From a virus, in IMG/VR virus record IMGVR_UViG_3300045988_160113, positions 71,791 to 135,790 of that record: a stretch of 64,000 bases of DNA, one strand, 5' to 3'. The notes under the pieces are model-generated. The model saw nothing but the letters and a program-made list of their open reading frames with translations. It was not told the DNA's origin and searched no databases. Positions within the stretch are counted from its first letter, which is position 1, and every line of letters starts with the position of its first letter. The position numbers and the translations under genes are program-made. This document shows, one piece after another, positions 1 to 64,000 of this stretch.

Positions 1-556
1 ATAGTTTTTATTTAGGTCATATGTCATTACATCCCAATCTTGAGTTAGTTCAAGAAGTCTTGCGGGATTGGCCCCACGGAAACCGTATAATTCTTGGCGT
101 GGGTCAAAGAATATCATATAATTCTTAGGCTGGATCATATCTAACATAAAATATAATTCATTTTCTGTTGAATCCTGTCCTTCATCCAAAAGCAAATAGT
201 CAACTTCTTTTATTGCCCATGGACGCTCTTTTATAATTTCAAAGAATTCATCAAAGTTTTCTTCTTGAATTAGTTTAGAAGTATCATAACCAGACATAAG
301 TAATAGACGATTACAATAAGCATGAACAGTTCCAATAAATAAGGATGGATAGTCTCCAATTCTTTTTCTCATTTCAATCGCGGCAGCATTAGTAAAAGTA
401 ATACATACTACTTTTGATGGATCAGCACCATGTTCAAGGATATATTTTAGTCGTGCTGTAAGGCAGTGAGTTTTTCCTACAGCGACAGAGGACATTACTA
501 ATACTTTTGATTCTTGTGTTTCTACTATTACTTTCTGCAAATCATTTAGTTCCATA
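1..556 (-). CDS. SF1 (UvrD/PcrA-like) helicase, N-terminal part; gene continues past window start
   Basis: Own reverse translation from ATG at 556: MELNDLQKVIVETQESKVLVMSSVAVGKTHCLTARL...EVDYLLLDEGQDST. Has Walker A GKT and DEGQD motif II. Not in ORF track because no stop in window. Confidence 0.6.
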
Positions 557-592
557 ATTCAACTCCTATCTTCTCTTTCCACTATTTATTTT

Positions 593-621
593 ATTATATT
601 TCAATTTTCTCAAAAATTCAA
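593..621 (-). promoter_or_regulatory. sigma70-type promoter for helicase operon
   Basis: Minus strand reads TTGAAT-17 bp-TATAAT, followed by an AGTGGAAAGAG leader. Confidence 0.6.
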
Positions 622-624
622 ATT

Positions 625-1719
625 TTAGCCGCTTGCCTTCATGTTGAATCCATATTTATCCGCTCCATAGAATTCAATCCAGAATTTTTCGCGCGCGGAT
701 AGGTTTTCCTTTTCTACTCTTTCAATTACTTCAAAAGTAAAATTATCAATTCCTTGTTTCTCCATTGCGTCATGAATTGCTGCCCATGAAATAGTTCCAG
801 TATGAAAAGCAGATTTACAATGCTGTTGCCAACGAGATTTGATATCGGTTGATTTGCCAATATAAATACGTTCGTCTGGCCCAGTAATTTTGTAAATACC
901 ACTAAAAGATTCATTATTTAGCACACGCTTCTCCATTTCTTTCACTGGTCGCGCAATATAAAGGTCATAAATAAGTTTATATAATGAGGTAGTATCATTT
1001 AGACGAGGCATGATAGACAATAATATTTGAATATCTTCTTTTGCGCCATCTGATAATTGGATTTTATAAAATTGACTTTGCTCTTCAACCGCACGCTTGC
1101 GAAGAATTGCTTCATTTATAAGTCTTTGTTTTTCTTTGAAGTCATTTACTTCGGATTGTAGACTTTCCTTCTGCGCGCATAATGAAAGAATATCATCATT
1201 TATAACTGCTTTTATTTCTTCTCCATACTCATTGATATTCTTTGCCATTTGGTCTTTAGAAGCCTGGACTTTCTCTTCCTCCGCGCGCAGAGTAGATTGA
1301 AGTTTTGTAATTGCTTCAACTTTATGGTGCTGAAGTTGTTCATCTACTAAAGCAATACGATGATTTTTATAATCATTTAGTCTAATTTCATATGCGTTTT
1401 TCAAATTCTCAGTATGTTGGTATAGAATATCTTGTTGCTTCAAAGCATCAAGTCTTGCTTCATCTATTTGATTTCTAATTGTATTTAGAGAACGCTCTTG
1501 CGCGGCAATAGAACTATTATAATTTTGTTGTAATTGCTTTATTTCTATGTCATACTTTTCTTTTTCTAATCTATATTCTTCTTGTATTCTTCTTCTTTCT
1601 TCTACATATTCACTAAAGTCTCTTTCAGTTAACTTTAGATATTTATTCTTCAAATATTTTGATAATAAAATTATTGCTATTATTGCTACTAATATAATTA
1701 TACCATATATCATAACCAC
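625..1719 (-). CDS. Membrane-anchored coiled-coil protein with C-terminal GIY-YIG nuclease domain
   Basis: N-terminal hydrophobic helix and a long E/K/Q-rich region. C-terminus reads GIYKITGPDERIYIGKSTDIKSRWQQH...EKFWIEFYG. Confidence 0.6.
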   Translation of the reverse strand: MVMIYGIIILVAIIAIILLSKYLKNKYLKLTERDFSEYVEERRRIQEEYRLEKEKYDIEIKQLQQNYNSSIAAQERSLNTIRNQIDEARLDALKQQDILYQHTENLKNAYEIRLNDYKNHRIALVDEQLQHHKVEAITKLQSTLRAEEEKVQASKDQMAKNINEYGEEIKAVINDDILSLCAQKESLQSEVNDFKEKQRLINEAILRKRAVEEQSQFYKIQLSDGAKEDIQILLSIMPRLNDTTSLYKLIYDLYIARPVKEMEKRVLNNESFSGIYKITGPDERIYIGKSTDIKSRWQQHCKSAFHTGTISWAAIHDAMEKQGIDNFTFEVIERVEKENLSAREKFWIEFYGADKYGFNMKASG

Positions 1720-1757
1720 TCCTCCATAGTTATTTTATCCCTATAATTATATTATAG

Positions 1758-1793
1758 CATAAAAAGAAGAGAGTGTCAAATTCTGACACTCTC
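1758..1793 (-). terminator. Rho-independent terminator (minus strand)
   Basis: 10-bp stem gagagtgtca/tgacactctc (1769-1793), followed on the minus strand by a T-run. Confidence 0.6.
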
Positions 1794-1802
1794 AACTTTT
1801 GA

Positions 1803-2363
1803 TTAGAGCTTCCCATCCCTAGAAAGCGTATTATAATATCCAATGATAAAAGCATATTCAACATCCATTTGTCCATTTGTCAAGTTATTAGCCTTCAACA
1901 ACTCATTATATTTTTTGTGAATGTCAAATATATGATTGAAATCATCTAAAGTGGGGACTGTAACACCATGACGGCATTGTGTGGCGAAGTGGAGAATTTC
2001 ATATCTAATGCGGTCAATTTCATTCTTGTCAACTTTTTCATTGAGAAGTTTTATCATATCATTTTGCGCGCGGTTTGTGTTTTCAATATCATCAAGTCGT
2101 TCATGGATATCATCAATTTTACTAAAAATTTCCCCATAAATTTCTTCTTGATGAATTTTGAATTGTTCAATCAATGTGTCTGCGGTTTGTTTAGAAATTT
2201 CTTGAATTCTATCTTTCCTTTTTTGTTCTCGCTTGGCGACACGTTTTTTGCCCGCGGTCGTAAATGTTTCCCAAAATTTGACTATTCCTAAAATTGCGCC
2301 GAGAAATCCCGCAATAGCAATGACTCCGCCAGAGAGATACTGTAAGTATTGTAAAATCATCAC
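1803..2363 (-). CDS. Hypothetical membrane-anchored protein
   Basis: ORF track. N-terminal TM segment, then a charged helical region. Confidence 0.5.
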   Translation of the reverse strand: MMILQYLQYLSGGVIAIAGFLGAILGIVKFWETFTTAGKKRVAKREQKRKDRIQEISKQTADTLIEQFKIHQEEIYGEIFSKIDDIHERLDDIENTNRAQNDMIKLLNEKVDKNEIDRIRYEILHFATQCRHGVTVPTLDDFNHIFDIHKKYNELLKANNLTNGQMDVEYAFIIGYYNTLSRDGKL

Positions 2364-2424
2364 AACACCTCCCTTATCAAAGATAAGTAGTTTTAGTGAC
2401 GGTAATTTACAATGTTTTGAGCAC

Positions 2425-2805
2425 TCAAGGCGGAGTCAAATAATCATTATGAAATTTTGATTTTACGAGATATTGTGGTCGAAATAAATCGTTGAAATTA
2501 TAAATTGTAGAAAGTTCCCAATAAGGAATACGGTAGAGTTTGAAATTGCGCGCGAGACAATAAGAATTTTTCTTACGGTCTCGTTCACGCGCGGCAAGAT
2601 AACCTTTATGGTTTGTAAATTGAGAGATTTGTTGATAATGCTGAATACCATCATATTCAATATGAATTTGATAATCTGGCAAATAAAAATCAAATCTCAA
2701 TGGGACATTTTTCTTTCCATGTAAATCTGGATAAGTTTTTTCTCTTTCAAACTTCACGTGCGCTGCGCGCAGAAGAGAAACAATGTAATCTTCTCCTTTA
2801 CTCAT
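2425..2805 (-). CDS. Restriction-endonuclease-fold (PD-(D/E)XK-like) protein
   Basis: Start moved to MSKGEDY (ATGAGTAA overlap with ligase stop). Motif PLRFDFYL...IEYDGIQHY is shared with the C-terminus of 3913-4794. Confidence 0.45.
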   Translation of the reverse strand: MSKGEDYIVSLLRAAHVKFEREKTYPDLHGKKNVPLRFDFYLPDYQIHIEYDGIQHYQQISQFTNHKGYLAARERDRKKNSYCLARNFKLYRIPYWELSTIYNFNDLFRPQYLVKSKFHNDYLTPP

Positions 2806-3916
2806 TGGCAATCTGAGAAAATTCGCACTCGCGTGCAGTCTTATCGGTTCGCCACTCAATAATCTTTGCATGACGGAACTTGAATGTATCCGGTTCAATT
2901 TCCATAGCATTGATAGACACTACACGGTCAGTCCAGTTCTCTGGATTTTTGACAATACCTTCCTTGACTTCTTCAGTAATACCAGAAATCCAACCTACGG
3001 GATAAACTTCATCGTTTCGATAGACACCAATTTCTACCGCGCTTGCCCAGTCATTATAATATCCCTTTGAAATTGGGTAATAAGGTTCACCAAGACTATA
3101 CTGTTTATAGTAATCACCATAAACTTTTTCGCCTGTCTGCTCATTTAGCCAATATTTCCAATCTTCAATATGGTCACCATTATAAGCGCGTGTAGAAGGC
3201 TTATAACGACCAGTCAGGAAACAATCAATGTAATTATCAAGTTCTTTCTTGATTTTGAGAGTTTTCTGTGCTGTGCGTTTACCTGGTTCAGCATGAGAAT
3301 CAGCACGTGTAATAACAATACCTTCGCCACCAGAAGACATAACTCTCATAAGTTCATTCCAAAGAGCATCCCCTTCATAATACTTAGCAAAGCGAATATA
3401 AGAAGCATCCTGATACTTTTCGGCAATTTTAGCAAGAAGGTCAAAGCGTTCGCGCGCAGTGAGAGAAAGACAAGAATGACCATTATATGCCCATACGTCG
3501 AAGACATAATACCATAAGTATCCACTCTTTTCTTGACGAGCAATGGCTTTATCTTTCAGGCAACCCATAAAAGTCGTAACTTTTCGACTTGCACTATCTT
3601 TTTCAAGATGAATTTCACCAAGGAGGCAAGTACCATTAGGAAGAGCATTAAAGAAAGGTCTAAGTTGAGGAACCCATTCAAGTTTATCTGTCATCTCACC
3701 TTTGACATTTTCATTGCGCGCGCAAAGAAATAGATTACCATCTTCATCCTTTGTAAGCCTATAGTATACTCCATCGCGTTTCTCACTACCAAGATAATCT
3801 CCAGAATAGATACGATTATGAATGTCAATTTTTACATTGGCTTTATTTTTTGCGAAAGACCAGTACTTCTCTGCTGGGAGATGATAAAAATCAATTCCAT
3901 CAATATATCCATTCAT
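2798..3916 (-). CDS. ATP-dependent DNA ligase
   Basis: Motif I SEKRDGVYYRL (KxDG), LLGEIHLE, GGEGIVITR, LKIKK. Confidence 0.7.
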   Translation of the reverse strand: MNGYIDGIDFYHLPAEKYWSFAKNKANVKIDIHNRIYSGDYLGSEKRDGVYYRLTKDEDGNLFLCARNENVKGEMTDKLEWVPQLRPFFNALPNGTCLLGEIHLEKDSASRKVTTFMGCLKDKAIARQEKSGYLWYYVFDVWAYNGHSCLSLTARERFDLLAKIAEKYQDASYIRFAKYYEGDALWNELMRVMSSGGEGIVITRADSHAEPGKRTAQKTLKIKKELDNYIDCFLTGRYKPSTRAYNGDHIEDWKYWLNEQTGEKVYGDYYKQYSLGEPYYPISKGYYNDWASAVEIGVYRNDEVYPVGWISGITEEVKEGIVKNPENWTDRVVSINAMEIEPDTFKFRHAKIIEWRTDKTARECEFSQIANE

Positions 3917-4794
3917 AAATTACATTTCTCCTTTATATAATTATAGTTTATTTTATCAAAATCTGTATATGGGATTTCTATAAGTGGGATATTATTTTCT
4001 TTACAATATTCTTTTTTCATATTATCAGAATTTTCTTTATTCCACAAATTATTTTTATCATAATGTTGTTCACCTTGATATTCAATTAGACAATATAACT
4101 TATTATCAATAAAAATAGCAAAATCAAAACGTAATGGATATATATTTTTTAGTTCTTGAAAAGAAAATTGTGTTTTGTAAGAAATATTATTTTTTTGTAA
4201 AATAGATAATATTTTTTGTTCTCCTTTAGAATTCATACAACCACAACTTTTTTTCGCTCCAGAGCATAATCTGCTAGTTGTAGATGAAGTAATATTACCA
4301 CAATCACATTTACATTCCCAAATACTTTGTTTGTTTTTATCTTGTCCTATTTTTCTTATTACTACTAATTTTCCAAAACGCATATTAGTAATATCTTTTT
4401 CTACACATTTTTTGTAAAAATTTTCTTCTCTTAGACAACCGCAAGATTGTGTTTGCCCACTATGTAATCGTGAACTAACTACGGAACAAATATTGCCACA
4501 ATCACATTGACAAATCCATTTTATTTTTTTATCGTTAGATAGTTCTATATCTTTTTTTATAACAGTTAGTCTTCCGTATCTATTACCAACTTCAGAACAA
4601 TTTTTACAATCTTTACTGGTTCCTTTTGTTAAACATTGAGTATTTACTTCTTTTTCGTTGCCACATTCGCAACGACATAACCATTTTCTATTTCCTTTAT
4701 ATTCTATAACTGTCCATTTGCTATTTTCTACTCCATGTTCTTTCATAACCCAACCAGTCATATCTATAAAATTATGAGGTCTTTTAGTTTTCAT
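3913..4794 (-). CDS. Cys-rich zinc-ribbon-repeat protein with C-terminal PD-(D/E)XK-like domain
   Basis: Three W.C.C.CGN...SCGC repeats. C-terminus reads PLRFDFAIF...IEYQGEQHY. No GCGCGC sites, as in the HEGs. Confidence 0.5.
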   Translation of the reverse strand: MKTKRPHNFIDMTGWVMKEHGVENSKWTVIEYKGNRKWLCRCECGNEKEVNTQCLTKGTSKDCKNCSEVGNRYGRLTVIKKDIELSNDKKIKWICQCDCGNICSVVSSRLHSGQTQSCGCLREENFYKKCVEKDITNMRFGKLVVIRKIGQDKNKQSIWECKCDCGNITSSTTSRLCSGAKKSCGCMNSKGEQKILSILQKNNISYKTQFSFQELKNIYPLRFDFAIFIDNKLYCLIEYQGEQHYDKNNLWNKENSDNMKKEYCKENNIPLIEIPYTDFDKINYNYIKEKCNL

Positions 4795-4828
4795 GATTCA
4801 CCTCTATATAATTCTTTATTATACTTTT

Positions 4829-4857
4829 ATTATATTTCATTTTTCTTCAAAAGTCAA
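4829..4857 (-). promoter_or_regulatory. sigma70-type promoter (minus strand)
   Basis: Minus strand reads TTGACT-17 bp-TATAAT upstream of 3913-4794. Confidence 0.55.
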
Positions 4858-4936
4858 ATTTCTTTTATATGAAAATGCTATACTTTTCTTTCAAAATATT
4901 TACTTCAAAATAGAATAGAATTATAGGAGGCGCGCA

Positions 4937-5032
4937 ATGAATAAGAAATTACTTTATGCTGCGGCCGCGGCTTCAAGACGACGTATGTTGATTATGCGTC
5001 TTATTTGTGCTCTTGGTGGTGGATTGAAGTGA
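4937..5032 (+). CDS. Small ORF (31 aa)
   Basis: ataGGAGGcgcgcaATG. GTGA overlap with the next ORF. Below the ORF-track length cut-off. Confidence 0.25.
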   Translation: MNKKLLYAAAAASRRRMLIMRLICALGGGLK

Positions 5033-5346
5033 AAAAAGAAAAACAAAAAAAGAAAATCGAAGCATCAAAATTATTTACTGATTTATCTTTTGGCTTGGCT
5101 TTTGGTTTTGTAATTTTTTGTTGCTATGAAATGCATAGACTACAAGACCTTACTCCTATTACTTATCTTGGTGGAGGAATTTTGATTTTACTTGGTATTG
5201 TAGTAAATGCCTATATGAAACGTGCTGCGGCAAAAGATTTAGCACGACAGAAAATATATGAAACTCAAATGCTTTCAAAAATAAAACAAAAATATGGCGA
5301 TGATTACCAAGAAGGAGAAGCACACGATACTGATGTAAAGATATAA
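5029..5346 (+). CDS. Small membrane protein
   Basis: Two hydrophobic segments. Start uncertain: GTG 5029 or TTG 5005. Confidence 0.4.
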   Translation: MKKEKQKKKIEASKLFTDLSFGLAFGFVIFCCYEMHRLQDLTPITYLGGGILILLGIVVNAYMKRAAAKDLARQKIYETQMLSKIKQKYGDDYQEGEAHDTDVKI

Positions 5347-5348
5347 TA

Positions 5349-5380
5349 AGAGGGTTGGAAATTCCAACCCTCTATTTTAT
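5349..5380. terminator. Bidirectional terminator between convergent genes
   Basis: agagggttgg-aaatt-ccaaccctct stem with T-run/A-run flanks. Confidence 0.6.
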
Positions 5381-5910
5381 TCTGCACAACGAATAAGCCA
5401 ATTTACAAAGGCATTCGCTTCATCTTGAAGATTATCAAGAGTAGAATTATTATTTACAAAATAATGATAAGGATAATTTTCAACACCATCATCTGAATCA
5501 TTACCCATTATTTTATTTGCCTCATCACGACGAACAAAAACTGCTGTTGCTCCATATTTATAAACATAATCATGGATTTCTTTTGGTTCGCGTACCATAA
5601 TAAGAATATATGTTGGATATGGAGTATCATTGAGACGGTCATATCTATTGGCTACATCTTCAACATTTTTCATAGTCAAATTTCCCCAAGGAGAATTTAC
5701 TAATACTTTCTTCATATCGCTCAAAAACTTGCGCGCTTCTGGTGTTTTTTTACCATCCCATCCTGCGCGCGCAACAAGGTCTTTTACAAGACTTACTGAG
5801 GAATAAACATATGCTCTTCGACCACGAATACCGAGTTCTTTTGTTGTGTAATCAGCAAAACTCGATTTTCCTGACCTGGCATGACCATTAACAATTACAT
5901 ACTTAACCAT
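5377..5910 (-). CDS. P-loop (d)NMP-kinase-like protein
   Basis: GHARSGKSS Walker A. Start moved to the second ATG for better RBS spacing. Confidence 0.55.
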   Translation of the reverse strand: MVKYVIVNGHARSGKSSFADYTTKELGIRGRRAYVYSSVSLVKDLVARAGWDGKKTPEARKFLSDMKKVLVNSPWGNLTMKNVEDVANRYDRLNDTPYPTYILIMVREPKEIHDYVYKYGATAVFVRRDEANKIMGNDSDDGVENYPYHYFVNNNSTLDNLQDEANAFVNWLIRCAE

Positions 5911-6400
5911 TTTCTGCATTTCTCCTTCCTATTACTGCTAAGCTATCAGCATAATTATTCCATTGAGAAGTAAAATTATCCCCTTTTTGATGGCCTCTTA
6001 CTTTTCGATATTCAAATCGCGTATCATCAAAAGTTGGAATGAGTTCCTCCCATAGCTTTTTATTTGCTACTGGTGTCTTTTGAGATGTCATCCAACCATT
6101 AGTCATCCATTTCAAATACCATCCTTGATTAGCACAATTTATAAGATAAGCACTATCTGTATAAATAATATATTCAAGTTCTCTAACAAAACCATTCTTA
6201 CTCATCAAATTTTTCTTGATATACTTTACTGCTTCTACTGCGGCAGTAAGTTCACCCCAGTTATTAGTGGTTCCTTTTTGACCACCATACTTAGAACAAA
6301 CTATATTTTCTTTATCATCAAGAATAACATAACCCCAACCGCCTACTTGATTAGGTTGACCATTTCTTGTGCTAGCACCATCAGTAAAAATATAATACAT
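5903..6400 (-). CDS. Ribonuclease H (RNase HI family)
   Basis: IFTDGAS...GELTAAVEAV...IYTDSAY...VRGH...NNYADSLA. Confidence 0.8.
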   Translation of the reverse strand: MYYIFTDGASTRNGQPNQVGGWGYVILDDKENIVCSKYGGQKGTTNNWGELTAAVEAVKYIKKNLMSKNGFVRELEYIIYTDSAYLINCANQGWYLKWMTNGWMTSQKTPVANKKLWEELIPTFDDTRFEYRKVRGHQKGDNFTSQWNNYADSLAVIGRRNAENG

Positions 6401-6402
6401 AA

Positions 6403-6816
6403 TTATCCTTTCTTATAATAAGCGTCATAAATATAAGTAGCAATATCCAATGGTAATTTTTCATTATAAGATACTTCATGACAAAAATCAAGAGGAATAA
6501 CTTTACCCTTATTATTTTTCATGATAGGTTTCCATTTGAAATTATTTTTATATTTACGTTTGAATTTTATATAGGTAAGCAAATTAGTATTCAAATATAA
6601 TGTTTTGTTTATCATATTTGAATACATAGAAGCAATTTCAAATGTAGTAAGGTGATATTTAGATTTTGGATTGAAATGATATAATACTACATTATTATCT
6701 TTTACAATAGAATGTAAATATACAAATGAACTATTCAAAAATCTATCATAGTTATTATAATTTTTTTCCATTTCTTTTTTTGCCATAACATCATAATTTG
6801 AAGTATAATCTTCCAT
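6403..6816 (-). CDS. Hypothetical protein
   Basis: ORF track. First gene of the leftward operon. Confidence 0.45.
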   Translation of the reverse strand: MEDYTSNYDVMAKKEMEKNYNNYDRFLNSSFVYLHSIVKDNNVVLYHFNPKSKYHLTTFEIASMYSNMINKTLYLNTNLLTYIKFKRKYKNNFKWKPIMKNNKGKVIPLDFCHEVSYNEKLPLDIATYIYDAYYKKG

Positions 6817-6848
6817 TTATTATAACCCTCCTATTTTATTATAATTAT

Positions 6849-6876
6849 ATTATACCAGATTTTTGAAGAAAATCAA
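6849..6876 (-). promoter_or_regulatory. sigma70-type promoter (minus strand)
   Basis: Minus strand reads TTGATT-16 bp-TATAAT. Confidence 0.5.
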
Positions 6877-6960
6877 ATTTTGACTTTTGAAGAAAAATAT
6901 ATTATTTCGCGCGGGCGCGCATTTTATTATAATGTATAAATAATGGATGGCTGTACAAAT

Positions 6961-6989
6961 TTGATTTTTCCTGAAAATTTTGGTATAGT
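6961..6989 (+). promoter_or_regulatory. sigma70-type promoter with conserved leader
   Basis: TTGATT-17 bp-TATAGT, then TTTATAGAAAGTGAGGG. Confidence 0.6.
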
Positions 6990-7016
6990 ATTTATAGAAA
7001 GTGAGGGTGATAAGAA

Positions 7017-7313
7017 ATGGCTAAGTTGTCTGACGAAAAAATTGCTGAAATCCAAAAGCGATATGCTGAATGTGGTGTCTATGCTCAAGTTGCCAGAGAA
7101 CTTGGTGTATCTCCTGCTACCGTCAAGAAGTATGTTTCTTCCTCTGACTCTGCGCGCAGTTCAAAAGTTAGTGTTCCTATTACCAAATTTGAGAGTGAAC
7201 CTCTTCCTATTGAACAAATTGTGTCCCCTTTGACTCATCAAGGTTGGCTAGACTGGTGTTCATTTACTGACGATGATTTGAAAAGTGTTGAAAGTCTGAA
7301 AGGAGAATTATAA
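7017..7313 (+). CDS. HTH DNA-binding protein
   Basis: GVYAQVARELGVSPATVKKYV helix-turn-helix. Confidence 0.55.
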   Translation: MAKLSDEKIAEIQKRYAECGVYAQVARELGVSPATVKKYVSSSDSARSSKVSVPITKFESEPLPIEQIVSPLTHQGWLDWCSFTDDDLKSVESLKGEL

Positions 7314-7603
7314 TGAAGTGGTTTACACTTGAAGAAACTCCATATCATAATAACGAATGGACTATTCGACCTTCTAATAAATTTTATGAAACTTTTAGTG
7401 GTATTCATGGTTCTTATCTTGTTTATCCTGCGCGCTTGTGTGGATTTACATATGGAGACTGGTGTAGATACTGCCGAGATAATTATCAAGCAAAACTCTA
7501 TGGTGGTTCTAAATATATTGTTGTAACTTTTCCTAACAAGGAAGATGCAAATACTTTAGCAAAATTTTTAGATGACAGAATGAATAAAATTGTAAAGGAG
7601 TAA
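7313..7603 (+). CDS. Hypothetical protein
   Basis: ORF track. ATGA-type overlap with the upstream gene. Confidence 0.5.
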   Translation: MKWFTLEETPYHNNEWTIRPSNKFYETFSGIHGSYLVYPARLCGFTYGDWCRYCRDNYQAKLYGGSKYIVVTFPNKEDANTLAKFLDDRMNKIVKE

Positions 7604-7608
7604 TTGAA

Positions 7609-8097
7609 ATGAAGGAAAAGAAGATTTATAAGATTGAGAATGAGGCTGCAAAGAAGAATCCTAAGCGCAATTACATTGAGTATTATGTGAACGAAGAGAA
7701 GAAGATTGTGACCGCAGTTTTGACTGGCGTGCGTCAGGAAATGTCGAATATGTTTGAAAAGAAGTTTGCTAATGCTGGTTTTTCTGCGCGCCGCGATACT
7801 TGGTTTCTTGGTGGAATCGAAGCACTTTCTGATGTTATGAAGTTTATTCCTGATAAGATTGTAGCAAGTGCTACTTGCGCGCCAGAAGATGAATTTGATG
7901 TAGAGTTTGGTTGTAGTCTTGCTCGTATGCGTCTAATTGAAAAGCTTTATACGTATCGTGAGAGAGTTTCTTATGACCTGGCAGTAAAAGTTGGCATGAT
8001 TCAGTGCGCTCTTATGGATTACAGTGAATTCTGCGGTATCAAGATTGAAAACCTTATGGAAGATATTGATGTTACTCTTTCCGAGCATAACTGGTAA
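7609..8097 (+). CDS. Hypothetical protein
   Basis: ORF track; RBS aaggag. Confidence 0.5.
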   Translation: MKEKKIYKIENEAAKKNPKRNYIEYYVNEEKKIVTAVLTGVRQEMSNMFEKKFANAGFSARRDTWFLGGIEALSDVMKFIPDKIVASATCAPEDEFDVEFGCSLARMRLIEKLYTYRERVSYDLAVKVGMIQCALMDYSEFCGIKIENLMEDIDVTLSEHNW

Positions 8098-8105
8098 TCA
8101 ATAAT

Positions 8106-8133
8106 TTGATTTTTACTAAAATTCAACTATAAT
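8106..8133 (+). promoter_or_regulatory. sigma70-type promoter
   Basis: TTGATT-16 bp-TATAAT. Confidence 0.5.
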
Positions 8134-8164
8134 AAATATATAATCAATAAAGGAGATATGTAAA

Positions 8165-8485
8165 ATGGAAATGGAAAAGATGGCTATCAAGGCTCAGGCA
8201 GAAACCCGCGCAAATCTCTATCGTATTGTTACTGATGCTCTTGGTAGCGAAAATTTTGCTACTCAGCCAATCAAGGGTGGCCGTCTGATTGATCTCAACA
8301 ATGGTTATTATGCTAAGGTTTCTATTAGTATTATTGACCCCAATAATGTTGAACCTGCGATTCAGGCATATGCCGACCAGATGCGTGTGAATGCTGCTCG
8401 TGCTGCTGAGCGCGCAGAAAAGGAAGCAGAAAAGGCTCGTAAGGCCGCAGAGCGTGCGGCTAAGCGTGGAGAGAAGACCGAGTAA
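8165..8485 (+). CDS. Hypothetical protein with A/E/K-rich tail
   Basis: ORF track; RBS aaggaga. Confidence 0.5.
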   Translation: MEMEKMAIKAQAETRANLYRIVTDALGSENFATQPIKGGRLIDLNNGYYAKVSISIIDPNNVEPAIQAYADQMRVNAARAAERAEKEAEKARKAAERAAKRGEKTE

Positions 8486-8501
8486 AAAAAAGAATAGATA
8501 A

Positions 8502-8527
8502 CGCCACAGGAAGCAATTCCTGTGGCG
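8502..8527 (+). terminator. Hairpin, weak terminator candidate
   Basis: cgccacagg-aagcaatt-cctgtggcg. Poor T-run. Confidence 0.35.
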
Positions 8528-8551
8528 CATAGTCATATTTGGAGGTAAATT

Positions 8552-8896
8552 ATGGAGAATATTATCGAGTTAGAAGTTGTAAATAAAAGTATTAGCACTA
8601 AATTTAGACAGAATAACTATGTTAGTGCTGGTGATGTGTATAAATTCAATTTTTCAAATGCTTGGGAGAAATTTTTAGGAGAGAATGCGCGCCTTCAAGC
8701 AACTTATTTGATTGAGAATGGAAGACAAGATATTTATTACTTTGACCCACTAAAAGATTGTAAAAGTAACGCACCTGAGGAATTATTTAGAGAAGAAAAT
8801 GAAGGAAAAACTGTTTATCTTGGTGTTTGTGGTGTGCATGAAGACGGCACTATTTACCCCAGTGTTTATTATCGTTTAGGCGCTATCCGTCTATAA
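8552..8896 (+). CDS. Fibre/baseplate N-terminal-domain paralogue
   Basis: Resembles the first ~110 aa of 8981-11554 (ME..IEL.V..K...; ...VY.G..G......Y.RLG). Confidence 0.5.
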   Translation: MENIIELEVVNKSISTKFRQNNYVSAGDVYKFNFSNAWEKFLGENARLQATYLIENGRQDIYYFDPLKDCKSNAPEELFREENEGKTVYLGVCGVHEDGTIYPSVYYRLGAIRL

Positions 8897-8980
8897 AATT
8901 CCTGATAGATATTCTTTTTTGCTATACGATGTAGTCCAAAAAATCACTTTATATTACAAGACGTATTGTGAGGTGATGAA

Positions 8981-11554
8981 ATGGAAAGCACGATTGAACT
9001 TTCAGTTCTAAAAAAAGAAATCCATTTTGTAAAGAAAGACAGTCTCACAACTGGACAACAAAGAAACTCCATGAAAATATCTTTCAATGGAAAAGAATGG
9101 AATGGACTAACTAAGTATGGTGTGTTCAAAGTTGAAGATACTGTCAAAGATGTCTTGATTGCTAACTCTGATATAGAGATACCTGCCGAAGTTTGCACCC
9201 TTGACAATCTTGGTAAAGTGGTTTATTTTGGTATCAAAGGAACTTATACAGAGACTATTAGTGGAACGGAAACGGAAACTGTTTATACTACTCCTTATTT
9301 TAGACTTGGAGTACTTGAACGTGGTACAGAAACTTCTGGAAGTATACCAGAATATCCAACACAAAATGCCATTGATGCGGCAATTGAAAATGCGCGTAGA
9401 TGGGCAGTTGGCCCAAGTTCTACAGATAAAGTTCCTACCGATACCAATAATGCGAAATATTGGAGTGACCAAGCAAAAGTAAATGTTGAAAATGTAAATG
9501 AGTATGCTAATAAAGCAAAGGCAGAAGCAGACCGCGCAGAAACTGCGGCAAATACCGCTGTAGAAAGTGTAAAAGGTTCTGTTGAAGCCGCTGCGAAGAG
9601 CGCCCAAGAAGCGGGACAATATGCTGAGAATGCTAAGACCGCTGTAAGAGAGTATCCTCGTATTGATAGTCATGGTCACTGGGAAAGATACGACCCTGAG
9701 AGTGGTAAATGGGTTGATACTGGCGCACTAGCAGAGTTCAAGATTAGGAAAACATATAGTACTATTGCTGAAATGAATGAACATTGGAGTGATAGTGATG
9801 TTTTTGTAAATGATTTTGTAATGATTGCTGGTGAAGTTGAACCGGATAATGGCCAACTGTATGTCAAACTTGCTGATAGTAATGCTAAATATCAGTATAT
9901 TGGTGACCTTAGTGGCGCTCAAGGTATCAAGGGTGAGAGTGCTTATGATATTGCAGTAGCGAAAAAGCAGTATGAAGGCACAGAAGATGATTTTGCGAAG
10001 TTCTTGGGAGAAGCAGTAAATAATGAACCTAAGAGACAAGAAGCAGAGACTGCTCGCAATAATGCCGAAAAAAATCGTAATGATGCTGAGTCTCTTCGCG
10101 CGCAGAATGAAACGCAACGAAAGACTGATGAATCTACTCGTCTATCAAATGAGACTGCGCGCATAGCAAATGAAAAAACTCGCGGTGAAAATGAAGATAG
10201 TAGAAAAGCAAATGAAGCAGACCGTGTAGAAAAAGAGACTGCTCGTGTCAATGCGGAAAAAAATCGTAATGATGCTGAGTCTCTTCGTGTGCAGAATGAA
10301 ACACAACGAAAGACTGATGAAACTACTCGTTCTACAAATGAGACTGCCCGTGGTAATGCTGAGAAAGCTCGTAACGAAGCAGAAACTGCTCGTAATAATG
10401 CTGAATCTTCTCGCGCGACTGCCGAAACGAATCGTGATAAAGCAGAGATTACTCGCGCGCAAAACGAAGAAAAGCGAGTCAATGCTGAGTCTTCTCGTGT
10501 GACTGCTGAAGGAACTCGCGCGACCAATGAACAAACACGAATTGACACAGAAAAAGCTCGCAATGAAGCAGAGAGTAAGCGTGTGATTGCTGAAACTTCT
10601 CGTATTGAATATGAGAAAACGCGCGAATCAAATGAAAGTGCACGTGCAAAAGCAGAAATTTCACGTGCGAATGCTGAAACTAACCGTAATAATGCTGAGA
10701 CTGCTCGTAACAAAGCAGAAACCGCCCGTGATTCTGCCGAGTCTCTCCGCGCGCAGAATGAAATTCAACGTCAGTCAAATGAGACTGCGCGCGAAATATG
10801 GGAAGACTATAACCAAGATAAAACTTATTACAAGGGAAATAAGGTAAGTCTCAATGGTAATAGTTATGTTTGTGTAGTCGAATCTACTACCAATCATCCT
10901 GGTCAATCTAATGATTGGTTACTTATTGCTCAAAAGGGCGATGGACTAGTAATCAAAGATAAATATACTACAATTGAGGAACTTCGCGCGGCTAATCCTA
11001 ATCATACTTATACTTACCAAGTTGAGCAACCTAATGGTGAACTTTATATTTACTCTGATATTGCCGGTGATTGGGTATCTATTGGTGCTATCCAAGGACC
11101 GAAAGGTGAAACTGGTGATAAGGGCGATAAAGGCGACCAAGGCATTCAAGGCAAGAAAGGTGATAAAGGTGATGCCTTTACTTATGCTGATTTTACTCCT
11201 GACCAACTCGCGGCGCTCAAGGGAGAAAAAGGTGATAAAGGTGACGCTTTTACTTATAATGACTTTACTCCTGAGCAACTTGCTTCTTTGAAAGGCGAAA
11301 AAGGCGACAAGGGTGACCCTGGTTCTTATACTGCTGGTACTGGTATTAAAATTGCCAATGGTGTTATTAGTGCGACCGCGGAAGTATATAAAGCGGGCGA
11401 CGGCATTAGTATCACTAATGGATTGATTAGTGCTTTACTTGGGGCTGGCCTCAAATTTGATACTGATAAAAAAATTACTCTTGATGAAACTACTTTTACG
11501 GAATATACAGATGATGAAATTACCTCGATTTATAATTCTGTTGAAATTTCTTGA
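8981..11554 (+). CDS. Tail fibre with ~37 xxExxRx heptads and collagen-like G-X-Y repeats
   Basis: NAEKNRN/DAESLRA/QNETQRK... heptad array, GPKGETGDKGDKGDQGIQGKKGDKGD and 2x FTY.DFTP.QLA.LKGEKGDKGD. Confidence 0.8.
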   Translation: MESTIELSVLKKEIHFVKKDSLTTGQQRNSMKISFNGKEWNGLTKYGVFKVEDTVKDVLIANSDIEIPAEVCTLDNLGKVVYFGIKGTYTETISGTETETVYTTPYFRLGVLERGTETSGSIPEYPTQNAIDAAIENARRWAVGPSSTDKVPTDTNNAKYWSDQAKVNVENVNEYANKAKAEADRAETAANTAVESVKGSVEAAAKSAQEAGQYAENAKTAVREYPRIDSHGHWERYDPESGKWVDTGALAEFKIRKTYSTIAEMNEHWSDSDVFVNDFVMIAGEVEPDNGQLYVKLADSNAKYQYIGDLSGAQGIKGESAYDIAVAKKQYEGTEDDFAKFLGEAVNNEPKRQEAETARNNAEKNRNDAESLRAQNETQRKTDESTRLSNETARIANEKTRGENEDSRKANEADRVEKETARVNAEKNRNDAESLRVQNETQRKTDETTRSTNETARGNAEKARNEAETARNNAESSRATAETNRDKAEITRAQNEEKRVNAESSRVTAEGTRATNEQTRIDTEKARNEAESKRVIAETSRIEYEKTRESNESARAKAEISRANAETNRNNAETARNKAETARDSAESLRAQNEIQRQSNETAREIWEDYNQDKTYYKGNKVSLNGNSYVCVVESTTNHPGQSNDWLLIAQKGDGLVIKDKYTTIEELRAANPNHTYTYQVEQPNGELYIYSDIAGDWVSIGAIQGPKGETGDKGDKGDQGIQGKKGDKGDAFTYADFTPDQLAALKGEKGDKGDAFTYNDFTPEQLASLKGEKGDKGDPGSYTAGTGIKIANGVISATAEVYKAGDGISITNGLISALLGAGLKFDTDKKITLDETTFTEYTDDEITSIYNSVEIS
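10030..10800 (+). repeat. 21-bp (heptad) coding repeat array with an internal 81-bp duplication
   Basis: 10061-10141 vs 10250-10330 differ at 5 positions; offset is 189 bp. Confidence 0.8.
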
Positions 11555-11636
11555 CCATGAAGTTCTGAAAATTTTATATCTTACATTTTATTTTCCTACT
11601 TTAGAAATGGAATGAATTTGATAAGGAGGTAAGTGT

Positions 11637-11909
11637 ATGGCTCATATCCTGAGAAAAATTGGAAATGCTTCTAATGTATCTGTTTATAGATATGAAGCAG
11701 ATACTGAAGCAGATATGCGCGCCATTGATGTCTCTATGGCTCCGATGGGCAGTCGCTGTTATATTATTGACACTGGTGATACTTATGCTCTAAACAGCAA
11801 AAAGGAATGGAAATCTGTTCCGAAAGGTTCTGGTGGCGATATTATCTATGATGGTGGCTCAGACAGTGGTTCTTCCGGTGACATTATTTACGATGGCGGT
11901 ACTACGTGA
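11637..11909 (+). CDS. Hypothetical structural protein
   Basis: RBS aaggagg. C-terminal GGDIIYDGG duplicated. Confidence 0.5.
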   Translation: MAHILRKIGNASNVSVYRYEADTEADMRAIDVSMAPMGSRCYIIDTGDTYALNSKKEWKSVPKGSGGDIIYDGGSDSGSSGDIIYDGGTT

Positions 11910-11919
11910 GGTGAAATAA

Positions 11920-12267
11920 ATGGCGCAAGTTATCAAGACTACGTTTAAGTTCCGTCGTAATACAGCAGAATATTGGAAGAATACAAATCCAGTTCTTGCT
12001 GACGGCGAACCTTGTTTTGAACTTGATACTGGTAAACTAAAAATTGGTAATGGCACTACTGCGTATAATGATTTGAAGTATATCAATGGTGATTCAGTTC
12101 AAATTGAAGTTGCTACAAAGGATATTATTGGCGCAGTTTTGAGTTCTGATGAAAAGAATCAAGTTTCTGTTGATGAAAGCGGTCACATGGAAGTCAATGA
12201 AATTGGAGTTGAAAAACTAAGTGATACTGTTGGTGTTACTTTAGTTATTGATGGTGGTTCTTTTTGA
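11920..12267 (+). CDS. Fibre/RBP adaptor protein with Mtd_N-like N-terminal motif
   Basis: TFKFRRNTAEYWKNTNPVLADGEPCFELDTGKLKIGNGTTAYNDLKYI. Confidence 0.6.
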   Translation: MAQVIKTTFKFRRNTAEYWKNTNPVLADGEPCFELDTGKLKIGNGTTAYNDLKYINGDSVQIEVATKDIIGAVLSSDEKNQVSVDESGHMEVNEIGVEKLSDTVGVTLVIDGGSF

Positions 12268-12291
12268 AATAACTAAATAGGAGGGAGACTA

Positions 12292-13404
12292 ATGGATAAG
12301 AAAGTTTTGACCACTACGATTCAGTTGCGCCGTGCGACTGAGGTACAGTGGGAAGCTATCAAAGATAGTTTCATTCCTGCCGTGGGTGAACCTTGTGTTA
12401 CTCTTGATGGTGATAATGCTGGCCAATTAAAAATTGGTGATGGTGTTACTCCTTGGGGTGAACTAAAATATTCTGGTGTTCATCTTGATGTACTCAAGAT
12501 ATATGGTGATTCCGTAGAAGATACTTCTATGTTTATTGACGGTGTAAAGTATGATACTGCCGCAGAAGCAATCAATGCTGTTCCTGATGGTGGCACTGTC
12601 AAAATGACTGGCGGTCTCGGTGCAGATGAAATTATCAATGTAGAAAAAAAACTCACTCTCGATATGAATAGTGCGGTTATTGTTGATAATAATAAATGTC
12701 CTATGGAAATTAGCACTAGTGGTGAACTTACTTTGTCTGGTAATGGTAGTGTTGAGTGTAATAAGAACGCTGAACCTGCTATTAATAACTGCGGCAAGAT
12801 GATTATTGAAAATGGTAATTATACTCGTAAGGTTGATGAAAAGAATGATACTTTCTATACTATTCTAAATCATGGTGATACCGTTATTAACAATGGTATT
12901 TTTCAAGCACCTGGTAATGTATCAAGTATGATTGAGAATGGTTATTGGGATTATAATTCTACCGACCCTAAGTATGGTCATGTTGTTGGAAAGAATGCTG
13001 AGACTTGTATATTGACTATCAATGATGGTACTTTTATCAATGCTTTTTATGTCATCAAGAATGATGATAATGGTATTGTAAACATCAATAGTGGTAAGTT
13101 CTATGGTACTATTTTCCACAATGGTATTGAGATGACCATCAATAATGGATATTTTGAAGTTAGTGATGGAACTTACAATATTGGTCTAAGAAAGTTGAAT
13201 GACAATATGAATGCTGGTAAAACCACTATCAATGGTGGTACTTATATTTCTAATGGTACATCTAATTTCAAAATCAATGATGGCGAACCTGAAGTAATTA
13301 TCAAAGGTGGTAAATTCAATAAAGAAGTTCCCGCCAGATTTATCGCTGAAGGATATAAGCAGAGTCTTGTCGATGGTTATTATGTTATAACCAAATCTGA
13401 GTAA
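12292..13404 (+). CDS. Receptor-binding protein, probable beta-helix (depolymerase-like)
   Basis: The same N-terminal motif (TIQLRRATEVQW...GEPCV...LKIGDGVTPWGELKY), then a repetitive N/G/I-rich region. Confidence 0.6.
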   Translation: MDKKVLTTTIQLRRATEVQWEAIKDSFIPAVGEPCVTLDGDNAGQLKIGDGVTPWGELKYSGVHLDVLKIYGDSVEDTSMFIDGVKYDTAAEAINAVPDGGTVKMTGGLGADEIINVEKKLTLDMNSAVIVDNNKCPMEISTSGELTLSGNGSVECNKNAEPAINNCGKMIIENGNYTRKVDEKNDTFYTILNHGDTVINNGIFQAPGNVSSMIENGYWDYNSTDPKYGHVVGKNAETCILTINDGTFINAFYVIKNDDNGIVNINSGKFYGTIFHNGIEMTINNGYFEVSDGTYNIGLRKLNDNMNAGKTTINGGTYISNGTSNFKINDGEPEVIIKGGKFNKEVPARFIAEGYKQSLVDGYYVITKSE

Positions 13405-13417
13405 GGAGGAATGAGTT

Positions 13418-13789
13418 ATGTTCAATATTGCTTATGCTAATAAAGATAAAATTCAAAATAGTATTGCTCAAGGCGTCATTCCTGCTGAAAGTTTGATTAT
13501 TACCAATAATGAGGAAGGTAAGGCTGAACTCAGTTACTATGATGAAAATGGCAATTTAAAGAGTATTGTTAAGAAAACTCAGTTTGAAAGTGAAGCAGAA
13601 GCTCGTCTTTGGACTGCTAAATATAATTATACTGGTGAGAATATTAGTGTCTACGATGCTAAAAGCGGCCAATGGAATAGTTATATTGTTAGTGTTGGTG
13701 GCGATATCAATAAGATTGCTAAAGCCGAAGATGTTGAGTCTTTCATGGAAGACTTGATTATTGATGGCGGCGGTGCTCCTCTAAAGTAA
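13418..13789 (+). CDS. Hypothetical structural protein
   Basis: ORF track; RBS aaggagg. Confidence 0.5.
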   Translation: MFNIAYANKDKIQNSIAQGVIPAESLIITNNEEGKAELSYYDENGNLKSIVKKTQFESEAEARLWTAKYNYTGENISVYDAKSGQWNSYIVSVGGDINKIAKAEDVESFMEDLIIDGGGAPLK

Positions 13790-13805
13790 AGGAGGAGTGA
13801 ATATT

Positions 13806-14321
13806 GTGGCAAAATTAATCAATACTACTATCAAACTGAGAAGGGATAATGATTATAACTACAGTAAAGTAGCAGATAGTTTTATCCCCATGAAAGGCGA
13901 GCCAGTACTTGTAGATACTGAACAATATGGACTTAGATTCAAAATTGGTGACGGTGTCACTTCTTATGGTGCGCTTGCTTATGCTGATGATAATAATAAT
14001 GTAGTTTTACTTGGTTATTATCTGAATAGTAAATTTTATATTGATAGCACTTATACAGTTGAATTAGAAAAAAATGAAAATAAACTGTATATTGATAAGA
14101 ATACTTATACAGTATATATTTGGGATAAAGAGAATTATATTCCACTTAGTCCCGAAGCTACTGAAACTGTTGCGGGCATGATGAAACTTTATCAAACTTC
14201 TGGTAATAATACTGATGGTACTATGAGCCAGAAAGCTATTACTGAAGGCGTAAATGCTATCAAATTTGAATTAGATGGGCAAGATAAAGAGTGTCTTGTT
14301 CTTGACCTCCCTTGGGACTAA
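13806..14321 (+). CDS. Receptor-binding protein with Mtd_N-like N-terminal motif
   Basis: Start moved to GTG 13806 to match paralogues (MAKLINTTIKLRR...GEPVLVDTEQYGLRFKIGDGVTSYGALAY). Confidence 0.55.
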   Translation: MAKLINTTIKLRRDNDYNYSKVADSFIPMKGEPVLVDTEQYGLRFKIGDGVTSYGALAYADDNNNVVLLGYYLNSKFYIDSTYTVELEKNENKLYIDKNTYTVYIWDKENYIPLSPEATETVAGMMKLYQTSGNNTDGTMSQKAITEGVNAIKFELDGQDKECLVLDLPWD

Positions 14322-14384
14322 GGGAGTAAATTGATACAAATATGGAAAACCACATTGTAAATAAAATTGAAAGGAGATTTTATT

Positions 14385-16055
14385 ATGGCTGATATTTCTA
14401 AAATCAAGCTTGCTAACGGCACAACTGTTACTTTGAAAGATGTTCAAGGTCGCACTGATATGACTACTCTTCTTGGTAAACATGCTCTTGAATCTCTTGG
14501 TGCTGCCGCTTGGAAGGCAGTTGCCACTGAAATTTCTGGTGAAGGCCTTGTTGATGCTTCTGTTGTTAAGGCCTATGTTGATTCTCAAGTTGGGCAAATT
14601 CATAGTTTTGATGTTGTAATTGATGCCGATGGTGGAGCTACTGGTCCTTCTGTGGCTGCTTCTAAAGACACTATGTATAAGATTTACATGGTTGCTGATG
14701 CTCAAGCTTCTGCTGGTACTTATATTGAGTGGATTACTATTCGTTCTGGGGTTAAAGACCCTTATACCTATGCTTGGGAAAAAATTGGTTCCACCAAGAC
14801 TGACCTTAGTGGTTATATTTCTAATACTATTACCATTGCTGGTATTCGACTTAACAGAGATATTTCTGTCTCTGACCTTCAGAAAGCTCTTACTCTTGGT
14901 TCTATGGCCTATGCTGATAAAGCTTCTGGTTCTGGCTCCGTTGAGACTGTTGATAGTATTACCATGAAAGAAGTCACTGTTGCTGGTAATGCTGCTGTTA
15001 CTTTCAAGGCTGCTGATGCTACTCTCACTAAGGCTAATTATACCCCTGCTGGTAAGGTTACTGGTTCTGCCATTTCTGGAGGTTCTATTGCTGTTACTTT
15101 GAAGGATTCTGCTACTAAGACTGCGGCCACTCTTAGCACCTCTGAGTTCACTCCTGCTGGTACTATCGCCGCCAAGGAGGGTGGTTCCTTCTCTGCTTTG
15201 AAGTCTGCCGCTTTCGGCGCTTCTGAAGATGGTGTTCAGATTGAGGGTACTGTCAGTGCTCCTGCAATTTCTCTTACCGCTGCTGACAAGACTTTTGCTA
15301 CTGGTTTGACTGGTGGTAGTAAGGCTTCCTTTACTGAGGGCGCTTTTACTCCTGCCGCAATTCAGGATGGTTTTTATACTGCTGGTAAGGCCGCTACTTG
15401 GACTGGTGCTGATTATACCGCTCCCAGTATGGGTGAGGCTTCCAAAGCAAAGTTTGCTTCTGAGGGTATTGTCGCCAGTCTTGATGCTGAAGATGCTGAA
15501 TGCCTAGTATTTACCACTGCTGGTACTGCTGATGCTGTTACTGCTCAGGGCGCCTTCAATGCTGGTAATGTTAACTTTGGTACTTTCAATGGTGGTTCTG
15601 CTACCGTTATCGATACTACTAAGTTCTCTGGTGGTTCTAAGGATGCTGATACTTTCGTTGCTAATGAACTTCAGACTGCTACTACTGGCAAGGTAAGTGA
15701 AGTTTCTGCCGCCGCTCTTGCTAATGCTCCTGTATTCACCGGTGAGAAGTATGCTATTGCTACTACTACTGATACCGCTCTCAAGGATGTCGCCTTTACT
15801 GCTACCAATAGTGCTACTATTGTTGATAAAGTTGAGTATGTCAAGCCTGAAATTGATGCTGCTACCTTTACTGGTACTGCTGCTACTCTTGGCTTTACTG
15901 GTACTGAGGTTGAGAATGCTCTTGTTACTAGCGTTAGTTATGATAAGGCCGATACCATTGCCGCATTTAGTGTTGCTGTTACTCCTGAGACCGATATTAT
16001 CAAGAAGACTGCTAAAACTGTTGAGGTTGAAGTTTCTCCTGTCGCTAAGCAGTAA
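14385..16055 (+). CDS. A/T/G/S-rich fibrous structural protein
   Basis: Start at MADISKIKLANGTTVTLKD after aaaggag. Low-complexity body. Confidence 0.6.
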   Translation: MADISKIKLANGTTVTLKDVQGRTDMTTLLGKHALESLGAAAWKAVATEISGEGLVDASVVKAYVDSQVGQIHSFDVVIDADGGATGPSVAASKDTMYKIYMVADAQASAGTYIEWITIRSGVKDPYTYAWEKIGSTKTDLSGYISNTITIAGIRLNRDISVSDLQKALTLGSMAYADKASGSGSVETVDSITMKEVTVAGNAAVTFKAADATLTKANYTPAGKVTGSAISGGSIAVTLKDSATKTAATLSTSEFTPAGTIAAKEGGSFSALKSAAFGASEDGVQIEGTVSAPAISLTAADKTFATGLTGGSKASFTEGAFTPAAIQDGFYTAGKAATWTGADYTAPSMGEASKAKFASEGIVASLDAEDAECLVFTTAGTADAVTAQGAFNAGNVNFGTFNGGSATVIDTTKFSGGSKDADTFVANELQTATTGKVSEVSAAALANAPVFTGEKYAIATTTDTALKDVAFTATNSATIVDKVEYVKPEIDAATFTGTAATLGFTGTEVENALVTSVSYDKADTIAAFSVAVTPETDIIKKTAKTVEVEVSPVAKQ

Positions 16056-16058
16056 TAA

Positions 16059-16163
16059 ATGGCTGAAATTTCTAAAATCAAATTGCCAGACAATACCGAG
16101 TACAACCTAAAGGACGAAGAACTTCGTACTATGTTGGAAATTTTGTTGGGTAATAAAAATTGA
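16059..16163 (+). CDS. 34-aa ORF duplicating the fibre N-terminal module
   Basis: MAEISKIKLPDNTEYNLKDEELRTMLEILLGNKN. No clear RBS. May be a cassette remnant. Confidence 0.3.
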   Translation: MAEISKIKLPDNTEYNLKDEELRTMLEILLGNKN

Positions 16164-16172
16164 TAGAGATAT

Positions 16173-16202
16173 GGAACGGGGAGACTCCGGTTTCTCCGTT
16201 CC
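16173..16202 (+). terminator. Hairpin, terminator candidate
   Basis: ggaacgg(gg)aga...tctccgttcc. Confidence 0.4.
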
Positions 16203-16242
16203 TACTTTAGAATAGAAACAAAGTGCTTCAAGGAGGGGTAAA

Positions 16243-16431
16243 ATGGCAAAGATAAAGACAATCAAACTTCCCAATGATACCTCTGCGCGCGAAGTATATG
16301 ATGTTGGCGCAGTCAGATTTGATGAAAAAGGTAATCTGACAGAAGCACAAAAAACTATCGCGCGTGCTAATGTTGGCGTAGAAGAGTATACTGCCGACGA
16401 GATTGAGAATATTTGGAATAGTACAACGTAA
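16243..16431 (+). CDS. Mini fibre-module protein (62 aa)
   Basis: N-terminal MAKIKTIKLPNDT, QKTIARANVG motif and C-terminal EEYTADEIENIWNS. Confidence 0.5.
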   Translation: MAKIKTIKLPNDTSAREVYDVGAVRFDEKGNLTEAQKTIARANVGVEEYTADEIENIWNSTT

Positions 16432-16439
16432 GTAAATAG

Positions 16440-16461
16440 GGTGGGAGTAAATACTCCCACC
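16440..16461 (+). terminator. Rho-independent terminator candidate
   Basis: ggtgggagt-aaat-actcccacc. Confidence 0.5.
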
Positions 16462-16472
16462 TTAGTAAAAAT

Positions 16473-16501
16473 TTGACGTGGAAAGTAATTTGTGGTATAA
16501 T
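16473..16501 (+). promoter_or_regulatory. Extended -10 sigma70 promoter upstream of the DGR target operon
   Basis: TTGACG-17 bp-(TGg)TATAAT. About 260 nt of leader precede 16766. Confidence 0.6.
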
Positions 16502-16765
16502 TATTATAGTGGATAAGAAATCTGCCTGGCTTGGAATGATAGTCAGTATAGCCCTTGAAAGTGATAGGGAGAAGAAGTTGACGGACGCTGAGCCAGTGGG
16601 TGAAGTGTCTGTTTTTTTATGTATATATTATATTCTGCGCACTTGTGAATTTTTTATAAAAGAAGATAGTGATTTTTATAGATTTTATACAAGGCCACGC
16701 GTAAGGATAGAAAGAATATAAATTGGCCTGCGCGAAAAGTGTAAGAGATAATAAAGGAGGTACAA

Positions 16766-16978
16766 ATGAGTAAGAATGTGAATGCTTGTAAAAGCGACAA
16801 TACTGAAAACTGGAATAAGGCAGTAAATTTTGTGCCTTCAAAGGGAGAAGTAATTATTTACTCTGATGTTGAACAGATGAAAGTCGGTGATGGAGTAAAT
16901 AGTGTTGTCAATTTGCCATTTAAGGACAGAGAATATGAGGATAAGGAAATTGAAGAGATTTATAATTCTGTGAGGTGA
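16766..16978 (+). CDS. Small fibre-adaptor protein
   Basis: FVPSKGEVIIYSDVEQMKVGDGVNSVVNLPF (Mtd_N-like) and C-terminal EYEDKEIEEIYNS. Confidence 0.5.
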   Translation: MSKNVNACKSDNTENWNKAVNFVPSKGEVIIYSDVEQMKVGDGVNSVVNLPFKDREYEDKEIEEIYNSVR

Positions 16979-16982
16979 AAGT

Positions 16983-17732
16983 ATGGGAATTATTATGTTG
17001 AATAACAAGGTTCTGGTGAATCAGAATAAGATTGCGATGTATATACCTCCTTTTGAACCACCTGCTAAAGGTTCGATTGTAAAGATGAATTTGGATGGGA
17101 CTGAAAGACAGTATAGAGTATTGAGTGTAAATGGAAACGTTTGTAAAGTATTAGGAATGTGGGATGACTTTGCAAGCAAATATAATGAAACAAGTACAAC
17201 TACTACTTTCGGAAGCACTACTGCTCAGAAATACGAAGGTTCTACTTTAGATACCTATTTAAATACTACTTGGTATAATACATTAACTAGTGCTGCTAAG
17301 GCGGCTATTGTACCTGAGAATGTAGTACAGTATTGTTATAAATATTATGATGAACCAAATACTCCAAATACACCTACATATACATATCAATATCAGCATA
17401 ACTGGTCTAATTCAGATTATGAAAATGCCGATAATGTAGGCAATGTAACTGTTGGAGAACGTAACGTGTTTGCTTTAGATTTGAAGGATATTTTTGATTA
17501 TATGGGAAAAGTGTGTATTACATCTGATGAACTAATGATTATGTTTTGGAATAGTACAACTAAAGTATCTAAATATCTATGGTTGCGGTCCTCTCTTGCC
17601 GACTATTCTTACGGTGCGTGGATTGTGTCCGGTGACACTGGTAATTTGAGCTACACTGGTGTTGCTAATAGTTGTGTCGTGCGGCCCGCGCTTAATCTAG
17701 ATATGTCCAAAATCCAGTACACCCTCGTGTGA
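16983..17732 (+). CDS. DGR variable (target) protein, WLRS...VRPA C-type-lectin-like C-terminus
   Basis: VR lies in frame in the last 50 codons: LRSSLADYSYGAWIVSGDTGNLSYTGVANSCVVRPA. Confidence 0.85.
   Translation: MGIIMLNNKVLVNQNKIAMYIPPFEPPAKGSIVKMNLDGTERQYRVLSVNGNVCKVLGMWDDFASKYNETSTTTTFGSTTAQKYEGSTLDTYLNTTWYNTLTSAAKAAIVPENVVQYCYKYYDEPNTPNTPTYTYQYQHNWSNSDYENADNVGNVTVGERNVFALDLKDIFDYMGKVCITSDELMIMFWNSTTKVSKYLWLRSSLADYSYGAWIVSGDTGNLSYTGVANSCVVRPALNLDMSKIQYTLV
17583..17690 (+). repeat. DGR variable repeat (VR)
   Basis: 108 bp aligned to TR without gaps. 20 mismatches, every one opposite a TR adenine. Confidence 0.9.
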
Positions 17733-17739
17733 GCGGGTA

Positions 17740-17765
17740 GCTGGAGGCGCCTCAGCGCCGACAGC
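17740..17765 (+). promoter_or_regulatory. GC-rich hairpin 50 bp downstream of VR
   Basis: gctg-ga-ggcgc-ctca-gcgcc-ga-cagc. Confidence 0.5.
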
Positions 17766-17828
17766 GTCCGCGGAGGAAAATATTTTCTAAAAATTATCAA
17801 ATAACATTTTATAAGGAGATTTTATTCA

Positions 17829-18203
17829 ATGGCTGAATTCAATCTTATCAATCGTGCAGAAAATATGGTTGACTATTTATTAACAATTACAGATAAAGCA
17901 CCTAAAAAACTTCGCTCAGATATTATCCCAGAACTTCGTAGAGCAAGTTTCAAATGTATTCAAGCAATCATTAAAGCTAATAATTGTCCACTTGACAAAA
18001 CTCAACCTTATTATACTGAACTTAGAAAACAATACCAACTTGAAACTAAAAGTTTTCTTCAAACAATTAGTGCTTATTCTGAGATTTGTATGAAGCATAA
18101 CTACATTACTAAGAAACAATTCGATGTACTAAACGACCATATTTTCAAATGTCAAGATACCCTTATAAAATGGATGACTTCAGATGAAAATCGTTTGAAG
18201 TAA
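17829..18203 (+). CDS. avd: Accessory variability determinant (Avd, four-helix-bundle family)
   Basis: 124 aa, helical. Carries ...TDKAPKKLRSDIIPELRR...AIIKAN. Sits between target and TR. Confidence 0.75.
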   Translation: MAEFNLINRAENMVDYLLTITDKAPKKLRSDIIPELRRASFKCIQAIIKANNCPLDKTQPYYTELRKQYQLETKSFLQTISAYSEICMKHNYITKKQFDVLNDHIFKCQDTLIKWMTSDENRLK

Positions 18204-18215
18204 CAGGTATATAAC

Positions 18216-18323
18216 TTGCGGTCCTCTAATGCCGACAATTCTAACAATGCGTGGAATGTGAACGGTAACAATGGTAATTTGAACAACAATGATGTTACTA
18301 ATAGTAATGTCGTGCGGCCCGCG
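18216..18323 (+). repeat. DGR template repeat (TR)
   Basis: 32 adenines. Reads as AAT/AAC-rich codons (N at the variable positions). Shares the 3' GTCGTGCGGCCCGCG with VR. Confidence 0.9.
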
Positions 18324-18470
18324 ATTAGGAAATAAAACAAAGATTTGTTTATAGTAACATGGGTTCTATACAATATCTTTTTTCTAAGGAGTTATATCCC
18401 TTCTGTAAAAAGAAAAATATTACTTGTGTATGATTATATCGTAACTATGTAATCTGCACTTCTTAGGAGG

Positions 18471-19403
18471 TTGCACAAGTTGTATAAAGAAATTTTGTGT
18501 AATTTTGATAATATTTATAAAGCTTATAAAATAGCTCATAGAGGAAAAACAGATGATAAAGAAGTAATTGAGTTTGATAAAGATAAGATATATAATTTGA
18601 AAAAATTACAAGAAAAACTATTGAATAAACAATGGGATGAAATATTTACCTATTATAGGTTTGTAATTACCGACCCGAAGAAAAGAACTGTTGATGCTTT
18701 ACATTTTGAAGGTAGAATAGTTCAACACGTTCTTTGTGATTTGATATTGAGACCTTACTTTGAAAGAAGATTGATAAAGGAAAATGCGGCTTGTAGAATA
18801 AATAAAGGAACTGAGTACGCAGTGAATTTATTGAAAAAAGGTATTATTGAATATTATAAGAAAAATGATGACGGTTATGTTCTTCAAGCCGATGTTCATA
18901 AATATTTTCCAAGTATTGATAGAAAGAAATTGAAGGAGATAATTGATTATCCAAATAAAGAGATTTTAGAATTGATTCATTGGATTATTGATTGCGCGCC
19001 TGGCAATGGTATTCCTATTGGTAATCAGTCTTCACAATGGTTTGCTTTATATTATTTGGATAAAATTGATAGAATTATCAAAGAGAAGTATAGATGTAAG
19101 ATTTATGTCAGATATATGGATGATTTGATAGTTATAGATAAAAGTAAAGATAAACTAAAAAGAATTTTAGGTGATATTATACGAATCGGCCGAGAATTCG
19201 GATTGGAATTCAATGGAAAGACGCAAATATTCCCGCTAAGAAAAGGAATTTGTTTTTTGAGTTGGAAGTTCATTAGAAAAGAAAATATAATAAAACTGTT
19301 GAATCCAAGAAAGAAGTCAGGGAAAATAAAGAAGATAAAAGAAATTTTCAATGAAGGACCTGATAAGTTTGGGAGCGTTTTCAGTCTATGCGCGCCTACT
19401 TAA
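18471..19403 (+). CDS. DGR reverse transcriptase
   Basis: IPIGNQSSQWFALYYL (the SQ hallmark) and YVRYMDDLIVI (YMDD). TTG start after aggagg. Confidence 0.9.
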   Translation: MHKLYKEILCNFDNIYKAYKIAHRGKTDDKEVIEFDKDKIYNLKKLQEKLLNKQWDEIFTYYRFVITDPKKRTVDALHFEGRIVQHVLCDLILRPYFERRLIKENAACRINKGTEYAVNLLKKGIIEYYKKNDDGYVLQADVHKYFPSIDRKKLKEIIDYPNKEILELIHWIIDCAPGNGIPIGNQSSQWFALYYLDKIDRIIKEKYRCKIYVRYMDDLIVIDKSKDKLKRILGDIIRIGREFGLEFNGKTQIFPLRKGICFLSWKFIRKENIIKLLNPRKKSGKIKKIKEIFNEGPDKFGSVFSLCAPT

Positions 19404-19473
19404 GATTAGGAAACACTTACTATTTTAGAAAGAAAAGACTGATATATAATTATATATAAAGGAGGTCACCTAT

Positions 19474-20292
19474 ATGAAATATGTTGGCGAAAATGCCCTC
19501 AAAAAATGGACTTCATTAGTCAAGTCCGACATAAAGAAAAAACTCGACAAAAACCAAGGCACTGCTAATTCTGGCAAAATTCTTGGTGTCAATGCGACTG
19601 GTGAAGTTGCACCTACTGATACTGAGGTTGCTACTCTGGTGGACGTCCCCAATGGGATTGTAAAGGGAGATGGGAGTACACTGAGTGCGGCAGTAGCAGG
19701 GACGGACTATATGGCTCCAGTTACCGGTGGTTCTTCCGGTCAAGTGCTGACGAAAACCGCCGATGGGCAGGAGTGGGCAGACGCGGCGGGGGGCGATGTG
19801 TTCTGGATTCACGCGACGTTGAGCGGGGCTACCGTTACCGCAGACAAAACCCCCAGCGAAGTCAAAGAAGCAATGGTAGCTGGGAAATTATGCCTTTTGG
19901 ATATTGGTTTTCCATATCCAACATTGGTTGGAGGCGATGTGCGGAATGTGTCGGGTATTCCTCAAAGCATAATATTTACAGCAGTTAAAGAGAAAAGTAA
20001 GGATTCAGAAGCAGGAACAGTCTACTCAGTGACATGCAGTTTTACAGTCGATGCATGGCAGGCTCTCACAAAAACCATTATCCCAAGAATACCTATACCG
20101 AATAGCTCCAACGAGGGCAAATTTGTAAAATCGATCTATGATGATGGTGACGAGGCGTATTATGCACGCTGGCAACCCATCGCCCCCTCCGACATCGGCG
20201 CTATCGCAAGCGGCAACATCGTCAAGCAGACGCTTGTGAACGTTGAGACCACGCCGACCGAGAACTACGCCATCAACTGGCTGTTCGGCTAA
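19474..20292 (+). CDS. Tail-fibre protein, chimeric (AT-rich 5' end, GC-rich remainder)
   Basis: N-terminus ...GIVKGDGSTLSAAVAGTDYMAP. Composition switches near 19640. Confidence 0.6.
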   Translation: MKYVGENALKKWTSLVKSDIKKKLDKNQGTANSGKILGVNATGEVAPTDTEVATLVDVPNGIVKGDGSTLSAAVAGTDYMAPVTGGSSGQVLTKTADGQEWADAAGGDVFWIHATLSGATVTADKTPSEVKEAMVAGKLCLLDIGFPYPTLVGGDVRNVSGIPQSIIFTAVKEKSKDSEAGTVYSVTCSFTVDAWQALTKTIIPRIPIPNSSNEGKFVKSIYDDGDEAYYARWQPIAPSDIGAIASGNIVKQTLVNVETTPTENYAINWLFG

Positions 20293-20302
20293 GGAGGCGC
20301 GC

Positions 20303-21433
20303 ATGGCTACATTTACTGTAGAGATAACGCCAGATTCTAGCAACGGTACTATCGCCCACGCAGTCGGAAAGTTTTCCGGAGGGTCAAGCAGCTATAAAGG
20401 TCGGCGACGCATGAACGTTACCGTCAGCGGCGTCGGGACATTTTCTGCGTTATCGCCGGAGACAAGCGGAGGCGAAAACACTTTTTCTCTCGACATCACG
20501 GGGCTGACGCCGGGGACAACGTACAACTGGAGCGCGTCACTCTACTACAAACATACGTCCGGGGGTTGGGTGACAGCAGGATCGCAGTACGATAAATCCG
20601 GAAGCTTTACGACGAAAAGTAAAACCCCTACATTACCAAAAACGCTCGTCAACGGCACTGCTTACGACGTTAAGGGCGGGAAGTGCCTCGTCAACGGCAC
20701 GGTGTACAATATCCTCAAGGGCAGGACGCTTATCGGCGGGACGGGGTATGATATTGCGCTGTCGAGCGCGGGGACAAAGATTGAGACGCTGAACGTGGGA
20801 CAATCAGTATATGCAAATGTTGGTGGCGTGCGCAAGGAATTCATCGTTGTCCATCAGGGCAAGCCAAGTTCTTTGTACGATGATTCCTGCAATGGCACTT
20901 GGCTGTTGATGAAGGATATCTACGAGAATAGGCAGTGGAACAGTTCCGATTCCAACGTATATGAAACCAGCACGGTCAACACTTACCTTAACGGGCCGTT
21001 TCTTGGGCTGTTTGACTCTAACATTCAAGGGATTATCAAACAGGTCAAGATACCGTACCGCAAAGGTGGCGGCAGCGGCACTGACCAGTCCGGCGCAAAT
21101 GGCCTGTCCGCGAAGATATTTTTGTTGTCTGGTTACGAAGTAGGCTGGACGACCAGCAACCACGAGTTGTTCCCACAGGATGGCGCGAAGCTGTCCTACT
21201 TTGAGTCTGGGACCGGCACGTCCGCCAACAAGAAGCGCATTGCGTACCTGGACGGCTCGGTCGCCATCTGGTGGCTCCGCTCCCCGAACATCGGCTACAC
21301 CGACGGGGTATGGCGCATCAGCGCCGGTGGCAGCTACGACTACAACAACGCATCCCGCTCGTACGGCATCCGCCCCTGCATCATTCTCCCGTCCACTACC
21401 CTCGTGGATGACGAATTCAATCTTACCACTTAA
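20303..21433 (+). CDS. RBP paralogue of the DGR target (WWLRSP...GIRPC C-terminus)
   Basis: Start at taaGGAGGcgcgcATG. ...TVNTYLNGPF...IFLLSGYEVG...IWWLRSPNIGYTDGVWRISAGGSYDYNNASRSYGIRPC. Confidence 0.6.
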   Translation: MATFTVEITPDSSNGTIAHAVGKFSGGSSSYKGRRRMNVTVSGVGTFSALSPETSGGENTFSLDITGLTPGTTYNWSASLYYKHTSGGWVTAGSQYDKSGSFTTKSKTPTLPKTLVNGTAYDVKGGKCLVNGTVYNILKGRTLIGGTGYDIALSSAGTKIETLNVGQSVYANVGGVRKEFIVVHQGKPSSLYDDSCNGTWLLMKDIYENRQWNSSDSNVYETSTVNTYLNGPFLGLFDSNIQGIIKQVKIPYRKGGGSGTDQSGANGLSAKIFLLSGYEVGWTTSNHELFPQDGAKLSYFESGTGTSANKKRIAYLDGSVAIWWLRSPNIGYTDGVWRISAGGSYDYNNASRSYGIRPCIILPSTTLVDDEFNLTT

Positions 21434-21445
21434 AGGAGTGAAACT

Positions 21446-22246
21446 ATGTCAACTTACATCAAAGTCAACAACACCGAATACCCCGCGACCATCACGGGCG
21501 AGCACAAAGACCGCACGTGGGGTGAGCGCGAGGTCAAGAACATCCGCCTGACGATGACCGCCACCGAGGCGGCGGCGCTGCTACCCGACAACACGCCGTG
21601 GAGCATCGTACAGCGCGACACCGTACCTAAGTACGATGAGGACGGCAAGCCCACGGGCGAGACCGAGGAGGTCGTCAACGAGTGGGACAACAGCGCGTAC
21701 AGCCTGAGCGGGGCGATCACCGACCACCGCGACGGCACGGTCACGGTCAAGATGGGAAAGCCCACGGAGACCGAGAGCGCCAAAGCGACCGTCACCGCCC
21801 TTGCTGGCGAGCCGGTCACATACGCCCGCGCGGTGGAGCTACGCCCCATTATCGAGCAGACAGCGGTCAGCCTGAGCGACGGCGAGGCGGCAAGCGTGCC
21901 GGAACTCATCACAGCATGGGCGTACCCCGTTGATTACGCTGAGGGCGACCGCAGGAGCTACGGCGGTAAGGTGCACAAGTGCCGTCAGGCACATACCTCG
22001 CAGGCCGACTGGACGCCGGACAAGACGCCCGCGTTGTGGGCGGTCATCGACGCCGAGCACGCGGGCACGCAGGCAGACCCCATCCCGGCAGCGCGCGGCA
22101 TGGAGTACGAGTACGGCAAGTACTACCTCGACGGCGAGGACGGCAAGGTGTACCTCTGCGAGCGCACGGGCGAGCAGGCGGGCGGCAAGATCACGCTGCA
22201 ATACCTGCCGCACGAGCTGGTGGGCAACTATTTCAAGGCGGCCTAA
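21446..22246 (+). CDS. Protein with CBM5/12-like carbohydrate-binding repeats
   Basis: YGGKVHKCRQAHTSQADWTPDKTPALWAVI plus a second degenerate copy. Confidence 0.55.
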   Translation: MSTYIKVNNTEYPATITGEHKDRTWGEREVKNIRLTMTATEAAALLPDNTPWSIVQRDTVPKYDEDGKPTGETEEVVNEWDNSAYSLSGAITDHRDGTVTVKMGKPTETESAKATVTALAGEPVTYARAVELRPIIEQTAVSLSDGEAASVPELITAWAYPVDYAEGDRRSYGGKVHKCRQAHTSQADWTPDKTPALWAVIDAEHAGTQADPIPAARGMEYEYGKYYLDGEDGKVYLCERTGEQAGGKITLQYLPHELVGNYFKAA

Positions 22247-22377
22247 GGTCGCAGAAAGGGAGCGAACCAATGGGAGATTTGGCAAGGGTCGTATCGGTGT
22301 GCTCGGAGATCACGGTTATCCTCAGTGCGTAAAGTAAGAGTCCAACAAAATTTCAACAAAAATTTTTCTCTCGAAAT

Positions 22378-22406
22378 TTGACTTTTCTTCAAACTTCAAC
22401 TATAAT
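22378..22406 (+). promoter_or_regulatory. sigma70-type promoter
   Basis: TTGACT-17 bp-TATAAT. Confidence 0.6.
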
Positions 22407-22502
22407 ATAATTAGAGAGTGGGAAGAGAACACTCTCCTACCTTATTTACTTATTTTTCTTTCTCTTCCCACTCTACTACATTATACTATGGAGGAATTTA
22501 CC

Positions 22503-22856
22503 ATGTCTGAATCCGCTCATCATGCTCCTGCGCCCGTTCCGCAACCGATTCCAGTTTATAAAACCGTCGATATTTCTACAGTCAAACGACAAGGTGATAC
22601 TTGGTTACTAAACTCTCAACTCACCTATACCGATTCTCAAAACTTCTCATCTGTCCATTTTATCTCAAATGGTCAATCATTTACCGCTATTTCTCATTAC
22701 CCAAAAGACAATTCCGAATGTCTTTATTATGACCTCATCAAAGTCAATAACGGCTCTCCATTTTGGCTTGATGATAACTATCGAGTAATATCACTTACTC
22801 ATAAACCAGATAAGAAATTACTCGCCTGGCTTACTGCTAATGGCGTAAAGATATAG
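22503..22856 (+). CDS. Hypothetical protein
   Basis: Start at ATG 22503 after ggagga. Confidence 0.45.
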   Translation: MSESAHHAPAPVPQPIPVYKTVDISTVKRQGDTWLLNSQLTYTDSQNFSSVHFISNGQSFTAISHYPKDNSECLYYDLIKVNNGSPFWLDDNYRVISLTHKPDKKLLAWLTANGVKI

Positions 22857-22864
22857 ATTTTTAG

Positions 22865-22889
22865 GAGAGCGGAAGCTCTTCTTTTTTTA
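22865..22889 (+). terminator. Rho-independent terminator
   Basis: agagc-ggaa-gctct followed by T8. Confidence 0.55.
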
Positions 22890-22902
22890 TAGGAGGAATA
22901 TA

Positions 22903-23694
22903 ATGACAGAACAAAACCTGCGTAGGCTAGTAGTAGACACATTCTGTTCCTATAATGGTGCCAAACAGAATTCTACTAAACACAAAAACCTTATTGACAC
23001 ATACAACACAATTATCCCTCTTCCTCGTGGAGTGAAGATGACTTACTCCATGTCTTGGTGTGCGGCAACAGTAAGCGCGATTTCACAGAAGCTTGGACTG
23101 ACAGATATTCTTCTTCCTGAGTGTTCCTGCTCCAAAATGATTGAAGCGTATCAAAAAATTGGCCGCTGGGAAGAGCGTGATAACTATGTTCCTCAGATTG
23201 GCGACTTAGTTATGTATGACTGGCAAGATGGAAGTGATTATGTTAGTGTAGATAATACCGGTGCACCCGACCATGTTGGTATGGTGGTTGATGTGAATAA
23301 GGCTTCGAAAATGATGAGAATTATCGAAGGGAATAAAGGAACTCCATCAACTTGTGGATATCGATCACTACAAATCAATGGACGATTTATTAGAGGATTC
23401 TGTTTACCAGATTATGCAAAGGCTGCTAAGACATACAAGACAAGTTCCACTACAAAAATTGAATATTGTAGCGTAAACCTACCAGTTCTCACTCAAGGCG
23501 CGACTGGACAAACTGTAGAGACACTACAAGTTATACTGCGCGCGCTGGGATATAAGATTGATTTAGATGGTTCTTTCGGTCCTGCGACGGCGAATGCACT
23601 CAGTCAGTTCCAGAAAGGGAGTGGCCTAGCGGTTGATAAGTCCTGTGGACCTCTTACATGGACCGCTTTGATTACAGGAGGAGAATTGAAATGA
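22903..23694 (+). CDS. Endolysin: CHAP/NlpC-P60 domain + PG_binding_1
   Basis: SWCAATVS (Cys), DHVGMV (His). C-terminus DGSFGPATANALSQFQKGSGLAVDKSCGPLTW. Confidence 0.75.
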   Translation: MTEQNLRRLVVDTFCSYNGAKQNSTKHKNLIDTYNTIIPLPRGVKMTYSMSWCAATVSAISQKLGLTDILLPECSCSKMIEAYQKIGRWEERDNYVPQIGDLVMYDWQDGSDYVSVDNTGAPDHVGMVVDVNKASKMMRIIEGNKGTPSTCGYRSLQINGRFIRGFCLPDYAKAAKTYKTSSTTKIEYCSVNLPVLTQGATGQTVETLQVILRALGYKIDLDGSFGPATANALSQFQKGSGLAVDKSCGPLTWTALITGGELK

Positions 23695-24677
23695 AATACT
23701 ATGTATCTAATGGTATCAAAATTATTGAATGCGCGCCCAGTGAATTCAAAGTGGTCATGGTGAATCAACACAAGAAAAATGTGCGCAAGTCCACTTTTGT
23801 AAATGCGAATTTCTTTGCGGGTGGGCAGAAACTCAACAATGAAGTATTCACGTTACCAGTAAATCACCTTATTTGTGATTATGAAGCAAGTGGAAACTCG
23901 GAGCGGATTCGTAATGAGCAGCGTGGCACTTTCAAAGGTAATAAATATTACTATGATTCTTACTCTTACGGCGCACCCACTGACCAATTCTATCATAAAA
24001 CCTTGACTGTCTTGGCTATCAAGAACAAAAAGCCAAGCATCTTTGATATGGCTGTATTGGATAAGTCATATGAATATCTTGTTGCTGGTATTCCAGTAAT
24101 GAAGAATGGCAAGGATGTAAAGTGGAAGACTTATGTTTCTAAGCAAGGTTGGACTGGTGGTGAGCTATATGGAACCTATCACATTTTTGCTGGTTTGAAG
24201 AATGGAACTGACACTATTTACCTAATGAGTTGGAAAACTACTTCTTCAAATTTGATTTATAGTGGTGAAGCATTTAGAAGGTTCTCAGCGATGGGTTTTA
24301 GGGATGTCATCAAGCTTGATGGCGGTGGCAGTGAGATTATGAGGTATAACAATGTTACCAAGCACGCGACTGCTGAAAATCGGCAAATCAGCGCCATTAT
24401 TGAGGTAGTTGGTAAAGAAGTTGCTACAACTCCAAATCGTCCACAGAGCAAGGCTAATCCATACGCAGTCCCCACCAAGGCTCTCAAACGTGGCTCGACT
24501 GGTAATGGAGTTCGCTGGATGCAGTTCCAACTAAATAAAGCTGGATTTACTTGTTCTATTGATGGCTCTTTCGGCCCAGCAACTGAGAAGGCACTCAAGT
24601 CCTATCAATCTGCGCGCAGTCTCGAAGTTGATGGAAGCTGTGGTCCTGCTACTCGCGCGGCATTGAAGAAGGAATAA
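23691..24677 (+). CDS. Second cell-wall hydrolase (phosphodiester-glycosidase-like) + PG_binding_1
   Basis: ATGA overlap. KLDGGGSE motif. C-terminus DGSFGPATEKALKSYQSARSLEVDGSCGPATR. Confidence 0.55.
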   Translation: MKYYVSNGIKIIECAPSEFKVVMVNQHKKNVRKSTFVNANFFAGGQKLNNEVFTLPVNHLICDYEASGNSERIRNEQRGTFKGNKYYYDSYSYGAPTDQFYHKTLTVLAIKNKKPSIFDMAVLDKSYEYLVAGIPVMKNGKDVKWKTYVSKQGWTGGELYGTYHIFAGLKNGTDTIYLMSWKTTSSNLIYSGEAFRRFSAMGFRDVIKLDGGGSEIMRYNNVTKHATAENRQISAIIEVVGKEVATTPNRPQSKANPYAVPTKALKRGSTGNGVRWMQFQLNKAGFTCSIDGSFGPATEKALKSYQSARSLEVDGSCGPATRAALKKE

Positions 24678-24678
24678 T

Positions 24679-24707
24679 TTGACTTTTGAATTCTTTTATG
24701 ATATAAT
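24679..24707 (+). promoter_or_regulatory. sigma70-type promoter
   Basis: TTGACT-17 bp-TATAAT. Confidence 0.6.
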
Positions 24708-24752
24708 ATATATAAAGGTGGATGACACCAATAAATATGAGAGGATTATAAA

Positions 24753-24971
24753 ATGGTAAAGCTAAGCGTAACAGAAAAGTATCGTGCAGAGACTCGTGAG
24801 GAAGCAGAAGATTTCATTCGTGCACAGCGTGAGAATGGAGCTAAGGAAGGGTATGATATTACTAAAGCTGAGTATACCCATAAAGACAAGAAAAAGGGTG
24901 GGGAGATTATTGATTCGTGTGAAGTAGTCACCATCACTAAGGTCTATTGTGGTATGTGGGACATGGAGTAA
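24753..24971 (+). CDS. Hypothetical protein
   Basis: ORF track. Confidence 0.45.
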   Translation: MVKLSVTEKYRAETREEAEDFIRAQRENGAKEGYDITKAEYTHKDKKKGGEIIDSCEVVTITKVYCGMWDME

Positions 24972-24973
24972 CT

Positions 24974-25141
24974 ATGGAAAAAACCTATACTTGCTACACT
25001 TGCCTCAATTTTGATGAACTTTGCTCCAAACTCGAAAATGGTGAGCGGCCTCCAAAAATTTGTAAAAAGTGCGCATGGCATGAGCAGGGAGATGAACTCC
25101 CTCTCAAGAAGCGCCCTAATTATATTTCAATGAATCTATAA
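24974..25141 (+). CDS. Small Cys-containing protein
   Basis: Start at MEKTYTCYTC. Confidence 0.4.
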   Translation: MEKTYTCYTCLNFDELCSKLENGERPPKICKKCAWHEQGDELPLKKRPNYISMNL

Positions 25142-25153
25142 GGAGAATCAACT

Positions 25154-25567
25154 ATGGAAATTTTTCAACAGTGTCTAACCGAACTACTCCGTGTAGTAGT
25201 CCTTGTTATCATCGCCGGTTTTGGTGTTCTTGCCCGTATGTATCTTGTTCCTCTACTCAAGTCTTGGGTTGAAAAGGCTAAGTCTGCCGCAGATAAAGCT
25301 GGTATTGACCTAACTGCCGAACAGGTTGAACAGGCAAAGAAGATTATTGCTGCGATGGTTGCTTCGGCATATCGTTTAAAGCTCGGTGGTAAGATTGAAG
25401 ATGCTAAGGCTTATGTCAATGAGCTGGCAAAGACTGAACTTGCTAAACTTGGCATTGAACTGAGTGATGAAATGATTGATGAGTTTCGTCGTGCGGCGCT
25501 TGGTGAGCTTGAGCGCACTATGGCCGAGTGGAAGACTCTTACTGAAATTGAGGGAGAGACAGAGTAA
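25154..25567 (+). CDS. Holin candidate (LL-H-like: one N-terminal TM + long helical tail)
   Basis: LLRVVVLVIIAGFGVLARMYLVPLL. Lies adjacent to the lysins. Confidence 0.45.
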   Translation: MEIFQQCLTELLRVVVLVIIAGFGVLARMYLVPLLKSWVEKAKSAADKAGIDLTAEQVEQAKKIIAAMVASAYRLKLGGKIEDAKAYVNELAKTELAKLGIELSDEMIDEFRRAALGELERTMAEWKTLTEIEGETE

Positions 25568-25585
25568 TCTGTCTCTCTTTTTTTT
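25554..25585 (+). terminator. Rho-independent terminator ending the late region
   Basis: gagagacag-agtaat-ctgtctctc followed by T8. Confidence 0.75.
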
Positions 25586-25590
25586 GAAAT

Positions 25591-25619
25591 TTGATTTTTG
25601 AAGAAAAATTTTGTATAAT
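25591..25619 (+). promoter_or_regulatory. sigma70-type promoter with conserved leader
   Basis: TTGATT-17 bp-TATAAT, then ATAGAAAGTGAGGAAAG. Confidence 0.65.
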
Positions 25620-25643
25620 GATTATAGAAAGTGAGGAAAGATT

Positions 25644-25868
25644 ATGAAAGGTATTGAGGAAATTTTATACCATTTCAAGGCTTGGTTTAGAAGTCTTGGC
25701 TTATCAGTATATAATGTAAAGTTATGGCGGGAAGAAGAAACTAAAAATGTATATGTAGGAAGTCAGTTTTTCTTTAGATATAAAGCAGCAAAATTTTGGA
25801 AAGATAGCTGGGATGAAGATAAAGAAATTACTGCTACTATCACTAAAGAAACCGTATTCTTATTTTGA
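25644..25868 (+). CDS. Hypothetical protein
   Basis: ORF track. Confidence 0.45.
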   Translation: MKGIEEILYHFKAWFRSLGLSVYNVKLWREEETKNVYVGSQFFFRYKAAKFWKDSWDEDKEITATITKETVFLF

Positions 25869-25995
25869 TTATGAAAGTAGAAAAAGGAACTATTGCTAAA
25901 CTTCGTCGTTGCGCGCGGATTGAACCATTGTTTCCAGAGTTGAAATGGTGGCAGAAAATTTATTTGAGAATCTATGAAAGGGTACGGGGTGTATT

Positions 25996-26145
25996 ATGGA
26001 AGATAAGAAGGAAGATAGGAATTCGACCTCGAAGATGACTCCTGAACAGTTAGAAAAATGGCTTGCTCTGCGTAAGAAGTGTCATGTGCATAAGAGCAAG
26101 AAAGACTATACTCGAAAGGAGAAGCATAAGAAACAGTATGAATAA
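25996..26145 (+). CDS. Small basic ORF (49 aa)
   Basis: Own translation MEDKKEDRNSTSKMTPEQLEKWLALRKKCHVHKSKK.... ATGAATAA overlap with the next gene. Confidence 0.3.
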   Translation: MEDKKEDRNSTSKMTPEQLEKWLALRKKCHVHKSKKDYTRKEKHKKQYE

Positions 26146-26347
26146 AAATATTATATTTGGATTCAAACTTGCTTTGGCAGTATTTTGCTCGGTATTTAGC
26201 TTGATTTTACCTTATGTATTTCTTTTTTATATTGTTACTCATCCTGTTTGGTGGATTTGGCTGTTAGGATTTCCTACTCTTGCCGCGCTAATTGCTCTTG
26301 AAGTATGTATTTGTGAATATATATGGGAGGAATGGATTGATGATTGA
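26138..26347 (+). CDS. Small membrane protein
   Basis: Start MNKNIIFGF; two TM segments. Confidence 0.45.
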   Translation: MNKNIIFGFKLALAVFCSVFSLILPYVFLFYIVTHPVWWIWLLGFPTLAALIALEVCICEYIWEEWIDD

Positions 26348-26936
26348 TAATTTTGAGAATATAAAGAATATTCCAGTTACAAATATGACTATTGGAGATA
26401 TTTTGAAATATTTTGAAGTTGTTACTGAACGTGAACACAATAGTGAAGAAGAAGTAAAGAGAAGTATGTCTGAGGTTGCTAATCGTTTTATGGTAGAAGC
26501 GATGTATAAATATTATAATCCTAATGAATATCAAAGCGAGACATCAAAGGTTTCTATGCGCAAGGATGGCGAAAACTGGGAAAAAGGGGGAATAATTAGT
26601 GGTTATTTTTATCCACCCAATTCACGAGCGGCTATTGTCAGAGAATTGACAAATAAATTCAAAGATGATTTGATTCGAGGGAAAATTTTATTTTCAGAAG
26701 AGAATAAAAATTTTTTCTTCAAAACCGCAGACCATCCTACCTGTAAACTTACTCTTAGCATCGAAGATGGTAATTTAGTTATTACTTATTATATTGGTGA
26801 TACCGTTTATACCAAGAAAATTTTACCTGACTCTTCCGATTTTGTAAATAAAAGTGACGAATTTTGGAAAAAGTATGGGGAAATTATTATATCTTCGTCC
26901 AATGAGTTGGTTGCGCAAATCAATGAAGGTCATTGA
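26340..26936 (+). CDS. Hypothetical protein (paralogue A)
   Basis: PVTNMTIGDILKYFEVVTEREHNSEEEVKRSMSEVANRFMVEAMYK. Confidence 0.5.
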   Translation: MIDNFENIKNIPVTNMTIGDILKYFEVVTEREHNSEEEVKRSMSEVANRFMVEAMYKYYNPNEYQSETSKVSMRKDGENWEKGGIISGYFYPPNSRAAIVRELTNKFKDDLIRGKILFSEENKNFFFKTADHPTCKLTLSIEDGNLVITYYIGDTVYTKKILPDSSDFVNKSDEFWKKYGEIIISSSNELVAQINEGH

Positions 26937-26957
26937 CTAGGAGAAATATCCTAAAAT

Positions 26958-26986
26958 TTGATTTAGTAAGAAATATTTGCTATAAT
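26958..26986 (+). promoter_or_regulatory. sigma70-type promoter
   Basis: TTGATT-17 bp-TATAAT. Confidence 0.6.
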
Positions 26987-27040
26987 ATTTATAGAAAATT
27001 GAGACAAATTATATTTGAAAGGAGAAGTGTAAGAAAGATT

Positions 27041-27721
27041 ATGCTGAATAATGAAGATTATTCAAAGGTGTTGAAAAAGCCTATCAAAGACATGACTATT
27101 GGTGATGTAGTTGAATACTTTGATATCATCTGCGCGCGGAAACATGGCGGTGATGAAGATGTAAAGCGCACTGCTTCTGAATTGAAGGCGCGTTTTATTA
27201 TGGAAGCTCTCTATAAGAATGATGAGTTTTTTTCGAAAGAGCGGCAAGGAAATGTAATCAACGATTGGTATAATAAGACTTGTAAAGACGGTCATCTAAT
27301 ATTAGTACCTTCTTCTTATGAAATTGCCCAAGCAAGAAACTATCTTGATTCTGATTGTAGGCTGCTGTCTCCTCAACTGTTGCGAGACCGACAGAGTGCG
27401 AAGGAACTAAAGAATTTGGTTAGGGAATTTTGTGAAGATAGAGATGCTGGTAGACTTATTCACCCTAATAGTGTCTGTGCCAATCCCGTTTTTGATAGAG
27501 TAAATGGGAAAACTCGACTTATAATTTCCAAGATTGCTAATAATCAACTTTTCGTTCGAGTAATTATCAATGGTTCAGCAAGATATTTCTATGTCAATGT
27601 AAGGTTCAATAGAACACCATTTGCTTATAATTGGTGGAAGATGTATAGTCGTCGCATTACAAAGAAACTTGGGAAAATTATCGACAAACTTGAGAAAGGA
27701 GATTATAATGAACAATTTTGA
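27041..27721 (+). CDS. Hypothetical protein (paralogue B)
   Basis: PIKDMTIGDVVEYFDIICARKHGGDEDVKRTASELKARFIMEALYK. Confidence 0.5.
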   Translation: MLNNEDYSKVLKKPIKDMTIGDVVEYFDIICARKHGGDEDVKRTASELKARFIMEALYKNDEFFSKERQGNVINDWYNKTCKDGHLILVPSSYEIAQARNYLDSDCRLLSPQLLRDRQSAKELKNLVREFCEDRDAGRLIHPNSVCANPVFDRVNGKTRLIISKIANNQLFVRVIINGSARYFYVNVRFNRTPFAYNWWKMYSRRITKKLGKIIDKLEKGDYNEQF

Positions 27722-28358
27722 TGTAACCATTCTTACCCCACAGGGAGATAACTATGTAAAATTATATCCTCTTATTAATGGAGCAATACTTAAAACCAGT
27801 CAGTCTAAACCTGGCAGTTTCAAAAATATTGATATTGAACTAACCAATGAAGGCCTTGAGCAATTGCGCGTATGGCTTGATTGTTACTTCAAAGAACATG
27901 AAGAAGACGAAAAGAAACAAAAGCTAATTTCTAATCGTATGGCCACATATGAAGTATATATTGAAGGATTAGCAGATTTCAAAATTGTCAACTCCGAGAT
28001 TCCTAAAAATACCATTGAGTATTTCAATCACCTAAAAAATTATCTTGATTTTTCAGTTCTCACACCACAATTATATGCTTCTCTTCGTCATACAGTTCTT
28101 ATGGGATTTTACAAAGTAAGTGAAAAAGCAACTCATAAGCTCACTTTAGAATTTTTGATGAGTGGCAATTCAGTAAATACAATTTTGTATAAAATTGAAA
28201 GTTGCGATGACCATATTGGGAGATATGAATTTACAGACGAAGGACTCAAAATTATCCCATTGGGCACAGCTGGGCTAGCAGAAGACCTAAACTTCAAACT
28301 TTGCGCGAAAGCTATCAAAGATATTTATAATGAATTTATGGAGACTGATTATGAATAA
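27708..28358 (+). CDS. Hypothetical protein
   Basis: Start MNNFDVTIL after aaaggag. Confidence 0.5.
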   Translation: MNNFDVTILTPQGDNYVKLYPLINGAILKTSQSKPGSFKNIDIELTNEGLEQLRVWLDCYFKEHEEDEKKQKLISNRMATYEVYIEGLADFKIVNSEIPKNTIEYFNHLKNYLDFSVLTPQLYASLRHTVLMGFYKVSEKATHKLTLEFLMSGNSVNTILYKIESCDDHIGRYEFTDEGLKIIPLGTAGLAEDLNFKLCAKAIKDIYNEFMETDYE

Positions 28359-28365
28359 TCAAATT

Positions 28366-28394
28366 TTGACTTTTTAGAAAAAATTTGTTATAAT
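28366..28394 (+). promoter_or_regulatory. sigma70-type promoter driving a tRNA
   Basis: TTGACT-17 bp-TATAAT. Confidence 0.6.
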
Positions 28395-28489
28395 ATTTAT
28401 AGAAAGTTGAGAGAGAAACAACTTTCTATGATGGCTGCACGGTGGTTTTGCGGTTCCATCGGTCAACATAAATAAACCGTAGTATATAT

Positions 28490-28563
28490 GGCACTGTAAC
28501 CCAATTGGCAGAGGTAAATCACTCAAAATGATTGAAGTATGAATTCGAATTTCATCAGTGCCA
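28490..28563 (+). tRNA. tRNA, anticodon CAA (nominally Leu) but with a short variable loop
   Basis: Hand fold: acceptor ggcactg/cagtgcc, anticodon arm aatca-CTCAAAA-tgatt, T arm atgaa-ttcgaat-ttcat, CCA encoded. Confidence 0.6.
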
Positions 28564-28662
28564 CCATAAAGAATTTGGGATAGAGCAGAAAAGCGCACCT
28601 GCTTGATAAGAGTAACTCCCTCTTCCCTTATTCTTATCTTATGGAGTTAGTAAGGAGTAAAA

Positions 28663-29364
28663 ATGGAAGAATATGGCATATTTCAAATTCTTGAAAAGTT
28701 AGATGAAAGAGATAAATATCATCATCAATTATGTCGTATTAGATGCAAATATTGTGGAAGAGAATTTATTCGAGCATATAGTCAAGTAAAAGCTCCGTCT
28801 TCTTACACAACGGTTTGTAACCATAAAAGGAAAAATGGTGAAGATGTTCAGTATGGGATACACTGGAAAAATTCTCGTATAAGAAGTATTTATGCTGGAA
28901 TTATATCTCGTTGTTTCAATGAGGAGGATAGAGATTATCGTTTTTATGGAGCAAAAGGGGTTTCTATTTGTAAAGATTGGCAAGAGAATCCTTTACATTT
29001 TGAAGATTGGGCTTTAGCTAATGGTTATAAAGATAATCTAACTATTGATAGAGAAGATGAGACTAAAGATTATTCACCTGATAATTGTCGATGGATAACA
29101 GGAGAAGAAAATGCTCGTTGGAAATCAACAACAAATCGAATTGATGTTGATGGAGAAATAAAAACTGGACAGCAATGGGCTAAATATTTGGGTTTTGGTC
29201 CAAATCTTATAAATAGTTATATTAGAAAATATGGATGGGATAATACTGTAGAATTTATTCGTCGTTATAAAGCACATCCATATCAAGGATTGCTACCTCA
29301 TAAAACAAGTTATTATTCTATGTATATGTCTGATAATTATAAAAAGGAGAACAATAATGAATAA
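28663..29364 (+). CDS. HNH_3/AP2-like homing-endonuclease-family DNA-binding protein
   Basis: FYGAKGVSICKDW...LTIDREDETKDYSPDNCRWITGEENARW. Confidence 0.5.
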   Translation: MEEYGIFQILEKLDERDKYHHQLCRIRCKYCGREFIRAYSQVKAPSSYTTVCNHKRKNGEDVQYGIHWKNSRIRSIYAGIISRCFNEEDRDYRFYGAKGVSICKDWQENPLHFEDWALANGYKDNLTIDREDETKDYSPDNCRWITGEENARWKSTTNRIDVDGEIKTGQQWAKYLGFGPNLINSYIRKYGWDNTVEFIRRYKAHPYQGLLPHKTSYYSMYMSDNYKKENNNE

Positions 29365-29572
29365 TTATTCCTACTTTATTGGCGATCGTGTTTTTGTAAA
29401 GGATTATGGTGTTGGAACTATCACCAAGATTGACGAGAAGTCGCGTGACTTCACCTATTTCGTCCGTTTCAAGGGACACGCAAGAGGCTGGTTCCCTGAG
29501 TATCGTCTGAGCGAGTATGTGGAACCAGTTGTGAAGGTAGAATCTTCTGATGAGGAAGTATCTACCCTGTAA
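29357..29572 (+). CDS. Hypothetical protein
   Basis: ORF track. Confidence 0.45.
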   Translation: MNNYSYFIGDRVFVKDYGVGTITKIDEKSRDFTYFVRFKGHARGWFPEYRLSEYVEPVVKVESSDEEVSTL

Positions 29573-29593
29573 ATCCATTATCGACTAACTTTT

Positions 29594-29657
29594 CGCGGCC
29601 TTGTGTAAATTGCTTCATTTATAGATAGATTTTTTGGTAAATTTATACAAGGCCGCG
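29594..29657 (+). other. 18-bp-arm inverted repeat
   Basis: cgcggccttgtgtaaatt ... aatttatacaaggccgcg (one G-T). Loop is 28 nt. Confidence 0.6.
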
Positions 29658-29700
29658 ATAAGAGTTTGCTCTGCGCGCAGAATGTGAGAAAGGAGTAATT

Positions 29701-29907
29701 ATGACTTGCCTTGAACATTTGATTGAGAACACTCTTGATAGTTTCAGTAAACGAAAACCCGTCCAAGAAATCTGTGATAGAATTAGAGAAGATGTAAATT
29801 TATCTGGCTCTGGTCTTACTGTTGAGCAGTGTTATGAAATTTGTCAGTTCATTTTTTACGATGTTCTTCCCTATTCTAATTATTATTTAGAAGATAACAG
29901 ATACTAA
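29701..29907 (+). CDS. Hypothetical protein
   Basis: ORF track. RBS lies within CTGCGCGCAGAATGTGAGAAAGGAG. Confidence 0.45.
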   Translation: MTCLEHLIENTLDSFSKRKPVQEICDRIREDVNLSGSGLTVEQCYEICQFIFYDVLPYSNYYLEDNRY

Positions 29908-29910
29908 AAT

Positions 29911-29939
29911 TTGATTTTTCTCAAAATTTCTGCTATAAT
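29911..29939 (+). promoter_or_regulatory. sigma70-type promoter
   Basis: TTGATT-17 bp-TATAAT. Confidence 0.65.
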
Positions 29940-29970
29940 ATTTATAGAAAGTTGAGAGGAGATACATAAA

Positions 29971-30189
29971 ATGAATACCTTGAATTTTGGTGAATTTTAC
30001 AATGAACTCGATGAGAGTGGTAATTCCACTGGTCGTGTCTATAAATGCATTGGTATCGCCGCAGATTATTACCAGACTGGTGAGGAAGTAGTTCTTATGG
30101 CTCGTATTGGTGATGGTGGCTATTCTAATGGTTTGCTTTATATTCCTGTTGGAGATTTCATGGTAGATTTCGAGGAGATTCGAAAATGA
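29971..30189 (+). CDS. Hypothetical protein
   Basis: ORF track. Confidence 0.45.
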   Translation: MNTLNFGEFYNELDESGNSTGRVYKCIGIAADYYQTGEEVVLMARIGDGGYSNGLLYIPVGDFMVDFEEIRK

Positions 30190-30386
30190 ATGAAGATTAT
30201 GTAAAGGGAGAAATGTTAGAAAATTTCTCCAATTCTAACAAAAATCCAGACTATCCTATTATTTGGAGCGATACTGTATGGGAAGATATGAATGTTCCTA
30301 TGTCTTGTCGAATGTGCAGTAATCATCCTATCAATGGTGGAAGTGGAATTTGCTGGTGCGTTCTCGGAGTTCCAGAAATTAGGTAA
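30186..30386 (+). CDS. Small Cys-rich protein
   Basis: ORF track. Confidence 0.45.
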   Translation: MNEDYVKGEMLENFSNSNKNPDYPIIWSDTVWEDMNVPMSCRMCSNHPINGGSGICWCVLGVPEIR

Positions 30387-30392
30387 ATAAAT

Positions 30393-30464
30393 ATGGGCGT
30401 GGTGTAATTGGTAGCATAATAGTCTCCAAAACTATTGGTTTTCGTTCAAGTCGAAACGCTCATG
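30393..30464 (+). tRNA. tRNA-Trp (CCA)
   Basis: Hand fold: atgggcg/cgctcat, atagt-CTCCAAA-actat, tttcg-ttcaagt-cgaaa, CCA encoded. Confidence 0.7.
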
Positions 30465-30567
30465 CCATGCCACGGCGTCGTAGTGTAATTGGCAACACGG
30501 TGCGTAATAAATAAAAGGAAAGGGTAATAAAAGGAAGAGAGGTATTTTATTTTATGGAGTGGTAGTA

Positions 30568-31347
30568 ATGAAAAAGATTGGTATTTATAAAATTATAAAT
30601 ACGGTGAATGGGAAAATTTATGTTGGTCAGTCTATAAATATTTATGACAGATGGACACAGCATAAGTATAAAAGTATCTATTCTGAAGAATTGGGGTATA
30701 ACTCCGCAATTCATGCTGCAATGAGGAAATATGGTTTTGAAAATTTTGTATTTGAAATTATTGAAGAATGTGAACCGGAATTATTAGACGAAAGAGAAAG
30801 ATATTGGATTGAAAAATTGAATTCTTTGACTCCAAATGGTTACAATATCATGCCTGGAGGACAGAAAAATAAAAGAATAATTCATAGATGCTGTGATTGT
30901 GGAGCGATAATTAGCAAAGGTGCGAAAAGATGTGAAAAATGTGCTCATAAAAATCAAGAAAGAGCAAAAAATCCTTTTGAACCTTTGGAATTAGCAGAAG
31001 AAATTAAAGAAAAGGGCTTTGAAGCTTTGGGCAAAGAGTATGGGTATACAAATGGGCGCCCTATAAAAAAATGGTGTAAGCAACTTGGTTTACCAGTGTA
31101 TAAAGAAGAAATTATTAAATGGTATGATGAACAAATGGGGATAAAACCTCCTGAAAAAGTTCAAAAAAAGAATAAGGAAAGGCCAGTTTATAAAATAGAT
31201 TTACAAACAGGAGAGATTTTAGAAGTTTTTTCAAGCATAGCAGAAGCAGCAAGAAGCATTGGAAAAAAGAAAGGTAACCATATTACAGAGGTTTGTAAAG
31301 GAAAATTTCTTTCTGCTTATGGCTATGGGTGGAAATATGTAGAATAA
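30568..31347 (+). CDS. GIY-YIG homing endonuclease (I-TevI-like)
   Basis: GIYKIINTVNGKIYVGQSINIYDRWTQH...RERYWIEKL...NGYN, followed by a Zn-finger/HTH tail. Confidence 0.85.
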   Translation: MKKIGIYKIINTVNGKIYVGQSINIYDRWTQHKYKSIYSEELGYNSAIHAAMRKYGFENFVFEIIEECEPELLDERERYWIEKLNSLTPNGYNIMPGGQKNKRIIHRCCDCGAIISKGAKRCEKCAHKNQERAKNPFEPLELAEEIKEKGFEALGKEYGYTNGRPIKKWCKQLGLPVYKEEIIKWYDEQMGIKPPEKVQKKNKERPVYKIDLQTGEILEVFSSIAEAARSIGKKKGNHITEVCKGKFLSAYGYGWKYVE

Positions 31348-31349
31348 AT

Positions 31350-31420
31350 GTCGTATTGGTGTAATGCTAGCATAAGACACTTCCAATGTCTTGGTGGCAG
31401 TTGGAATCTGCTATACGACC
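31350..31420 (+). tRNA. tRNA-Gly (TCC)
   Basis: gtcgtat/atacgac, agaca-CTTCCAA-tgtct. T loop ttggaat. Starts 3 nt after the HEG stop. Confidence 0.65.
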
Positions 31421-31525
31421 CCATCGTCACACACTCCGTGACGAAAATTCTCTTTCCCCCCTTTCCTTTGCCCTGGCAGGCGGCATTATAGTCTGCTTTC
31501 CCCCTCAATAGTAATATATATATAT

Positions 31526-31599
31526 GGAGCAGTAACTCAGTTTGGTAGAGTAGCGGTCTTTTAAGCCGTCTGTCGGGTGTTCGAATCACCTCTGCTTCA
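31526..31599 (+). tRNA. tRNA-Lys (TTT)
   Basis: ggagcag/ctgcttc, gcggt-CTTTTAA-gccgt, gggtg-ttcgaat-cacct, CCA. Confidence 0.75.
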
Positions 31600-31605
31600 C
31601 CATAC

Positions 31606-31678
31606 GGGAGATTAGCTCAGTTGGTAGAGCGCGTGACTGTTAATCACGATGGCGTAAGTTCGAACCTTACATTTCCCG
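31606..31678 (+). tRNA. tRNA-Asn (GTT)
   Basis: gggagat/atttccc, gctc-agttggta-gagc, cgtga-CTGTTAA-tcacg, gtaag-ttcgaac-cttac, CCA. Confidence 0.8.
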
Positions 31679-31828
31679 CCAAGGTTACCACTGAGCCGTA
31701 AAGTGGCGGGTGAAATTCTCGATAGCTGGGGTCTGAGTTTTACGCTATCTCTTTTGACATGGGGTTAAAGCGGTTAATCAGAATTAAATGAGGAAACAGT
31801 GTCATTAATCTCTACCAGCAAATTTTAT

Positions 31829-31902
31829 GGGACAATAGCTTATGAGGTCTGAGCACTGGTCTGAAAAACCAGAGGGTGATGGATCGTTACCATCTTGTCC
31901 CA
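31829..31902 (+). tRNA. tRNA-Phe (GAA), atypical T loop
   Basis: gggacaa/ttgtccc, ctggt-CTGAAAA-accag, gatgg-atcgtta-ccatc, CCA. Confidence 0.6.
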
Positions 31903-31933
31903 CCATTTGAAATTCATTATAAAGATGACGCTA

Positions 31934-32005
31934 TGGTGCGGTAGTTTAGTTGGTAAAACGGAGGACTTATAATCCTTTGTCTCTTGTTCAAACCAAGGGC
32001 GCACC
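31934..32005 (+). tRNA. tRNA-Ile (TAT)
   Basis: gttt/aaac D stem, gagga-CTTATAA-tcctt, tcttg-ttcaaac-caagg, CCA. One acceptor mismatch. Confidence 0.6.
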
Positions 32006-32017
32006 ACCACTTCAAAA

Positions 32018-32046
32018 TTTGACAAATCCACAAATTTTTGCTATAC
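32018..32046 (+). promoter_or_regulatory. sigma70-type promoter
   Basis: TTGACA-17 bp-TATACT. Confidence 0.6.
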
Positions 32047-32098
32047 TATATGTACAAACTAAGAAATGAATCTAAATAATTTTGAAAAGGAGAACGAA

Positions 32099-33994
32099 AT
32101 GAATAACACTATTGACCTTACTAAGGCACTTCTCCATTTTTCCCATGTGGTTCTTGATACTACTTCTACTGGTCGTGGTAATTATTTTACTAACGATGAT
32201 TTTATGGAGTGTGGTATTTTATTCCTCAAGTCTGATGGCACTGAATTCAAGGGTGTAATTCCCGAAGACATTGCTAAACTCGTTTTCGACGAATTTGACA
32301 TCACTCATTCTGCTATCAATACTTTTCATAAGTCTTGGGAGAAGGTAGCAAATGCTGATTATAATCAGCTACTCATTGAGCAGGTACTTCATTATATGTC
32401 TACTTATGGCATGGAATTTTTTGGTGCTCGCGCAGTGCCTATGATTCCCGTTGAGGAACTAATCGCTGACCCGAATGCTCGTCCTAGTTATAATGCCATT
32501 CGTATTATTACTGTTGTAAGCGAGGACGAAGCACAGAAGCTTATCAATGAGTTTCTTATGTCTGTCAAGGCTCCTAACCAGATGTTTATGCCCGAGTATG
32601 AGGCTTATGTTCGCTCGGCTACTATTACCGCAGAGGACATTGCTTCTTTTGAGTTGAAGTGCGTCTGGTATGAGTATCATAATAGCGTGCCTGAGCGTGG
32701 TCAGGAGTTTTTGCGCTATGCGATGTATAAGATGATTGGGTCTACTTTGATTATCAAGAACAATCGTACTATCAAGTCTCTTCAGAGTGCTTGTGAGCGC
32801 GAACCTGCCAAGGCATATAACCTGTTTAAGAATGCGAATACGGTGGAATTAGCTAAGTGCTTCTTCCGTTTCAAGCCTTTGTTCCTTGCATTCAAGAAGT
32901 CTAAGCCTTGTGCGCCGATTATCAATGAGATTCGTCGTCTTGCTGATGTATTCCATAAGCCTATGGGTGAACTGACCATTCAGAATGTGTCTAAGCTGAT
33001 GAAGCAGGGTCGCTATGAAGAGGCTGGTAAGGTTCTCAAGACCGCAGATAATCGTCAGTTAATCAAGTTGATGAATTATTTTGCTACGGATGATAGAGTA
33101 AAAGCGCCTGCTGTTTTCAACATTCGCAATGGCAAGATTCATGTTCGTGAGGATTTCAAGCGTTTGAATGCCGGTGCAGCAATGGTTTTTGCGGAACTCG
33201 TAGAGAAGAATCAGTATTCTCTTGCTGGTAAAACTTTCTATATTCCCTCTTATATCCATTATGCTGCGCCTGTGAGTGAAAAGCAGATGATTGGTGATAT
33301 TCCTTATGGCACTCTGCTTGAAGCACCTCAATCTGGTAAGTTCTCTGCGGCGATTTGCTGGGATAACTACAAGGGAATGAGAACTGATATTGACCTGCAT
33401 ATGAATAGCAAGAATGCTTCGTTTGGTTGGAATAGTGCTTATCGTGGCCGTGATGGAGAGATTCTGTACTCTGGTGATATGACCGATGCAACTCATGGTG
33501 CGGCTGAAGCATTTTATTTTGAACCACAGGAAGATGTGTTTATTCTGAGCGCAAATAACTATACTGGTGTGCCGAACGTGCCTTTCAAGTTTTTCATTAG
33601 TGATGCTCAACCTAAAGCGCGTTCTTATCGTGATGCGACTCCTCCTATTGATGTGGAGAGTGCCCTGTTCCCTGCCGTTCCTCTTCGCTTTGCGGCAGGT
33701 AATGGAACCGGTATTGGTATTTTCAATGGCTGCGACTTCTACTTTTATGGTGGAATGCTCGATAGGGGTATTGTTCCTGACCGGAATAAGTATCCTATGT
33801 TCATTGATGGTATTGTTGACCGACTGGATAGAATGATGGACCTCGAAGTTTTCATTCGTATCTGCGGCGGCACTGTTATCAATGAGATGCCTGAGGATGG
33901 AGAGATTGATAAGGATATTATCGACCTTTCTCCTAACACTCTTACTGCGCGCACCCTATTTGACATTGTTGATGGGGTGCTCGCTAAGAAGTAA
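32099..33994 (+). CDS. Large protein (631 aa) with possible TerD-like C-terminal region
   Basis: Start at ATG after aaaggag. TDIDLHMNSKNASFGWNSAYRGRDGEILYSGDMTDATHGAAEAFYF resembles the TerD Ca-binding pattern. Confidence 0.55.
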   Translation: MNNTIDLTKALLHFSHVVLDTTSTGRGNYFTNDDFMECGILFLKSDGTEFKGVIPEDIAKLVFDEFDITHSAINTFHKSWEKVANADYNQLLIEQVLHYMSTYGMEFFGARAVPMIPVEELIADPNARPSYNAIRIITVVSEDEAQKLINEFLMSVKAPNQMFMPEYEAYVRSATITAEDIASFELKCVWYEYHNSVPERGQEFLRYAMYKMIGSTLIIKNNRTIKSLQSACEREPAKAYNLFKNANTVELAKCFFRFKPLFLAFKKSKPCAPIINEIRRLADVFHKPMGELTIQNVSKLMKQGRYEEAGKVLKTADNRQLIKLMNYFATDDRVKAPAVFNIRNGKIHVREDFKRLNAGAAMVFAELVEKNQYSLAGKTFYIPSYIHYAAPVSEKQMIGDIPYGTLLEAPQSGKFSAAICWDNYKGMRTDIDLHMNSKNASFGWNSAYRGRDGEILYSGDMTDATHGAAEAFYFEPQEDVFILSANNYTGVPNVPFKFFISDAQPKARSYRDATPPIDVESALFPAVPLRFAAGNGTGIGIFNGCDFYFYGGMLDRGIVPDRNKYPMFIDGIVDRLDRMMDLEVFIRICGGTVINEMPEDGEIDKDIIDLSPNTLTARTLFDIVDGVLAKK

Positions 33995-34005
33995 ATAAAT
34001 TTTTG

Positions 34006-34403
34006 GCATAGAGAGTTCCTTTTTTCTATAATCTTGCCGAGAGATAGACTAATACCTATTATTAGGACTATCTTTTGGCGCATACTTGAAGAAAACTCTC
34101 CGCCAACGATTAGCATAGATAGTTCCTTTATGGAGAAAATACTATCCGCTAATCCTATATAAGCGCACAAGTAGTTCCTTTATTCAAATATTAAGAAACA
34201 ATAATTTACACTACTCGCGCTAATCACCTCCTTACGCCGCATAGAAAGTTCCTCTAAAAAGGTATTCTTCAGAAAATATTGATTTACTTTCCGCGGCAAT
34301 TTACTTTGAATGTATAGCATCGAGAGTTCCTTTTGCCGAAAGGCGCTAGACTGCTAATCTAATTTTCACTCTCCGCTATATTGGTCGCATAAGAACTTCC
34401 TTT
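34006..34403 (+). repeat. Six degenerate 17-bp direct repeats (GCAyAGArAGTTCCTTT), iteron-like
   Basis: Copies at 34006, 34113, 34165, 34239, 34317 and 34387. Each later copy is preceded by CTCyCCGCtAA. Confidence 0.7.
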
Positions 34404-34450
34404 TTCTAATAGATATTTAGGTTATTTATGTTAGTTCTCGCGACTAAAAT

Positions 34451-34479
34451 TTGAAATTTTTATAAAAGTATTATATAAT
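34451..34479 (+). promoter_or_regulatory. sigma70-type promoter with conserved leader
   Basis: TTGAAA-17 bp-TATAAT, then ATATATAGAAAGTGAGGGAAAG. Confidence 0.65.
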
Positions 34480-34504
34480 ATATATAGAAAGTGAGGGAAA
34501 GAAT

Positions 34505-34957
34505 ATGAGATTTTATTCTGATATGCTTGAGAAGTTTTTTGATAGTGAAGAAGAGTGTCTTTGGGCTGAGAAGGAAACTCTTGATAAGAGTCGTAAAGCA
34601 ATTCAGCGTGCGAATGATGAACTAGAACTCAAAGACCTTCATAAGAAAATTAGCAATTTGCGTGCAGAGCTTGAGAATAGTTTTGAAGAGTATTATCGGC
34701 TTCAGTATGTGTATTTTGATAATTATGGTGTTCTTTGTGACATGACTGAAGAAGAAGGCCATCCTGACCCTGTGGGTGAAAAGGGTGAAAAGGGTGACTG
34801 TGACTGTGATTGTGTCTGTAAGTGTAGCGATGATGATAATTGTGATTGTGCCACTAAGGATGAAGATGATTTCAATCCTATCACCATTCATATGACCACT
34901 TATCGTCCTTTCAAGGATACTTATCCTCATCTGTGGAAATTTTTTGGAGGTAAGTGA
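34505..34957 (+). CDS. Hypothetical protein with GEKGEKGD and CDCDC segment
   Basis: ORF track. Confidence 0.5.
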   Translation: MRFYSDMLEKFFDSEEECLWAEKETLDKSRKAIQRANDELELKDLHKKISNLRAELENSFEEYYRLQYVYFDNYGVLCDMTEEEGHPDPVGEKGEKGDCDCDCVCKCSDDDNCDCATKDEDDFNPITIHMTTYRPFKDTYPHLWKFFGGK

Positions 34958-34958
34958 T

Positions 34959-35237
34959 ATGTTTATTCCTGCTAATCCATCTGTTTTTCCTTGTGAAAAT
35001 TGTACACATCGTGGTATTTGTAAATATGAAGATGATGTAATGAGTTTTGTTCGCTGTGCTAAATTGCCTGAACAAGAATGCTTGTCTATCAAGTATGAAT
35101 GTAAGTATAAGACTTATACAAATTTGTTTGGTGGATATAGGGATTTTGAAGTGACTAAGATTAGTAATACTAATGGTTGTACTACTTCTCGTCCTTATAC
35201 TATTGATACATCTTCAGAATGTATTGATAAAATTTGA
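34959..35237 (+). CDS. Small Cys-rich protein
   Basis: Start MFIPANPSVFPCENC after ggaggtaag. Confidence 0.45.
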   Translation: MFIPANPSVFPCENCTHRGICKYEDDVMSFVRCAKLPEQECLSIKYECKYKTYTNLFGGYRDFEVTKISNTNGCTTSRPYTIDTSSECIDKI

Positions 35238-35261
35238 CAAAATCTAAAATTTCTGATATAA
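35233..35261 (+). promoter_or_regulatory. sigma70-type promoter driving ORF-free region
   Basis: TTGACA-17 bp-TATAAT. Confidence 0.65.
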
Positions 35262-35267
35262 TATATT

Positions 35268-36594
35268 CAGAAAGTGAGAGGAGAACTAAATCTCCTCAAT
35301 ATAGCAGTAGGGAGAAACGGTTTCCTCGCTTGGCTCATAACCAAGAGACATCTGGGTCAGCACCAGTTACCGCAACCACAATTAAAAACAATGAGGCTAA
35401 CGGCAGTTGCATCAACGAAAGTTGATTAGACGGGTCGGGGTTAGCAAAGAAAGGTTAACAGGTAGTGCAGCGGTAGGTAACAAATCCGTAAGTCGAAATG
35501 AGTTGGGAAAACCAAATGATACGGCTTAGTCCTTCGTAAGAAGTTGAAGAGAGATTTTAGGTAAAAGGTAACAACTTTTAACTGCTCTTCGTAATTGACC
35601 ATGAAACAGGGTCATAGCTACCACTCATTGTTTTTAGATGTTTTATCAAAGAAGACGAATGGTTGGTGAGTCTCAAAACAACCCAACTACCACATTACTA
35701 ATCATCGCTACTCGTGGTTAGTAAGTTGTTTTAGAAGTAGCAAACCTACGAGTATGGTAGGCGGCGCGGTAATAGTCGTAAAGGGTGAGGTAAAGCTGAA
35801 TTATCATTTGAGGTAGTTTCTTTCTCCTAGCCAAAAACAGAAACCGGTGCGCAGTCGTGAAATGCGGGAATGGTAGATAAGCCTTAGTGTACTACTCATA
35901 CGGTTGTGAGTTCTCCTATGTATCTTGAGAACTCTCGGCGGCGAATGCCTAAATCTCCCCGCCCGCGCGGTTATAGCGGCGTTTACCAAACTGTTATTCG
36001 ATAAAATGGTTTGGAAGTGCGAGTAGTAACTTGGAATTACTCCCGAAAGCAACGGTTAGATTGCTCAACTTGCTAGACTCAAGTTGACAAATGGGAGGTG
36101 GCCCCTCCTATGTCTCCCACGCAACACTAAGCGCGGGCGTATATGGGAAATAGTCAACCATATACTTATTGGGTTGAGAGTGTAATATTATACATAAAAT
36201 CCCTCTGCGCGCAGAGTAAATCTGCGGTATCGTAGTAAAAACTCTACAAAAAAACTATATCAAAGGGACGACTCTAAACGAGGTAAGGGAAACAAAGTAA
36301 AGAGTACATTCTCTTAGGCTACTTTGGTATTATATGTGGTGTGGTTGAGGAGTATGGGCGACGATACACCGGAATGCGGAGTTAGCGACATACTGTGTAG
36401 ATGGCGAGTCAACAGAGCGATATAGTTTATTTTGGCTTCCTTTCCGCTCTTGCGGGATGACTCTAGGATAGCGATACTACAAAGTAAAGGAGGACTGTGA
36501 TTTATTCATAGCCCTCTTTTGCTTTACCAAAATTGTGTATTTTTAGGTAGAAAATTTTACTTAGTAATAAGAGGTTATAAAATTATAACCTTTT
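35268..36594 (+). ncRNA. Candidate large structured ncRNA (R1, ~1.3 kb)
   Basis: Promoter at 35233 and terminator at 36573. No ORF above 82 aa in any frame. GC visibly higher than the flanks. Many local stems. 5' motif GAATGGTTGGTGAG...AACCCAACTACCA is shared with R2. Confidence 0.55.
36573..36594 (+). terminator. Terminator candidate at end of R1
   Basis: ggttataaaattataacc palindrome followed by TTTT. Confidence 0.5.
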
Positions 36595-36627
36595 ATAATA
36601 TATTTTATAAAACAAGGAGGGAATAAT

Positions 36628-37239
36628 ATGGATAATATAGTTGTTTCCATTCCCGAACGTGCGAACACAACCATCCCTGACCCAAGTCTATTATGGTATT
36701 ATGAAGACTTAGAAGATAGAGTTTATCAATTGGTTGGAGAGGTTGATGAAGGTTTGCTAGATTTCTCACGCCACGTTATTAGATGGAATAGAGAAGATAA
36801 AGGAAAACCAGTTGAAGAGCGTAAGCCTATAAAATTATTTTTCTTTAGTCCTGGTGGAAGTCTTGATATAAATTATTCTGTCATTGATATTATTCGCTTG
36901 AGCAAAACTCCTATTATTGGCATCAATATGGGTGTTTGTTGTTCTGCGGCGGCGTATATTTATCTTGCTTGCCATAAGCGTTATATGCTCCCTCATTCTT
37001 ATTTTGTATTTCATCAAGGCAGTTCTCAAATGTCAGGAACTTATGGTGAAGTTGTTGCTATTATGACTGATTATCAGAATCAAGTTGCTGAATTAAGTTC
37101 CTTTATGGAAGAGAGAACTACTTATACTAGTGAGGAAATTACTGACAATATCGTTACTGAATGGTATGTAAGGGAAGAGGAAGCTCTTGAAAAGGGAGTA
37201 TGCCACGAAGTAATAGAAGATATAGAGGTGCTATTATAA
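36628..37239 (+). CDS. ClpP-family serine protease
   Basis: LFFFSPGGSLD...GVCCSAAAYI...FVFHQGS (Ser/His positions as in ClpP). Confidence 0.7.
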   Translation: MDNIVVSIPERANTTIPDPSLLWYYEDLEDRVYQLVGEVDEGLLDFSRHVIRWNREDKGKPVEERKPIKLFFFSPGGSLDINYSVIDIIRLSKTPIIGINMGVCCSAAAYIYLACHKRYMLPHSYFVFHQGSSQMSGTYGEVVAIMTDYQNQVAELSSFMEERTTYTSEEITDNIVTEWYVREEEALEKGVCHEVIEDIEVLL

Positions 37240-38067
37240 GTGGGATATATTTATAAGATTAGCAATACTGTAAATAATAAAGTTTATATAGGGCAAACCT
37301 CTCGAACGGTAGAAAAAAGATGGAATTTACATAAGCGAACAGCAAAAAATCCTTCTTATCTATCTTATTCATATCCTTTATATCAAGCTATGAGAAAATA
37401 TGGTATAGATAATTTTCAAATTGAAGTTATTGAAGAAACTGATAATAAAAATTTGAATGAGCGAGAAGTTTATTGGATATCTTATTATGATTCATATAAT
37501 AAAGGTTATAATATGACTTTAGGTGGAGATGGCCATTATAAATATGAAGATGAAGATTTTTTAGAATTATGGAATCAAGGGTATAATGCTGCTCAAATTA
37601 CAGAAATGCTACATTGTGATAGACATACAGTCGCCGATAGGCTATCTCAATTAGTTCCAAATTATTCTAATTTACAAAAAGAGAGACAAACTCCTTCAAG
37701 ATATTCTTTTGAAAAAGAGCAAAAAATTAGAGAATGCTGGGATAAAGGAATGAGTTCTAAACAGATTCAAGAAGAATTAGGAATAAATAGAAAAGGTATA
37801 AAGGGATATCTGGTAAAATATAAAAATTTTTCCGAAGAAGACTGGGAAAAAAGAAATTATGTTCAAAGAAAAAATAGCAACCCTCAAAAAATTGCTATAA
37901 AACAATTGACTTTAGATGGTCAAGAAGTAGCAGTACATCAATCTATTGCTGATGCTGGAAGAGCAGTTGGAGATGTTAGACGAAGTGCCAATATTCGCGC
38001 TTGTCTTATTGGAAAACAAATAACGGCATATGGATACAAATGGCAATATGCTGATAAGGAGAACTAA
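37240..38067 (+). CDS. GIY-YIG homing endonuclease
   Basis: GYIYKISNTVNNKVYIGQTSRTVEKRWNLH...REVYWISYY...KGYN. GTG start abutting the ClpP stop. Confidence 0.8.
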   Translation: MGYIYKISNTVNNKVYIGQTSRTVEKRWNLHKRTAKNPSYLSYSYPLYQAMRKYGIDNFQIEVIEETDNKNLNEREVYWISYYDSYNKGYNMTLGGDGHYKYEDEDFLELWNQGYNAAQITEMLHCDRHTVADRLSQLVPNYSNLQKERQTPSRYSFEKEQKIRECWDKGMSSKQIQEELGINRKGIKGYLVKYKNFSEEDWEKRNYVQRKNSNPQKIAIKQLTLDGQEVAVHQSIADAGRAVGDVRRSANIRACLIGKQITAYGYKWQYADKEN

Positions 38068-38072
38068 ACTAT

Positions 38073-38900
38073 ATGGATTATACTGGATACAAAAGTATTA
38101 TTCTTGATGATAAGGACTTAGCACAGTTATATCAAGATGGAACTGTTGATGGCCTTGAACTATATGAAAATGAATACCTCGCGGTTATGAATGAGAATGA
38201 GGAAATAGTTGATAAGTTCAAAATGAAGAAGGGCGGTTTAGAAAAAGTCCCATTTTATAGTTTCGAATCTCGTCAAATGGGAACTGTCAAACCAAAGACT
38301 TTTGAACAGCATTTTGCTATGGATTTATTGCGAGATAGACAAATTACAGTAAAAATGATACGTGGTGTGTATGGAAGTGGAAAAGACTACCTTATGTCTG
38401 CATACGCTATCGAAGCCCTTGAAAAGGGTTATTATAATAAAATTGTTTATATTCGCCCTAATGTGTCTCTAAAGGATGTTCCCGAGACTGGTTATCTCAA
38501 AGGTTCAATTATGGATAAATTGGGTTGGACTTTAGGCCCTCTTTATGATAAATGGGGTGGAGAAGATGGTGTCCAAATGATGATTGATAATGGTCAATTA
38601 GAACTTGCTCCTTTACAATTTATTCGCGGTCGTAGTTTTGAGAATTGTTTGATTTATGTTTCTGAAGGACAGAACATTACGACTGAAGTTGCTAAATTGC
38701 TCCTTGGCCGAGTTGGAGAAAATTCTGCTCTCATTATCAATGGTGATACGCATCAGACAGATAATAGAGTATATGAACGTGATAATGGTGTTCTAAAGAT
38801 GATTGACCGTCTCAAAGGTCATCCTCTCTTCGGCTACATTTATCTTTCTCAAACCCTACGTAGTGAAACTGCTAATTTAGCAAATCTTCTCGATGACTAA
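38073..38900 (+). CDS. phoH: PhoH-like ATPase
   Basis: GVYGSGKDYL, LIYVSEGQNIT, INGDTHQTD. Confidence 0.75.
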   Translation: MDYTGYKSIILDDKDLAQLYQDGTVDGLELYENEYLAVMNENEEIVDKFKMKKGGLEKVPFYSFESRQMGTVKPKTFEQHFAMDLLRDRQITVKMIRGVYGSGKDYLMSAYAIEALEKGYYNKIVYIRPNVSLKDVPETGYLKGSIMDKLGWTLGPLYDKWGGEDGVQMMIDNGQLELAPLQFIRGRSFENCLIYVSEGQNITTEVAKLLLGRVGENSALIINGDTHQTDNRVYERDNGVLKMIDRLKGHPLFGYIYLSQTLRSETANLANLLDD

Positions 38901-38907
38901 TTATTTC

Positions 38908-38937
38908 GGGCGGCGTCTCTGCGCGCCGCCCATTTTT
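38908..38937 (+). terminator. Rho-independent terminator
   Basis: gggcggcg-tctctgcg-cgccgccc followed by aTTTTT. Confidence 0.7.
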
Positions 38938-38951
38938 ATGGAAGTGATGAA

Positions 38952-40601
38952 ATGGCGAACCTATTGGGTGAAAGTAAGCAACTTGCCAGCAAATTTGTAT
39001 TCTACGACCAACTAAAAGAGTATGACCCTGGTACTATTCAACGCTCTCTATACGATAGCGCTGTTTCTGCTGGTGAAGCAGTTCTTGCTCTCAATAAACC
39101 AGAGTCGCGAGCAGCATTCATCGCTTCTAATCTGCGCGCGCAAGCAAGAAATGAAGCACAGAAAGATATAATGTTGCTCAATACTTACTTTGGTGGGAAT
39201 TATAATATTGACGATGTTTATAATAAAGATATTGGTAAAAAAATCACCATTGCTCTCAATGAAGCACTCAATTTGAAAGATATTTTTCAACGCAATTATG
39301 ACCGTATTGTAAATGAGAAAGGTGATGGGCGCGCAGCAAAGGTTACTATTTCTTCTGTTATGGAGAGTTATGTAATAACAGAAATTAGAAACAGTTGGCC
39401 TACTATTTGTAATCATGTATTGAAACGCTTAGCAGATAGTAATGGTGAATACTCTATCGCGCAAGCAATAGAGGAAGAATTCAATTCTGAATATATAAAG
39501 AAAGTTATTGGACGCGCGCTGGACAAAGCATTAGCATCACCTACTTGGACTGGTGGAAATGATAATCCTTTCAAAGAATTAGTGGACTATTTGAATACCC
39601 ATAAAGACCGTCGCAATGAAATTCTTGACAAAATGTGGCAGTATTTAGGAATTGATAGATTGAAACAAAATATGGTAGAAAATATTACTAATTCTGAACA
39701 ATTGAAGAATTTCAAAAATAGCCGAAAGAGCGGAAAAATAAATTTGACTACTTCAATCAAAAGCGGAGTCCAGCGAGGGCTTATGGGAGAAGCACTTTCT
39801 CAAGTTGTTAGTGAGGCCGCGGTAAAATTGAATACAGAGAATACTAAGTTTACTTCTGAGCAAGTTGGCTCTATCGGCGCGAAGCCAGATGTAATATTAG
39901 GTTTTCAAATCAAAGTGGATACTATTAGTGGTATTATGACTAATGATAGATTCAAAGGGTCTGATAGGGAAACTAATCGAAGTAGATTTATTGAAATCAA
40001 TGAGCATTTGAAGAGATTGAATAAAGGAATTGTTGTCTACTCTAATGTAAAAGATTACGCACTTGGTCAAGATTTCAAGAGACGTGGTGGTTTTTCTACT
40101 GGTGGAGACATGACATTAGATACCTATGCTAATATAATGAAAAAGACAAAAACAGGCGAGTTCATTGGCGCTGTTGCTAATGCTATGGATAAAGCAGTAT
40201 TTGGCGATGATAAGCATAGGCAAGCAATTTTAGAAATGATAACTCAAGATATGGCAAACTTTTTGTTCGATGATGTATTTACCGTTGGTAAAGAAATGAC
40301 TGGCGGCGCAACTGCGATACATCTGATGAATTTAGATGGAGTATATATTCCAGTTTCATATTTACTATTGCTTTTAGCAGAAGCATTTGAAAAGGAAGAT
40401 AAGAATAATTATCGAGATATTTTCTATCCAACTATTAGGTATACGGAAATTTTATATCCTGATGGCGGTGAAGGCCATGAGGGAGATAATATATGGTCTT
40501 TTGAAGACTGGAAGAGACAGAGAGACGACGCACTAAACAAGATTACTATTGGCGCTCATTTTGCGCGCAGTTTTGTTGATATTGTAAAGGAATTGAAATA
40601 A
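38952..40601 (+). CDS. Hypothetical protein (549 aa)
   Basis: ORF track. A possible PD..QxK segment (AKPDVILGFQIKV) is weak. Confidence 0.55.
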   Translation: MANLLGESKQLASKFVFYDQLKEYDPGTIQRSLYDSAVSAGEAVLALNKPESRAAFIASNLRAQARNEAQKDIMLLNTYFGGNYNIDDVYNKDIGKKITIALNEALNLKDIFQRNYDRIVNEKGDGRAAKVTISSVMESYVITEIRNSWPTICNHVLKRLADSNGEYSIAQAIEEEFNSEYIKKVIGRALDKALASPTWTGGNDNPFKELVDYLNTHKDRRNEILDKMWQYLGIDRLKQNMVENITNSEQLKNFKNSRKSGKINLTTSIKSGVQRGLMGEALSQVVSEAAVKLNTENTKFTSEQVGSIGAKPDVILGFQIKVDTISGIMTNDRFKGSDRETNRSRFIEINEHLKRLNKGIVVYSNVKDYALGQDFKRRGGFSTGGDMTLDTYANIMKKTKTGEFIGAVANAMDKAVFGDDKHRQAILEMITQDMANFLFDDVFTVGKEMTGGATAIHLMNLDGVYIPVSYLLLLLAEAFEKEDKNNYRDIFYPTIRYTEILYPDGGEGHEGDNIWSFEDWKRQRDDALNKITIGAHFARSFVDIVKELK

Positions 40602-40831
40602 TGAAAGTAAGAACTATAAAGAAAGATAAACTATTGGAGTTAGTGAGCAATTATAATTGGGACCCGATTCCTAAAGAAGTAGTCGACCATTGGCTTTGTA
40701 TTTGGGGTTTGACTATTGAGATTGAACCCGAGACGCGCGCTGAAGAAAATGAAGCAAAGAAAACAGACTGCGCGCAGAACGAAATAAAAGAACAAAAAAA
40801 TAATGATAATAAAGTAGAGGAAGAGCATTAG
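40601..40831 (+). CDS. Hypothetical acidic protein
   Basis: ORF track. Confidence 0.45.
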   Translation: MKVRTIKKDKLLELVSNYNWDPIPKEVVDHWLCIWGLTIEIEPETRAEENEAKKTDCAQNEIKEQKNNDNKVEEEH

Positions 40832-40846
40832 TCTCTTCCTCTTTCT
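40817..40846 (+). terminator. Rho-independent terminator
   Basis: gaggaagag-cattagt-ctcttcctc followed by TTTCT. Confidence 0.6.
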
Positions 40847-40849
40847 AAT

Positions 40850-40878
40850 TTGAAAATTTTAGAAATATATGATATAAT
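40850..40878 (+). promoter_or_regulatory. sigma70-type promoter with conserved leader
   Basis: TTGAAA-17 bp-TATAAT. Confidence 0.65.
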
Positions 40879-40910
40879 ATATATAGAAAGTGGAAAGAGA
40901 GGAACTAAAA

Positions 40911-41213
40911 ATGTATAAATCCAATAAGTATTCTGCTCAGAGAGATGCTATCATTGAGGGTTGCGCAATGGTGAAACTTGCTGAAGCAAGTGATGCCCTT
41001 ACTCTTGATGAAATTATTTGCGGCGAGCCACTTCTTGCTGGAGTAAGCACTCAGAAGCTCGCGCGAGTAATGATGAAGTTTGTTGATATGGGTTTCGTGG
41101 TAAAGTCTAAGCGCCGCGATGGTAAGATGATTTATAAAACTGTTGCTAAGATGGAAGAAGAGGGATATGAGAGAGACCCTGTTACTCATTTGTTTGGAGG
41201 AGAAATGGCATGA
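40911..41213 (+). CDS. Winged-helix-like DNA-binding protein
   Basis: Start MYKSNKY. ...STQKLARVMMKFVDMGFVVKSKRRDGKMIYK. Confidence 0.45.
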   Translation: MYKSNKYSAQRDAIIEGCAMVKLAEASDALTLDEIICGEPLLAGVSTQKLARVMMKFVDMGFVVKSKRRDGKMIYKTVAKMEEEGYERDPVTHLFGGEMA

Positions 41214-41440
41214 CTGATTTGAAGTATTATATTGGTAATACAGTTGAAGATACTGTTATGGTAACTCCCGATGATAAAGCAATTTATTTTGATACAGAAG
41301 AAGAAGCACAGTTTTTCTTTGATAACTATCTTACACCCGAAGACAGAGAAATTGCTATTATCATTCATTGTATTTTGTTTTATGATGGTGGCTATGTAAA
41401 TTGGAAAGAATATAAAAAAGAGTTAGAACAGGAGGAATAA
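41210..41440 (+). CDS. Hypothetical protein
   Basis: ORF track. Confidence 0.45.
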   Translation: MTDLKYYIGNTVEDTVMVTPDDKAIYFDTEEEAQFFFDNYLTPEDREIAIIIHCILFYDGGYVNWKEYKKELEQEE

Positions 41441-41441
41441 T

Positions 41442-42635
41442 ATGACTGTTCATGATACTTATGATAATCTAATGGAAGTCCAAAAGTTTATTCTTGACCA
41501 CGAAAATTGGAAAGAACTCTTGGAAAATCCTCCTTACTGCCTGAAGATTACCGTAGAGGGTACTCTTATTATGTTCAATTATAGTCAGTTGGATTCTGAT
41601 TTCTATAATCCTATCGTCAAGGAATGCCGTGGTTTGATTCTTGATAAAAATACTTACCGAGTTGTGTGTCGCGCGATGGATAAGTTTATGAATGCTGAGG
41701 AAGGTGCAAGTGACCTCAATAAAATCAACTGGTTTGATTTTCAGATTCAGACTAAAATTGATGGGTCTTTGATTCGTCTTTATCATTATAACGGCGAATG
41801 GCACGTGTCCACCAGTGGTACGATTGATGCCTTCAATGCACCTCTCAATGTTGGCGGTTACAAGACTTTCGGTGATTTATTTGCGGCAGCACTATGGAAG
41901 TATATCAATCCTGAGTGTTTTTATGGAATGCTTGACCCTACTCATACTTATTGGTTTGAGTTGACTTCTCCGTATAACCGCGTTGTTATTCCTTATGATG
42001 AAATTGAATTGACTTTTCTTGGTTGGCGCGCAAATTATGCTCCCTATAAGGAAAAGTGGCCCTCTCAGTCAGTTGTCGCAGAGTATATTCCTATTGCTAG
42101 TAGGCTTCCTCGTCAATCTTATCAGTCTCTCCGCGCGCTGGCTGATTCATTGCCTTGGAATGAAGAGGGCTTTGTAATTTGTGATAATAATTTCCATCGT
42201 GTCAAGGTGAAGTCTCCTGCTTGGATTTCTGCGCACTATCTGCGGAATAATGGCATTCAGCCTGACCGTAGACTTATTGATGTTATCCTACATGGTGAGC
42301 AGGAAGAATTGCTTACTTATGCTCCTGAATATACCGACCGTCTACACGAACTTCAAGCAATGATGGAAGAGTATCACCTGCGCGCTGATGAACTTTTTAG
42401 TGTTTATTTGGAAATGTATATTGGTTTGGATTGTCCTGGCCGCGCATGGTTCGCAAAAACTGTAAAGAAGAATAAAGAAGATTGTGAACCGTATTTGTTT
42501 TGGGCTTTCAGTAAGATTTATGGCACTCCGCGCGGTGAAATGGATGATAATAAAGATTATTCTTTCAAGAGATATGAGAAGGAAAATCTTGATGCGCGCA
42601 AGTGGGTAAGATTGTTGAAGTTGAAGGAGGAATAA
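41442..42635 (+). CDS. ATP-dependent RNA ligase family protein
   Basis: ECRGLILD..., motif I QTKIDGSLIRLYHY (KxDGS), EGFVICD, VKVKSP. Confidence 0.65.
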   Translation: MTVHDTYDNLMEVQKFILDHENWKELLENPPYCLKITVEGTLIMFNYSQLDSDFYNPIVKECRGLILDKNTYRVVCRAMDKFMNAEEGASDLNKINWFDFQIQTKIDGSLIRLYHYNGEWHVSTSGTIDAFNAPLNVGGYKTFGDLFAAALWKYINPECFYGMLDPTHTYWFELTSPYNRVVIPYDEIELTFLGWRANYAPYKEKWPSQSVVAEYIPIASRLPRQSYQSLRALADSLPWNEEGFVICDNNFHRVKVKSPAWISAHYLRNNGIQPDRRLIDVILHGEQEELLTYAPEYTDRLHELQAMMEEYHLRADELFSVYLEMYIGLDCPGRAWFAKTVKKNKEDCEPYLFWAFSKIYGTPRGEMDDNKDYSFKRYEKENLDARKWVRLLKLKEE

Positions 42636-42636
42636 T

Positions 42637-43467
42637 ATGACTCGTGAAGAGAGAATTATGAATGGCGTGAAAGACCATTGGGACGATGCACAGAGAAATG
42701 GTCAGATGCCACAGTTTTCATTAGGAATTTTTCTTCAAGGAAGTCAGAACTATGGCCTTGATTATGAGGGTAGTGATATTGATACCAAGTTGATTACTCT
42801 TCCAACTTTCAAGAGCATTATTCATAATGATGCGCCTGTTAGCACAACTTTTGTAAGAGAGAATAATGAGCATACTGATTACAAAGATGTGAGATTGTAT
42901 ATTAAGAATTTCAAGAAACAGAATATCAATTTTTTGGAGATTTTATTTACAAATTTTGGGATTGTAAACAAGAGATTTGAGGAAGATTGGCTTAGTCTCC
43001 AGTTGAATAGAGAAAGGATTGCTCATTACAATCGTTTTCGCGCGCTGAAAGTGATGAAGGGAATGACGCTTGAGAAGTATGCGGCACTTGAACATCCGTA
43101 TCCATCTAAGAAAGAGGTATTGGAGAAGTACTCATTCGACCCAAAACAACTTCACCATATCCTTCGTCTCAATGACTTCATTAGCCGTTATACCCAAGAA
43201 GAGTCTTTTGCAGATTGTCTTATTCCTACTAATCCAGAATTCCTTATCGAAGTAAAGAAAGGCAATGTATACGATTTGGACCGCGCGCGAGAAGTAGCCA
43301 AGAAAGTCGTTGCTAATACTGTTGAAATCGCTGATAAATTCTGCGAACTTATTCCTGACCGCGGCGACCCTATTGTTGATGAAATTCTTGACGAGTTTCT
43401 TTGCAATGTAATGAAAGAGTCTCTTAGTTTGGAGTTCAGTAATTTTTACTGTTCAGAAATATATTGA
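42637..43467 (+). CDS. Pol-beta-superfamily nucleotidyltransferase
   Basis: LQGSQNYGLDYEGSDIDTKLI (GS...SDxD). Confidence 0.6.
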   Translation: MTREERIMNGVKDHWDDAQRNGQMPQFSLGIFLQGSQNYGLDYEGSDIDTKLITLPTFKSIIHNDAPVSTTFVRENNEHTDYKDVRLYIKNFKKQNINFLEILFTNFGIVNKRFEEDWLSLQLNRERIAHYNRFRALKVMKGMTLEKYAALEHPYPSKKEVLEKYSFDPKQLHHILRLNDFISRYTQEESFADCLIPTNPEFLIEVKKGNVYDLDRAREVAKKVVANTVEIADKFCELIPDRGDPIVDEILDEFLCNVMKESLSLEFSNFYCSEIY

Positions 43468-43488
43468 CCAAGGAATTATCTACGATTT

Positions 43489-43517
43489 TTGACTTTTTCT
43501 CAAATTTTTGATATAAT
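43489..43517 (+). promoter_or_regulatory. sigma70-type promoter with conserved leader
   Basis: TTGACT-17 bp-TATAAT. Confidence 0.65.
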
Positions 43518-43542
43518 ATATATAGAAAGTGAGGAAAGAGTT

Positions 43543-44274
43543 ATGGATATTGTTTCGCTTCGTGAACAGTGGAAGCCTTTCTTTGATAAAATTAGACAGA
43601 CCAAGGAGTTTGAAGAGTTTACTAAAGACCCTTGGTCTCGGTCTTTTTCTCATCTTTGCGAGGCCATCAAGGAAAATTTTCCTGACTTTGCTTTTACTTC
43701 TGATAGTGGTGAAACAAAGTTTGTGATTATTCCAGAAGATTATGACATAGTTCTCAAGTTTCCTAATGCTCCGACAAGACATGACTTTTCTATTGATTAT
43801 TGTCTTGTTGAAGCAAGAAATTATCGCGCGGCAGTAGAGAAGCATTTAGATAAATATTTTGCTTGGTGCGATAAACTTTTTGACGTATATACGCCTAATG
43901 GGTATTATCCTATTTATGTTATGGAAAAGGTAAACTGTGATGAACAGTCTATCAATGAAGAGTTGATGGATTGGTTCAATAACAACTATGATGAACCCGA
44001 TTCTAAAGATGAAAAAGAAATGATTGAGTATGAAGATACTCTTCAGGAATTTTCCGATGGCTCTAGTGTTGCTGTTGACCTTTGGTTTGAGTCTATTTTC
44101 TCTGATGACTATATGCGTCTTATTCAGTTTTTCGCTACTAATCTTATTGATGATATCCATAGTGGTAATCTTGGATATCGCAATGGAGAAATTGTTATCA
44201 TTGATTATTGCGGTTACAGCACACTTTTCAATTCCAAACTTCCTAAAGATTGGTATTCAAAGTATGGTTTTTGA
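43543..44274 (+). CDS. Hypothetical protein
   Basis: Start MDIVSLREQW after the leader gtgaggaaagag. Confidence 0.5.
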   Translation: MDIVSLREQWKPFFDKIRQTKEFEEFTKDPWSRSFSHLCEAIKENFPDFAFTSDSGETKFVIIPEDYDIVLKFPNAPTRHDFSIDYCLVEARNYRAAVEKHLDKYFAWCDKLFDVYTPNGYYPIYVMEKVNCDEQSINEELMDWFNNNYDEPDSKDEKEMIEYEDTLQEFSDGSSVAVDLWFESIFSDDYMRLIQFFATNLIDDIHSGNLGYRNGEIVIIDYCGYSTLFNSKLPKDWYSKYGF

Positions 44275-44361
44275 TGGATTCTTCTGCTCAAAATTCCTCT
44301 TATAATAGGGAGAACTCTCCCTTTATAATATATTTATGCGGCTTGCCGCAGAGGAGGAAAT

Positions 44362-45159
44362 ATGGCTAACAAACATATGAAATCCTCAAACATTATTCTT
44401 ATGGTTGTTATTGTATTTATGGTGATGATGGGAACTGGATTTTACTCATTATGCCATGCAAACGACACAGAGGTTCTGCGCGCGGAGAAAACGCAAGAAT
44501 ATGAAAGTGTTGAAGTAGCAACCAAAGACCCAAATGAGTTGAAACAACTCATGGCAGAGTGTGAGAGTACAATGAAGACCGCCAATATTATGGCAGAGTC
44601 AGCAAGAACCCTTGGATATGATGAGGGACATATAATTATTGCTCTTGCGAAAGAAGATTATGGACGCGCGCAGAAAGAATATGAAGTATACTGTGCAGTC
44701 TATGATGACATAATGAAAGTATGGGAGGAATGTGCGGCTGAATATCCTGCGGCCACTCAAGCATGGTTATATTTATATAACCTTGGATATTCTGATTCAG
44801 TAATTGCTGGTATTATCGGTAATATGATGGTTGAATGTGGTGGGCATACTCTTGCTCTAAATCCAACTATCTATTCTAAGGATGGATACTATGGTCTTTG
44901 TCAATGGAATAAGAATTATGGTATTCATGGAACTTCTATTGAAGTTCAATTAGATTATTTAGCTAATAGTATTGAAGAAACATTTGATAATTTTGGTTAT
45001 CTTTACCAACGAGGCTTTGATTATTCCAGTTTTATGAGTCTCACGAGTGAAAAAGAAGCGGCTTTAGCATTTGCTAGAGTGTATGAACGTTGTACTATAT
45101 TTTCCTACGGCGCGCGTAGAGCATGTGCAACTACGGCCTATAATTACTTTGTGAAGTAA
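44362..45159 (+). CDS. Membrane-anchored protein with phage tail-lysozyme-like domain
   Basis: N-terminal TM. VIAGIIGNMMVECGGHTL...YGLCQWNKNY...QLDYL. Confidence 0.55.
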   Translation: MANKHMKSSNIILMVVIVFMVMMGTGFYSLCHANDTEVLRAEKTQEYESVEVATKDPNELKQLMAECESTMKTANIMAESARTLGYDEGHIIIALAKEDYGRAQKEYEVYCAVYDDIMKVWEECAAEYPAATQAWLYLYNLGYSDSVIAGIIGNMMVECGGHTLALNPTIYSKDGYYGLCQWNKNYGIHGTSIEVQLDYLANSIEETFDNFGYLYQRGFDYSSFMSLTSEKEAALAFARVYERCTIFSYGARRACATTAYNYFVK

Positions 45160-45184
45160 GTAAGATAAAGAATAATGTTTGAGG

Positions 45185-45216
45185 AGAGGACGTTTATAAT
45201 GAGCGTCCTCTTTTTC
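45185..45216 (+). terminator. Rho-independent terminator
   Basis: agaggacg-loop-cgtcctct followed by TTTTT. Confidence 0.65.
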
Positions 45217-45220
45217 TAAT

Positions 45221-45249
45221 TTGATTTTTTCTGAAAATTTTAGTATAAT
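45221..45249 (+). promoter_or_regulatory. sigma70-type promoter
   Basis: TTGATT-17 bp-TATAAT. Confidence 0.65.
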
Positions 45250-45269
45250 ATTTATATAAAATAAGGAGA

Positions 45270-45674
45270 GTGGTATTATTGTTTAGAATTATTGGAAGTT
45301 TTTATTTGTTTGTTTGTTTTTTCAATATTCTTTACTTTATTGTAGTTATTACTGATACACTCAGAGAAGTGAATAATGGTTTACATGAACTACAGCAGAA
45401 TATTGATACCGTAACAAATGGAAAGATGGATATTGAGATTCCTTTAGTTGGAATTAGTGTGATAAAATCATGGCCTTATTTACTTCATTCTATTATTCCT
45501 ATTTGGCATTTGGCTCTCTTTTATACTTTTATTACAAAGAGAGATAAAGTTTATAATACTTTTTATACAGTGTTTCAAGGTAAGGCTGTCAAAAATGTTA
45601 GCGAAGTTATGGAAAGTATTGGTGTAAAAGACTTCGGCAAAGAAATGGAGGAAAATCATGACGACGTTTTATGA
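45270..45674 (+). CDS. Membrane protein
   Basis: ORF track. Start GTG 45270 or TTG 45279. Confidence 0.45.
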   Translation: MVLLFRIIGSFYLFVCFFNILYFIVVITDTLREVNNGLHELQQNIDTVTNGKMDIEIPLVGISVIKSWPYLLHSIIPIWHLALFYTFITKRDKVYNTFYTVFQGKAVKNVSEVMESIGVKDFGKEMEENHDDVL

Positions 45675-45915
45675 AATTAGAGCAGAATACTTTGATACGG
45701 ATAATAAGGATAGTAATGTTGGTACATTTAGGGGTTATGTTTGTGCACAGAACTATGCTAATGCCGCGGCAATTGTTGAAAAAGAGTTTGAAGGAATTTT
45801 GATTAGTATGAGTTTACTTGAAACTAACTGCGGCCCTATTCTAGATGTAGACGATACTGGTCCTGATAAAATTGATTGGAAGATTAGGGAGAATGGTGGT
45901 AAGAATGAAGAATAA
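45658..45915 (+). CDS. Hypothetical protein
   Basis: ORF track. Confidence 0.45.
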   Translation: MTTFYEIRAEYFDTDNKDSNVGTFRGYVCAQNYANAAAIVEKEFEGILISMSLLETNCGPILDVDDTGPDKIDWKIRENGGKNEE

Positions 45916-46075
45916 ATCTTTCAATCAGGAGACTTGGGAGAAAGCTATTGAAAAACTTCATGAATTAGGAATTAGTACAGTTCATGAAGATGGAACTCTT
46001 TTGACTGGTTATGAACTTTTAGAAGCAATGGCTGAAAAATGGTCTGAATTGGAGGGAATTTTCAATGAAGAATAA
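45905..46075 (+). CDS. Hypothetical protein
   Basis: Start MKNKSFNQ. Confidence 0.4.
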   Translation: MKNKSFNQETWEKAIEKLHELGISTVHEDGTLLTGYELLEAMAEKWSELEGIFNEE

Positions 46076-46424
46076 AGAAGTTCTCAAGTTACGTCGTAAA
46101 ATTTGTAAAGGTTTTCGCGTGCTGAATAATAATCTTCGTGATGATTATCTTTGGCGTGGTAGATTTGAAGTACGTATGAAAGATTTCCAATATAGGAAAT
46201 ATTTCGATAATAGTGGTTATCAAGTTTGGGTCTGCGCGCAGTTTATTGACCATAAGACTGGTCAAACTAAAGACCTGTGGGGAAATTATTTTGATTGGAC
46301 TAGTGGTTGGAAAGTATTCGTAGCAATGAATGTTTTTATTGTTGAAGATTGCCATGTTTGGGAATATGATAAAGAAGACCCAAACTATCCAACTAATGAT
46401 AAAACTGTGTATAGGAGTAAATGA
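46065..46424 (+). CDS. Hypothetical protein
   Basis: ORF track. Confidence 0.5.
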   Translation: MKNKEVLKLRRKICKGFRVLNNNLRDDYLWRGRFEVRMKDFQYRKYFDNSGYQVWVCAQFIDHKTGQTKDLWGNYFDWTSGWKVFVAMNVFIVEDCHVWEYDKEDPNYPTNDKTVYRSK

Positions 46425-46425
46425 T

Positions 46426-46737
46426 ATGACTTACGAAGAGTTTCTGGATTTTGTCAAGGGCTATGATGAGTTCAATAATTATGTGAATAGTCTATATGAA
46501 TTGGGTATGGTAACTGATGATTGTCCTATTATGGAAATGTACGGTTATTATGCCAAGGCGATTTGTAAGAATTTTGGTGCGGACTATGCTTGGTTTTTGA
46601 ATTGGGCAGATGATAAGTGCCTTCATGTCAAAGACTATAGTGATAATCATCCTGGTATTGATTTTTGGGTGCGCGATGGCTTGGAAATGTATAAGTTCCT
46701 ACAATCTGAGACTGCGCGCGAAGAGTGCTGGATTTGA
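46426..46737 (+). CDS. Hypothetical protein
   Basis: Start MTYEEFLDF after aggag. Confidence 0.45.
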   Translation: MTYEEFLDFVKGYDEFNNYVNSLYELGMVTDDCPIMEMYGYYAKAICKNFGADYAWFLNWADDKCLHVKDYSDNHPGIDFWVRDGLEMYKFLQSETAREECWI

Positions 46738-46746
46738 TAAGCAAAT

Positions 46747-46775
46747 TTGAAATTTTCTCAAACTTATTATATAAT
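46747..46775 (+). promoter_or_regulatory. sigma70-type promoter followed by ~230-nt leader
   Basis: TTGAAA-17 bp-TATAAT. Confidence 0.6.
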
Positions 46776-47003
46776 ATATGTAGAAAGTGAGAGAGAAAAA
46801 GATAATAAAATTCAGAAGGGCGTTCACTTCTCTATAAGGATAAAGAATAGTCCATACCTCTCAAAGTGCTATTCAATAAGGTTAGATTATAAGTAGGTAT
46901 GATAGTTCTGCTAATAAACTTGAATAGAGTCAATGACGTTGTGGCTTTGATTGTATGATACCTCCAAAAGAATTTTATTAGAAAGAAAGTGAGGGAAAAG
47001 AAT

Positions 47004-47375
47004 ATGTATGCTTATTTTTGTTTGACTGCTGAATACACTGTCAAGGATGGTGAAAAAATCGACGAAGCCAAAGAAAGCGATTGTCTTTATGATGTTTCCA
47101 TTGACGCTAAAATCGATTTTGACTATTCTGCTGCGCGAAAAGTGAAAGTTGGTAGGCTTGGCGATATTCTTGATGATACTTTTGAGTGGAATACTTACTA
47201 CGAAGATATTCTAAGACTTAGCCGTGAACACCCAAATGTTCTCTTTGACCTTTACTATGAAGATACAGAAGAGTTCGCAAGCGCGCATATCTACTTTATT
47301 GCTGGACTTTATCAGTATAGTCCTGCGATTGTAAAGTATGAAGAGTTTGACTCGAATAAATTATGTTCATATTGA
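47004..47375 (+). CDS. Hypothetical protein
   Basis: Start MYAYFCL after gtgagggaaaag. Confidence 0.5.
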   Translation: MYAYFCLTAEYTVKDGEKIDEAKESDCLYDVSIDAKIDFDYSAARKVKVGRLGDILDDTFEWNTYYEDILRLSREHPNVLFDLYYEDTEEFASAHIYFIAGLYQYSPAIVKYEEFDSNKLCSY

Positions 47376-47388
47376 GAGGAGATTGATT

Positions 47389-47577
47389 ATGAGAGACCCT
47401 AATCGTATTTATGTTATTTGTTCTCAGATTGCTAAAGCTTGGTATGATAATGTCCCTGATTGGCGTTTTACTCAGATGTTATGTAATTTTCTCTCTTATA
47501 TGGGTTCCGATTGTTTCTATATGGAAGATGAAGTATTTATGGAAAAATTCAACGAGTATATGAGGACACTTGTATGA
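47389..47577 (+). CDS. Hypothetical protein
   Basis: Start MRDPNRIYV after gagagga. Confidence 0.45.
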   Translation: MRDPNRIYVICSQIAKAWYDNVPDWRFTQMLCNFLSYMGSDCFYMEDEVFMEKFNEYMRTLV

Positions 47578-47744
47578 ATGTATTTTTACTTCGAGTTATA
47601 TTGACAATTCTTATCGGTTCTTTTTGGTATGAAGCCAAAAGAATTTTTGAATTAGAGAAGAGAGAAAATGGCGCGCGAATATTTATGTATTGTTATACGG
47701 TGCTGTTGATTTTGGTACTGTGTTTTATTTGGTTTTTGATGTGA
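47574..47744 (+). CDS. Small membrane protein (56 aa)
   Basis: Own translation MNVFLLRVILTILIGSFWYEAKR...; ATGA overlap. Confidence 0.35.
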   Translation: MNVFLLRVILTILIGSFWYEAKRIFELEKRENGARIFMYCYTVLLILVLCFIWFLM

Positions 47745-47760
47745 AAGGAGAGTGATGTGT

Positions 47761-48322
47761 ATGGCAATCTGGATTACTTCAGATTGGCATTAGGCATTTT
47801 TGCCATGATAGAGAATTTCTTTATAAGCCACGCGGTTTTGATAATATTCAAGATATGAATCGTGCAATTATTCAGAGGCATAATAAACTGGTAAACTGGG
47901 ATGATGATGTCTATACTCTTGGTGATTGTATGCTCAATAATAACGATGAGGGAAGAAGTTGCATTGCTCAGTTGAATGGACAAATTCATATTATTAGAGG
48001 AAACCACGACAGTAATGGCCGTATGGAAATCTATCGTGGCCTTCATAATGTAGTTGAAGTGTGCGAAGGTAAATTCCTGCGCAATGGAAAATACCATTTC
48101 TATCTTTCTCATTATCCTTGTCTTACGAGTAATTGGGATGAAGATAAACCTCTCAAGGCGCGCATGACGAATTTGTGTGGTCATAGTCATACTAAAGACC
48201 ATTTTGCAGACTGGGGCAAAGGTCTAATTTTTCATTGTGAAATGGATACAAATAATTGTGAACCCATTCTTCTTGATGATATTATCAAGAAAATTGAAAT
48301 CAAGTTAGGAGAAAATAAATGA
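47761..48322 (+). CDS. Calcineurin-like metallophosphoesterase, reading frame broken after codon 10
   Basis: MAIWITSDWH-TAG in frame 1. Frame +1 continues RHFCHDREFLYKPRGFDNIQDMN...VYTLGDC...IIRGNHD...GHSH. Confidence 0.5.
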
Positions 48323-48687
48323 ATACTGGAAAAATTATTGCTCTCGGTGCAGTGAGTGCTATTGCTATCAATGCGCTTGGTTATTTTGCGATGAATACCG
48401 GCATTGGCTATAATATTATCGTATTTGGCTGTATTGCCATTGTGGAAGTTCTTGCTATTATTGCTTTTGTGAAGTGGATTTTTGCTCCGCGCGCGGAAGA
48501 AAAGATTACTTCTCGTGGTAAGCGCGCACCATCCAATGCTTTCAAAGATGGCGATGTGGCACTTTATAATTCCGATACTGGTGATTATGATGTGCTTAGT
48601 GATTACGAAGCGCCTGATATTGACCTAAAGGAAGCATATGATAACCTCGATAAGACACTTGAGAATTGTGATGTAAAGGAGAACTAA
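48319..48687 (+). CDS. Membrane protein
   Basis: ORF track; two TM segments. Confidence 0.5.
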   Translation: MNTGKIIALGAVSAIAINALGYFAMNTGIGYNIIVFGCIAIVEVLAIIAFVKWIFAPRAEEKITSRGKRAPSNAFKDGDVALYNSDTGDYDVLSDYEAPDIDLKEAYDNLDKTLENCDVKEN

Positions 48688-48688
48688 A

Positions 48689-49192
48689 ATGCTTGTTGTT
48701 CTTGTTGGCCCTTCGTATAGTGGTAAGTCAACTGTATGTGAATTTTTCAAGAGATATTATAAGATGCAGGAACTTCCTATGTATGTTGTTTGTCCTGATG
48801 ATATTCGTGAAGAACTTCTTGGTGATGCTAGCGACCAGTCAAATGGCAAGATGATTTTTGAGACTGCTTATGAAAGAGTAGACAAGGCACTAAATTCTTC
48901 TTTGAATACTGTTTTCTTTGATGCTACTTCGCTTACTCCTGCGCGCAGAAAGCCTCTTATTGAAATTGCGAAGAAACATAAAACGTGTTGCTTTGCCGTG
49001 GTTATGCCTAACTTTACTGAAGAAGAACTCACTGCGCGCGCAGCAACTCGTGAACGTAAGGTTCCTTTAGATGTGGTCTACGCGCAGAAACAGAGAATGA
49101 TTTATCCTAATGTTGAAGAAGGCTTTGATTATACTATGGAGATTCCGAAGTCTTCATTGGATATTATGAAGGAGCGACTAAATGATTGTTAG
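48689..49192 (+). CDS. P-loop kinase (AAA_33 / polynucleotide-kinase-like)
   Basis: MLVVLVGPSYSGKSTV Walker A. Confidence 0.55.
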   Translation: MLVVLVGPSYSGKSTVCEFFKRYYKMQELPMYVVCPDDIREELLGDASDQSNGKMIFETAYERVDKALNSSLNTVFFDATSLTPARRKPLIEIAKKHKTCCFAVVMPNFTEEELTARAATRERKVPLDVVYAQKQRMIYPNVEEGFDYTMEIPKSSLDIMKERLNDC

Positions 49193-49778
49193 TATTCTTG
49201 CTATTCTTGCTATTGTAATATTCACTGGTTCGTTTATTACCAATTTTATTTTTCGTTATCAAGCATATAAGAAAAATGACCATTATTTTTATCATGACAC
49301 TTGGTATGGAGATAAACCTAAAATTTGGGCTTATTTTGGAGAATGGCTTTTGCTAATTCTTGTCATTGGTTTTTTATATGTTTTTATCAGTTTTGGTATT
49401 TATATATTTACTGAGGGTTCAGATAATTTTACCCATTATGAAAAAGATAATGAATGGACTATTTATGCTTTAGATGATTCCATTGGTGCAAGTGGAAGAT
49501 TTTTCCTTGGTAGCGGCAGAATTGATTCAGATATCTATTATTATTATGTTTATAATACTGTTCATGGGCAGAAAATTGGAAAGCTTCGCGCTTCTAATGT
49601 ATATCTAAAATATGATGATGATAACCATTATATTGAAAAGTATAGTAGGCATTATAATGATGATTTGAAGACTAAACTATTGGTAACTCAGTTATTCACT
49701 AAATGCGAAGATAGTTATTATGTTATTTATATTCCAGAAGGTAGTATTACAAATGATTTTACTGTTGATTTACAGTAA
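49182..49778 (+). CDS. Membrane protein
   Basis: ORF track. Confidence 0.5.
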   Translation: MIVSILAILAIVIFTGSFITNFIFRYQAYKKNDHYFYHDTWYGDKPKIWAYFGEWLLLILVIGFLYVFISFGIYIFTEGSDNFTHYEKDNEWTIYALDDSIGASGRFFLGSGRIDSDIYYYYVYNTVHGQKIGKLRASNVYLKYDDDNHYIEKYSRHYNDDLKTKLLVTQLFTKCEDSYYVIYIPEGSITNDFTVDLQ

Positions 49779-49793
49779 TTTAGTAACTAAAAT

Positions 49794-49822
49794 TTGAAAT
49801 TTTCTGAAGTATATGATATAAT
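49794..49822 (+). promoter_or_regulatory. sigma70-type promoter with conserved leader
   Basis: TTGAAA-17 bp-TATAAT. Confidence 0.65.
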
Positions 49823-49849
49823 ATATATAGAAAGTGAGAGAAAGAGAAA

Positions 49850-50053
49850 ATGAGAATTCTTTTTATTATACTGTTTATCATTGGTGTTGCAGTTTTTCTT
49901 TTTTGTTTTATTCAATGGTGTTTTGCTTTGGCTAATATTAGTAGTAAAAATGATTCAAAAGAAATTGAAAGAATACTTTATTGGAATCTGTGGATTGCAT
50001 TTTCTGCTCTTTATATAAACATTATCAATATTTTATTCAAACTTTGTGTATGA
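49850..50053 (+). CDS. Small membrane protein
   Basis: ORF track. Confidence 0.4.
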   Translation: MRILFIILFIIGVAVFLFCFIQWCFALANISSKNDSKEIERILYWNLWIAFSALYINIINILFKLCV

Positions 50054-50226
50054 AGAAAAAAATTATGAAGAAGAAGATTGTTGAAAAGTTATCTGAACTT
50101 GAGAGACGAGATAAATTCTTCACTGAGTTAGAAGAAACTTGTCCCATTCATTATGAAGGAACAGATATTGTAGCAGATGTTTCTCTTGATGTGGAATTTA
50201 TCTTTCAAAATTTGAAAAATTCATAA
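50050..50226 (+). CDS. Hypothetical protein
   Basis: Start MKKKIMKKKIVEKL; ATGA overlap. Confidence 0.4.
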   Translation: MKKKIMKKKIVEKLSELERRDKFFTELEETCPIHYEGTDIVADVSLDVEFIFQNLKNS

Positions 50227-50240
50227 ATCTTTGCTATAAT
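50212..50240 (+). promoter_or_regulatory. sigma70-type promoter
   Basis: TTGAAA-17 bp-TATAAT. Confidence 0.65.
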
Positions 50241-50269
50241 ATTTATAGAAAGTGAGAGAGGTAAACAAA

Positions 50270-50482
50270 ATGAATAGAAGTGAGTTCTTTGAATTAGTTC
50301 ATGATGTTGTTGATACATATGGTGTTTATTCTTGCCTTGATAATGAGGATGACATTGAAGAGAATAATCTCTGGTTCAACTGTCCAAATTGTGGAGACCC
50401 AATTTTGTATGACGATTTCAAGAACGACAAAGACCTTCATGCCGGCTTCTGTCCGATTTGTGAATCTCAACTTTTTGATTGA
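50270..50482 (+). CDS. Zn-ribbon protein
   Basis: Start MNRSEFF. CPNCGD...CPIC. Confidence 0.45.
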   Translation: MNRSEFFELVHDVVDTYGVYSCLDNEDDIEENNLWFNCPNCGDPILYDDFKNDKDLHAGFCPICESQLFD

Positions 50483-51870
50483 TAAATCCTTTCAATACTC
50501 GAATGGTCGGTGAGAGTATAAATAACCTGACTACCATGGTGAAACGGTAGTAGCCAACCAGTATAGAGGAGTTCGATTCTCTGAACCGCGGCGTTCGACT
50601 CGTCCGGTGCGAGGGCAAAACTGGTATAGCGCGAAGAAATTGGAGAGCCAGATGACGCGCTACTCTCTGATGCTGGTCAGTCTCACGTCTTGCAGAAAGC
50701 ATCTAAAACACGGGGTACGCTGAGCATTAGTCGATGCGGCGGCTTCCTAGGAGAGTTCTAACCTAGGCCAAGGTTTATGAACACCGCAAGTAAGGTTCTT
50801 CTTTTCGAGGGTGATGTATTGTGAGGAAGGGCTGAAAGACTTAGATGGGAAGTAATGATGATTACTCGATCTAAGTGTGTAGAAAATTAGAATCGAAGAC
50901 CTCGTAGCGGCCGTAGCGAGGCTACCGTGTGGACGGTAATCGTGTCCTCCAAAGTGCTAGGCAAAGCGGGCATACAGAGTGGTGATTGAACAGTTATTGG
51001 CTAGTCCACTCATTGAAGCTACTAATCCTGACGTCGGAGGTAGTAGTTGACGGCAATCAAAAAGATTGTAAGTCCATGGAACTAATGCGCTGTGCTCATT
51101 GTCTATGGCATGACTGTGAAGACTCAATAGGATGTCTTCCAAAACGATGTGAGAAGTCGTGCAGAGTGGTGATAACACTAGCCCACTCAATAAATCCAGA
51201 TGATACTGGTTGAGTTGTGTGTAAGGAAGAGGTAAGGTTGGTGTGCGGTATATAAAGAAGGCCGTGATTAGCATACAACAAAAAATACAGACGAGGGGTT
51301 AGGTAATGTGATGGATTCGGCGGGTGAAAGTCCCGTGGAGGTAGTCTGTATTCTAATTCTAATTCTAAAAACCTACATAGAAGTAATTCCACCTTGAGAA
51401 GGGTCGTCATTCGACGAAGTATAAGTTGAGTACTACTTATACTAATAAAACAGACTGGTGGTTGAGTAGGTCATCTGGATTCTTCTAATAGGTAGCAGTC
51501 ACCTACGTCAAGCGGGCCTTGTATCACGGTTTCCCGCGGAAGGCTGTAGACTGTGAGAGTGTGATAGTAAATGGGAACAGGGGAGGCCCTCAAGCACACG
51601 GGCGAGCGCACGCCTTTCTCCCTATATATGCTTAGTTGGTGTAAGGGGTAGCATAAGCCGCGGAAGCGGAGACTCTGGTTCGAACCCAGAACTAAGCACA
51701 GTAATGTGGTAACTACCATGCTCAACGCGCGAGAGTACCCGGAAGGTAGTTGACAGCCAGGAAAGACTGGCAGGCCTGGTCGATTAGTGTAACGGTAGCA
51801 CGCCATCCTTTTATGGAGGAAGAGAGGTTCGACTCCTATGCGATCTCAATTATTTATTAGGTAGTCATTA
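50483..51870 (+). ncRNA. Candidate large structured ncRNA (R2, ~1.4 kb), paralogous to R1
   Basis: ORF-free apart from spurious minus-strand ORFs, and GC-enriched. Carries GAATGGTCGGTGAG...AACCTGACTACCA. Has duplicated CAGAGTGGTGAT..CTAGyCCACTCA hairpins (50977, 51163) and tRNA-like modules at the 3' end. Confidence 0.55.
51630..51698 (+). ncRNA. tRNA-like element lacking an anticodon loop
   Basis: Perfect acceptor gcttagt/actaagc, D arm gtgt-aaggggta-gcat, T arm tctgg-ttcgaac-ccaga. The anticodon arm is replaced by ccgc-GGAA-gcgg. No CCA. Confidence 0.55.
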
Positions 51871-51955
51871 CTCCATCGCGAGGAGCCTAAACAAGAGTAA
51901 AAGAATGACTGGCACTCTGGAAAGACGGAGAGACGTCTATAAAGAGGTAGTTGAT

Positions 51956-52162
51956 ATGGATTGGAAAGAAGTTGTTATTTGTGCGCCAGAGGACGCCGTA
52001 AAGAAAGCAATAAAGTTTTGTGAAAGTCATGAGTGCGTGGAATGTCCAATTCATATCAATGATATTGAGCATAGAACAAAGTATGATAAATGTTGTGAAT
52101 TTGTTCCTTGTGTGGCTAATTTGATTTATGAGTTGGTTGTGCACCCACATTATGAACTTTAG
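51956..52162 (+). CDS. Small Cys-rich protein
   Basis: Start MDWKEVV after agagg. Confidence 0.4.
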   Translation: MDWKEVVICAPEDAVKKAIKFCESHECVECPIHINDIEHRTKYDKCCEFVPCVANLIYELVVHPHYEL

Positions 52163-52202
52163 TTTGGTCGGTTAGTCAAGTGGGCTAAGACACAAGGTTT
52201 TG

Positions 52203-52940
52203 GAGATGGTAATATAGCAATTATTGATTCTTACAGTAAAGAAGAATTAGAAAGTATTATCAAAAGTTCTTATTCTTATAAAGAAGTTCTTGAAAAATTA
52301 GGTTATTATAGTCATAGCGGAAGTTCTTATAAAATGCTACAAGATAGAATTCAAAAATATAATATAGATATATCTCATTTTACTAAGAAAAAGAATATTG
52401 TTCGGAATGAAGAGAATATATTTATAAAAGATTCTACTGTTTCTCAGCATTGTTTACGAGATTGGTATTTGAAAGGTAAATATACTGAGTATAAATGCTC
52501 TATCTGTGGACAGGAACCTTTTTGGCAAGGTAAGCCTCTTACGCTTATTTTGGATCACATAAATGGGAAAAACCATGATGATAGATTGGAAAATCTTCGA
52601 TGGGTTTGTCCTAATTGTAATCAACAATTAGATACTACTGGCTATAGAAAATTCAGAACGGAACAAAAAAGCAAGAAAGAATATTTTTGTTCAAATTGTG
52701 GTAAAAAAATATCTAAAGGTTCTACTTTATGTGTAGAATGTTTAGGGAAAACTAACCGGATTTGTGAACGACCGAATAGACAAGAATTGAAAAATATGAT
52801 AAGAACAATGAACTTTGTTGATATTGGTAAAAAATATAATGTATCTGATAACGCTATTAGAAAATGGTGCGATACTTATAATTTGCCTCGGCTTGCTACA
52901 CTTATAAAACAAATTCCCGATAACGAATGGGAAAAAATCT
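52203..52940 (+). mobile_element. HNH endonuclease gene insertion inside a tRNA gene
   Basis: The insertion is almost entirely ORF. The stop TAA overlaps the first 2 nt of the 3' tRNA half. Confidence 0.55.
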
Positions 52941-52942
52941 AA
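52334..52942 (+). CDS. HNH homing endonuclease
   Basis: LILDHINGKNHDDRLENLRWVCPNCNQQLD. The frame is open upstream to 52163 and encodes a typical N-terminal ...SKEELESIIKSSYSYKEVLEKLGYYSHSGSSYK, so the true start is probably a non-ATG codon upstream. Confidence 0.75.
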   Translation: MLQDRIQKYNIDISHFTKKKNIVRNEENIFIKDSTVSQHCLRDWYLKGKYTEYKCSICGQEPFWQGKPLTLILDHINGKNHDDRLENLRWVCPNCNQQLDTTGYRKFRTEQKSKKEYFCSNCGKKISKGSTLCVECLGKTNRICERPNRQELKNMIRTMNFVDIGKKYNVSDNAIRKWCDTYNLPRLATLIKQIPDNEWEKI

Positions 52943-53222
52943 CCTTGGAACAGGAGTTCGATTCTCCTACCGACTCCCACGAGTGAGCATTGGGCCAACT
53001 AACACTCTCAAAAATGATTGTCCCTTCTTCACCCTCCGCGTGGGCTACTCATAGCACAGAGACCACAAATGCGCGGCCATTATCAAAAGTCAAAAATCCT
53101 TGGCTTTGTATAAGTATAGTTCTACTGGTTGAGCAACAGTATGATAATACTTTAGTTTGATGGTTGATGTGTAGAGACTTTACTTGGTTCGGCTCGGAAG
53201 TGGGTAAAGTCTTGATTTATTT

Positions 53223-53294
53223 AGAGGATTAGTGGACCAGTGGACACGCTCGGCTTTGACCCGAGAGAAAGACGGCCAGCACGTCTATCCTCTG
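53223..53294 (+). tRNA. tRNA-Gln (TTG) with non-canonical T loop
   Basis: Perfect acceptor agaggat/atcctct, ctcgg-CTTTGAC-ccgag, T arm agacg-gccagca-cgtct, CCA encoded. Confidence 0.5.
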
Positions 53295-53321
53295 CCATAA
53301 TAATTTTATAAGAAGGGAGAT

Positions 53322-53963
53322 ATGAACGGTTATATTTATAAAATTACTAACGATATAAATGATAAAGTATATATCGGAAAAACATTATTGAATATTGAAA
53401 AAAGATTTCTTCAACATAAAAACGATAGTCGGAGAATTAGATTAGAAGTTCGTCCATTATACCGAGCAATAAAAAAATATGGATGTGAACATTTTTATGT
53501 TGAATTAGTAGAAGAATGCCCAATAAAAGAATTATCTAATAGAGAAATTTATTGGATTGATTTTTATGATTCATATAAAAATGGATATAATGCTACTATG
53601 GGTGGAGAAGGTAAACAATTTTATGATTATGACATTATCGTAAGTGAATTTTTATCTGGTAAAACAACAAAAGAAATAATGAATGATTTGGGTTGTTGTA
53701 TTGAAACTGTACGTAATGCTTTACATTTAGCAAATATAGATATAAATACAAATAATTATAAAAAGTATCAAAAGAATTTTGTAGCAAAGGATAAAGACAA
53801 AAAAATTGTTCAAAATTTTTTGACTAAAAGAGAAGCCGCAGAATGGCTAATCAAAAATGGTTATTCCAAAACCGATAACATTAAAAGTATTACAAGTGTA
53901 ATTGGCCGAGTATTGAATGGTCAGCGAGAAAAAGCTTATCATTTTTATTGGGAGTATACTTAG
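53322..53963 (+). CDS. GIY-YIG homing endonuclease
   Basis: NGYIYKITNDINDKVYIGKTLLNIEKRFLQH...REIYWIDFY...NGYN. Confidence 0.85.
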   Translation: MNGYIYKITNDINDKVYIGKTLLNIEKRFLQHKNDSRRIRLEVRPLYRAIKKYGCEHFYVELVEECPIKELSNREIYWIDFYDSYKNGYNATMGGEGKQFYDYDIIVSEFLSGKTTKEIMNDLGCCIETVRNALHLANIDINTNNYKKYQKNFVAKDKDKKIVQNFLTKREAAEWLIKNGYSKTDNIKSITSVIGRVLNGQREKAYHFYWEYT

Positions 53964-54014
53964 TTTATCAAATCTACCTGCGCCGCCATAAGAATTTATA
54001 AAGGAGAATTATCT

Positions 54015-54137
54015 ATGAATTTTCGTACTTACGACCATTATCTCAATCGTATTTCTAAGCTAATGTCTAAGGGTGATACTAATAAGCGTCTGGTCAATAA
54101 GACCAAGCGTCGTCTGAACCAGATGAAGGAGAAGTAA
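54015..54137 (+). CDS. Small basic ORF (40 aa)
   Basis: aaaggag RBS. MNFRTYDHYLNRISKLMSKGDTNKR.... TAATG overlap. Confidence 0.35.
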   Translation: MNFRTYDHYLNRISKLMSKGDTNKRLVNKTKRRLNQMKEK

Positions 54138-54409
54138 TGAAGAAGGTATTTATGTTTTGTCTTGCGCTGGTTATGTGCTTGGTGATTACTGCTTGTAATG
54201 GTCATAACAGTATTGGTGCTGATGCCGACGCGGCCATTCCAGTCTTTACCGACACCGGTATTCGAGTGAAGAATCATCAGGACCGTGTGTATAGTATTGT
54301 CAAAGATACGAATGGTTTTCTTTATTATTGCTCCGATGTAGAAGGTACTCTTGCTCCTGTTTATAGTGAGTATGGGCTTCCTACTAAAGATATGGATATG
54401 TTTGATTGA
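54137..54409 (+). CDS. Lipoprotein
   Basis: MKKVFMFCLALVMCLVITAC signal peptide with lipobox. Confidence 0.6.
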   Translation: MKKVFMFCLALVMCLVITACNGHNSIGADADAAIPVFTDTGIRVKNHQDRVYSIVKDTNGFLYYCSDVEGTLAPVYSEYGLPTKDMDMFD

Positions 54410-54413
54410 TAGC

Positions 54414-54447
54414 CGCGCCGTGAGAGACGATGTTCTTTCACGGCGCG
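54414..54447 (+). other. GC-rich hairpin
   Basis: cgcgccgtga...tcacggcgcg. No T-run. Confidence 0.4.
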
Positions 54448-54505
54448 TGGTCTATAAATTGGTAGGAAAATAGGCTGCGCGAAGAGTGAGAAGATATAAT
54501 GAAAT

Positions 54506-54534
54506 TTGAAAATTTGTTATAGTTATGATATAAT
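54506..54534 (+). promoter_or_regulatory. sigma70-type promoter with conserved leader
   Basis: TTGAAA-17 bp-TATAAT. Confidence 0.65.
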
Positions 54535-54558
54535 TATTATAGAAAGTGAGGGAGAGTA

Positions 54559-54774
54559 ATGAATAAACAGTATATTGACCATATAGTTTTTTGGGGTAAG
54601 CAATGCGCTACAATGAACAAAATTCAGGAAGCAAGAATTGCCTTACTTGATGAAATTATTTTCTATAATGATATGGTAGTTATTCTTTACGACTATGACC
54701 CTCGTGCAGCACAGGAGTTATATTGGAAAACGCATAATATTTTTATTACCAATTTTCCAAAGGAGGAAGAATAA
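54559..54774 (+). CDS. Hypothetical protein (paralogue pair with next gene)
   Basis: ...IIFYNDMVVILYDYDPRAAQELYWKTHNIFITNFP. Confidence 0.45.
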   Translation: MNKQYIDHIVFWGKQCATMNKIQEARIALLDEIIFYNDMVVILYDYDPRAAQELYWKTHNIFITNFPKEEE

Positions 54775-54776
54775 TA

Positions 54777-55021
54777 TGAAACGTGACCTTTATCTTGATT
54801 ATCTTATTCGTTGGAACAAGGCAGATAAAATTGCTCTTAGAGTGAATGAAGCAGAACAAAAGTTTCTTGAAGAAGTTCTTTTTTGGAATAGACTGGGTAT
54901 GATTTTATGTTCTTGTGATTTGAAAACTTCAAGAGAACTTAATGATTGGGTTGGTAACGTTCTCTTTACCAACTATCCTGAGTATTGCGATAAACTTTCG
55001 GAGTATCATAATGCTGACTAA
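54777..55021 (+). CDS. Hypothetical protein (paralogue)
   Basis: ...VLFWNRLGMILCSCDLKTSRELNDWVGNVLFTNYP. Confidence 0.45.
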
Positions 55022-55424
55022 ATCGCAACGTGCTTATTTTCGTGCTGCGCGCGCAGTGAGTGAATTGTCAGATTATCCGCGACATCATCTTGGTTGTGTG
55101 ATTGTTGATAAACATAGAATTGTATCGAGTGGATATAACAGTAATACAAAATGTGATTCTATTCAGGCAAAAATGGATATTGAAAGACACGGAGTATTCT
55201 GTCCTGGTAAAGTTCACGCTGAATGCGCGGCGTTGATGCCGATTTTGAAGAATAAGATAAGTTTGAGTAATGCTGAACTTTATGTGTATAGAGAACATAA
55301 AAATGGAAGTTTGGCTATGAGTAGACCTTGTCCTAGTTGTATGAAGTTGATTAGAAAATGCGGAATTAGATATATCAATTATACAACTGAAGATGGATAT
55401 GCGTTTGAGACATTGGAGGTTTGA
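55011..55424 (+). CDS. dCMP/cytidine deaminase (zinc-dependent)
   Basis: HLGCVIV..., HAECAAL, PCPSCMKLI. Confidence 0.75.
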   Translation: MLTKSQRAYFRAARAVSELSDYPRHHLGCVIVDKHRIVSSGYNSNTKCDSIQAKMDIERHGVFCPGKVHAECAALMPILKNKISLSNAELYVYREHKNGSLAMSRPCPSCMKLIRKCGIRYINYTTEDGYAFETLEV

Positions 55425-55426
55425 GT

Positions 55427-55636
55427 ATGGATTGTGGGTATGGACATGGAGAATGTAAAGCTCCAGATACACAATGCCCTCATTGGCAAGGAACTTTTTG
55501 TGAGTTAGACCAAGGACCGATTATGCGCGACTGTCACAAGTGTGTTTATGAAGGTGCTTATGGTGGTTGTCATGAAAGTCCACTTGGTTGTAAGAAATAT
55601 AAACGTGATGCTCCTGATGGAGGGTATTATGGATAA
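55427..55636 (+). CDS. Small Cys/His-rich protein
   Basis: Start MDCGYGHGEC after ggaggtttgagt. Confidence 0.4.
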   Translation: MDCGYGHGECKAPDTQCPHWQGTFCELDQGPIMRDCHKCVYEGAYGGCHESPLGCKKYKRDAPDGGYYG

Positions 55637-55700
55637 TTTAGAGTTGCTAAAGTTTTGTTCTGCGCGCGGAGTGAAAGTTTAGCAACTTTCTTTTTATAAT

Positions 55701-55729
55701 TTGAAATTTTCAGAAATATATGGTATAAT
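55701..55729 (+). promoter_or_regulatory. Extended -10 sigma70 promoter
   Basis: TTGAAA-17 bp-(TGg)TATAAT. Confidence 0.65.
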
Positions 55730-55760
55730 ATATATAGAAAATGAGAGAGGGGAATTGATT

Positions 55761-56060
55761 ATGAAATATATTATTCGTGATACCTCTACTTATCCTTGGT
55801 TTTCGTTTTGTGTTTGTTCTACTGAATCTGATGCTGAGGAAATGGTACTTGCGCTGAGTGAAGAAGAACTTTACCAGGCTTGGTTTTCTTATACTCAGAT
55901 AAAGGAAGATGATGAACCTGATTTTTGGGAAAATATTAGGATTTATAAAGAGCGCTGTTTCGCGGCTGGTAATACAGTTATTTATAAGACCTTGTTTTGT
56001 TTAGCAATTTATTGTGATACTCCCAATGGTTGGGACTACATGGAAATTGAGGAGGTTTGA
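55761..56060 (+). CDS. Hypothetical protein
   Basis: Start MKYIIRD. Confidence 0.45.
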   Translation: MKYIIRDTSTYPWFSFCVCSTESDAEEMVLALSEEELYQAWFSYTQIKEDDEPDFWENIRIYKERCFAAGNTVIYKTLFCLAIYCDTPNGWDYMEIEEV

Positions 56061-56062
56061 GT

Positions 56063-56371
56063 ATGAAATATGCAATTTACGCTGGTTTGGGTGGTAGTTT
56101 TGGTGGAGCTACTTTTCAGTATGTAGATGATTTTAACACTGAAGAAGATGCTCTGGATACTGCATATTTGCTTGCAGTCCAGGAATACGAAAGTTATGAA
56201 GGTCTTCATGGCCTCCCAAGTTGGGAAGATGTCCGAGATGAACTAAGCGATAGTTATGGTCCAGATGAAGAGCCAAGTGATGATGATATTCGCGAAGTTT
56301 ATCTTGACCACCGTGATAATTGGCTCGATTATAGAGTTGAGAAATACGAGGAGGGTAAAGATTATGAGTAA
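56063..56371 (+). CDS. Hypothetical acidic protein
   Basis: Start MKYAIYAG after gaggaggtttgagt. Confidence 0.45.
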   Translation: MKYAIYAGLGGSFGGATFQYVDDFNTEEDALDTAYLLAVQEYESYEGLHGLPSWEDVRDELSDSYGPDEEPSDDDIREVYLDHRDNWLDYRVEKYEEGKDYE

Positions 56372-56543
56372 TAATTATCGTCCCACTATTGATGAGGCAC
56401 TTGAATCAGTTGAGAAGTTAGATGATATGATTGATATGTTTGCTTATAGTGGCGAGCTTAGTTCTGATGAAGTAGATGAAGCGTGTATGGCATTGACCAC
56501 CATCAAACTCTATATTCAAAGTTCTGTTCCGCGCGCAGAATGA
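56364..56543 (+). CDS. Hypothetical protein
   Basis: Start MSNNYRPT. Confidence 0.4.
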   Translation: MSNNYRPTIDEALESVEKLDDMIDMFAYSGELSSDEVDEACMALTTIKLYIQSSVPRAE

Positions 56544-56561
56544 ATTCAAAGGAGGCTAATT

Positions 56562-56834
56562 ATGGGAAATAAAATTTATATTGTTGAAAATTGTGATAAT
56601 GGCGAGTATTTTGCTTTTACTTCCGAAGTGAAAGCAAAGGAGTTCATGCTAAAGTCTTATCTAAAGAACGACATTATTAATGCTAAGTATTGTGTAGCAG
56701 ATAGTACCAATGTTGATGATGTTGTTAATGTTATCAAAGCTGATATCGAATGTATCCTTGAACAGGGTTATCTTGAAGACACGATGTATATGTCAGTTGC
56801 AGAATTGGATAAGGAAGTAGAAGATGATGAGTAA
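56562..56834 (+). CDS. Hypothetical protein
   Basis: ORF track; RBS aaggagg. Confidence 0.45.
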   Translation: MGNKIYIVENCDNGEYFAFTSEVKAKEFMLKSYLKNDIINAKYCVADSTNVDDVVNVIKADIECILEQGYLEDTMYMSVAELDKEVEDDE

Positions 56835-57297
56835 ACTTGGTAAGATTTTTATTGTTAAATATCGCGCGGGCGAATATAGCAAAGAAGTTTATCCTGTCGT
56901 ATATGAGAATCAGGAGCGATATGTATGTAAGGTTCCTGGCTGCCACGAAATTAGAGAATTCCTCAAAGATAACTCACGCTATGGAGTCATTACTGTTGAA
57001 GAATTTTATCGAGAAGTTCAGATGGGTCTGAATCCTTCCCATGCTTATAAAGTGTTTGTTAGTAATCAGGATAAAATTGATTTCGAAAAGTATCGTACAG
57101 TAAGTCCTAATGAAATCAATTTGAAGAAACTTGAAGCTAAATTAGATTACGACGAAAAGCGTATTGAGATTTGGAAGAATGAAATCGAAGATACCAAAAA
57201 GCGTATTAATGATATGAAAGTTACCAATAGGCAAACCAAAGCTAAAATTGCCCAACTAAAAGCGCTGATTGAAAAGGAGAAAAATGATAATGAATAA
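56824..57297 (+). CDS. Hypothetical protein with C-terminal coiled coil
   Basis: ORF track. Confidence 0.45.
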   Translation: MMSKLGKIFIVKYRAGEYSKEVYPVVYENQERYVCKVPGCHEIREFLKDNSRYGVITVEEFYREVQMGLNPSHAYKVFVSNQDKIDFEKYRTVSPNEINLKKLEAKLDYDEKRIEIWKNEIEDTKKRINDMKVTNRQTKAKIAQLKALIEKEKNDNE

Positions 57298-57628
57298 TTT
57301 TGATGTTTTTATTGGCCCGCGCGGATGTGGTGTTTCTTCTCAGATTGCTGAAGTAGCAGTTGAAAATGATGGAGTGATTGTTGTCCCTACTCTTGTAGCT
57401 AAAAGAGAAATGACCAGTAAAGTTCTTGATGCTTTAGCTAATTCAATGGAAGAGCATCACGTTAATGTATTTACAATTTATGAACTTATTAATGGTAGCG
57501 GAAGAGGCATTGATTATAATCGTCCTATTTATATTGATGACTTTGACAAGTGTTTTATTGAATTGCTTTCCATTCATCATATTGGGAATAAAGTAGTATG
57601 TTATGGTACTACAATGGAGGATATTTAA
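57284..57628 (+). CDS. Hypothetical protein
   Basis: Start MIMNNFDVF after aaggag. Confidence 0.45.
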   Translation: MIMNNFDVFIGPRGCGVSSQIAEVAVENDGVIVVPTLVAKREMTSKVLDALANSMEEHHVNVFTIYELINGSGRGIDYNRPIYIDDFDKCFIELLSIHHIGNKVVCYGTTMEDI

Positions 57629-57629
57629 T

Positions 57630-57980
57630 ATGAATAACTGTGAGTACTACCATGAATACAAAACCATCAAAGGATGGGAAAATTCAGAGCGTCCTATTTA
57701 TGGTAAAGTAGGAGTTTGCTATGGGCAAAAAGAGACACCGGAGTGCTATTATAATGGTTGTCCTGATGAATGTGATTTACTCCGCGCGCGGAATGAAAGA
57801 GAAGCAAGTAAGAAAGTAACATTCAAAACTTACTTTGACCTAATTGTGAATGGAACACCTGAACAGCTAGCATTGTTTGTGGCGAAACTTATTGAAAAGT
57901 CAAAGTCATATCCTAAACTTGGAGATTACAATGTTATTCTTGATTCGTTAAATAGTAAGGTAGATAAAGATGAAGAATAG
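57630..57980 (+). CDS. Hypothetical protein
   Basis: Start MNNCEYYHEY after ggagga. Confidence 0.45.
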   Translation: MNNCEYYHEYKTIKGWENSERPIYGKVGVCYGQKETPECYYNGCPDECDLLRARNEREASKKVTFKTYFDLIVNGTPEQLALFVAKLIEKSKSYPKLGDYNVILDSLNSKVDKDEE

Positions 57981-58155
57981 AGAATATTATGGACTTGTCA
58001 TTTCATTATTCCTTTGTATCCTCTGTATTTTCTGCGCGCATAATGAGTTTGTAAATGATAGACTTTTTGAATGCGGTCTATTTGGTTTTGCAGCAATAAT
58101 CAATGGTTGCTCCGCAGTTATGGAGTGGATTAACAATGGAAACAAAAGACTATAA
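57970..58155 (+). CDS. Small membrane protein
   Basis: ORF track. Confidence 0.4.
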   Translation: MKNREYYGLVISLFLCILCIFCAHNEFVNDRLFECGLFGFAAIINGCSAVMEWINNGNKRL

Positions 58156-58315
58156 AGAAGCTATCGACCTTATAAACACTCCTACTTCAAAATGGATTGG
58201 GAGAAGTGTATATGGAGTATGGTGTTATGAATGTGAGAATTGCCATGCTCCTCAACCCACTTTGAGTAATGATAAATATTGTCCCAACTGTGGATTTTAT
58301 ATGAAAGGAAATTGA
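58136..58315 (+). CDS. Zn-ribbon protein
   Basis: Start METKDYKE. CYECENC...CPNC. Confidence 0.4.
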   Translation: METKDYKEAIDLINTPTSKWIGRSVYGVWCYECENCHAPQPTLSNDKYCPNCGFYMKGN

Positions 58316-58316
58316 T

Positions 58317-58502
58317 ATGGATTATTATTTGCCTACTTATGAAGACATTGAAGAAATGGCTAAAGACTGGCGTCCTAACTATGTTTCTGCACGCAGAGCA
58401 ATACAGCATTTGAATAGAAGTCGAGATAATATGGCAAGTTTTTATGCGCGTGACTGCTATGATTATCTTGAAGATGATGATGAAATGGAGTATGAAAGAT
58501 GA
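58317..58502 (+). CDS. Hypothetical protein
   Basis: ORF track. Confidence 0.4.
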   Translation: MDYYLPTYEDIEEMAKDWRPNYVSARRAIQHLNRSRDNMASFYARDCYDYLEDDDEMEYER

Positions 58503-58699
58503 TTGTATATAGATGCGATAGATGTAAAAGAGACATTGATCTTGGTGTATCTGCCTTTGATGGAGAAGAGTGTCTGACTTTAGATACTAAGCCATATAAC
58601 TATCGTGGATTTAATTCTTCTAAGCATTATATGCTTTGTAAGGATTGTGTGAAAAATTTTGAAGACTTTATGAATGGTTTGGAGGTAGATGCAACGTGA
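58499..58699 (+). CDS. Small Cys-containing protein
   Basis: ORF track. Confidence 0.4.
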   Translation: MIVYRCDRCKRDIDLGVSAFDGEECLTLDTKPYNYRGFNSSKHYMLCKDCVKNFEDFMNGLEVDAT

Positions 58700-59070
58700 G
58701 TTTTAGTAGTCAATTTATTGAAGTGCTTGATGCACTTTGTGATAAGATTGGTATTGCCATTGACTGGACTTCACAGAATATCGTGCCTTATGTAACCGAC
58801 TTAGCTACAAGAATTATTACTTATGAGATTTCAACAAGCGTGGCTTGGATTGTTATTGCGGCAATTGTATTTCTAATCATTTGGAAAATGACTAAGAATC
58901 TGTGCAAAGAAGATGCTTTTGACGATGGATGGTTTTTAGGCTGGGCTATTAGAATTGCTGTAGGCATTCTTTGCTTTGGTGAGATTGGTTTTGAAGTTTT
59001 TGATATCATTGAAGCAGTAGCATTGCCAGAGAAGACATTGTATGATTTTATTACGGGGTTGATGAGCTAA
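58696..59070 (+). CDS. Membrane protein
   Basis: ORF track; GTG start. Confidence 0.45.
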   Translation: MSFSSQFIEVLDALCDKIGIAIDWTSQNIVPYVTDLATRIITYEISTSVAWIVIAAIVFLIIWKMTKNLCKEDAFDDGWFLGWAIRIAVGILCFGEIGFEVFDIIEAVALPEKTLYDFITGLMS

Positions 59071-59309
59071 TGGGACTTGATAGAGATGAGGTTTTATACA
59101 TTACTACGGCTGATGGTACAACGCTCGGTGTTTTGGAAGATTGTGAAGTTACGATTAGTGCGGAGACCATTTCAAGTAGAGAGACAGTGCTTGATGCCGA
59201 TGGCCTAGTAAAGACAAAAGTAAGTAATCGAATTGAAGAGCCACCAGTGATTACAATTACTGGCAAAATGGTTGATTGGGATGCATCTATTCATGTGAAG
59301 ATTGTATAA
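59070..59309 (+). CDS. Hypothetical protein
   Basis: ORF track. Confidence 0.45.
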   Translation: MGLDRDEVLYITTADGTTLGVLEDCEVTISAETISSRETVLDADGLVKTKVSNRIEEPPVITITGKMVDWDASIHVKIV

Positions 59310-59311
59310 TT

Positions 59312-59359
59312 CTGCGCGCAGACTGAATTGTAGTGATATAGCAGTTTGGTCTGCGCGCA
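59312..59359 (+). other. Inverted repeat whose arms each contain GCGCGC
   Basis: ctgcgcgcagac ... gtctgcgcgca. Loop is about 25 nt. Confidence 0.55.
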
Positions 59360-59379
59360 TTATTATAGATAAATATAAT

Positions 59380-59408
59380 TTGAAATTTTTAGAAATGTAT
59401 GATATAAT
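59380..59408 (+). promoter_or_regulatory. sigma70-type promoter with conserved leader
   Basis: TTGAAA-17 bp-TATAAT. Confidence 0.65.
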
Positions 59409-59440
59409 ATATATAGAAAGTGAAAGAGAGGAAATTGATT

Positions 59441-59752
59441 ATGGCTCGTATTAATGAACTTACTCATAGAGAGTCGTTGTTTAGTATAATTAGTGAATAT
59501 GGTCATCTTGAAAAAATAGATGAAATTCTCTTTATTACTCCTCGTAACAGTGTTATGGCTATGATGTTTGATGATTCCAAAATTCAAAGAAAAATCTCTG
59601 CTAGAGAGTTTTGCTTTTTGCGCGAACTAAACGTTCGTGAAATTTGGAAAGAACTGTATGGCGATAAACCGTATGAAGGTATTAGACAAGACAAATATCT
59701 TATTGGTTTATGGAAAAGATATTATGAAAGTATTCTTAGAGGAGAATTGTAA
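59441..59752 (+). CDS. Hypothetical protein
   Basis: Start MARINELTH. Confidence 0.45.
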   Translation: MARINELTHRESLFSIISEYGHLEKIDEILFITPRNSVMAMMFDDSKIQRKISAREFCFLRELNVREIWKELYGDKPYEGIRQDKYLIGLWKRYYESILRGEL

Positions 59753-60273
59753 TGGATAACTATATCATGCTCAATGGTGAGAAAATTGAACTTACTGATT
59801 TTCAGTCTGGTATGCTTCAGATGATGGTTGATGATAAAAAACTTGGTAATCGAGATATCTTTGATAGAGTAAATAAGAATGAGAAATATTATTTCATTGC
59901 CGAGAATGGTAAAGTCGAAGAAGATAAAGATACTCGTGATCCGGTTGACGATGACCTTTATCATGTTGCTAGTTATTGTACTGATAAGCGCATTATTACT
60001 GAGCGTTCCTATGATGAAGTAGTTAATCGTTTACTTTGGCGCTATGCTTACCGTGCAAATGGTGGTAAGCTAGACCCTAATGGTGATGGTATGAAGTATA
60101 CTATCATTTGGAATGATGCGAAAAATAAATTTGAGCCTAAAGCAGAACCTTGGAATGTCAGCATTCAAGGTGCAATTTATTTCAAGAATCTTGCTGATGC
60201 TTATACGGCTATTGAAGGTATTATTATTCCATTTTGTGTGGAGTTAGTGTCAGGAGAAAAGAATAATGGATAA
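59752..60273 (+). CDS. Hypothetical protein (paralogue pair)
   Basis: MDNYIMLNGEKIEL...YCTDKRIITERSYDEVVNRLLWRYA. Confidence 0.5.
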   Translation: MDNYIMLNGEKIELTDFQSGMLQMMVDDKKLGNRDIFDRVNKNEKYYFIAENGKVEEDKDTRDPVDDDLYHVASYCTDKRIITERSYDEVVNRLLWRYAYRANGGKLDPNGDGMKYTIIWNDAKNKFEPKAEPWNVSIQGAIYFKNLADAYTAIEGIIIPFCVELVSGEKNNG

Positions 60274-60811
60274 CTATATTTGTATTGATGGTGTGAAGGT
60301 TTTACTAAATGATTCACAGATTTCTGAACTGCGCGCGACTTTGGAGAAGAGAGAAGCCGACAAGAATTCTCCCTTTAAGCGTCAGAAGTATGGTGATGAT
60401 TATTATTGTATCACCAGTGATGGAGAAGTAAATATTTTTCCCGATTTTGCTCTTGGTTGTGATTCGATTCATCATAATATTGCTAATTATTGTACTGATA
60501 AAGAACTTCTCAAGCAGCGCGCACTTGAAGAAATTCTTGCGCGTCGGCTCTGGCGTTACTCTATGGAACATGGTGGAGATAAGATTGATTGGAGTGACGA
60601 TAGGGATAAGTTCGCAATTTATTATGATGCTGAGAATGGTTCGTTTTATATTACTAATAATGTAGATTGTCAAATCACCAGCACAGCCTATTTTGTAGAC
60701 CGCGAAACCGCTATAAATGCCATCAAAGAAATTGCTGAGCCGTTTATGAAAGAGTATCCTGGCTTCAAAAGTTATAGAACTTGTTATGCACATGACTCGA
60801 AAGGAGAATAA
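60266..60811 (+). CDS. Hypothetical protein (paralogue)
   Basis: MDNYICIDGVKVLL...YCTDKELLKQRALEEILARRLWRYS. Confidence 0.5.
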   Translation: MDNYICIDGVKVLLNDSQISELRATLEKREADKNSPFKRQKYGDDYYCITSDGEVNIFPDFALGCDSIHHNIANYCTDKELLKQRALEEILARRLWRYSMEHGGDKIDWSDDRDKFAIYYDAENGSFYITNNVDCQITSTAYFVDRETAINAIKEIAEPFMKEYPGFKSYRTCYAHDSKGE

Positions 60812-60812
60812 T

Positions 60813-60950
60813 ATGAAAGTTTATGTGACTTATATTTATAATGAAGTTATTGACGTACCTGATGATGCTACTGATGATGAGATTGGTGATATTTGTGCAG
60901 AAGAAGCGCCAAGAGGGGATTATGATGAATTTAGTTGGGAGAAATATTGA
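60813..60950 (+). CDS. Small acidic ORF (45 aa)
   Basis: aaaggag RBS. Own translation MKVYVTYIYNEVIDVPDDATDDEIGDICAEE.... Confidence 0.35.
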   Translation: MKVYVTYIYNEVIDVPDDATDDEIGDICAEEAPRGDYDEFSWEKY

Positions 60951-61315
60951 TGGGCTATACTGATTATGAACCATTAGTAATTCCAATGGTAGAATATTTC
61001 AATTCTCACAGACTAAAAACTATTATGTCTTGCCAAGGGCATAATCAAACTAATATGTCTATGTTTTGGATTGGCTTTGATAGTAGCGTGACAGAAGAGG
61101 ACATCATCAAATTTCAACGAGCACACTTGGATGAGAATGGTAATTTCTGTATTTGCGGACGTATGAATAAGCGTTATGTTGTTGGTGAGAATGGAGTATG
61201 GACTCGTTTTGAGTATGATGCGGCCACAGTAGATGCCGCAGATATGGATTTACTTCATTGGATGCTAATAGATAAATATCACGAGAAACGTAGCGAAATT
61301 GATAGCGAAGCATAA
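60950..61315 (+). CDS. Hypothetical protein
   Basis: Start MGYTDYEPLV; TGATG overlap. Confidence 0.45.
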   Translation: MGYTDYEPLVIPMVEYFNSHRLKTIMSCQGHNQTNMSMFWIGFDSSVTEEDIIKFQRAHLDENGNFCICGRMNKRYVVGENGVWTRFEYDAATVDAADMDLLHWMLIDKYHEKRSEIDSEA

Positions 61316-61419
61316 CCTATAGTAAAAGCTGAATAGTCGTAAATAAACAATTATTTTGAATTCAATGAGAGTAGAAAAATTGATAGTGTAGAAACTACGA
61401 TTGAAGTAGTTGGAATAGG

Positions 61420-61458
61420 AAAACGAAGTGGATTTATTTCTACTTCGTTTTTCTTTTG
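61420..61458 (+). terminator. Rho-independent terminator
   Basis: aaaacgaagtgga-loop-tctacttcgtttt followed by T-run. Confidence 0.65.
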
Positions 61459-61517
61459 CTCTATGTAGGTTGATAGAAAGACAGTAGTTCGGTCTGCGCG
61501 CGAAGTGAGAGTAAAAT

Positions 61518-61546
61518 TTGATTTTTCGTCTTATTTATGCTATAAT
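61518..61546 (+). promoter_or_regulatory. sigma70-type promoter
   Basis: TTGATT-17 bp-TATAAT, preceded by TCTGCGCGCGAAGTGAGAG. Confidence 0.65.
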
Positions 61547-61577
61547 ATATTTATAAAGATAAGAAAGGAGTCTATTC

Positions 61578-62078
61578 ATGACTACCGAACAAAAGAATCG
61601 CATTGCTGAAATTGATTCCCAAATTGCTTCTCTTATGAAAGAAAAAGAAACTATCAATCCTTACTCTAATCTCAAATCATTCTCAAACAAAAATTTTGGT
61701 GAAGCATGGAGTGAACCTCACATTCTTGCGCGCTGCCCATCTTTTACTAAAGTAGATAGTAAAGGTTATGACTTCATTAGTGATGGGCTTGGCAAAGTAG
61801 AGGTAAAGTCTTGCCGTTTGCCTGCCACGACAGTAAATCAATGCCATCCGAATGATTGTGATTATTTTCTTTTTGCTCTTTATGATTGTGATGAATGTGA
61901 AGACCACCTTTATCTCGTCCCAAGTAAGAACTTTATGGAGTTTTCTCCTACTGTTCAACATGATAGAGGTGAGTCTGGTTGTTACTCTATGTCTCTAAAG
62001 ACAAAGAGACGTCAAGAACTTTTGAAGCAATATAAAGTAAGTTACAATGAACTTGAACTGCGCGCAGCGAATAACTAA
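61578..62078 (+). CDS. Putative PD-(D/E)XK restriction-endonuclease-like protein
   Basis: GYDFISDGLGKVEVKSC (D...ExK). Lies directly upstream of the MTase. Confidence 0.4.
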   Translation: MTTEQKNRIAEIDSQIASLMKEKETINPYSNLKSFSNKNFGEAWSEPHILARCPSFTKVDSKGYDFISDGLGKVEVKSCRLPATTVNQCHPNDCDYFLFALYDCDECEDHLYLVPSKNFMEFSPTVQHDRGESGCYSMSLKTKRRQELLKQYKVSYNELELRAANN

Positions 62079-62092
62079 ATGGAGTGATATTT

Positions 62093-62899
62093 ATGGCAAA
62101 ACTAGCATATGATAAATATTATACAGAAAGTGATTTAGCAAAACATTGTGTAGAAAAAACTTTTGAAATTATTGGCTCTAATTGGGAGAGAGTAATTGAA
62201 CCAAGTGTGGGTGCTGGTGCTTTTCTTCCATTTCTTCCAGAGAATACGATTTACTATGACTTAGTCCCAGATGAGGACTGTCCTGGAACTATTGAAATGG
62301 ATTGGCGGGAAGTCAAACTTCCTTATATCAAGCAGTCATTAGTAATTGGTAATCCTCCTTTTGGGCGCGCGAATAAATTGTCTGTTCAATTTATTAAGAA
62401 AGCTATGGAATTGGGCGACTATTGTGCTTTTATTCAACCTATTAGTCAGTTGAATCAAAATCGAACTATGAAAGATACTGAACTATTATATAGTGAAGAC
62501 CTTGGTACTATTGCTTATAGTGGTCGAAAGGTTCACTGTTGTTTCAATGTGTATCATAAGTGTATTGGTGGACATAAACAAGACTTTAATATTCCAGGAA
62601 TTATTGAATGCCGTCACATTTTCAGAAGTGGAAAGTATAAACATGATGATAGTATTTTGAATGATAAATGGGATTTTAGAGTTGCGGCTTGGGGTAGTAT
62701 ACGGTTATTAGGAGAAGATGAGTTTTGTCCCAATGAAGTAGTGTTCAAATGTGAAGAGAATATAAAGGATTGGCTTGGGCAAAAGTTAAGAGAATGTGAT
62801 TATAGCAAAGTAGTAAATAGTGTGACTACGCCGAATTTACCTGCTTGGAGATTGAGAAAGTGGTTGAAAGAGGAGTACGAAAAGGAGAGGACTGAATAA
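62093..62899 (+). CDS. N6-adenine DNA methyltransferase (gamma-type order)
   Basis: Motif I IEPSVGAGAFL, motif IV VIGNPPFGRANK. Confidence 0.75.
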   Translation: MAKLAYDKYYTESDLAKHCVEKTFEIIGSNWERVIEPSVGAGAFLPFLPENTIYYDLVPDEDCPGTIEMDWREVKLPYIKQSLVIGNPPFGRANKLSVQFIKKAMELGDYCAFIQPISQLNQNRTMKDTELLYSEDLGTIAYSGRKVHCCFNVYHKCIGGHKQDFNIPGIIECRHIFRSGKYKHDDSILNDKWDFRVAAWGSIRLLGEDEFCPNEVVFKCEENIKDWLGQKLRECDYSKVVNSVTTPNLPAWRLRKWLKEEYEKERTE

Positions 62900-62910
62900 G
62901 TCCTCTTTTT
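62886..62910 (+). terminator. Rho-independent terminator
   Basis: agaggac-tgaataa-gtcctct followed by TTTT. Confidence 0.6.
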
Positions 62911-63030
62911 GTTTGGTAGGAGTTTGCTCTGCGCGCAGAATTGAGAAAGAGATGGTTGAAAATTTGAAAATTGAAATTTGGGATAGATAGTGGAATTTTT
63001 TTGTTGGAGGAAGGAAAAAAGAAAAGCTAC

Positions 63031-63194
63031 TTAAATAAAAACAAGAGAGAAAATAATATAGAAATAATTATTTTATTATTTTATATAGTTATATTATATA
63101 AATAATTATAAAGATAATAATAAAATAATTATATTAGGGCCAGGTAATAAAAATATTATCTGGTTTTTATTATAGAAATAATAAAATAATATAA
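63031..63194. repeat. Almost pure A/T block with AAATAATTAT word repeats
   Basis: Read directly. Contains one hairpin, ccaggtaata-aaaa-tattatctgg (about 63140-63163). Confidence 0.7.
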
Positions 63195-63660
63195 GGGTAG
63201 TAGGGGTAGTATATAGTAATATAATAATATAGTAAAATGGTCTGCGCGCAGAGTGAAAGAAAATAATTATAAAAATAATTATTAGGGGTAGGGGGTAGTA
63301 TTTAGGGTAGGGGTAGTAGAAAATAAATAAGAAAATTTTGGGAAAATTGAAATTTTAGAATTTTGGAGAAAGGGGAGAGGGGGTCCCGTGCGCGAAGCGC
63401 ACTGGGGGAGAGGGGCGAAGCCCCTCTCCAGGGAGAGTGAGAGGAGGGTAGTAGGGGTAGGTGTAGGGGTAGTAGGGGTAACAAGTTAGGTAGTGTAGGA
63501 GTAGGGGTAGTGTAGCTGGTGTGGGGGTAATGTAGATGTAGTCTAGTAGCTGAGCTAGTAGTCGGACTAGTAGCCGGACTAGTAGCCTCTATATAGGGGT
63601 AGTAGGGGAATTAGTAAGGGGTTGGTGTAGGCTGGTGTGGGTTGATGTAGGGGTAGGTGT
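63195..63660 (+). repeat. Strand-biased GGGGTAG(TAG) repeat region (G-quadruplex-prone)
   Basis: At least 15 GGG(G)TAG units, all on the + strand. Long stretches lack C. Confidence 0.75.
63388..63429. other. Two adjacent GAA-triloop hairpins, each containing GCGAAGC
   Basis: gtgcgc-GAA-gcgcac (63388-63402) and ggagaggggc-GAA-gcccctctcc (63407-63429). Confidence 0.75.
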
Positions 63661-63808
63661 AATAGTCGTACGAGGCCTCTATATAAGGGGCAGCTGCGGG
63701 ACTAGTAGCCTCTCTAGTCTTCTCTATATAGGCCCTCCAAAACTCTTTTACTGTCGGAGTCAAAATTCCAGCCAACGACCTCCCTTTTATGGTATAGACA
63801 ACGACGCC

Positions 63809-64000
63809 TATTAGTGAAGTTGCCCTATAAGGCAGAGAATTTACCATATAAATAATGAAATTGCTTATAGATAGCGAAGTTACCCTATAAGGTAGAGAAT
63901 TTCCTTATGTAGTAAAGAATTTACCATATAGTAAGGAAACTTACCTATAGATAGCGAAGTTACCCTATAAGGTAGAGAATTTCCTTATGTAGTAAAGAAT
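63809..64000. repeat. Tandem repeats, 80-bp period, running to window end
   Basis: tatagatagcgaagttaccctataaggtagagaatttccttatgtagtaaagaat occurs at 63867 and 63947. A diverged copy starts near 63809. Confidence 0.8.

Follow-up and report, generated by a model that had tools for sequence, protein, structure and literature searches.

A promoter-driven array of exchangeable RNA cassettes in a gut phage lineage, with a RAGATH-33 member and a candidate new class of large structured RNA

Introduction

To our knowledge, very few bacterial or phage RNAs combine a size near 800 nt with a complex fold, and even recent cryo-EM structures have not revealed what two large phage RNAs, GOLLD and ROOL, do. 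Smaller stable RNAs occur in the tRNA cluster of phage T4 (species 1 and 2, rnaC/rnaD), where they are co-transcribed with the tRNAs and released by tRNA enzymes. Often found near tRNA islands, the phage RNAs GOLLD and ROOL have no known function, and both form RNA-only cages (PMC12286853). In GOLLD the 3′ region is conserved and the 5′ region is variable, and a Met-tRNA precedes one of the examples (PMC12286853). The motifs in a 2023 survey of viral structured RNAs were of 29–151 nt only.

The present analysis concerns a 64,000-nt stretch of phage DNA from IMG/VR (the window), in which an initial annotation had flagged ∼1.3 kb as a candidate large structured RNA. On the + strand of the locus, a promoter drives a noncoding array of conserved RNA structures, built of exchangeable cassettes. 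Besides a known component, RAGATH-33, the array holds an undescribed RNA of ∼800 nt, found in the same genomic niche as ROOL. Of the flagged candidate, the noncoding nature, the promoter and the conserved structure are retained; the region comprises several RNAs and not one.

Genomic context and relatives

An Rfam scan at gathering thresholds over the whole window returned seven tRNAs (28490–32006, the tRNA genes being placed at 28490–32009) and RAGATH-33, and no other family, in agreement with the expected tRNA-bearing phage. Neighbouring genes encode a ClpP-like protease, GIY-YIG homing endonucleases, PhoH and a T4-type RNA ligase 1. For a structural protein, all matches are distant (Clostridium, Staphylococcus and uncultured human-gut phages). 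The host probably belongs to the gut Bacillota.

Relatives were obtained by exact-protein look-up of the downstream ClpP-like gene, which led to gut-metagenome contigs of the same phage lineage. These contigs reach 136 kb, and the lineage is without a sequenced isolate. The ClpP-like protein has homologues in several clades, with identities of 90–100%, 71%, 68% and 61–66%. DNA-pattern scans added L049 (from IMG/VR) as well as L052 and L058 (from metagenomes, alongside chance matches). In IMG/VR, five DNA patterns from the core of the large RNA found L049 only, or nothing, and a pattern scan for the ClpP-like protein was without a match. Among 50,697 phage records, blastn of the region likewise gave nothing.

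Promoter, leader and coding potential

35234..35262, + strand: sigma-70-type promoter TTGACA-17-TGaTATAAT, 12/12 match, member of a repeated phage family
35278..35297, + strand: leader hairpin GAGGAGA-ACUAAA-UCUCCUC, read off the sequence

The promoter noted initially was confirmed, with TTGACA (35234–35239) and TATAAT (35257–35262) separated by 17 nt, consensus bases at all 12 positions and a TG extension. Its family counts ∼12 copies on the + strand of the window, with the common motif ..AAAATTTGAnA..TGnTATAATATATATAGAAAGTGAGAG. The other copies have an RBS and an ATG within ∼25 nt and protein genes downstream. Homologous promoters also stand upstream of ROOL in L060 and of a second subtype of the large RNA (type B, see below) in L063 and L067. 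At the promoter studied here no RBS–ATG arrangement is present; the SD-like GAGGAGA (35278–35284) can be seen in the sequence to pair with UCUCCUC (35291–35297), which bears out the proposed sequestration of the RBS in a hairpin. With the RBS locked in this way, nothing would be translated. The counterpart in L063 and L069 has another stem sequence (AGAGAAG/CUUCUCU).

The GC content exceeds that of the immediate flanks (0.39–0.45 versus 0.33–0.36), as the initial annotation had observed, but this is a weak argument because a 642-aa gene 1.5 kb upstream is equally GC-rich. The statement that the region holds no credible ORF proved firmer. The longest ORFs have 63 aa (+ strand) and 82 aa (− strand), and these are all that a missed protein-coding gene, or a set of small ORFs, could rely on. 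However, the 63-aa ORF starts inside the −35 hexamer, and in nine homologues of the core the longest stop-free stretches (63–90 aa) shift from one sequence to another and are not conserved. In the core alignment, variable columns are distributed over the three codon phases as 61/62/66, without 3-nt periodicity, and 84 of the 115 gap runs are of 1 nt, with some of 2, 5 and 11 nt. Neither a conserved open frame, nor a substitution periodicity, nor indels in multiples of three were detected among the nine core homologues. Codon-like conservation, the observation named at the outset as speaking against a noncoding region, was thus sought and came out negative. As substitutions in the stems are compensatory, a coding origin of the region is hardly conceivable.

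RAGATH-33

35384..35635, + strand: full-length RAGATH-33-class RNA, ∼252 nt, with an Rfam model match at 35396–35523 and covariation

The Rfam model RF03102 matches 35396–35523 on the + strand with 129.9 bits (gathering score 120.4, E = 5e-27) and over all of its length (model positions 1–113 of 113). This segment is a bona fide member of RAGATH-33. By means of a conserved 21-mer, 20 IMG/VR loci were recovered, all above the gathering score and most of them (nearly all) within tRNA arrays of 60–219 kb contigs; in L014, RAGATH-33 and ROOL belong to one tRNA array and lie 2 kb apart. Elsewhere, RAGATH-33 has its own TTGACA/TATACT promoter in several phages and starts 14–17 nt past a tRNA in others. 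A scan of a genome collection with a RAGATH-33 pattern gave mostly chance matches, the real ones being L024 and L029 only, and no mention of RAGATH-33 was found in the literature searched.

The similarity of these loci to the window runs from 35385 to ∼35650. In an alignment of 17 sequences (A5), 95.8% of cells are paired, and the count of doubly substituted pairs is 32, compared with 18.8 ± 2.2 in shuffles (0/500) and 5–10 in slid controls. The closing helix (35384–35395/35624–35635, 10–12 bp) has nine of ten pairs changed on both sides. Left unpaired by the Rfam model, the conserved AGGUAGU has its partner in GCUACC ∼180 nt downstream, and this pairing covaries as GGCAUU/GAUGCC. Among the helices of the model, the hairpins at columns 78–97 and 142–154 covary and the stem at columns 35–77 is fully paired throughout; further helices outside the model covary as well. 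The 254-nt stretch has a folding z of −4.7. A possible tRNA-like 3′ end (‘ACCA’) in ..UAGCUACCA of RAGATH-33 was rejected, this sequence being paired internally with AGGUAGU, with covariation.

The Rfam model has 113 positions, whereas the conserved RNA described here, of ∼250 nt, is roughly twice as long. The model catches only half of it, and its extension should improve both detection and structure prediction. RAGATH-33 makes up only a fifth of the flagged region. These ∼250 nt of the region are already known as RAGATH-33; the largest component fits no described family.

tRNA-like elements and exchangeable cassettes

35304..35378, + strand: tRNA-like element with a cloverleaf fold, anticodon-loop CUCAUAA and end ..CCGCAACCA
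35645..35692, + strand: conserved 51-nt block with compensatory stems, comprising a hairpin (35660–35666/35683–35689) and then CCA (35690–35692); hairpin-ACCA
35693..35807, + strand: swappable 5′ piece of 115 nt, ‘module W’, with the hairpin UUACUAAUCA../..UGGUUAGUAA

The element at 35304–35378 is not called by ARAGORN and has no match to the Rfam tRNA model (RF00005) at E ≤ 10. Its position is occupied in L067 by a true tRNA (52.4 bits), and its counterpart in L040 has a better cloverleaf with a UUCGAUU T-loop. Judged by these features, it is probably a degenerate tRNA that would serve as a processing signal. The block at 35645–35692 is 92–96% identical to blocks in L008, L009 and L016. The stem of its hairpin-ACCA changes in a compensatory manner, from GGUUGG/CCAACU in the window to GGCUGG/CCAGCU in L049 and GGCCGG/CCGGCU in L040. 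In L042 and L043, a tRNA-Cys-like 3′ end is found directly before the position of 35693, with its CCA in register with that of the hairpin-ACCA.

Module W is conserved in L040, L042, L043 and L045. L049 and L066 have an unrelated module of ∼190 nt instead of 35693–35807, and the same module recurs in L016 (7790–7980). The close relatives L040 and L045 keep the promoter, the leader, the tRNA-like element and everything from ∼35657 onward; they are devoid of 35380–35655 (the RAGATH-33 block) and carry 66–134 nt of other sequence in its place. The blocks are cassettes that are exchanged, replaced or deleted among related phages. The idea of a single 1.3-kb RNA had to be abandoned, since relatives lose or swap the blocks independently. 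Collectively, the tRNA-like and hairpin-CCA elements may represent punctuation between exchangeable RNA cassettes in phage tRNA islands.

The large RNA

35808..36480, + strand: core of the large structured RNA, domains I and II, from covariation and nhmmer

Including the terminal hairpins, the core extends over ∼790 nt (35808–36596), a stretch that aligns in all relatives (nhmmer E < 1e-250). Domain I (∼35847–36212) is closed by GUGCGCAG/CUGCGCGC, and domain II (∼36232–36480) contains a 15-bp helix (36247–36261/36419–36434). No Rfam family matches the core, be it in the window region, in type A homologues (i.e. those resembling the window), in type B or in the 3′ domain alone. All homologues of the two types come from one gut-phage lineage, with nine distinct sequences of type A and three of type B.

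Covariation among homologues, the check suggested in the initial annotation, is present. An alignment (A4) was made of the nine type A homologues of 35800–36600, which are 78–90% identical to the window sequence. Its RNAalifold structure has 243 pairs, with 98.5% of cells paired and 20 doubly substituted pairs versus 9.1 ± 2.0 in shuffles (0/500) and 0–4 in slid controls; the covariation score is 0.098 versus 0.064. Examples are the helix 35816–35821/35839–35844 (GUUUCU/AGAAAC versus AACUUU/AAAGUU), the helix 36139–36146/36158–36165 (GUAUAUGG/CCAUAUAC versus GUGUAUAG/CUAUACAC) and the helix 35987–35996/36004–36014, which also contains doubly substituted pairs. G·U cells far outnumber A·C cells (278 versus 16, and 100 versus 16 within variable pairs), which indicates an RNA of the + strand. 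Type A sequences are mosaics of a few haplotypes, and with one lineage and few sequences the number of independent compensatory events is small. Folding energy alone is not diagnostic (z = −5.3 for 35808–36594), because the reverse strand also folds strongly (z = −6.8).

Of the stems listed initially, gagttctc/gagaactc, ggagg/cctcc and gacc/ggtc lie within helices that vary yet remain paired. The fourth, caacttg/caagttg, exists in the sequence, but the consensus fold gives CAACTTG a distant partner, and neither pairing covaries. A long-range pairing AGCCAAAA/UUUUGGCU (35829–35836/36428–36435) was considered and rejected, as relatives carry UUUUGACU and show no compensating change.

In the 65–71% clades (L063, L067 and L071), an ORF-free, GC-rich stretch of ∼760 nt lies in the corresponding position and defines type B. 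The order is promoter, leader hairpin, tRNA (the 52.4-bit one in L067), RNA and ClpP. Types A and B match each other reciprocally by HMM over the last ∼200 nt only (E 1e-11 and 2e-8), and no similarity is detectable between their 5′ parts. The 15-bp helix of type A (CAAAAAAACUAUAUC/GAUAUAGUUUAUUUUG) recurs in type B, where the distal part is completely re-coded and still complementary, with the versions CGGCGC/GCGCCG, CGACGC/GCGUCG and CGGUAU/AUACCG across the type B sequences. For this helix the two types were compared by direct reading of the sequences, because the MAFFT alignment of A and B misplaced its 5′ strand.

As the locus is demonstrably modular, it might be no more than independent small RNAs in a chain, together with decayed tRNA-derived cassettes; the core would then be made of at least two RNAs of ∼200–370 nt that happen to travel together. 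Core covariation lies almost wholly in local hairpins, the long-range helices being mostly invariant within type A, and the helices that join the domains (35808–35812/36560–36564 and 36232–36237/36475–36480) never vary. The dissimilar 5′ parts of types A and B point the same way. However, domains I and II co-occur, with no promoter between them, in all nine type A sequences spanning both (L048 is cut off at its 5′ end in this count) and in the three of type B. The helix closing domain I (35847–35854/36205–36212) spans 360 nt and is retained in L049 and L052, where a deletion removes an alternative local palindrome. The 15-bp helix closing domain II spans 170 nt and covaries between the subtypes. 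Given these long closing helices, even the smallest units would be large multi-helix domains, and a chain of small RNAs, although it deserves consideration, is rather unlikely.

Terminal hairpins and the ClpP junction

36481..36525, + strand: terminator-like hairpin T1 (GGAGGACUGUGA..UCAUAGCCCUC), helix 27, 19 pairs, followed by UUUUGCUUU (U-run)
36567..36596, + strand: terminal hairpin T2 (AUAAGAGGUUAUA-AAAU-UAUAACCUUUUAU), 13 pairs, one of them varying (UA/UG/CG)

T1 shows a compensatory change from U–A to C–G in L049. Type B has the same hairpin with another stem (GGAGUGUUGAU/AUCGACACUCC), and the deletion variant L069 still has the hairpin. The terminator-like palindrome reported near 36573 corresponds to T2, at 36567–36596, and its varying pair supports it. 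On its 3′ side T2 is followed by a U-rich run, then by GGAGGG as the RBS and, at 36628, by the ATG with which the ClpP-like gene starts. In type B, T2 is found as a 5-bp version only, with no U-run. Both T1 and T2 are long covarying hairpins before U-rich sequence. A consensus terminator scan called neither, in the case of T2 because this hairpin has only two G–C pairs.

In L069 and L070, the promoter and the tRNA-like element are followed by only the last ∼180 nt before ClpP, and the large RNA is gone. These variants indicate that the large RNA is dispensable; the part they keep, with the terminal hairpins, may belong to the leader of ClpP. It can be argued further that the whole region acts in cis on the ClpP–PhoH operon, as a long 5′ leader or attenuator controlling read-through or translation. 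Such a role would accord with the arrangement in L069 and L070, with the lack of a separate consensus promoter seen for ClpP, with the two U-run hairpins just upstream of the RBS and with the last 200 nt before ClpP, which are conserved more widely than any other part. Yet the same two phages manage without the large RNA. The RAGATH-33 of other phages is remote from ClpP, either behind a promoter of its own or between tRNAs, and ROOL, in the literature an RNA in its own right, fills the promoter-proximal slot three genes before ClpP (see below). We know of no precedent for a 1.3-kb leader made of exchangeable cassettes, and a cis-acting function of the entire region is improbable.

A proposed stable-RNA operon

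On balance, and as judged from sequence comparison, we favour with moderate confidence an operon of stable RNAs, the large one being a new phage RNA of the ROOL/GOLLD-like kind. The alternatives discussed here (small independent RNAs in a chain, a leader acting in cis, a hidden member of the GOLLD or ROOL families and an overlooked gene) are all less well supported. An operon is also suggested by the link with tRNAs, seen in the true tRNA directly before the type B RNA and in the tRNA-Cys-like CCA in register with the hairpin-ACCA.

In the proposed operon, one strong phage promoter (35234) would drive the whole array. The transcript would contain, in order, the degenerate tRNA, the 252-nt RAGATH-33-class RNA, the hairpin-ACCA, an RNA of ∼800–900 nt composed of the swappable 5′ piece and the two-domain core, the two hairpins and the ClpP–PhoH genes. 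We infer the transcript boundaries and the processing from the sequence. The tRNA-like and hairpin-ACCA elements would act as punctuation for tRNA-maturation enzymes, with RNase P cleaving at the 5′ side and 3′ trimming to CCA, so that individual RNAs are released. Some transcription probably reads through the hairpins into ClpP. The large RNA would be a trans-acting, folded and abundant accessory RNA, as is thought for ROOL and GOLLD, and may form a self-assembling particle tied to the tRNA and translation programme of the phage.

It is tempting, though speculative and not the outcome to be expected, to go one step further and see in the ∼800-nt RNA a third class of giant phage RNA that would assemble into a protein-free symmetric particle. 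A conserved palindrome containing GCGCGC (36203–36216) would then be a candidate for an intermolecular contact, and the states of the slot would be interchangeable. If so, the new RNA, ROOL or nothing in the same slot would be functionally interchangeable accessories of the phage tRNA programme.

Comparison with ROOL, GOLLD and the small RNAs of T4

Membership of the GOLLD or ROOL families, as considered in the initial annotation, is not supported. The recommended Rfam check was run, and no match to GOLLD, ROOL, HEARO, OLE, raiA or group I/II introns was found at E ≤ 10 in 35100–36750, nor a credible one to any other family besides RAGATH-33. ROOL and GOLLD gave no match at this threshold in any search, the targets being the window region, three homologues of type A, the type B RNA and, with lax filters, the 3′ domain by itself. 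As positive controls, the same tool detected ROOL (RF03087) with 302 bits in L014 and 325.6 bits in L060, and blastn of the new RNA against two ROOL sequences revealed no similarity. A highly diverged GOLLD or ROOL missed by the Rfam models would fit an RNA of ∼800 nt that is phage-borne, lies behind an element that is a tRNA or tRNA-like and has a CAU anticodon loop, resembles GOLLD in that the 3′ part is more conserved and the 5′ part variable, and occupies a position equivalent to that of ROOL. Against these resemblances stand the searches, negative in every case, although they found ROOL elsewhere at 302–326 bits, and such a hidden family member is very unlikely.

The equivalence of position comes from L060, of the 68% clade, in which the ClpP–PhoH order is kept and a homologous promoter (1286–1339) stands directly before ROOL (1361–1997). 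This ROOL is preceded by two tRNAs, and three other genes separate it from ClpP. With ROOL behind the homologous promoter and upstream of the ClpP–PhoH block, ROOL and the new RNA are in equivalent slots. Sister phages with the same gene order thus have the new RNA, ROOL or a deletion behind the same promoter and constitute a natural comparison set, which makes the role of such RNAs for the phage more approachable by comparative genomics, metatranscriptomics and swaps. The locus adds a candidate new class of large RNA with covariation support.

Noncoding, several hundred nucleotides long, with many conserved helices, phage-borne and tRNA-associated, the new RNA is of the GOLLD/ROOL-like kind, and what remains of the locus beside RAGATH-33 is best filed as a new class among large structured phage RNAs, of narrow range and with modest covariation support. 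It resembles ROOL in being large, highly structured, noncoding, phage-borne and near tRNA genes. ROOL has ∼580–640 nt, whereas the new RNA is longer (∼790–900 nt), with a two-domain layout and a swappable 5′ piece. Oligomerization has been shown for ROOL (PMC12286853); for the new RNA it is a possibility.

With GOLLD, it shares a size over 800 nt, a phage origin and the association with tRNA islands. The conserved 3′ and variable 5′ regions of GOLLD are paralleled by a 3′ part conserved between subtypes and a variable 5′ part, and the GOLLD example downstream of a Met-tRNA by the tRNA or tRNA-like element (CAU loop) upstream of the new RNA. The latter differs from GOLLD in being confined to one gut-phage lineage and in having no match to the Rfam model of GOLLD, in searches whose positive controls were for ROOL. 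We know of no T4 RNA that approaches the 800-nt RNA in size. Species 1 and 2 of T4, of ∼120–140 nt, are unrelated in sequence to the RNAs of the window, and their likeness to this locus lies in the proposed processing logic.

Promoter family and the RNA locus

Near-identical promoters on the + strand, which have a common leader (..AAAATTTGAnA..TGnTATAATATATATAGAAAGUGAGAG..), constitute one family in the window:

29902, 32010, 34442, 35225, 40841, 43480, 46738, 49785, 50203, 55692, 59371 and 61509, + strand: promoter-family members

Most are followed directly by a start codon. The exceptions are 46738, with no ATG in the 86 nt inspected, and 35225, which precedes the RNA locus. Two loci from other phages are natural deletion variants that lack the large RNA:

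L069 899-1244: deletion variant
L070 3156-3501: deletion variant

Both retain the same promoter and a tRNA-like element, followed by just ~180 nt to ClpP.

Elsewhere in the window, a G-rich sequence (GGGGGAGAGGGGCGAAGCCCCUCUCC..GGGUAGUAGGGGUAGGUGUAGGGGUAGU) at 63388-63470 is conspicuous against the AT-rich genome; it contains a GC-rich hairpin and, after this, repeats resembling GGGGUAG.

A conserved 190-nt module

A conserved RNA-like module of ~190 nt (AAUGGUAAUAAGUGCG...CUUAUUAUCAUUACCAU, with complementary ends) is common to the phage loci L016 (7790-7980) and L049 (about 4710-4900, - strand), preceded in both by the same hairpin-ACCA element found in the window. In L049, this module stands in place of the swappable 5′ piece of the large RNA (window 35693-35807). 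It matches no Rfam family at the gathering threshold. In L016, a 165-kb viral contig that also carries RAGATH-33 and RAGATH-18, the ~600 nt between the module and a tRNA (7980-8590) have no ORF of >60 aa, and further undescribed RNAs may lie there.

tRNA genes, homing endonucleases and interrupted genes

The window carries a tRNA array and two GIY-YIG genes, the first being a GIY-YIG/NUMOD1 homing-endonuclease gene inserted inside the array:

28490-32009: tRNA array of seven genes (Leu, Trp, Gly, Lys, Asn, Phe and Ile-UAU)
30559-31347: GIY-YIG/NUMOD1 homing-endonuclease gene
37240-38067: second GIY-YIG gene

Interrupted genes occur in relatives. In L063, a tRNA-Gly(UCC)-like gene (395-1231) before the type B RNA, a diverged subtype of the large RNA, is interrupted in its anticodon loop by an insert of ~790 nt with a 241-aa HNH-like ORF; the split gene gives no group I intron match at the gathering threshold, and its uninterrupted version is found in L067 (2660-2730). 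In two close relatives of the window phage, L042 and L043, the PhoH gene is broken up (2443-4425), with two fragments flanking a 271-aa ORF that has a faint LAGLIDADG match. Either an intron or the insertion of a free-standing homing endonuclease could account for this interruption.

Relation to known RNA families

In L060, a 93.8-kb Logan contig (SRR8960147) from a sister clade of phages whose ClpP is 68% identical, a ROOL RNA (325.6 bits, 1361-1997) lies immediately 3′ of a promoter homologous to that at window 35234. Two tRNAs are located upstream, one of which, at 142 nt, possibly contains an intron.

The conserved RAGATH-33 RNA is ~250 nt long, both in the window (35384-35635) and in L001-L020, L024 and L029. 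Only its 5′ half falls within the 113 positions of the Rfam model; a covarying closing helix and the AGGUAGU/GCUACC long-range helix are both outside that model.

Follow-up and report, generated by a model that had tools for sequence, protein, structure and literature searches.

What is encoded by a region of about 1.4 kb, R2, for which no gene could be named in the phage genome segment that we analyzed, that is, the 64,000 nucleotides (the window) at positions 71,791 to 135,790 of IMG/VR record IMGVR_UViG_3300045988_160113? A sequence-only reading placed R2 at 50483-51870, described it as ORF-free, and proposed that it and a region farther upstream, R1, specify two paralogous kilobase-scale transcripts. 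We find that R2 is non-coding, conserved, locally structured RNA and that it is a mosaic of individual RNA modules that can be exchanged, several of which derive from parts of tRNAs, within the tRNA gene cluster of a gut phage.

The conserved non-coding block occupies positions 50498-51938 on the + strand; the start zone of the initial span is retained, the end is moved downstream to 51938, and the absence of a credible sense ORF from 50483-51870 is confirmed. The G+C content of R2 is 42-50%, compared with 26-33% on both flanks, and the non-coding block continues, at 52163-52201 and 52943-53320, around two inserted ORFs. Among relatives, the DNA identity of R2 is 84-96%, near that of the flanking coding genes; the idea that R2 is more conserved than its neighbors was discarded when the two were measured and found to be about equal. 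Blastn with R1 and R2 gave no match in the INPHARED phage genomes. In IMG/VR, a search with two 20-mers from R2 and a hairpin pattern retrieved a single locus (L004), and a search for related loci with the kinase retrieved no relative. When divergent copies were sought using homologues of the Zn-ribbon protein encoded upstream and the kinase, only the same lineage (84-96% identity) was found, even for loci at which the identity of the kinase protein falls to 76%; the exact Zn-ribbon protein is present in 108 blocks of the assembly collection. A match in Actinoplanes (L050) was rejected because it looks like chance similarity in G+C-rich DNA.

The relationship with R1 is limited to a hairpin of 37 nt (50500-50536, + strand, in R2; 35656-35692 in R1). 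This motif, noticed in the sequence-only reading with the proviso that it might not survive a proper alignment, is significant in a pairwise alignment (blastn E 3e-4) and is a true RNA hairpin; it is also the sole significant similarity between R1 and R2, and HMMs constructed from the blocks of R2 matched nothing else in R1, the body of which has its own, separate homologues. A shared 10-mer (CCACTCATTG) is not significant, since by simple arithmetic ~1.9 common 10-mers are expected between two sequences of 1.4 kb. Because only the 37-nt hairpin is common to both, with no similarity along most of their length, R1 and R2 are not paralogues. The motif consists of CGAA, a 7-bp stem (UGGNNGG/CYRNCUA) that resembles an acceptor stem, a 17-nt A-rich loop (UGAG..AAAYAAC), and then CCA. 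Across 13 variants, 97.8% of the cells in the stem are paired, and the pair 9-31 takes all four Watson-Crick forms (UA/CG/AU/GC). A tRNA gene is often located 3-6 nt from the motif; in the relatives of R1, the motif is ~15 nt downstream of a promoter. The sequence that follows the CCA is unrelated from one context to the next, so it is plausible that the CCA is a free 3' end; in L036, the corresponding CCA looks internal and base-paired rather than free at the 3' terminus.

The motif is followed by a module of ~90 nt (50537-50625, + strand), the double-T-loop junction, in which a D-arm-like hairpin (UGGU/GCCA; 50537-50556) precedes a closing stem, P1 (50557-62 with 50620-25), that encloses two T-loop hairpins (50568-82, loop UUCGAUU; 50586-50607, loop UUCGACU) and a small hairpin (UGC/GCA; 50608-17). 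P1 occurs in three forms (ACCAGU/ACUGGU, GUCAGG/CCUGAC, and GCUGGG/CCCAGC), and both T-loop stems have compensatory changes. The module is also found in unrelated phages (L036/L028, L053, and L051/52); in L036, L051, and L053 it is located a few nucleotides ahead of a tRNA or tRNA-like element. The adjacent G+C-rich core (50626-50974, + strand), found only in this phage lineage with 87-94% identity among relatives, contains several hairpins (e.g., 50627-32/50657-62, 50832-48/50867-82, 50898-908/50913-22, and 50954-58/50969-73); the helix 50682-88/50717-24 has a compensatory change from CGU/ACG to CCA/UGG.

Downstream of the core, two copies of a hairpin with the sequence CAGAGUGGUGA...CUAGYCCACUC are located at 50975-51011 and 51162-51188 (both + strand), in agreement with the two copies of CAGAGTGGTGAT...CTAGYCCACTC noticed in the sequence-only reading; relatives have one to three copies, with an extra copy in L007, L024, and L026. 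Between them, positions 51017-51161 (+ strand) contain three adjacent hairpins and an enclosing helix (51017-28/51036-48, 51049-58/51064-74, 51075-90/51094-107, 51108-15/51155-62, and 51118-25/51131-39), with eight pairs in helices 29-33 that are changed on both sides; this group is largely missing or replaced in L004. A conserved hairpin block (51189-51362, + strand) includes 51229-49/51261-79 and 51316-24/51332-40; in its helix 38, the 15 pairs include six in which a single side varies and pairing persists. The next segment (51363-51489, + strand) is an optional structured module of 125 nt that has seven compensatory pairs and matches a copy in L051/L052 (E 9e-9), where it is located after tRNA-Leu; in most relatives of R2 the slot is nearly empty or contains an unrelated sequence of ~40 nt. 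The remainder of R2 comprises three conserved blocks (all + strand) and, between them, two tRNA-like elements, T1 and T2: a 140-nt block 5' of T1 (51491-51628; mean pairwise identity 0.90), a 72-nt block between T1 and T2 (51705-51776; hairpin GCCAG/CUGGC, identity 0.95), and a 3' block (51864-51938; terminal hairpin AGACG/CGUCU, identity 0.94-0.97). Two competing pairings are predicted for 51866-85, one with 51549-66 and the other with 51721-37.

The tRNA-like modules that had been noticed near the end of R2 are detected by the Rfam tRNA model (RF00005, gathering score 29). T1 (51630-51698, + strand) scores 37.0 bits (E 6.6e-7), that is, above the gathering score, and its homologue in L004 scores 42.1 bits; it has the canonical acceptor stem, D arm, and T arm (GGUUCGAACCC), but the 17-nt anticodon arm is exchanged for 14 nt (CCGC-GGAA-GCGG) that align to the model as a local gap, so it has no 5-bp anticodon stem with a 7-nt anticodon-bearing loop, and it is not called by ARAGORN. 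This mini-hairpin occurs among relatives in 14 variants of differing length, some with a 4-nt loop, and the identity in its arm is 0.62, compared with 0.90-0.92 in the remaining parts of T1. T2 (51778-51846, + strand) is degenerate: its score, 25.6 bits, is less than the gathering score, and its identity according to ARAGORN is Lys, Leu, Pro, or undetermined, depending on the relative. Its anticodon stem-loop is hypervariable (arm identity 0.51), with the hairpin retained, and the anticodon and T stems contain compensatory pairs. Because T1 lacks the 7-nt anticodon loop and the ‘anticodon’ of T2 varies between close relatives, neither element is a stable decoder. Throughout the region, the fast-evolving parts are only the anticodon arms and the linkers (identity 0.39-0.62, compared with 0.90-0.97 elsewhere).

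The tRNA island extends beyond R2 on the + strand. A small Cys-rich ORF (ATG at 51956, 68 aa) is located in an inserted region (51939-52162) that is missing in about half of the relatives. It is followed by a split tRNA-Glu(UUC) (52166-52979) with an HNH endonuclease gene inside the anticodon loop (5' half, 52166-52201; insertion, 52202-52942; 3' half, 52943-52979); this tRNA-Glu is uninterrupted in L008, L010, and L012, and the same slot contains tRNA-Ser in L009 and L013-15. The non-coding continuation (52980-53320) includes a conserved block of ~240 nt and an aberrant tRNA-Gln-like element (53223-53297) that retains the UUG anticodon arm but whose T loop is non-canonical; in L007-L009, its place is taken by a canonical tRNA-Gln. 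ARAGORN predicts eight tRNAs in the window, T2 among them; other genes in the window specify an Rnl1-type RNA ligase, a metallophosphoesterase, and a P-loop kinase.

In close relatives, the modules of R2 are inserted, deleted, duplicated, or swapped, with indels at module borders, and three of them (the 37-nt motif, the double-T-loop junction, and the optional module) are found singly in tRNA islands of phages not related to this one, where they adjoin different tRNAs or none; R2 is, therefore, modular, and its modules are shared among unrelated phages. With moderate confidence, we propose that R2 is a tRNA-island precursor of exchangeable modules that would be cleaved at the tRNA-like elements to yield a number of conserved RNAs.

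The alternative that bears most directly on the folding of R2 is that the entire region, or the 1.1 kb at its 5' end, constitutes a single giant, ornate RNA, a new class like GOLLD or ROOL, that folds over its whole length, perhaps forms multimers like the homo-oligomeric nanocages of GOLLD and ROOL, and carries tRNA-like elements in its linkers, as do some GOLLD RNAs. GOLLD and ROOL are large structured ncRNAs of phages and prophages that are typically located beside tRNA islands, with tRNAs sometimes in the linkers of GOLLD (PMC12286853, PMC5737381); the size, G+C enrichment, tRNA-island location, and embedded tRNA-like elements of R2 fit this context, the structure is dense, and throughout the lineage the core blocks follow one another in the same order. 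Yet neither the GOLLD covariance model (RF01998), with its conserved 3' domain, nor that of ROOL (RF03087), with its multistem junctions and pseudoknots, gave a match when 50200-52300 was searched with cmscan at E values up to 10, nor did GOLLD match anywhere in the window at its gathering score.

The covariation that is supported is local. A span-limited consensus fold of R2 contains 372 pairs (97.3% paired), of which 32 change on both sides, compared with 2-7 in controls with slid partners, a count that is inflated because it was made on the same alignment that gave the fold; the observed covariation score was reached by none of 500 shuffles. The motif hairpin and the double-T-loop module covary, as does the optional module; the full-length homologues are 84-96% identical and represent few haplotype groups, so that much of the core never varies and its fold is a prediction. 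The single-sequence folding energies of the three thirds of R2, with z values of -0.19, -3.38, and +0.28, are uninformative. A global RNAalifold prediction pairs the 5' and 3' parts of R2 across ~1 kb, and long-range helices are also predicted around T2, but the ~1-kb-span helices contain no compensatory pairs and do not correspond to an inverted repeat in the DNA. A scan for covarying helices identified 14 antiparallel helices, compared with 10 in the parallel control, and at long range it was no better than the control; we therefore do not trust long-range pairing in R2. Given that modules are gained, lost, and duplicated while their neighbors stay, that three are found alone in other phages, and that long-range covariation is at the level of the control, R2, as judged from these comparisons, does not behave as one indivisible kilobase RNA, and we consider the giant RNA unlikely.

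The precursor that we favor begins at a promoter upstream of R2. Consensus scans, from which all of our promoter and terminator calls derive, place a strong sigma-70-like promoter at 50212-50240 (+ strand; TTGAAA, 17 nt, TG-n-TATAAT), with 11 of 12 matches plus the extended -10 TG, in agreement with the earlier assignment of a promoter at 50212; it precedes the gene for the 70-aa Zn-ribbon protein (50270-50482, + strand), the stop codon of which is ~15 nt ahead of R2. It is the sole strong promoter upstream of R2, and no second strong promoter and no terminator were identified on the + strand in 49800-54200 (4.4 kb). With one strong promoter and no terminator, R2 is predicted to be co-transcribed with the Zn-ribbon gene, the small ORF, and the downstream tRNAs; it is, then, probably part of a longer precursor rather than a separate transcript.

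We suggest that the entire island, including the true tRNAs, would be read from this promoter as one long precursor in which T1, T2, and the real tRNAs might direct cutting by the tRNA-processing enzymes of the host (RNase P, and RNase Z or exonucleases), a role that the CCA-ended hairpin perhaps shares. In the tRNA-like elements only the ‘top half’ (acceptor stem, T arm, and D arm) is conserved, and it is this part that these enzymes recognize. The products of such cutting would be a 5' RNA no longer than ~1.1 kb (50498-51628) and others of ~72 and 75-90 nt. Processing by host enzymes at these elements is what we infer from their sequences; against it, T2 is a poor match to the tRNA model (25.6 bits), and the stem of the motif has only 6-7 bp.

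The same transcription unit could instead function entirely in cis, with R2 as a structured spacer or processing platform for the maturation, stability, or dosage of the tRNAs and small ORFs and with no trans-acting RNA. One promoter, no terminator, modules that abut tRNAs, and the proximity of the motif to the promoter in the relatives of R1 are all compatible with such a platform; however, 1.4 kb conserved like coding DNA is far above the known needs of a leader or spacer, and the same modules are found beside different tRNAs, or none, in different phages, so we regard this explanation as quite improbable.

Still less probable is that R2 is functionless debris at a hot spot of recombination, that is, decayed tRNA genes and the scars of mobile elements (homing endonuclease genes and introns). 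Homing endonuclease genes and insertions abound in the island, both T2 and the Gln-like element resemble degenerate tRNAs, and the mosaicism is extensive; against this, the identity of the blocks across many metagenomes is 87-97%, as for the neighboring genes, their stems are kept intact by compensatory and wobble-preserving changes, and the modules are retained in phages that differ in G+C content and lifestyle. In general, kilobases of inert DNA are rarely retained by phages.

The substitutions in R2 are distributed evenly over the three phases (121/134/122, p = 0.66), that is, without codon periodicity, unlike the variable sites in the adjoining Zn-ribbon gene (15/10/32 by codon position, p = 9e-4), and none of the ORFs in R2 has a match in Pfam or PHROGs. 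Although R2 contains ORFs of 94-111 aa on the antisense strand and a gene caller predicts a 264-aa antisense ORF in one relative (L009), these results, the variable and unconserved lengths of the ORFs, and the likelihood that stop codons are missing by chance from G+C-rich DNA when the genome is A+T-rich make antisense coding, and equally the decayed gene cluster that the sequence-only reading had considered, almost certainly wrong.

Returning to the precursor, the released RNAs might intervene in tRNA biology while the phage infects its host, whether as mimics, as decoys, or as platforms for the docking of factors that bind or cleave tRNAs; this would fit the RNA-repair genes of the phage. 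A decoy or docking function is speculative, and a tRNA-centered conflict between phage and host is possible. In a more specific and rather doubtful proposal, a family of phage RNAs assembled from tRNA parts (the CCA-ended acceptor hairpin, the double-T-loop junction, and the anticodon-less tRNA-like elements) would mimic the acceptor end and elbow of tRNA, or dock phage tRNAs, as an RNA-based counter-defense; such RNAs could sequester or misdirect host factors, for example anticodon nucleases, toxins that modify CCA, or processing enzymes, alongside the ligase, kinase, and phosphoesterase that the phage encodes for repair. Should the released RNAs prove to mimic tRNAs, the tRNA-centered arms race between phages and bacterial defenses would gain an RNA layer; if the modules fold together, GOLLD and ROOL would be joined by a third class of giant phage RNA. 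The tRNA islands of phages are usually read as tRNA genes and ‘spacers’; here the spacers are gene-like in conservation, visibly structured, and assembled from a limited set of RNA modules that pass from one gut phage to another, unrelated one. The CCA-ended hairpin, the double-T-loop junction, and the 125-nt optional module are all absent from Rfam 15, show compensatory evolution, and could be converted to covariance models at once.

How does R2 compare with known RNAs? Apart from the tRNA model at T1 and T2, no Rfam family matches it (from scans of 50200-52300 and of the entire window), so identities as RNase P, tmRNA, Y RNA, riboswitch, or ribozyme have no support from Rfam; for the bacterial Y RNAs (YrlA-type tRNA mimics), there was no match in 50200-52300, and no TROVE domain of a Ro60/Rsr protein was found among the large ORFs scanned. 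RAGATH-33 (RF03102) and RAGATH-18 (RF03064), Rfam candidate structured RNAs from phage-like contexts, are both absent from R2; R1 contains RAGATH-33 (35396-35523, 129.9 bits), which in relatives occupies the same arrays as the hairpin motif. The RAGATH RNAs are neighbors in the same kind of island and not homologues. The ncRNA arrays of UG27 reverse transcriptases (RTs) in gut prophages, ~150-nt repeats beside the RT and two accessory genes, with the motif AUCN7UANAG (bioRxiv 10.64898/2026.09.22.753630), are likewise variable arrays of structured, sequence-diverse units; we dropped an RT template array of this type because the motif is not enriched (10 in the window, compared with 12.7 expected, and zero in R2) and the only RT in the window, 30 kb from R2 and beside an Avd-like gene, is DGR-type. 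R2 resembles GOLLD in its location in a phage tRNA island and its two tRNA-like elements, a likeness of context and not of membership; it differs from both GOLLD and ROOL in that it is modular and mosaic, without a supported long-range fold, and has modules that are found separately in other phages.

Other parallels are found among RNAs that are processed with, or bind to, tRNAs. Processing signals that resemble tRNAs are known (mascRNA-type elements and mitochondrial ‘tRNA punctuation’), and T1 and T2 are similar in that they retain the acceptor stem, D arm, and T arm between conserved RNA blocks. Interdigitated T-loop platforms dock the elbow of tRNA in T-box stem I, RNase P, and the ribosomal L1 stalk; the junction module has two T-loop motifs and a D-loop-like GG hairpin, but its T loops are located at the tips of two distinct hairpins in a four-way junction, and docking of a tRNA by analogy with these platforms would be pure conjecture. 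The tRNA gene cluster of phage T4 encodes the stable non-tRNA species 1 and 2 RNAs that are co-transcribed and co-processed with its tRNAs; set side by side by description, these are two short RNAs, whereas R2 is >1.4 kb and contains about ten modules.

The DNA at 50270-53400 is 100% identical to an assembled contig in ENA (ERZ1755967 NODE_538), and the contigs related to it are from gut metagenomes (the label of one is pig gut); we found no close cultured relative of the phage. The G+C content of the phage is ~33%; the block that we call R2 (50498-51938) has 42-50%, compared with 26-33% in both flanks, and contains no credible sense ORF. Consensus scans identify a strong sigma-70-like promoter upstream of R2 (50212-50240), with neither a second strong promoter nor a terminator on the + strand of 49800-54200; because this promoter stands alone and no terminator follows, the Zn-ribbon gene that adjoins R2 on its 5' side (50270-50482, + strand), R2, and the downstream sequence are probably a single transcription unit.

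Using exact or near-exact matches to the Zn-ribbon and kinase proteins together with DNA patterns, we gathered 19 distinct versions of the region; an alignment of 14 sequences (A2) was used for codon-phase and fold tests. The variable sites of R2 in A2 are spread evenly over the three phases (121/134/122, p = 0.66); in the neighboring Zn-ribbon gene the counts are 15/10/32 (p = 9e-4). The antisense ORFs in R2, including one of 264 aa that a gene caller annotated in a relative (L009), have no matches in Pfam or PHROGs. Blocks of R2 are 84-96% identical among relatives and the flanking coding genes about equally so; the sequence of R2 is under constraint, though no stronger than that on its neighbors.

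Single-sequence folding energies are uninformative for R2. A consensus fold of A2 restricted to spans of 200 nt contains 372 pairs, with 97.3% of the cells paired. Two-sided changes occur in 32 pairs (2-7 in controls that shift the 3' partners by 1-3 columns) and the covariation score is 0.095 (0.021-0.034 in the shifted controls; none of 500 shuffles reaches 0.095), these figures being inflated because the fold and the counts were taken from one and the same alignment. Further evidence in this direction comes from numerous one-sided changes that leave the pairing intact, e.g., in helix 38, where 6 of the 15 pairs turn wobble and a single cell of 206 is left unpaired. The sequence-only reading had described R2 as structured and non-coding; with its flat phase counts, lack of protein-family matches, and covarying pairs, R2 is genuinely non-coding, structured, and conserved.

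R2 is built as a mosaic of modules. The first, a CCA hairpin (50500-50536), consists of CGAA, a stem of 7 bp, an A-rich loop of 17 nt, and CCA; in a set of 13 variants drawn from many phages, 97.8% of the stem is paired, and one of its pairs occurs as UA, CG, AU, and GC. A tRNA gene is frequently found 3-6 nt from this motif, or a promoter ~15 nt upstream of it; the sequence 3' of the motif's CCA differs and is unrelated between contexts, and in many relatives a 120- or 87-nt insert immediately follows the CCA. A variant with the stem UGGUAGG/CCUACUA occurs at 3323-3359 of a 3.9-kb contig from an Acutalibacteraceae MAG (L049; JAZRAA010000025.1), the binning of which is a weak hint of a Clostridia host for some carriers.

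The second, a junction module (50537-50625), comprises, besides its closing stem, a hairpin resembling a D arm, two T-loop hairpins (UUCGAUU and UUCGACU), and a third, small one. It is also found in unrelated phages (L036/L028, of ~48% G+C and carrying an integrase-like ORF, L053, and L051/L052), where it is located a few nucleotides 5' of a tRNA or tRNA-like element; the closing stem takes the forms ACCAGU/ACUGGU, GUCAGG/CCUGAC, and GCUGGG/CCCAGC, and both T-loop stems have compensatory changes. Hairpin-rich conserved blocks known from this lineage only (50626-50974, 51017-51161, and 51189-51362) alternate with two CAGAGUGGUGA...CUAGYCCACUC hairpins (50975-51011 and 51162-51188), which number one to three among relatives. 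An optional 125-nt module (51363-51489) is lacking in most relatives, which have ~40 nt of unrelated sequence in its place or hardly any sequence at all, and is found 3' of tRNA-Leu in L051/L052 (E 9e-9) with seven compensatory pairs; further R2 indels also coincide with module borders. The CCA hairpin, junction module, and optional module have no Rfam family. R2 contains at least three undescribed modules with covariation, of a broader kind that is already known, namely the structured RNAs found in phage tRNA islands.

The 3' domain (51491-51938) is ordered as block, T1, block, T2, block. The tRNA-like modules that had been noticed near the end of R2 are confirmed; the Rfam tRNA model gives T1 (51630-51698) 37.0 bits, above its gathering score of 29, and T2 (51778-51846) 25.6 bits, below it. 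T1 is canonical in its acceptor stem, D arm, and T arm; in place of a normal anticodon arm it has a mini-hairpin, which varies in length and occurs in 14 variants among relatives. ARAGORN identifies T2 among close relatives as Lys, Leu, Pro, or undetermined; compensatory changes maintain both the anticodon stem and the T stem of T2. Mean pairwise identity is 0.62 and 0.51 in the anticodon arms of T1 and T2 and 0.39-0.44 in the short linker 3' of each; it reaches 0.90-0.97 in the intervening blocks, as in the acceptor, D, and T arms of T1, and is lower, 0.72-0.86, in the corresponding parts of T2. Because identity is low in the anticodon arms and higher in the acceptor/D/T parts, selection preserves the 'top half' of T1 and T2 and disregards the anticodon end. 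The top half of a tRNA is the part recognized by RNase P, RNase Z, and the CCA-adding enzyme, so T1 and T2 are candidate processing signals.

The conserved non-coding block extends to 51938. A 68-aa Cys-rich ORF with its own ribosome-binding site (51939-52162, ATG at 51956) is an insert of its own, lying between the 3' end of R2 and the next tRNA; it has no Pfam match and is missing in about half of the relatives (L004, L009, L010, and L013-L015). This tRNA-Glu(UUC) (52166-52979) has its anticodon loop interrupted by 741 bp of inserted DNA (52202-52942), almost all of it an HNH endonuclease ORF (52334-52942), the stop codon of which adjoins the 3' anticodon stem; a group I intron RNA has no room. 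L007 has the same insertion; the tRNA is unsplit in L008, L010, and L012, and its slot is occupied by tRNA-Ser in other relatives. The split tRNA could be either dead or rejoined, e.g., by the phage RNA ligase. Conserved non-coding sequence resumes 3' of it, up to 53320, and includes an aberrant tRNA-Gln-like element (53223-53297) with a terminal CCA on its acceptor stem, a GCCAGCA T loop, and an anticodon arm (CUCGG-CUUUGAC-CCGAG) that retains UUG; ARAGORN and the Rfam tRNA model (E up to 1) both miss it, and its equivalent in L007-L009 is a canonical tRNA-Gln.

R1, the structured region that includes 35396-35692, had been proposed to be a kilobase-scale paralogue of R2. The shared motif is real: the 37-nt hairpin aligns (35656-35692 in R1; E 3e-4). 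The alignment is limited to this hairpin, profile HMMs from all R2 blocks have no match in the remainder of R1, and a shared 10-mer is no more than chance expects. R1 contains RAGATH-33 (129.9 bits), its body has its own homologues (L030, L035, L038, and L042), and in related phages of ~150-220 kb the hairpin occurs three times, each at the head of a different non-coding block. R1 and R2 are two islands of the same kind with one common module, not paralogues. The 3' nucleotides of RAGATH-33, AAAUGAGU (35496-35503), unpaired in the Rfam model, are complementary to ACUCAUU ~120 nt downstream (35623-35629), which adjoins the CCACTCATTG noted by the sequence-only reading; RAGATH-33 may be the 5' portion of a bigger structure.

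Other features of the islands were also observed. Contigs of ~165-220 kb (L001, L002, L003, and L005) have, relative to R1 35640-35655, an added ~77-nt cassette just 5' of the hairpin with a complete promoter (TTGACA...TGnTATACT); therefore promoters, too, behave as mobile modules. In L003, a hairpin-motif island contains RAGATH-18 (RF03064; 1595-1667, 73.3 bits), an Rfam candidate RNA without assigned function. In tRNA-like genes of L002 (9440-9830) and L005 (4626-4820), ~50 nt or more are inserted after the anticodon region and ahead of the T arm, and one Rfam tRNA match, of 42.9 bits, extends over 195 nt. Such genes may encode tRNAs that carry introns or are enlarged in another way. GIY-YIG homing endonuclease genes are dispersed over the islands (625-1719, 30559-31347, 37240-38067, and 53322-53963, those at 37240 and 53322 assigned from N-terminal sequence alone); with the HNH gene, they fit strong mosaicism.

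We propose that transcription from the 50212 promoter would yield a long precursor, that this would be cut at the true tRNAs and at the predicted processing signals T1 and T2, and that several conserved structured RNAs would be set free. The main rival reading would make R2 one giant RNA, of a class not described before. An unrestricted fold does link its 5' and 3' parts, with no compensatory pairs in the linking helices; a scan for covarying helices gives 14 antiparallel vs 10 in a parallel-strand control, and the DNA contains no long inverted repeat. Long-range pairings are not supported, in a set of full-length homologues all too similar for testing them. For the RNAs released from a cut precursor, the most attractive role, only a guess, is in tRNA-centered phage–host conflict, given the tRNA-derived architecture, the tRNA-island position, and the phage genes for an Rnl1-type RNA ligase (41442-42635), a metallophosphoesterase (47855-48322), and a P-loop kinase (AAA_33/KTI12-like; 48689-49192), which resemble a tRNA heal-and-seal repair set. 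The interval between R1 and R2 (36628-49192) holds a gene set related to RNA or protein maintenance, including a ClpP-like protease (36628-37239) and a PhoH-like ATPase (38073-38900).

Among known systems, a UG27 RT-template array (bioRxiv 10.64898/2026.09.22.753630) is ruled out for R2 because the UG27 motif is absent; the sole RT in the window (18471-19403; PHROG 1423, E 1.8e-80), 30 kb from R2, also counts against it, adjoining an Avd-like ORF (17829-18203; DivGenRetAVD, E 3e-6) in a probable diversity-generating retroelement (17829-22337). Downstream of this RT is a stretch of 49-66% G+C, in a phage of ~33%, with Hoc-like head-decoration ORFs (20243-21433). The GOLLD and ROOL models do not match R2 even at E = 10. 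Both RNAs are large and found in phages close to tRNA islands, and tRNAs can be located in GOLLD linkers (PMC12286853, PMC5737381); R2 shares their context, a phage tRNA island, but differs from them in behaving modularly.
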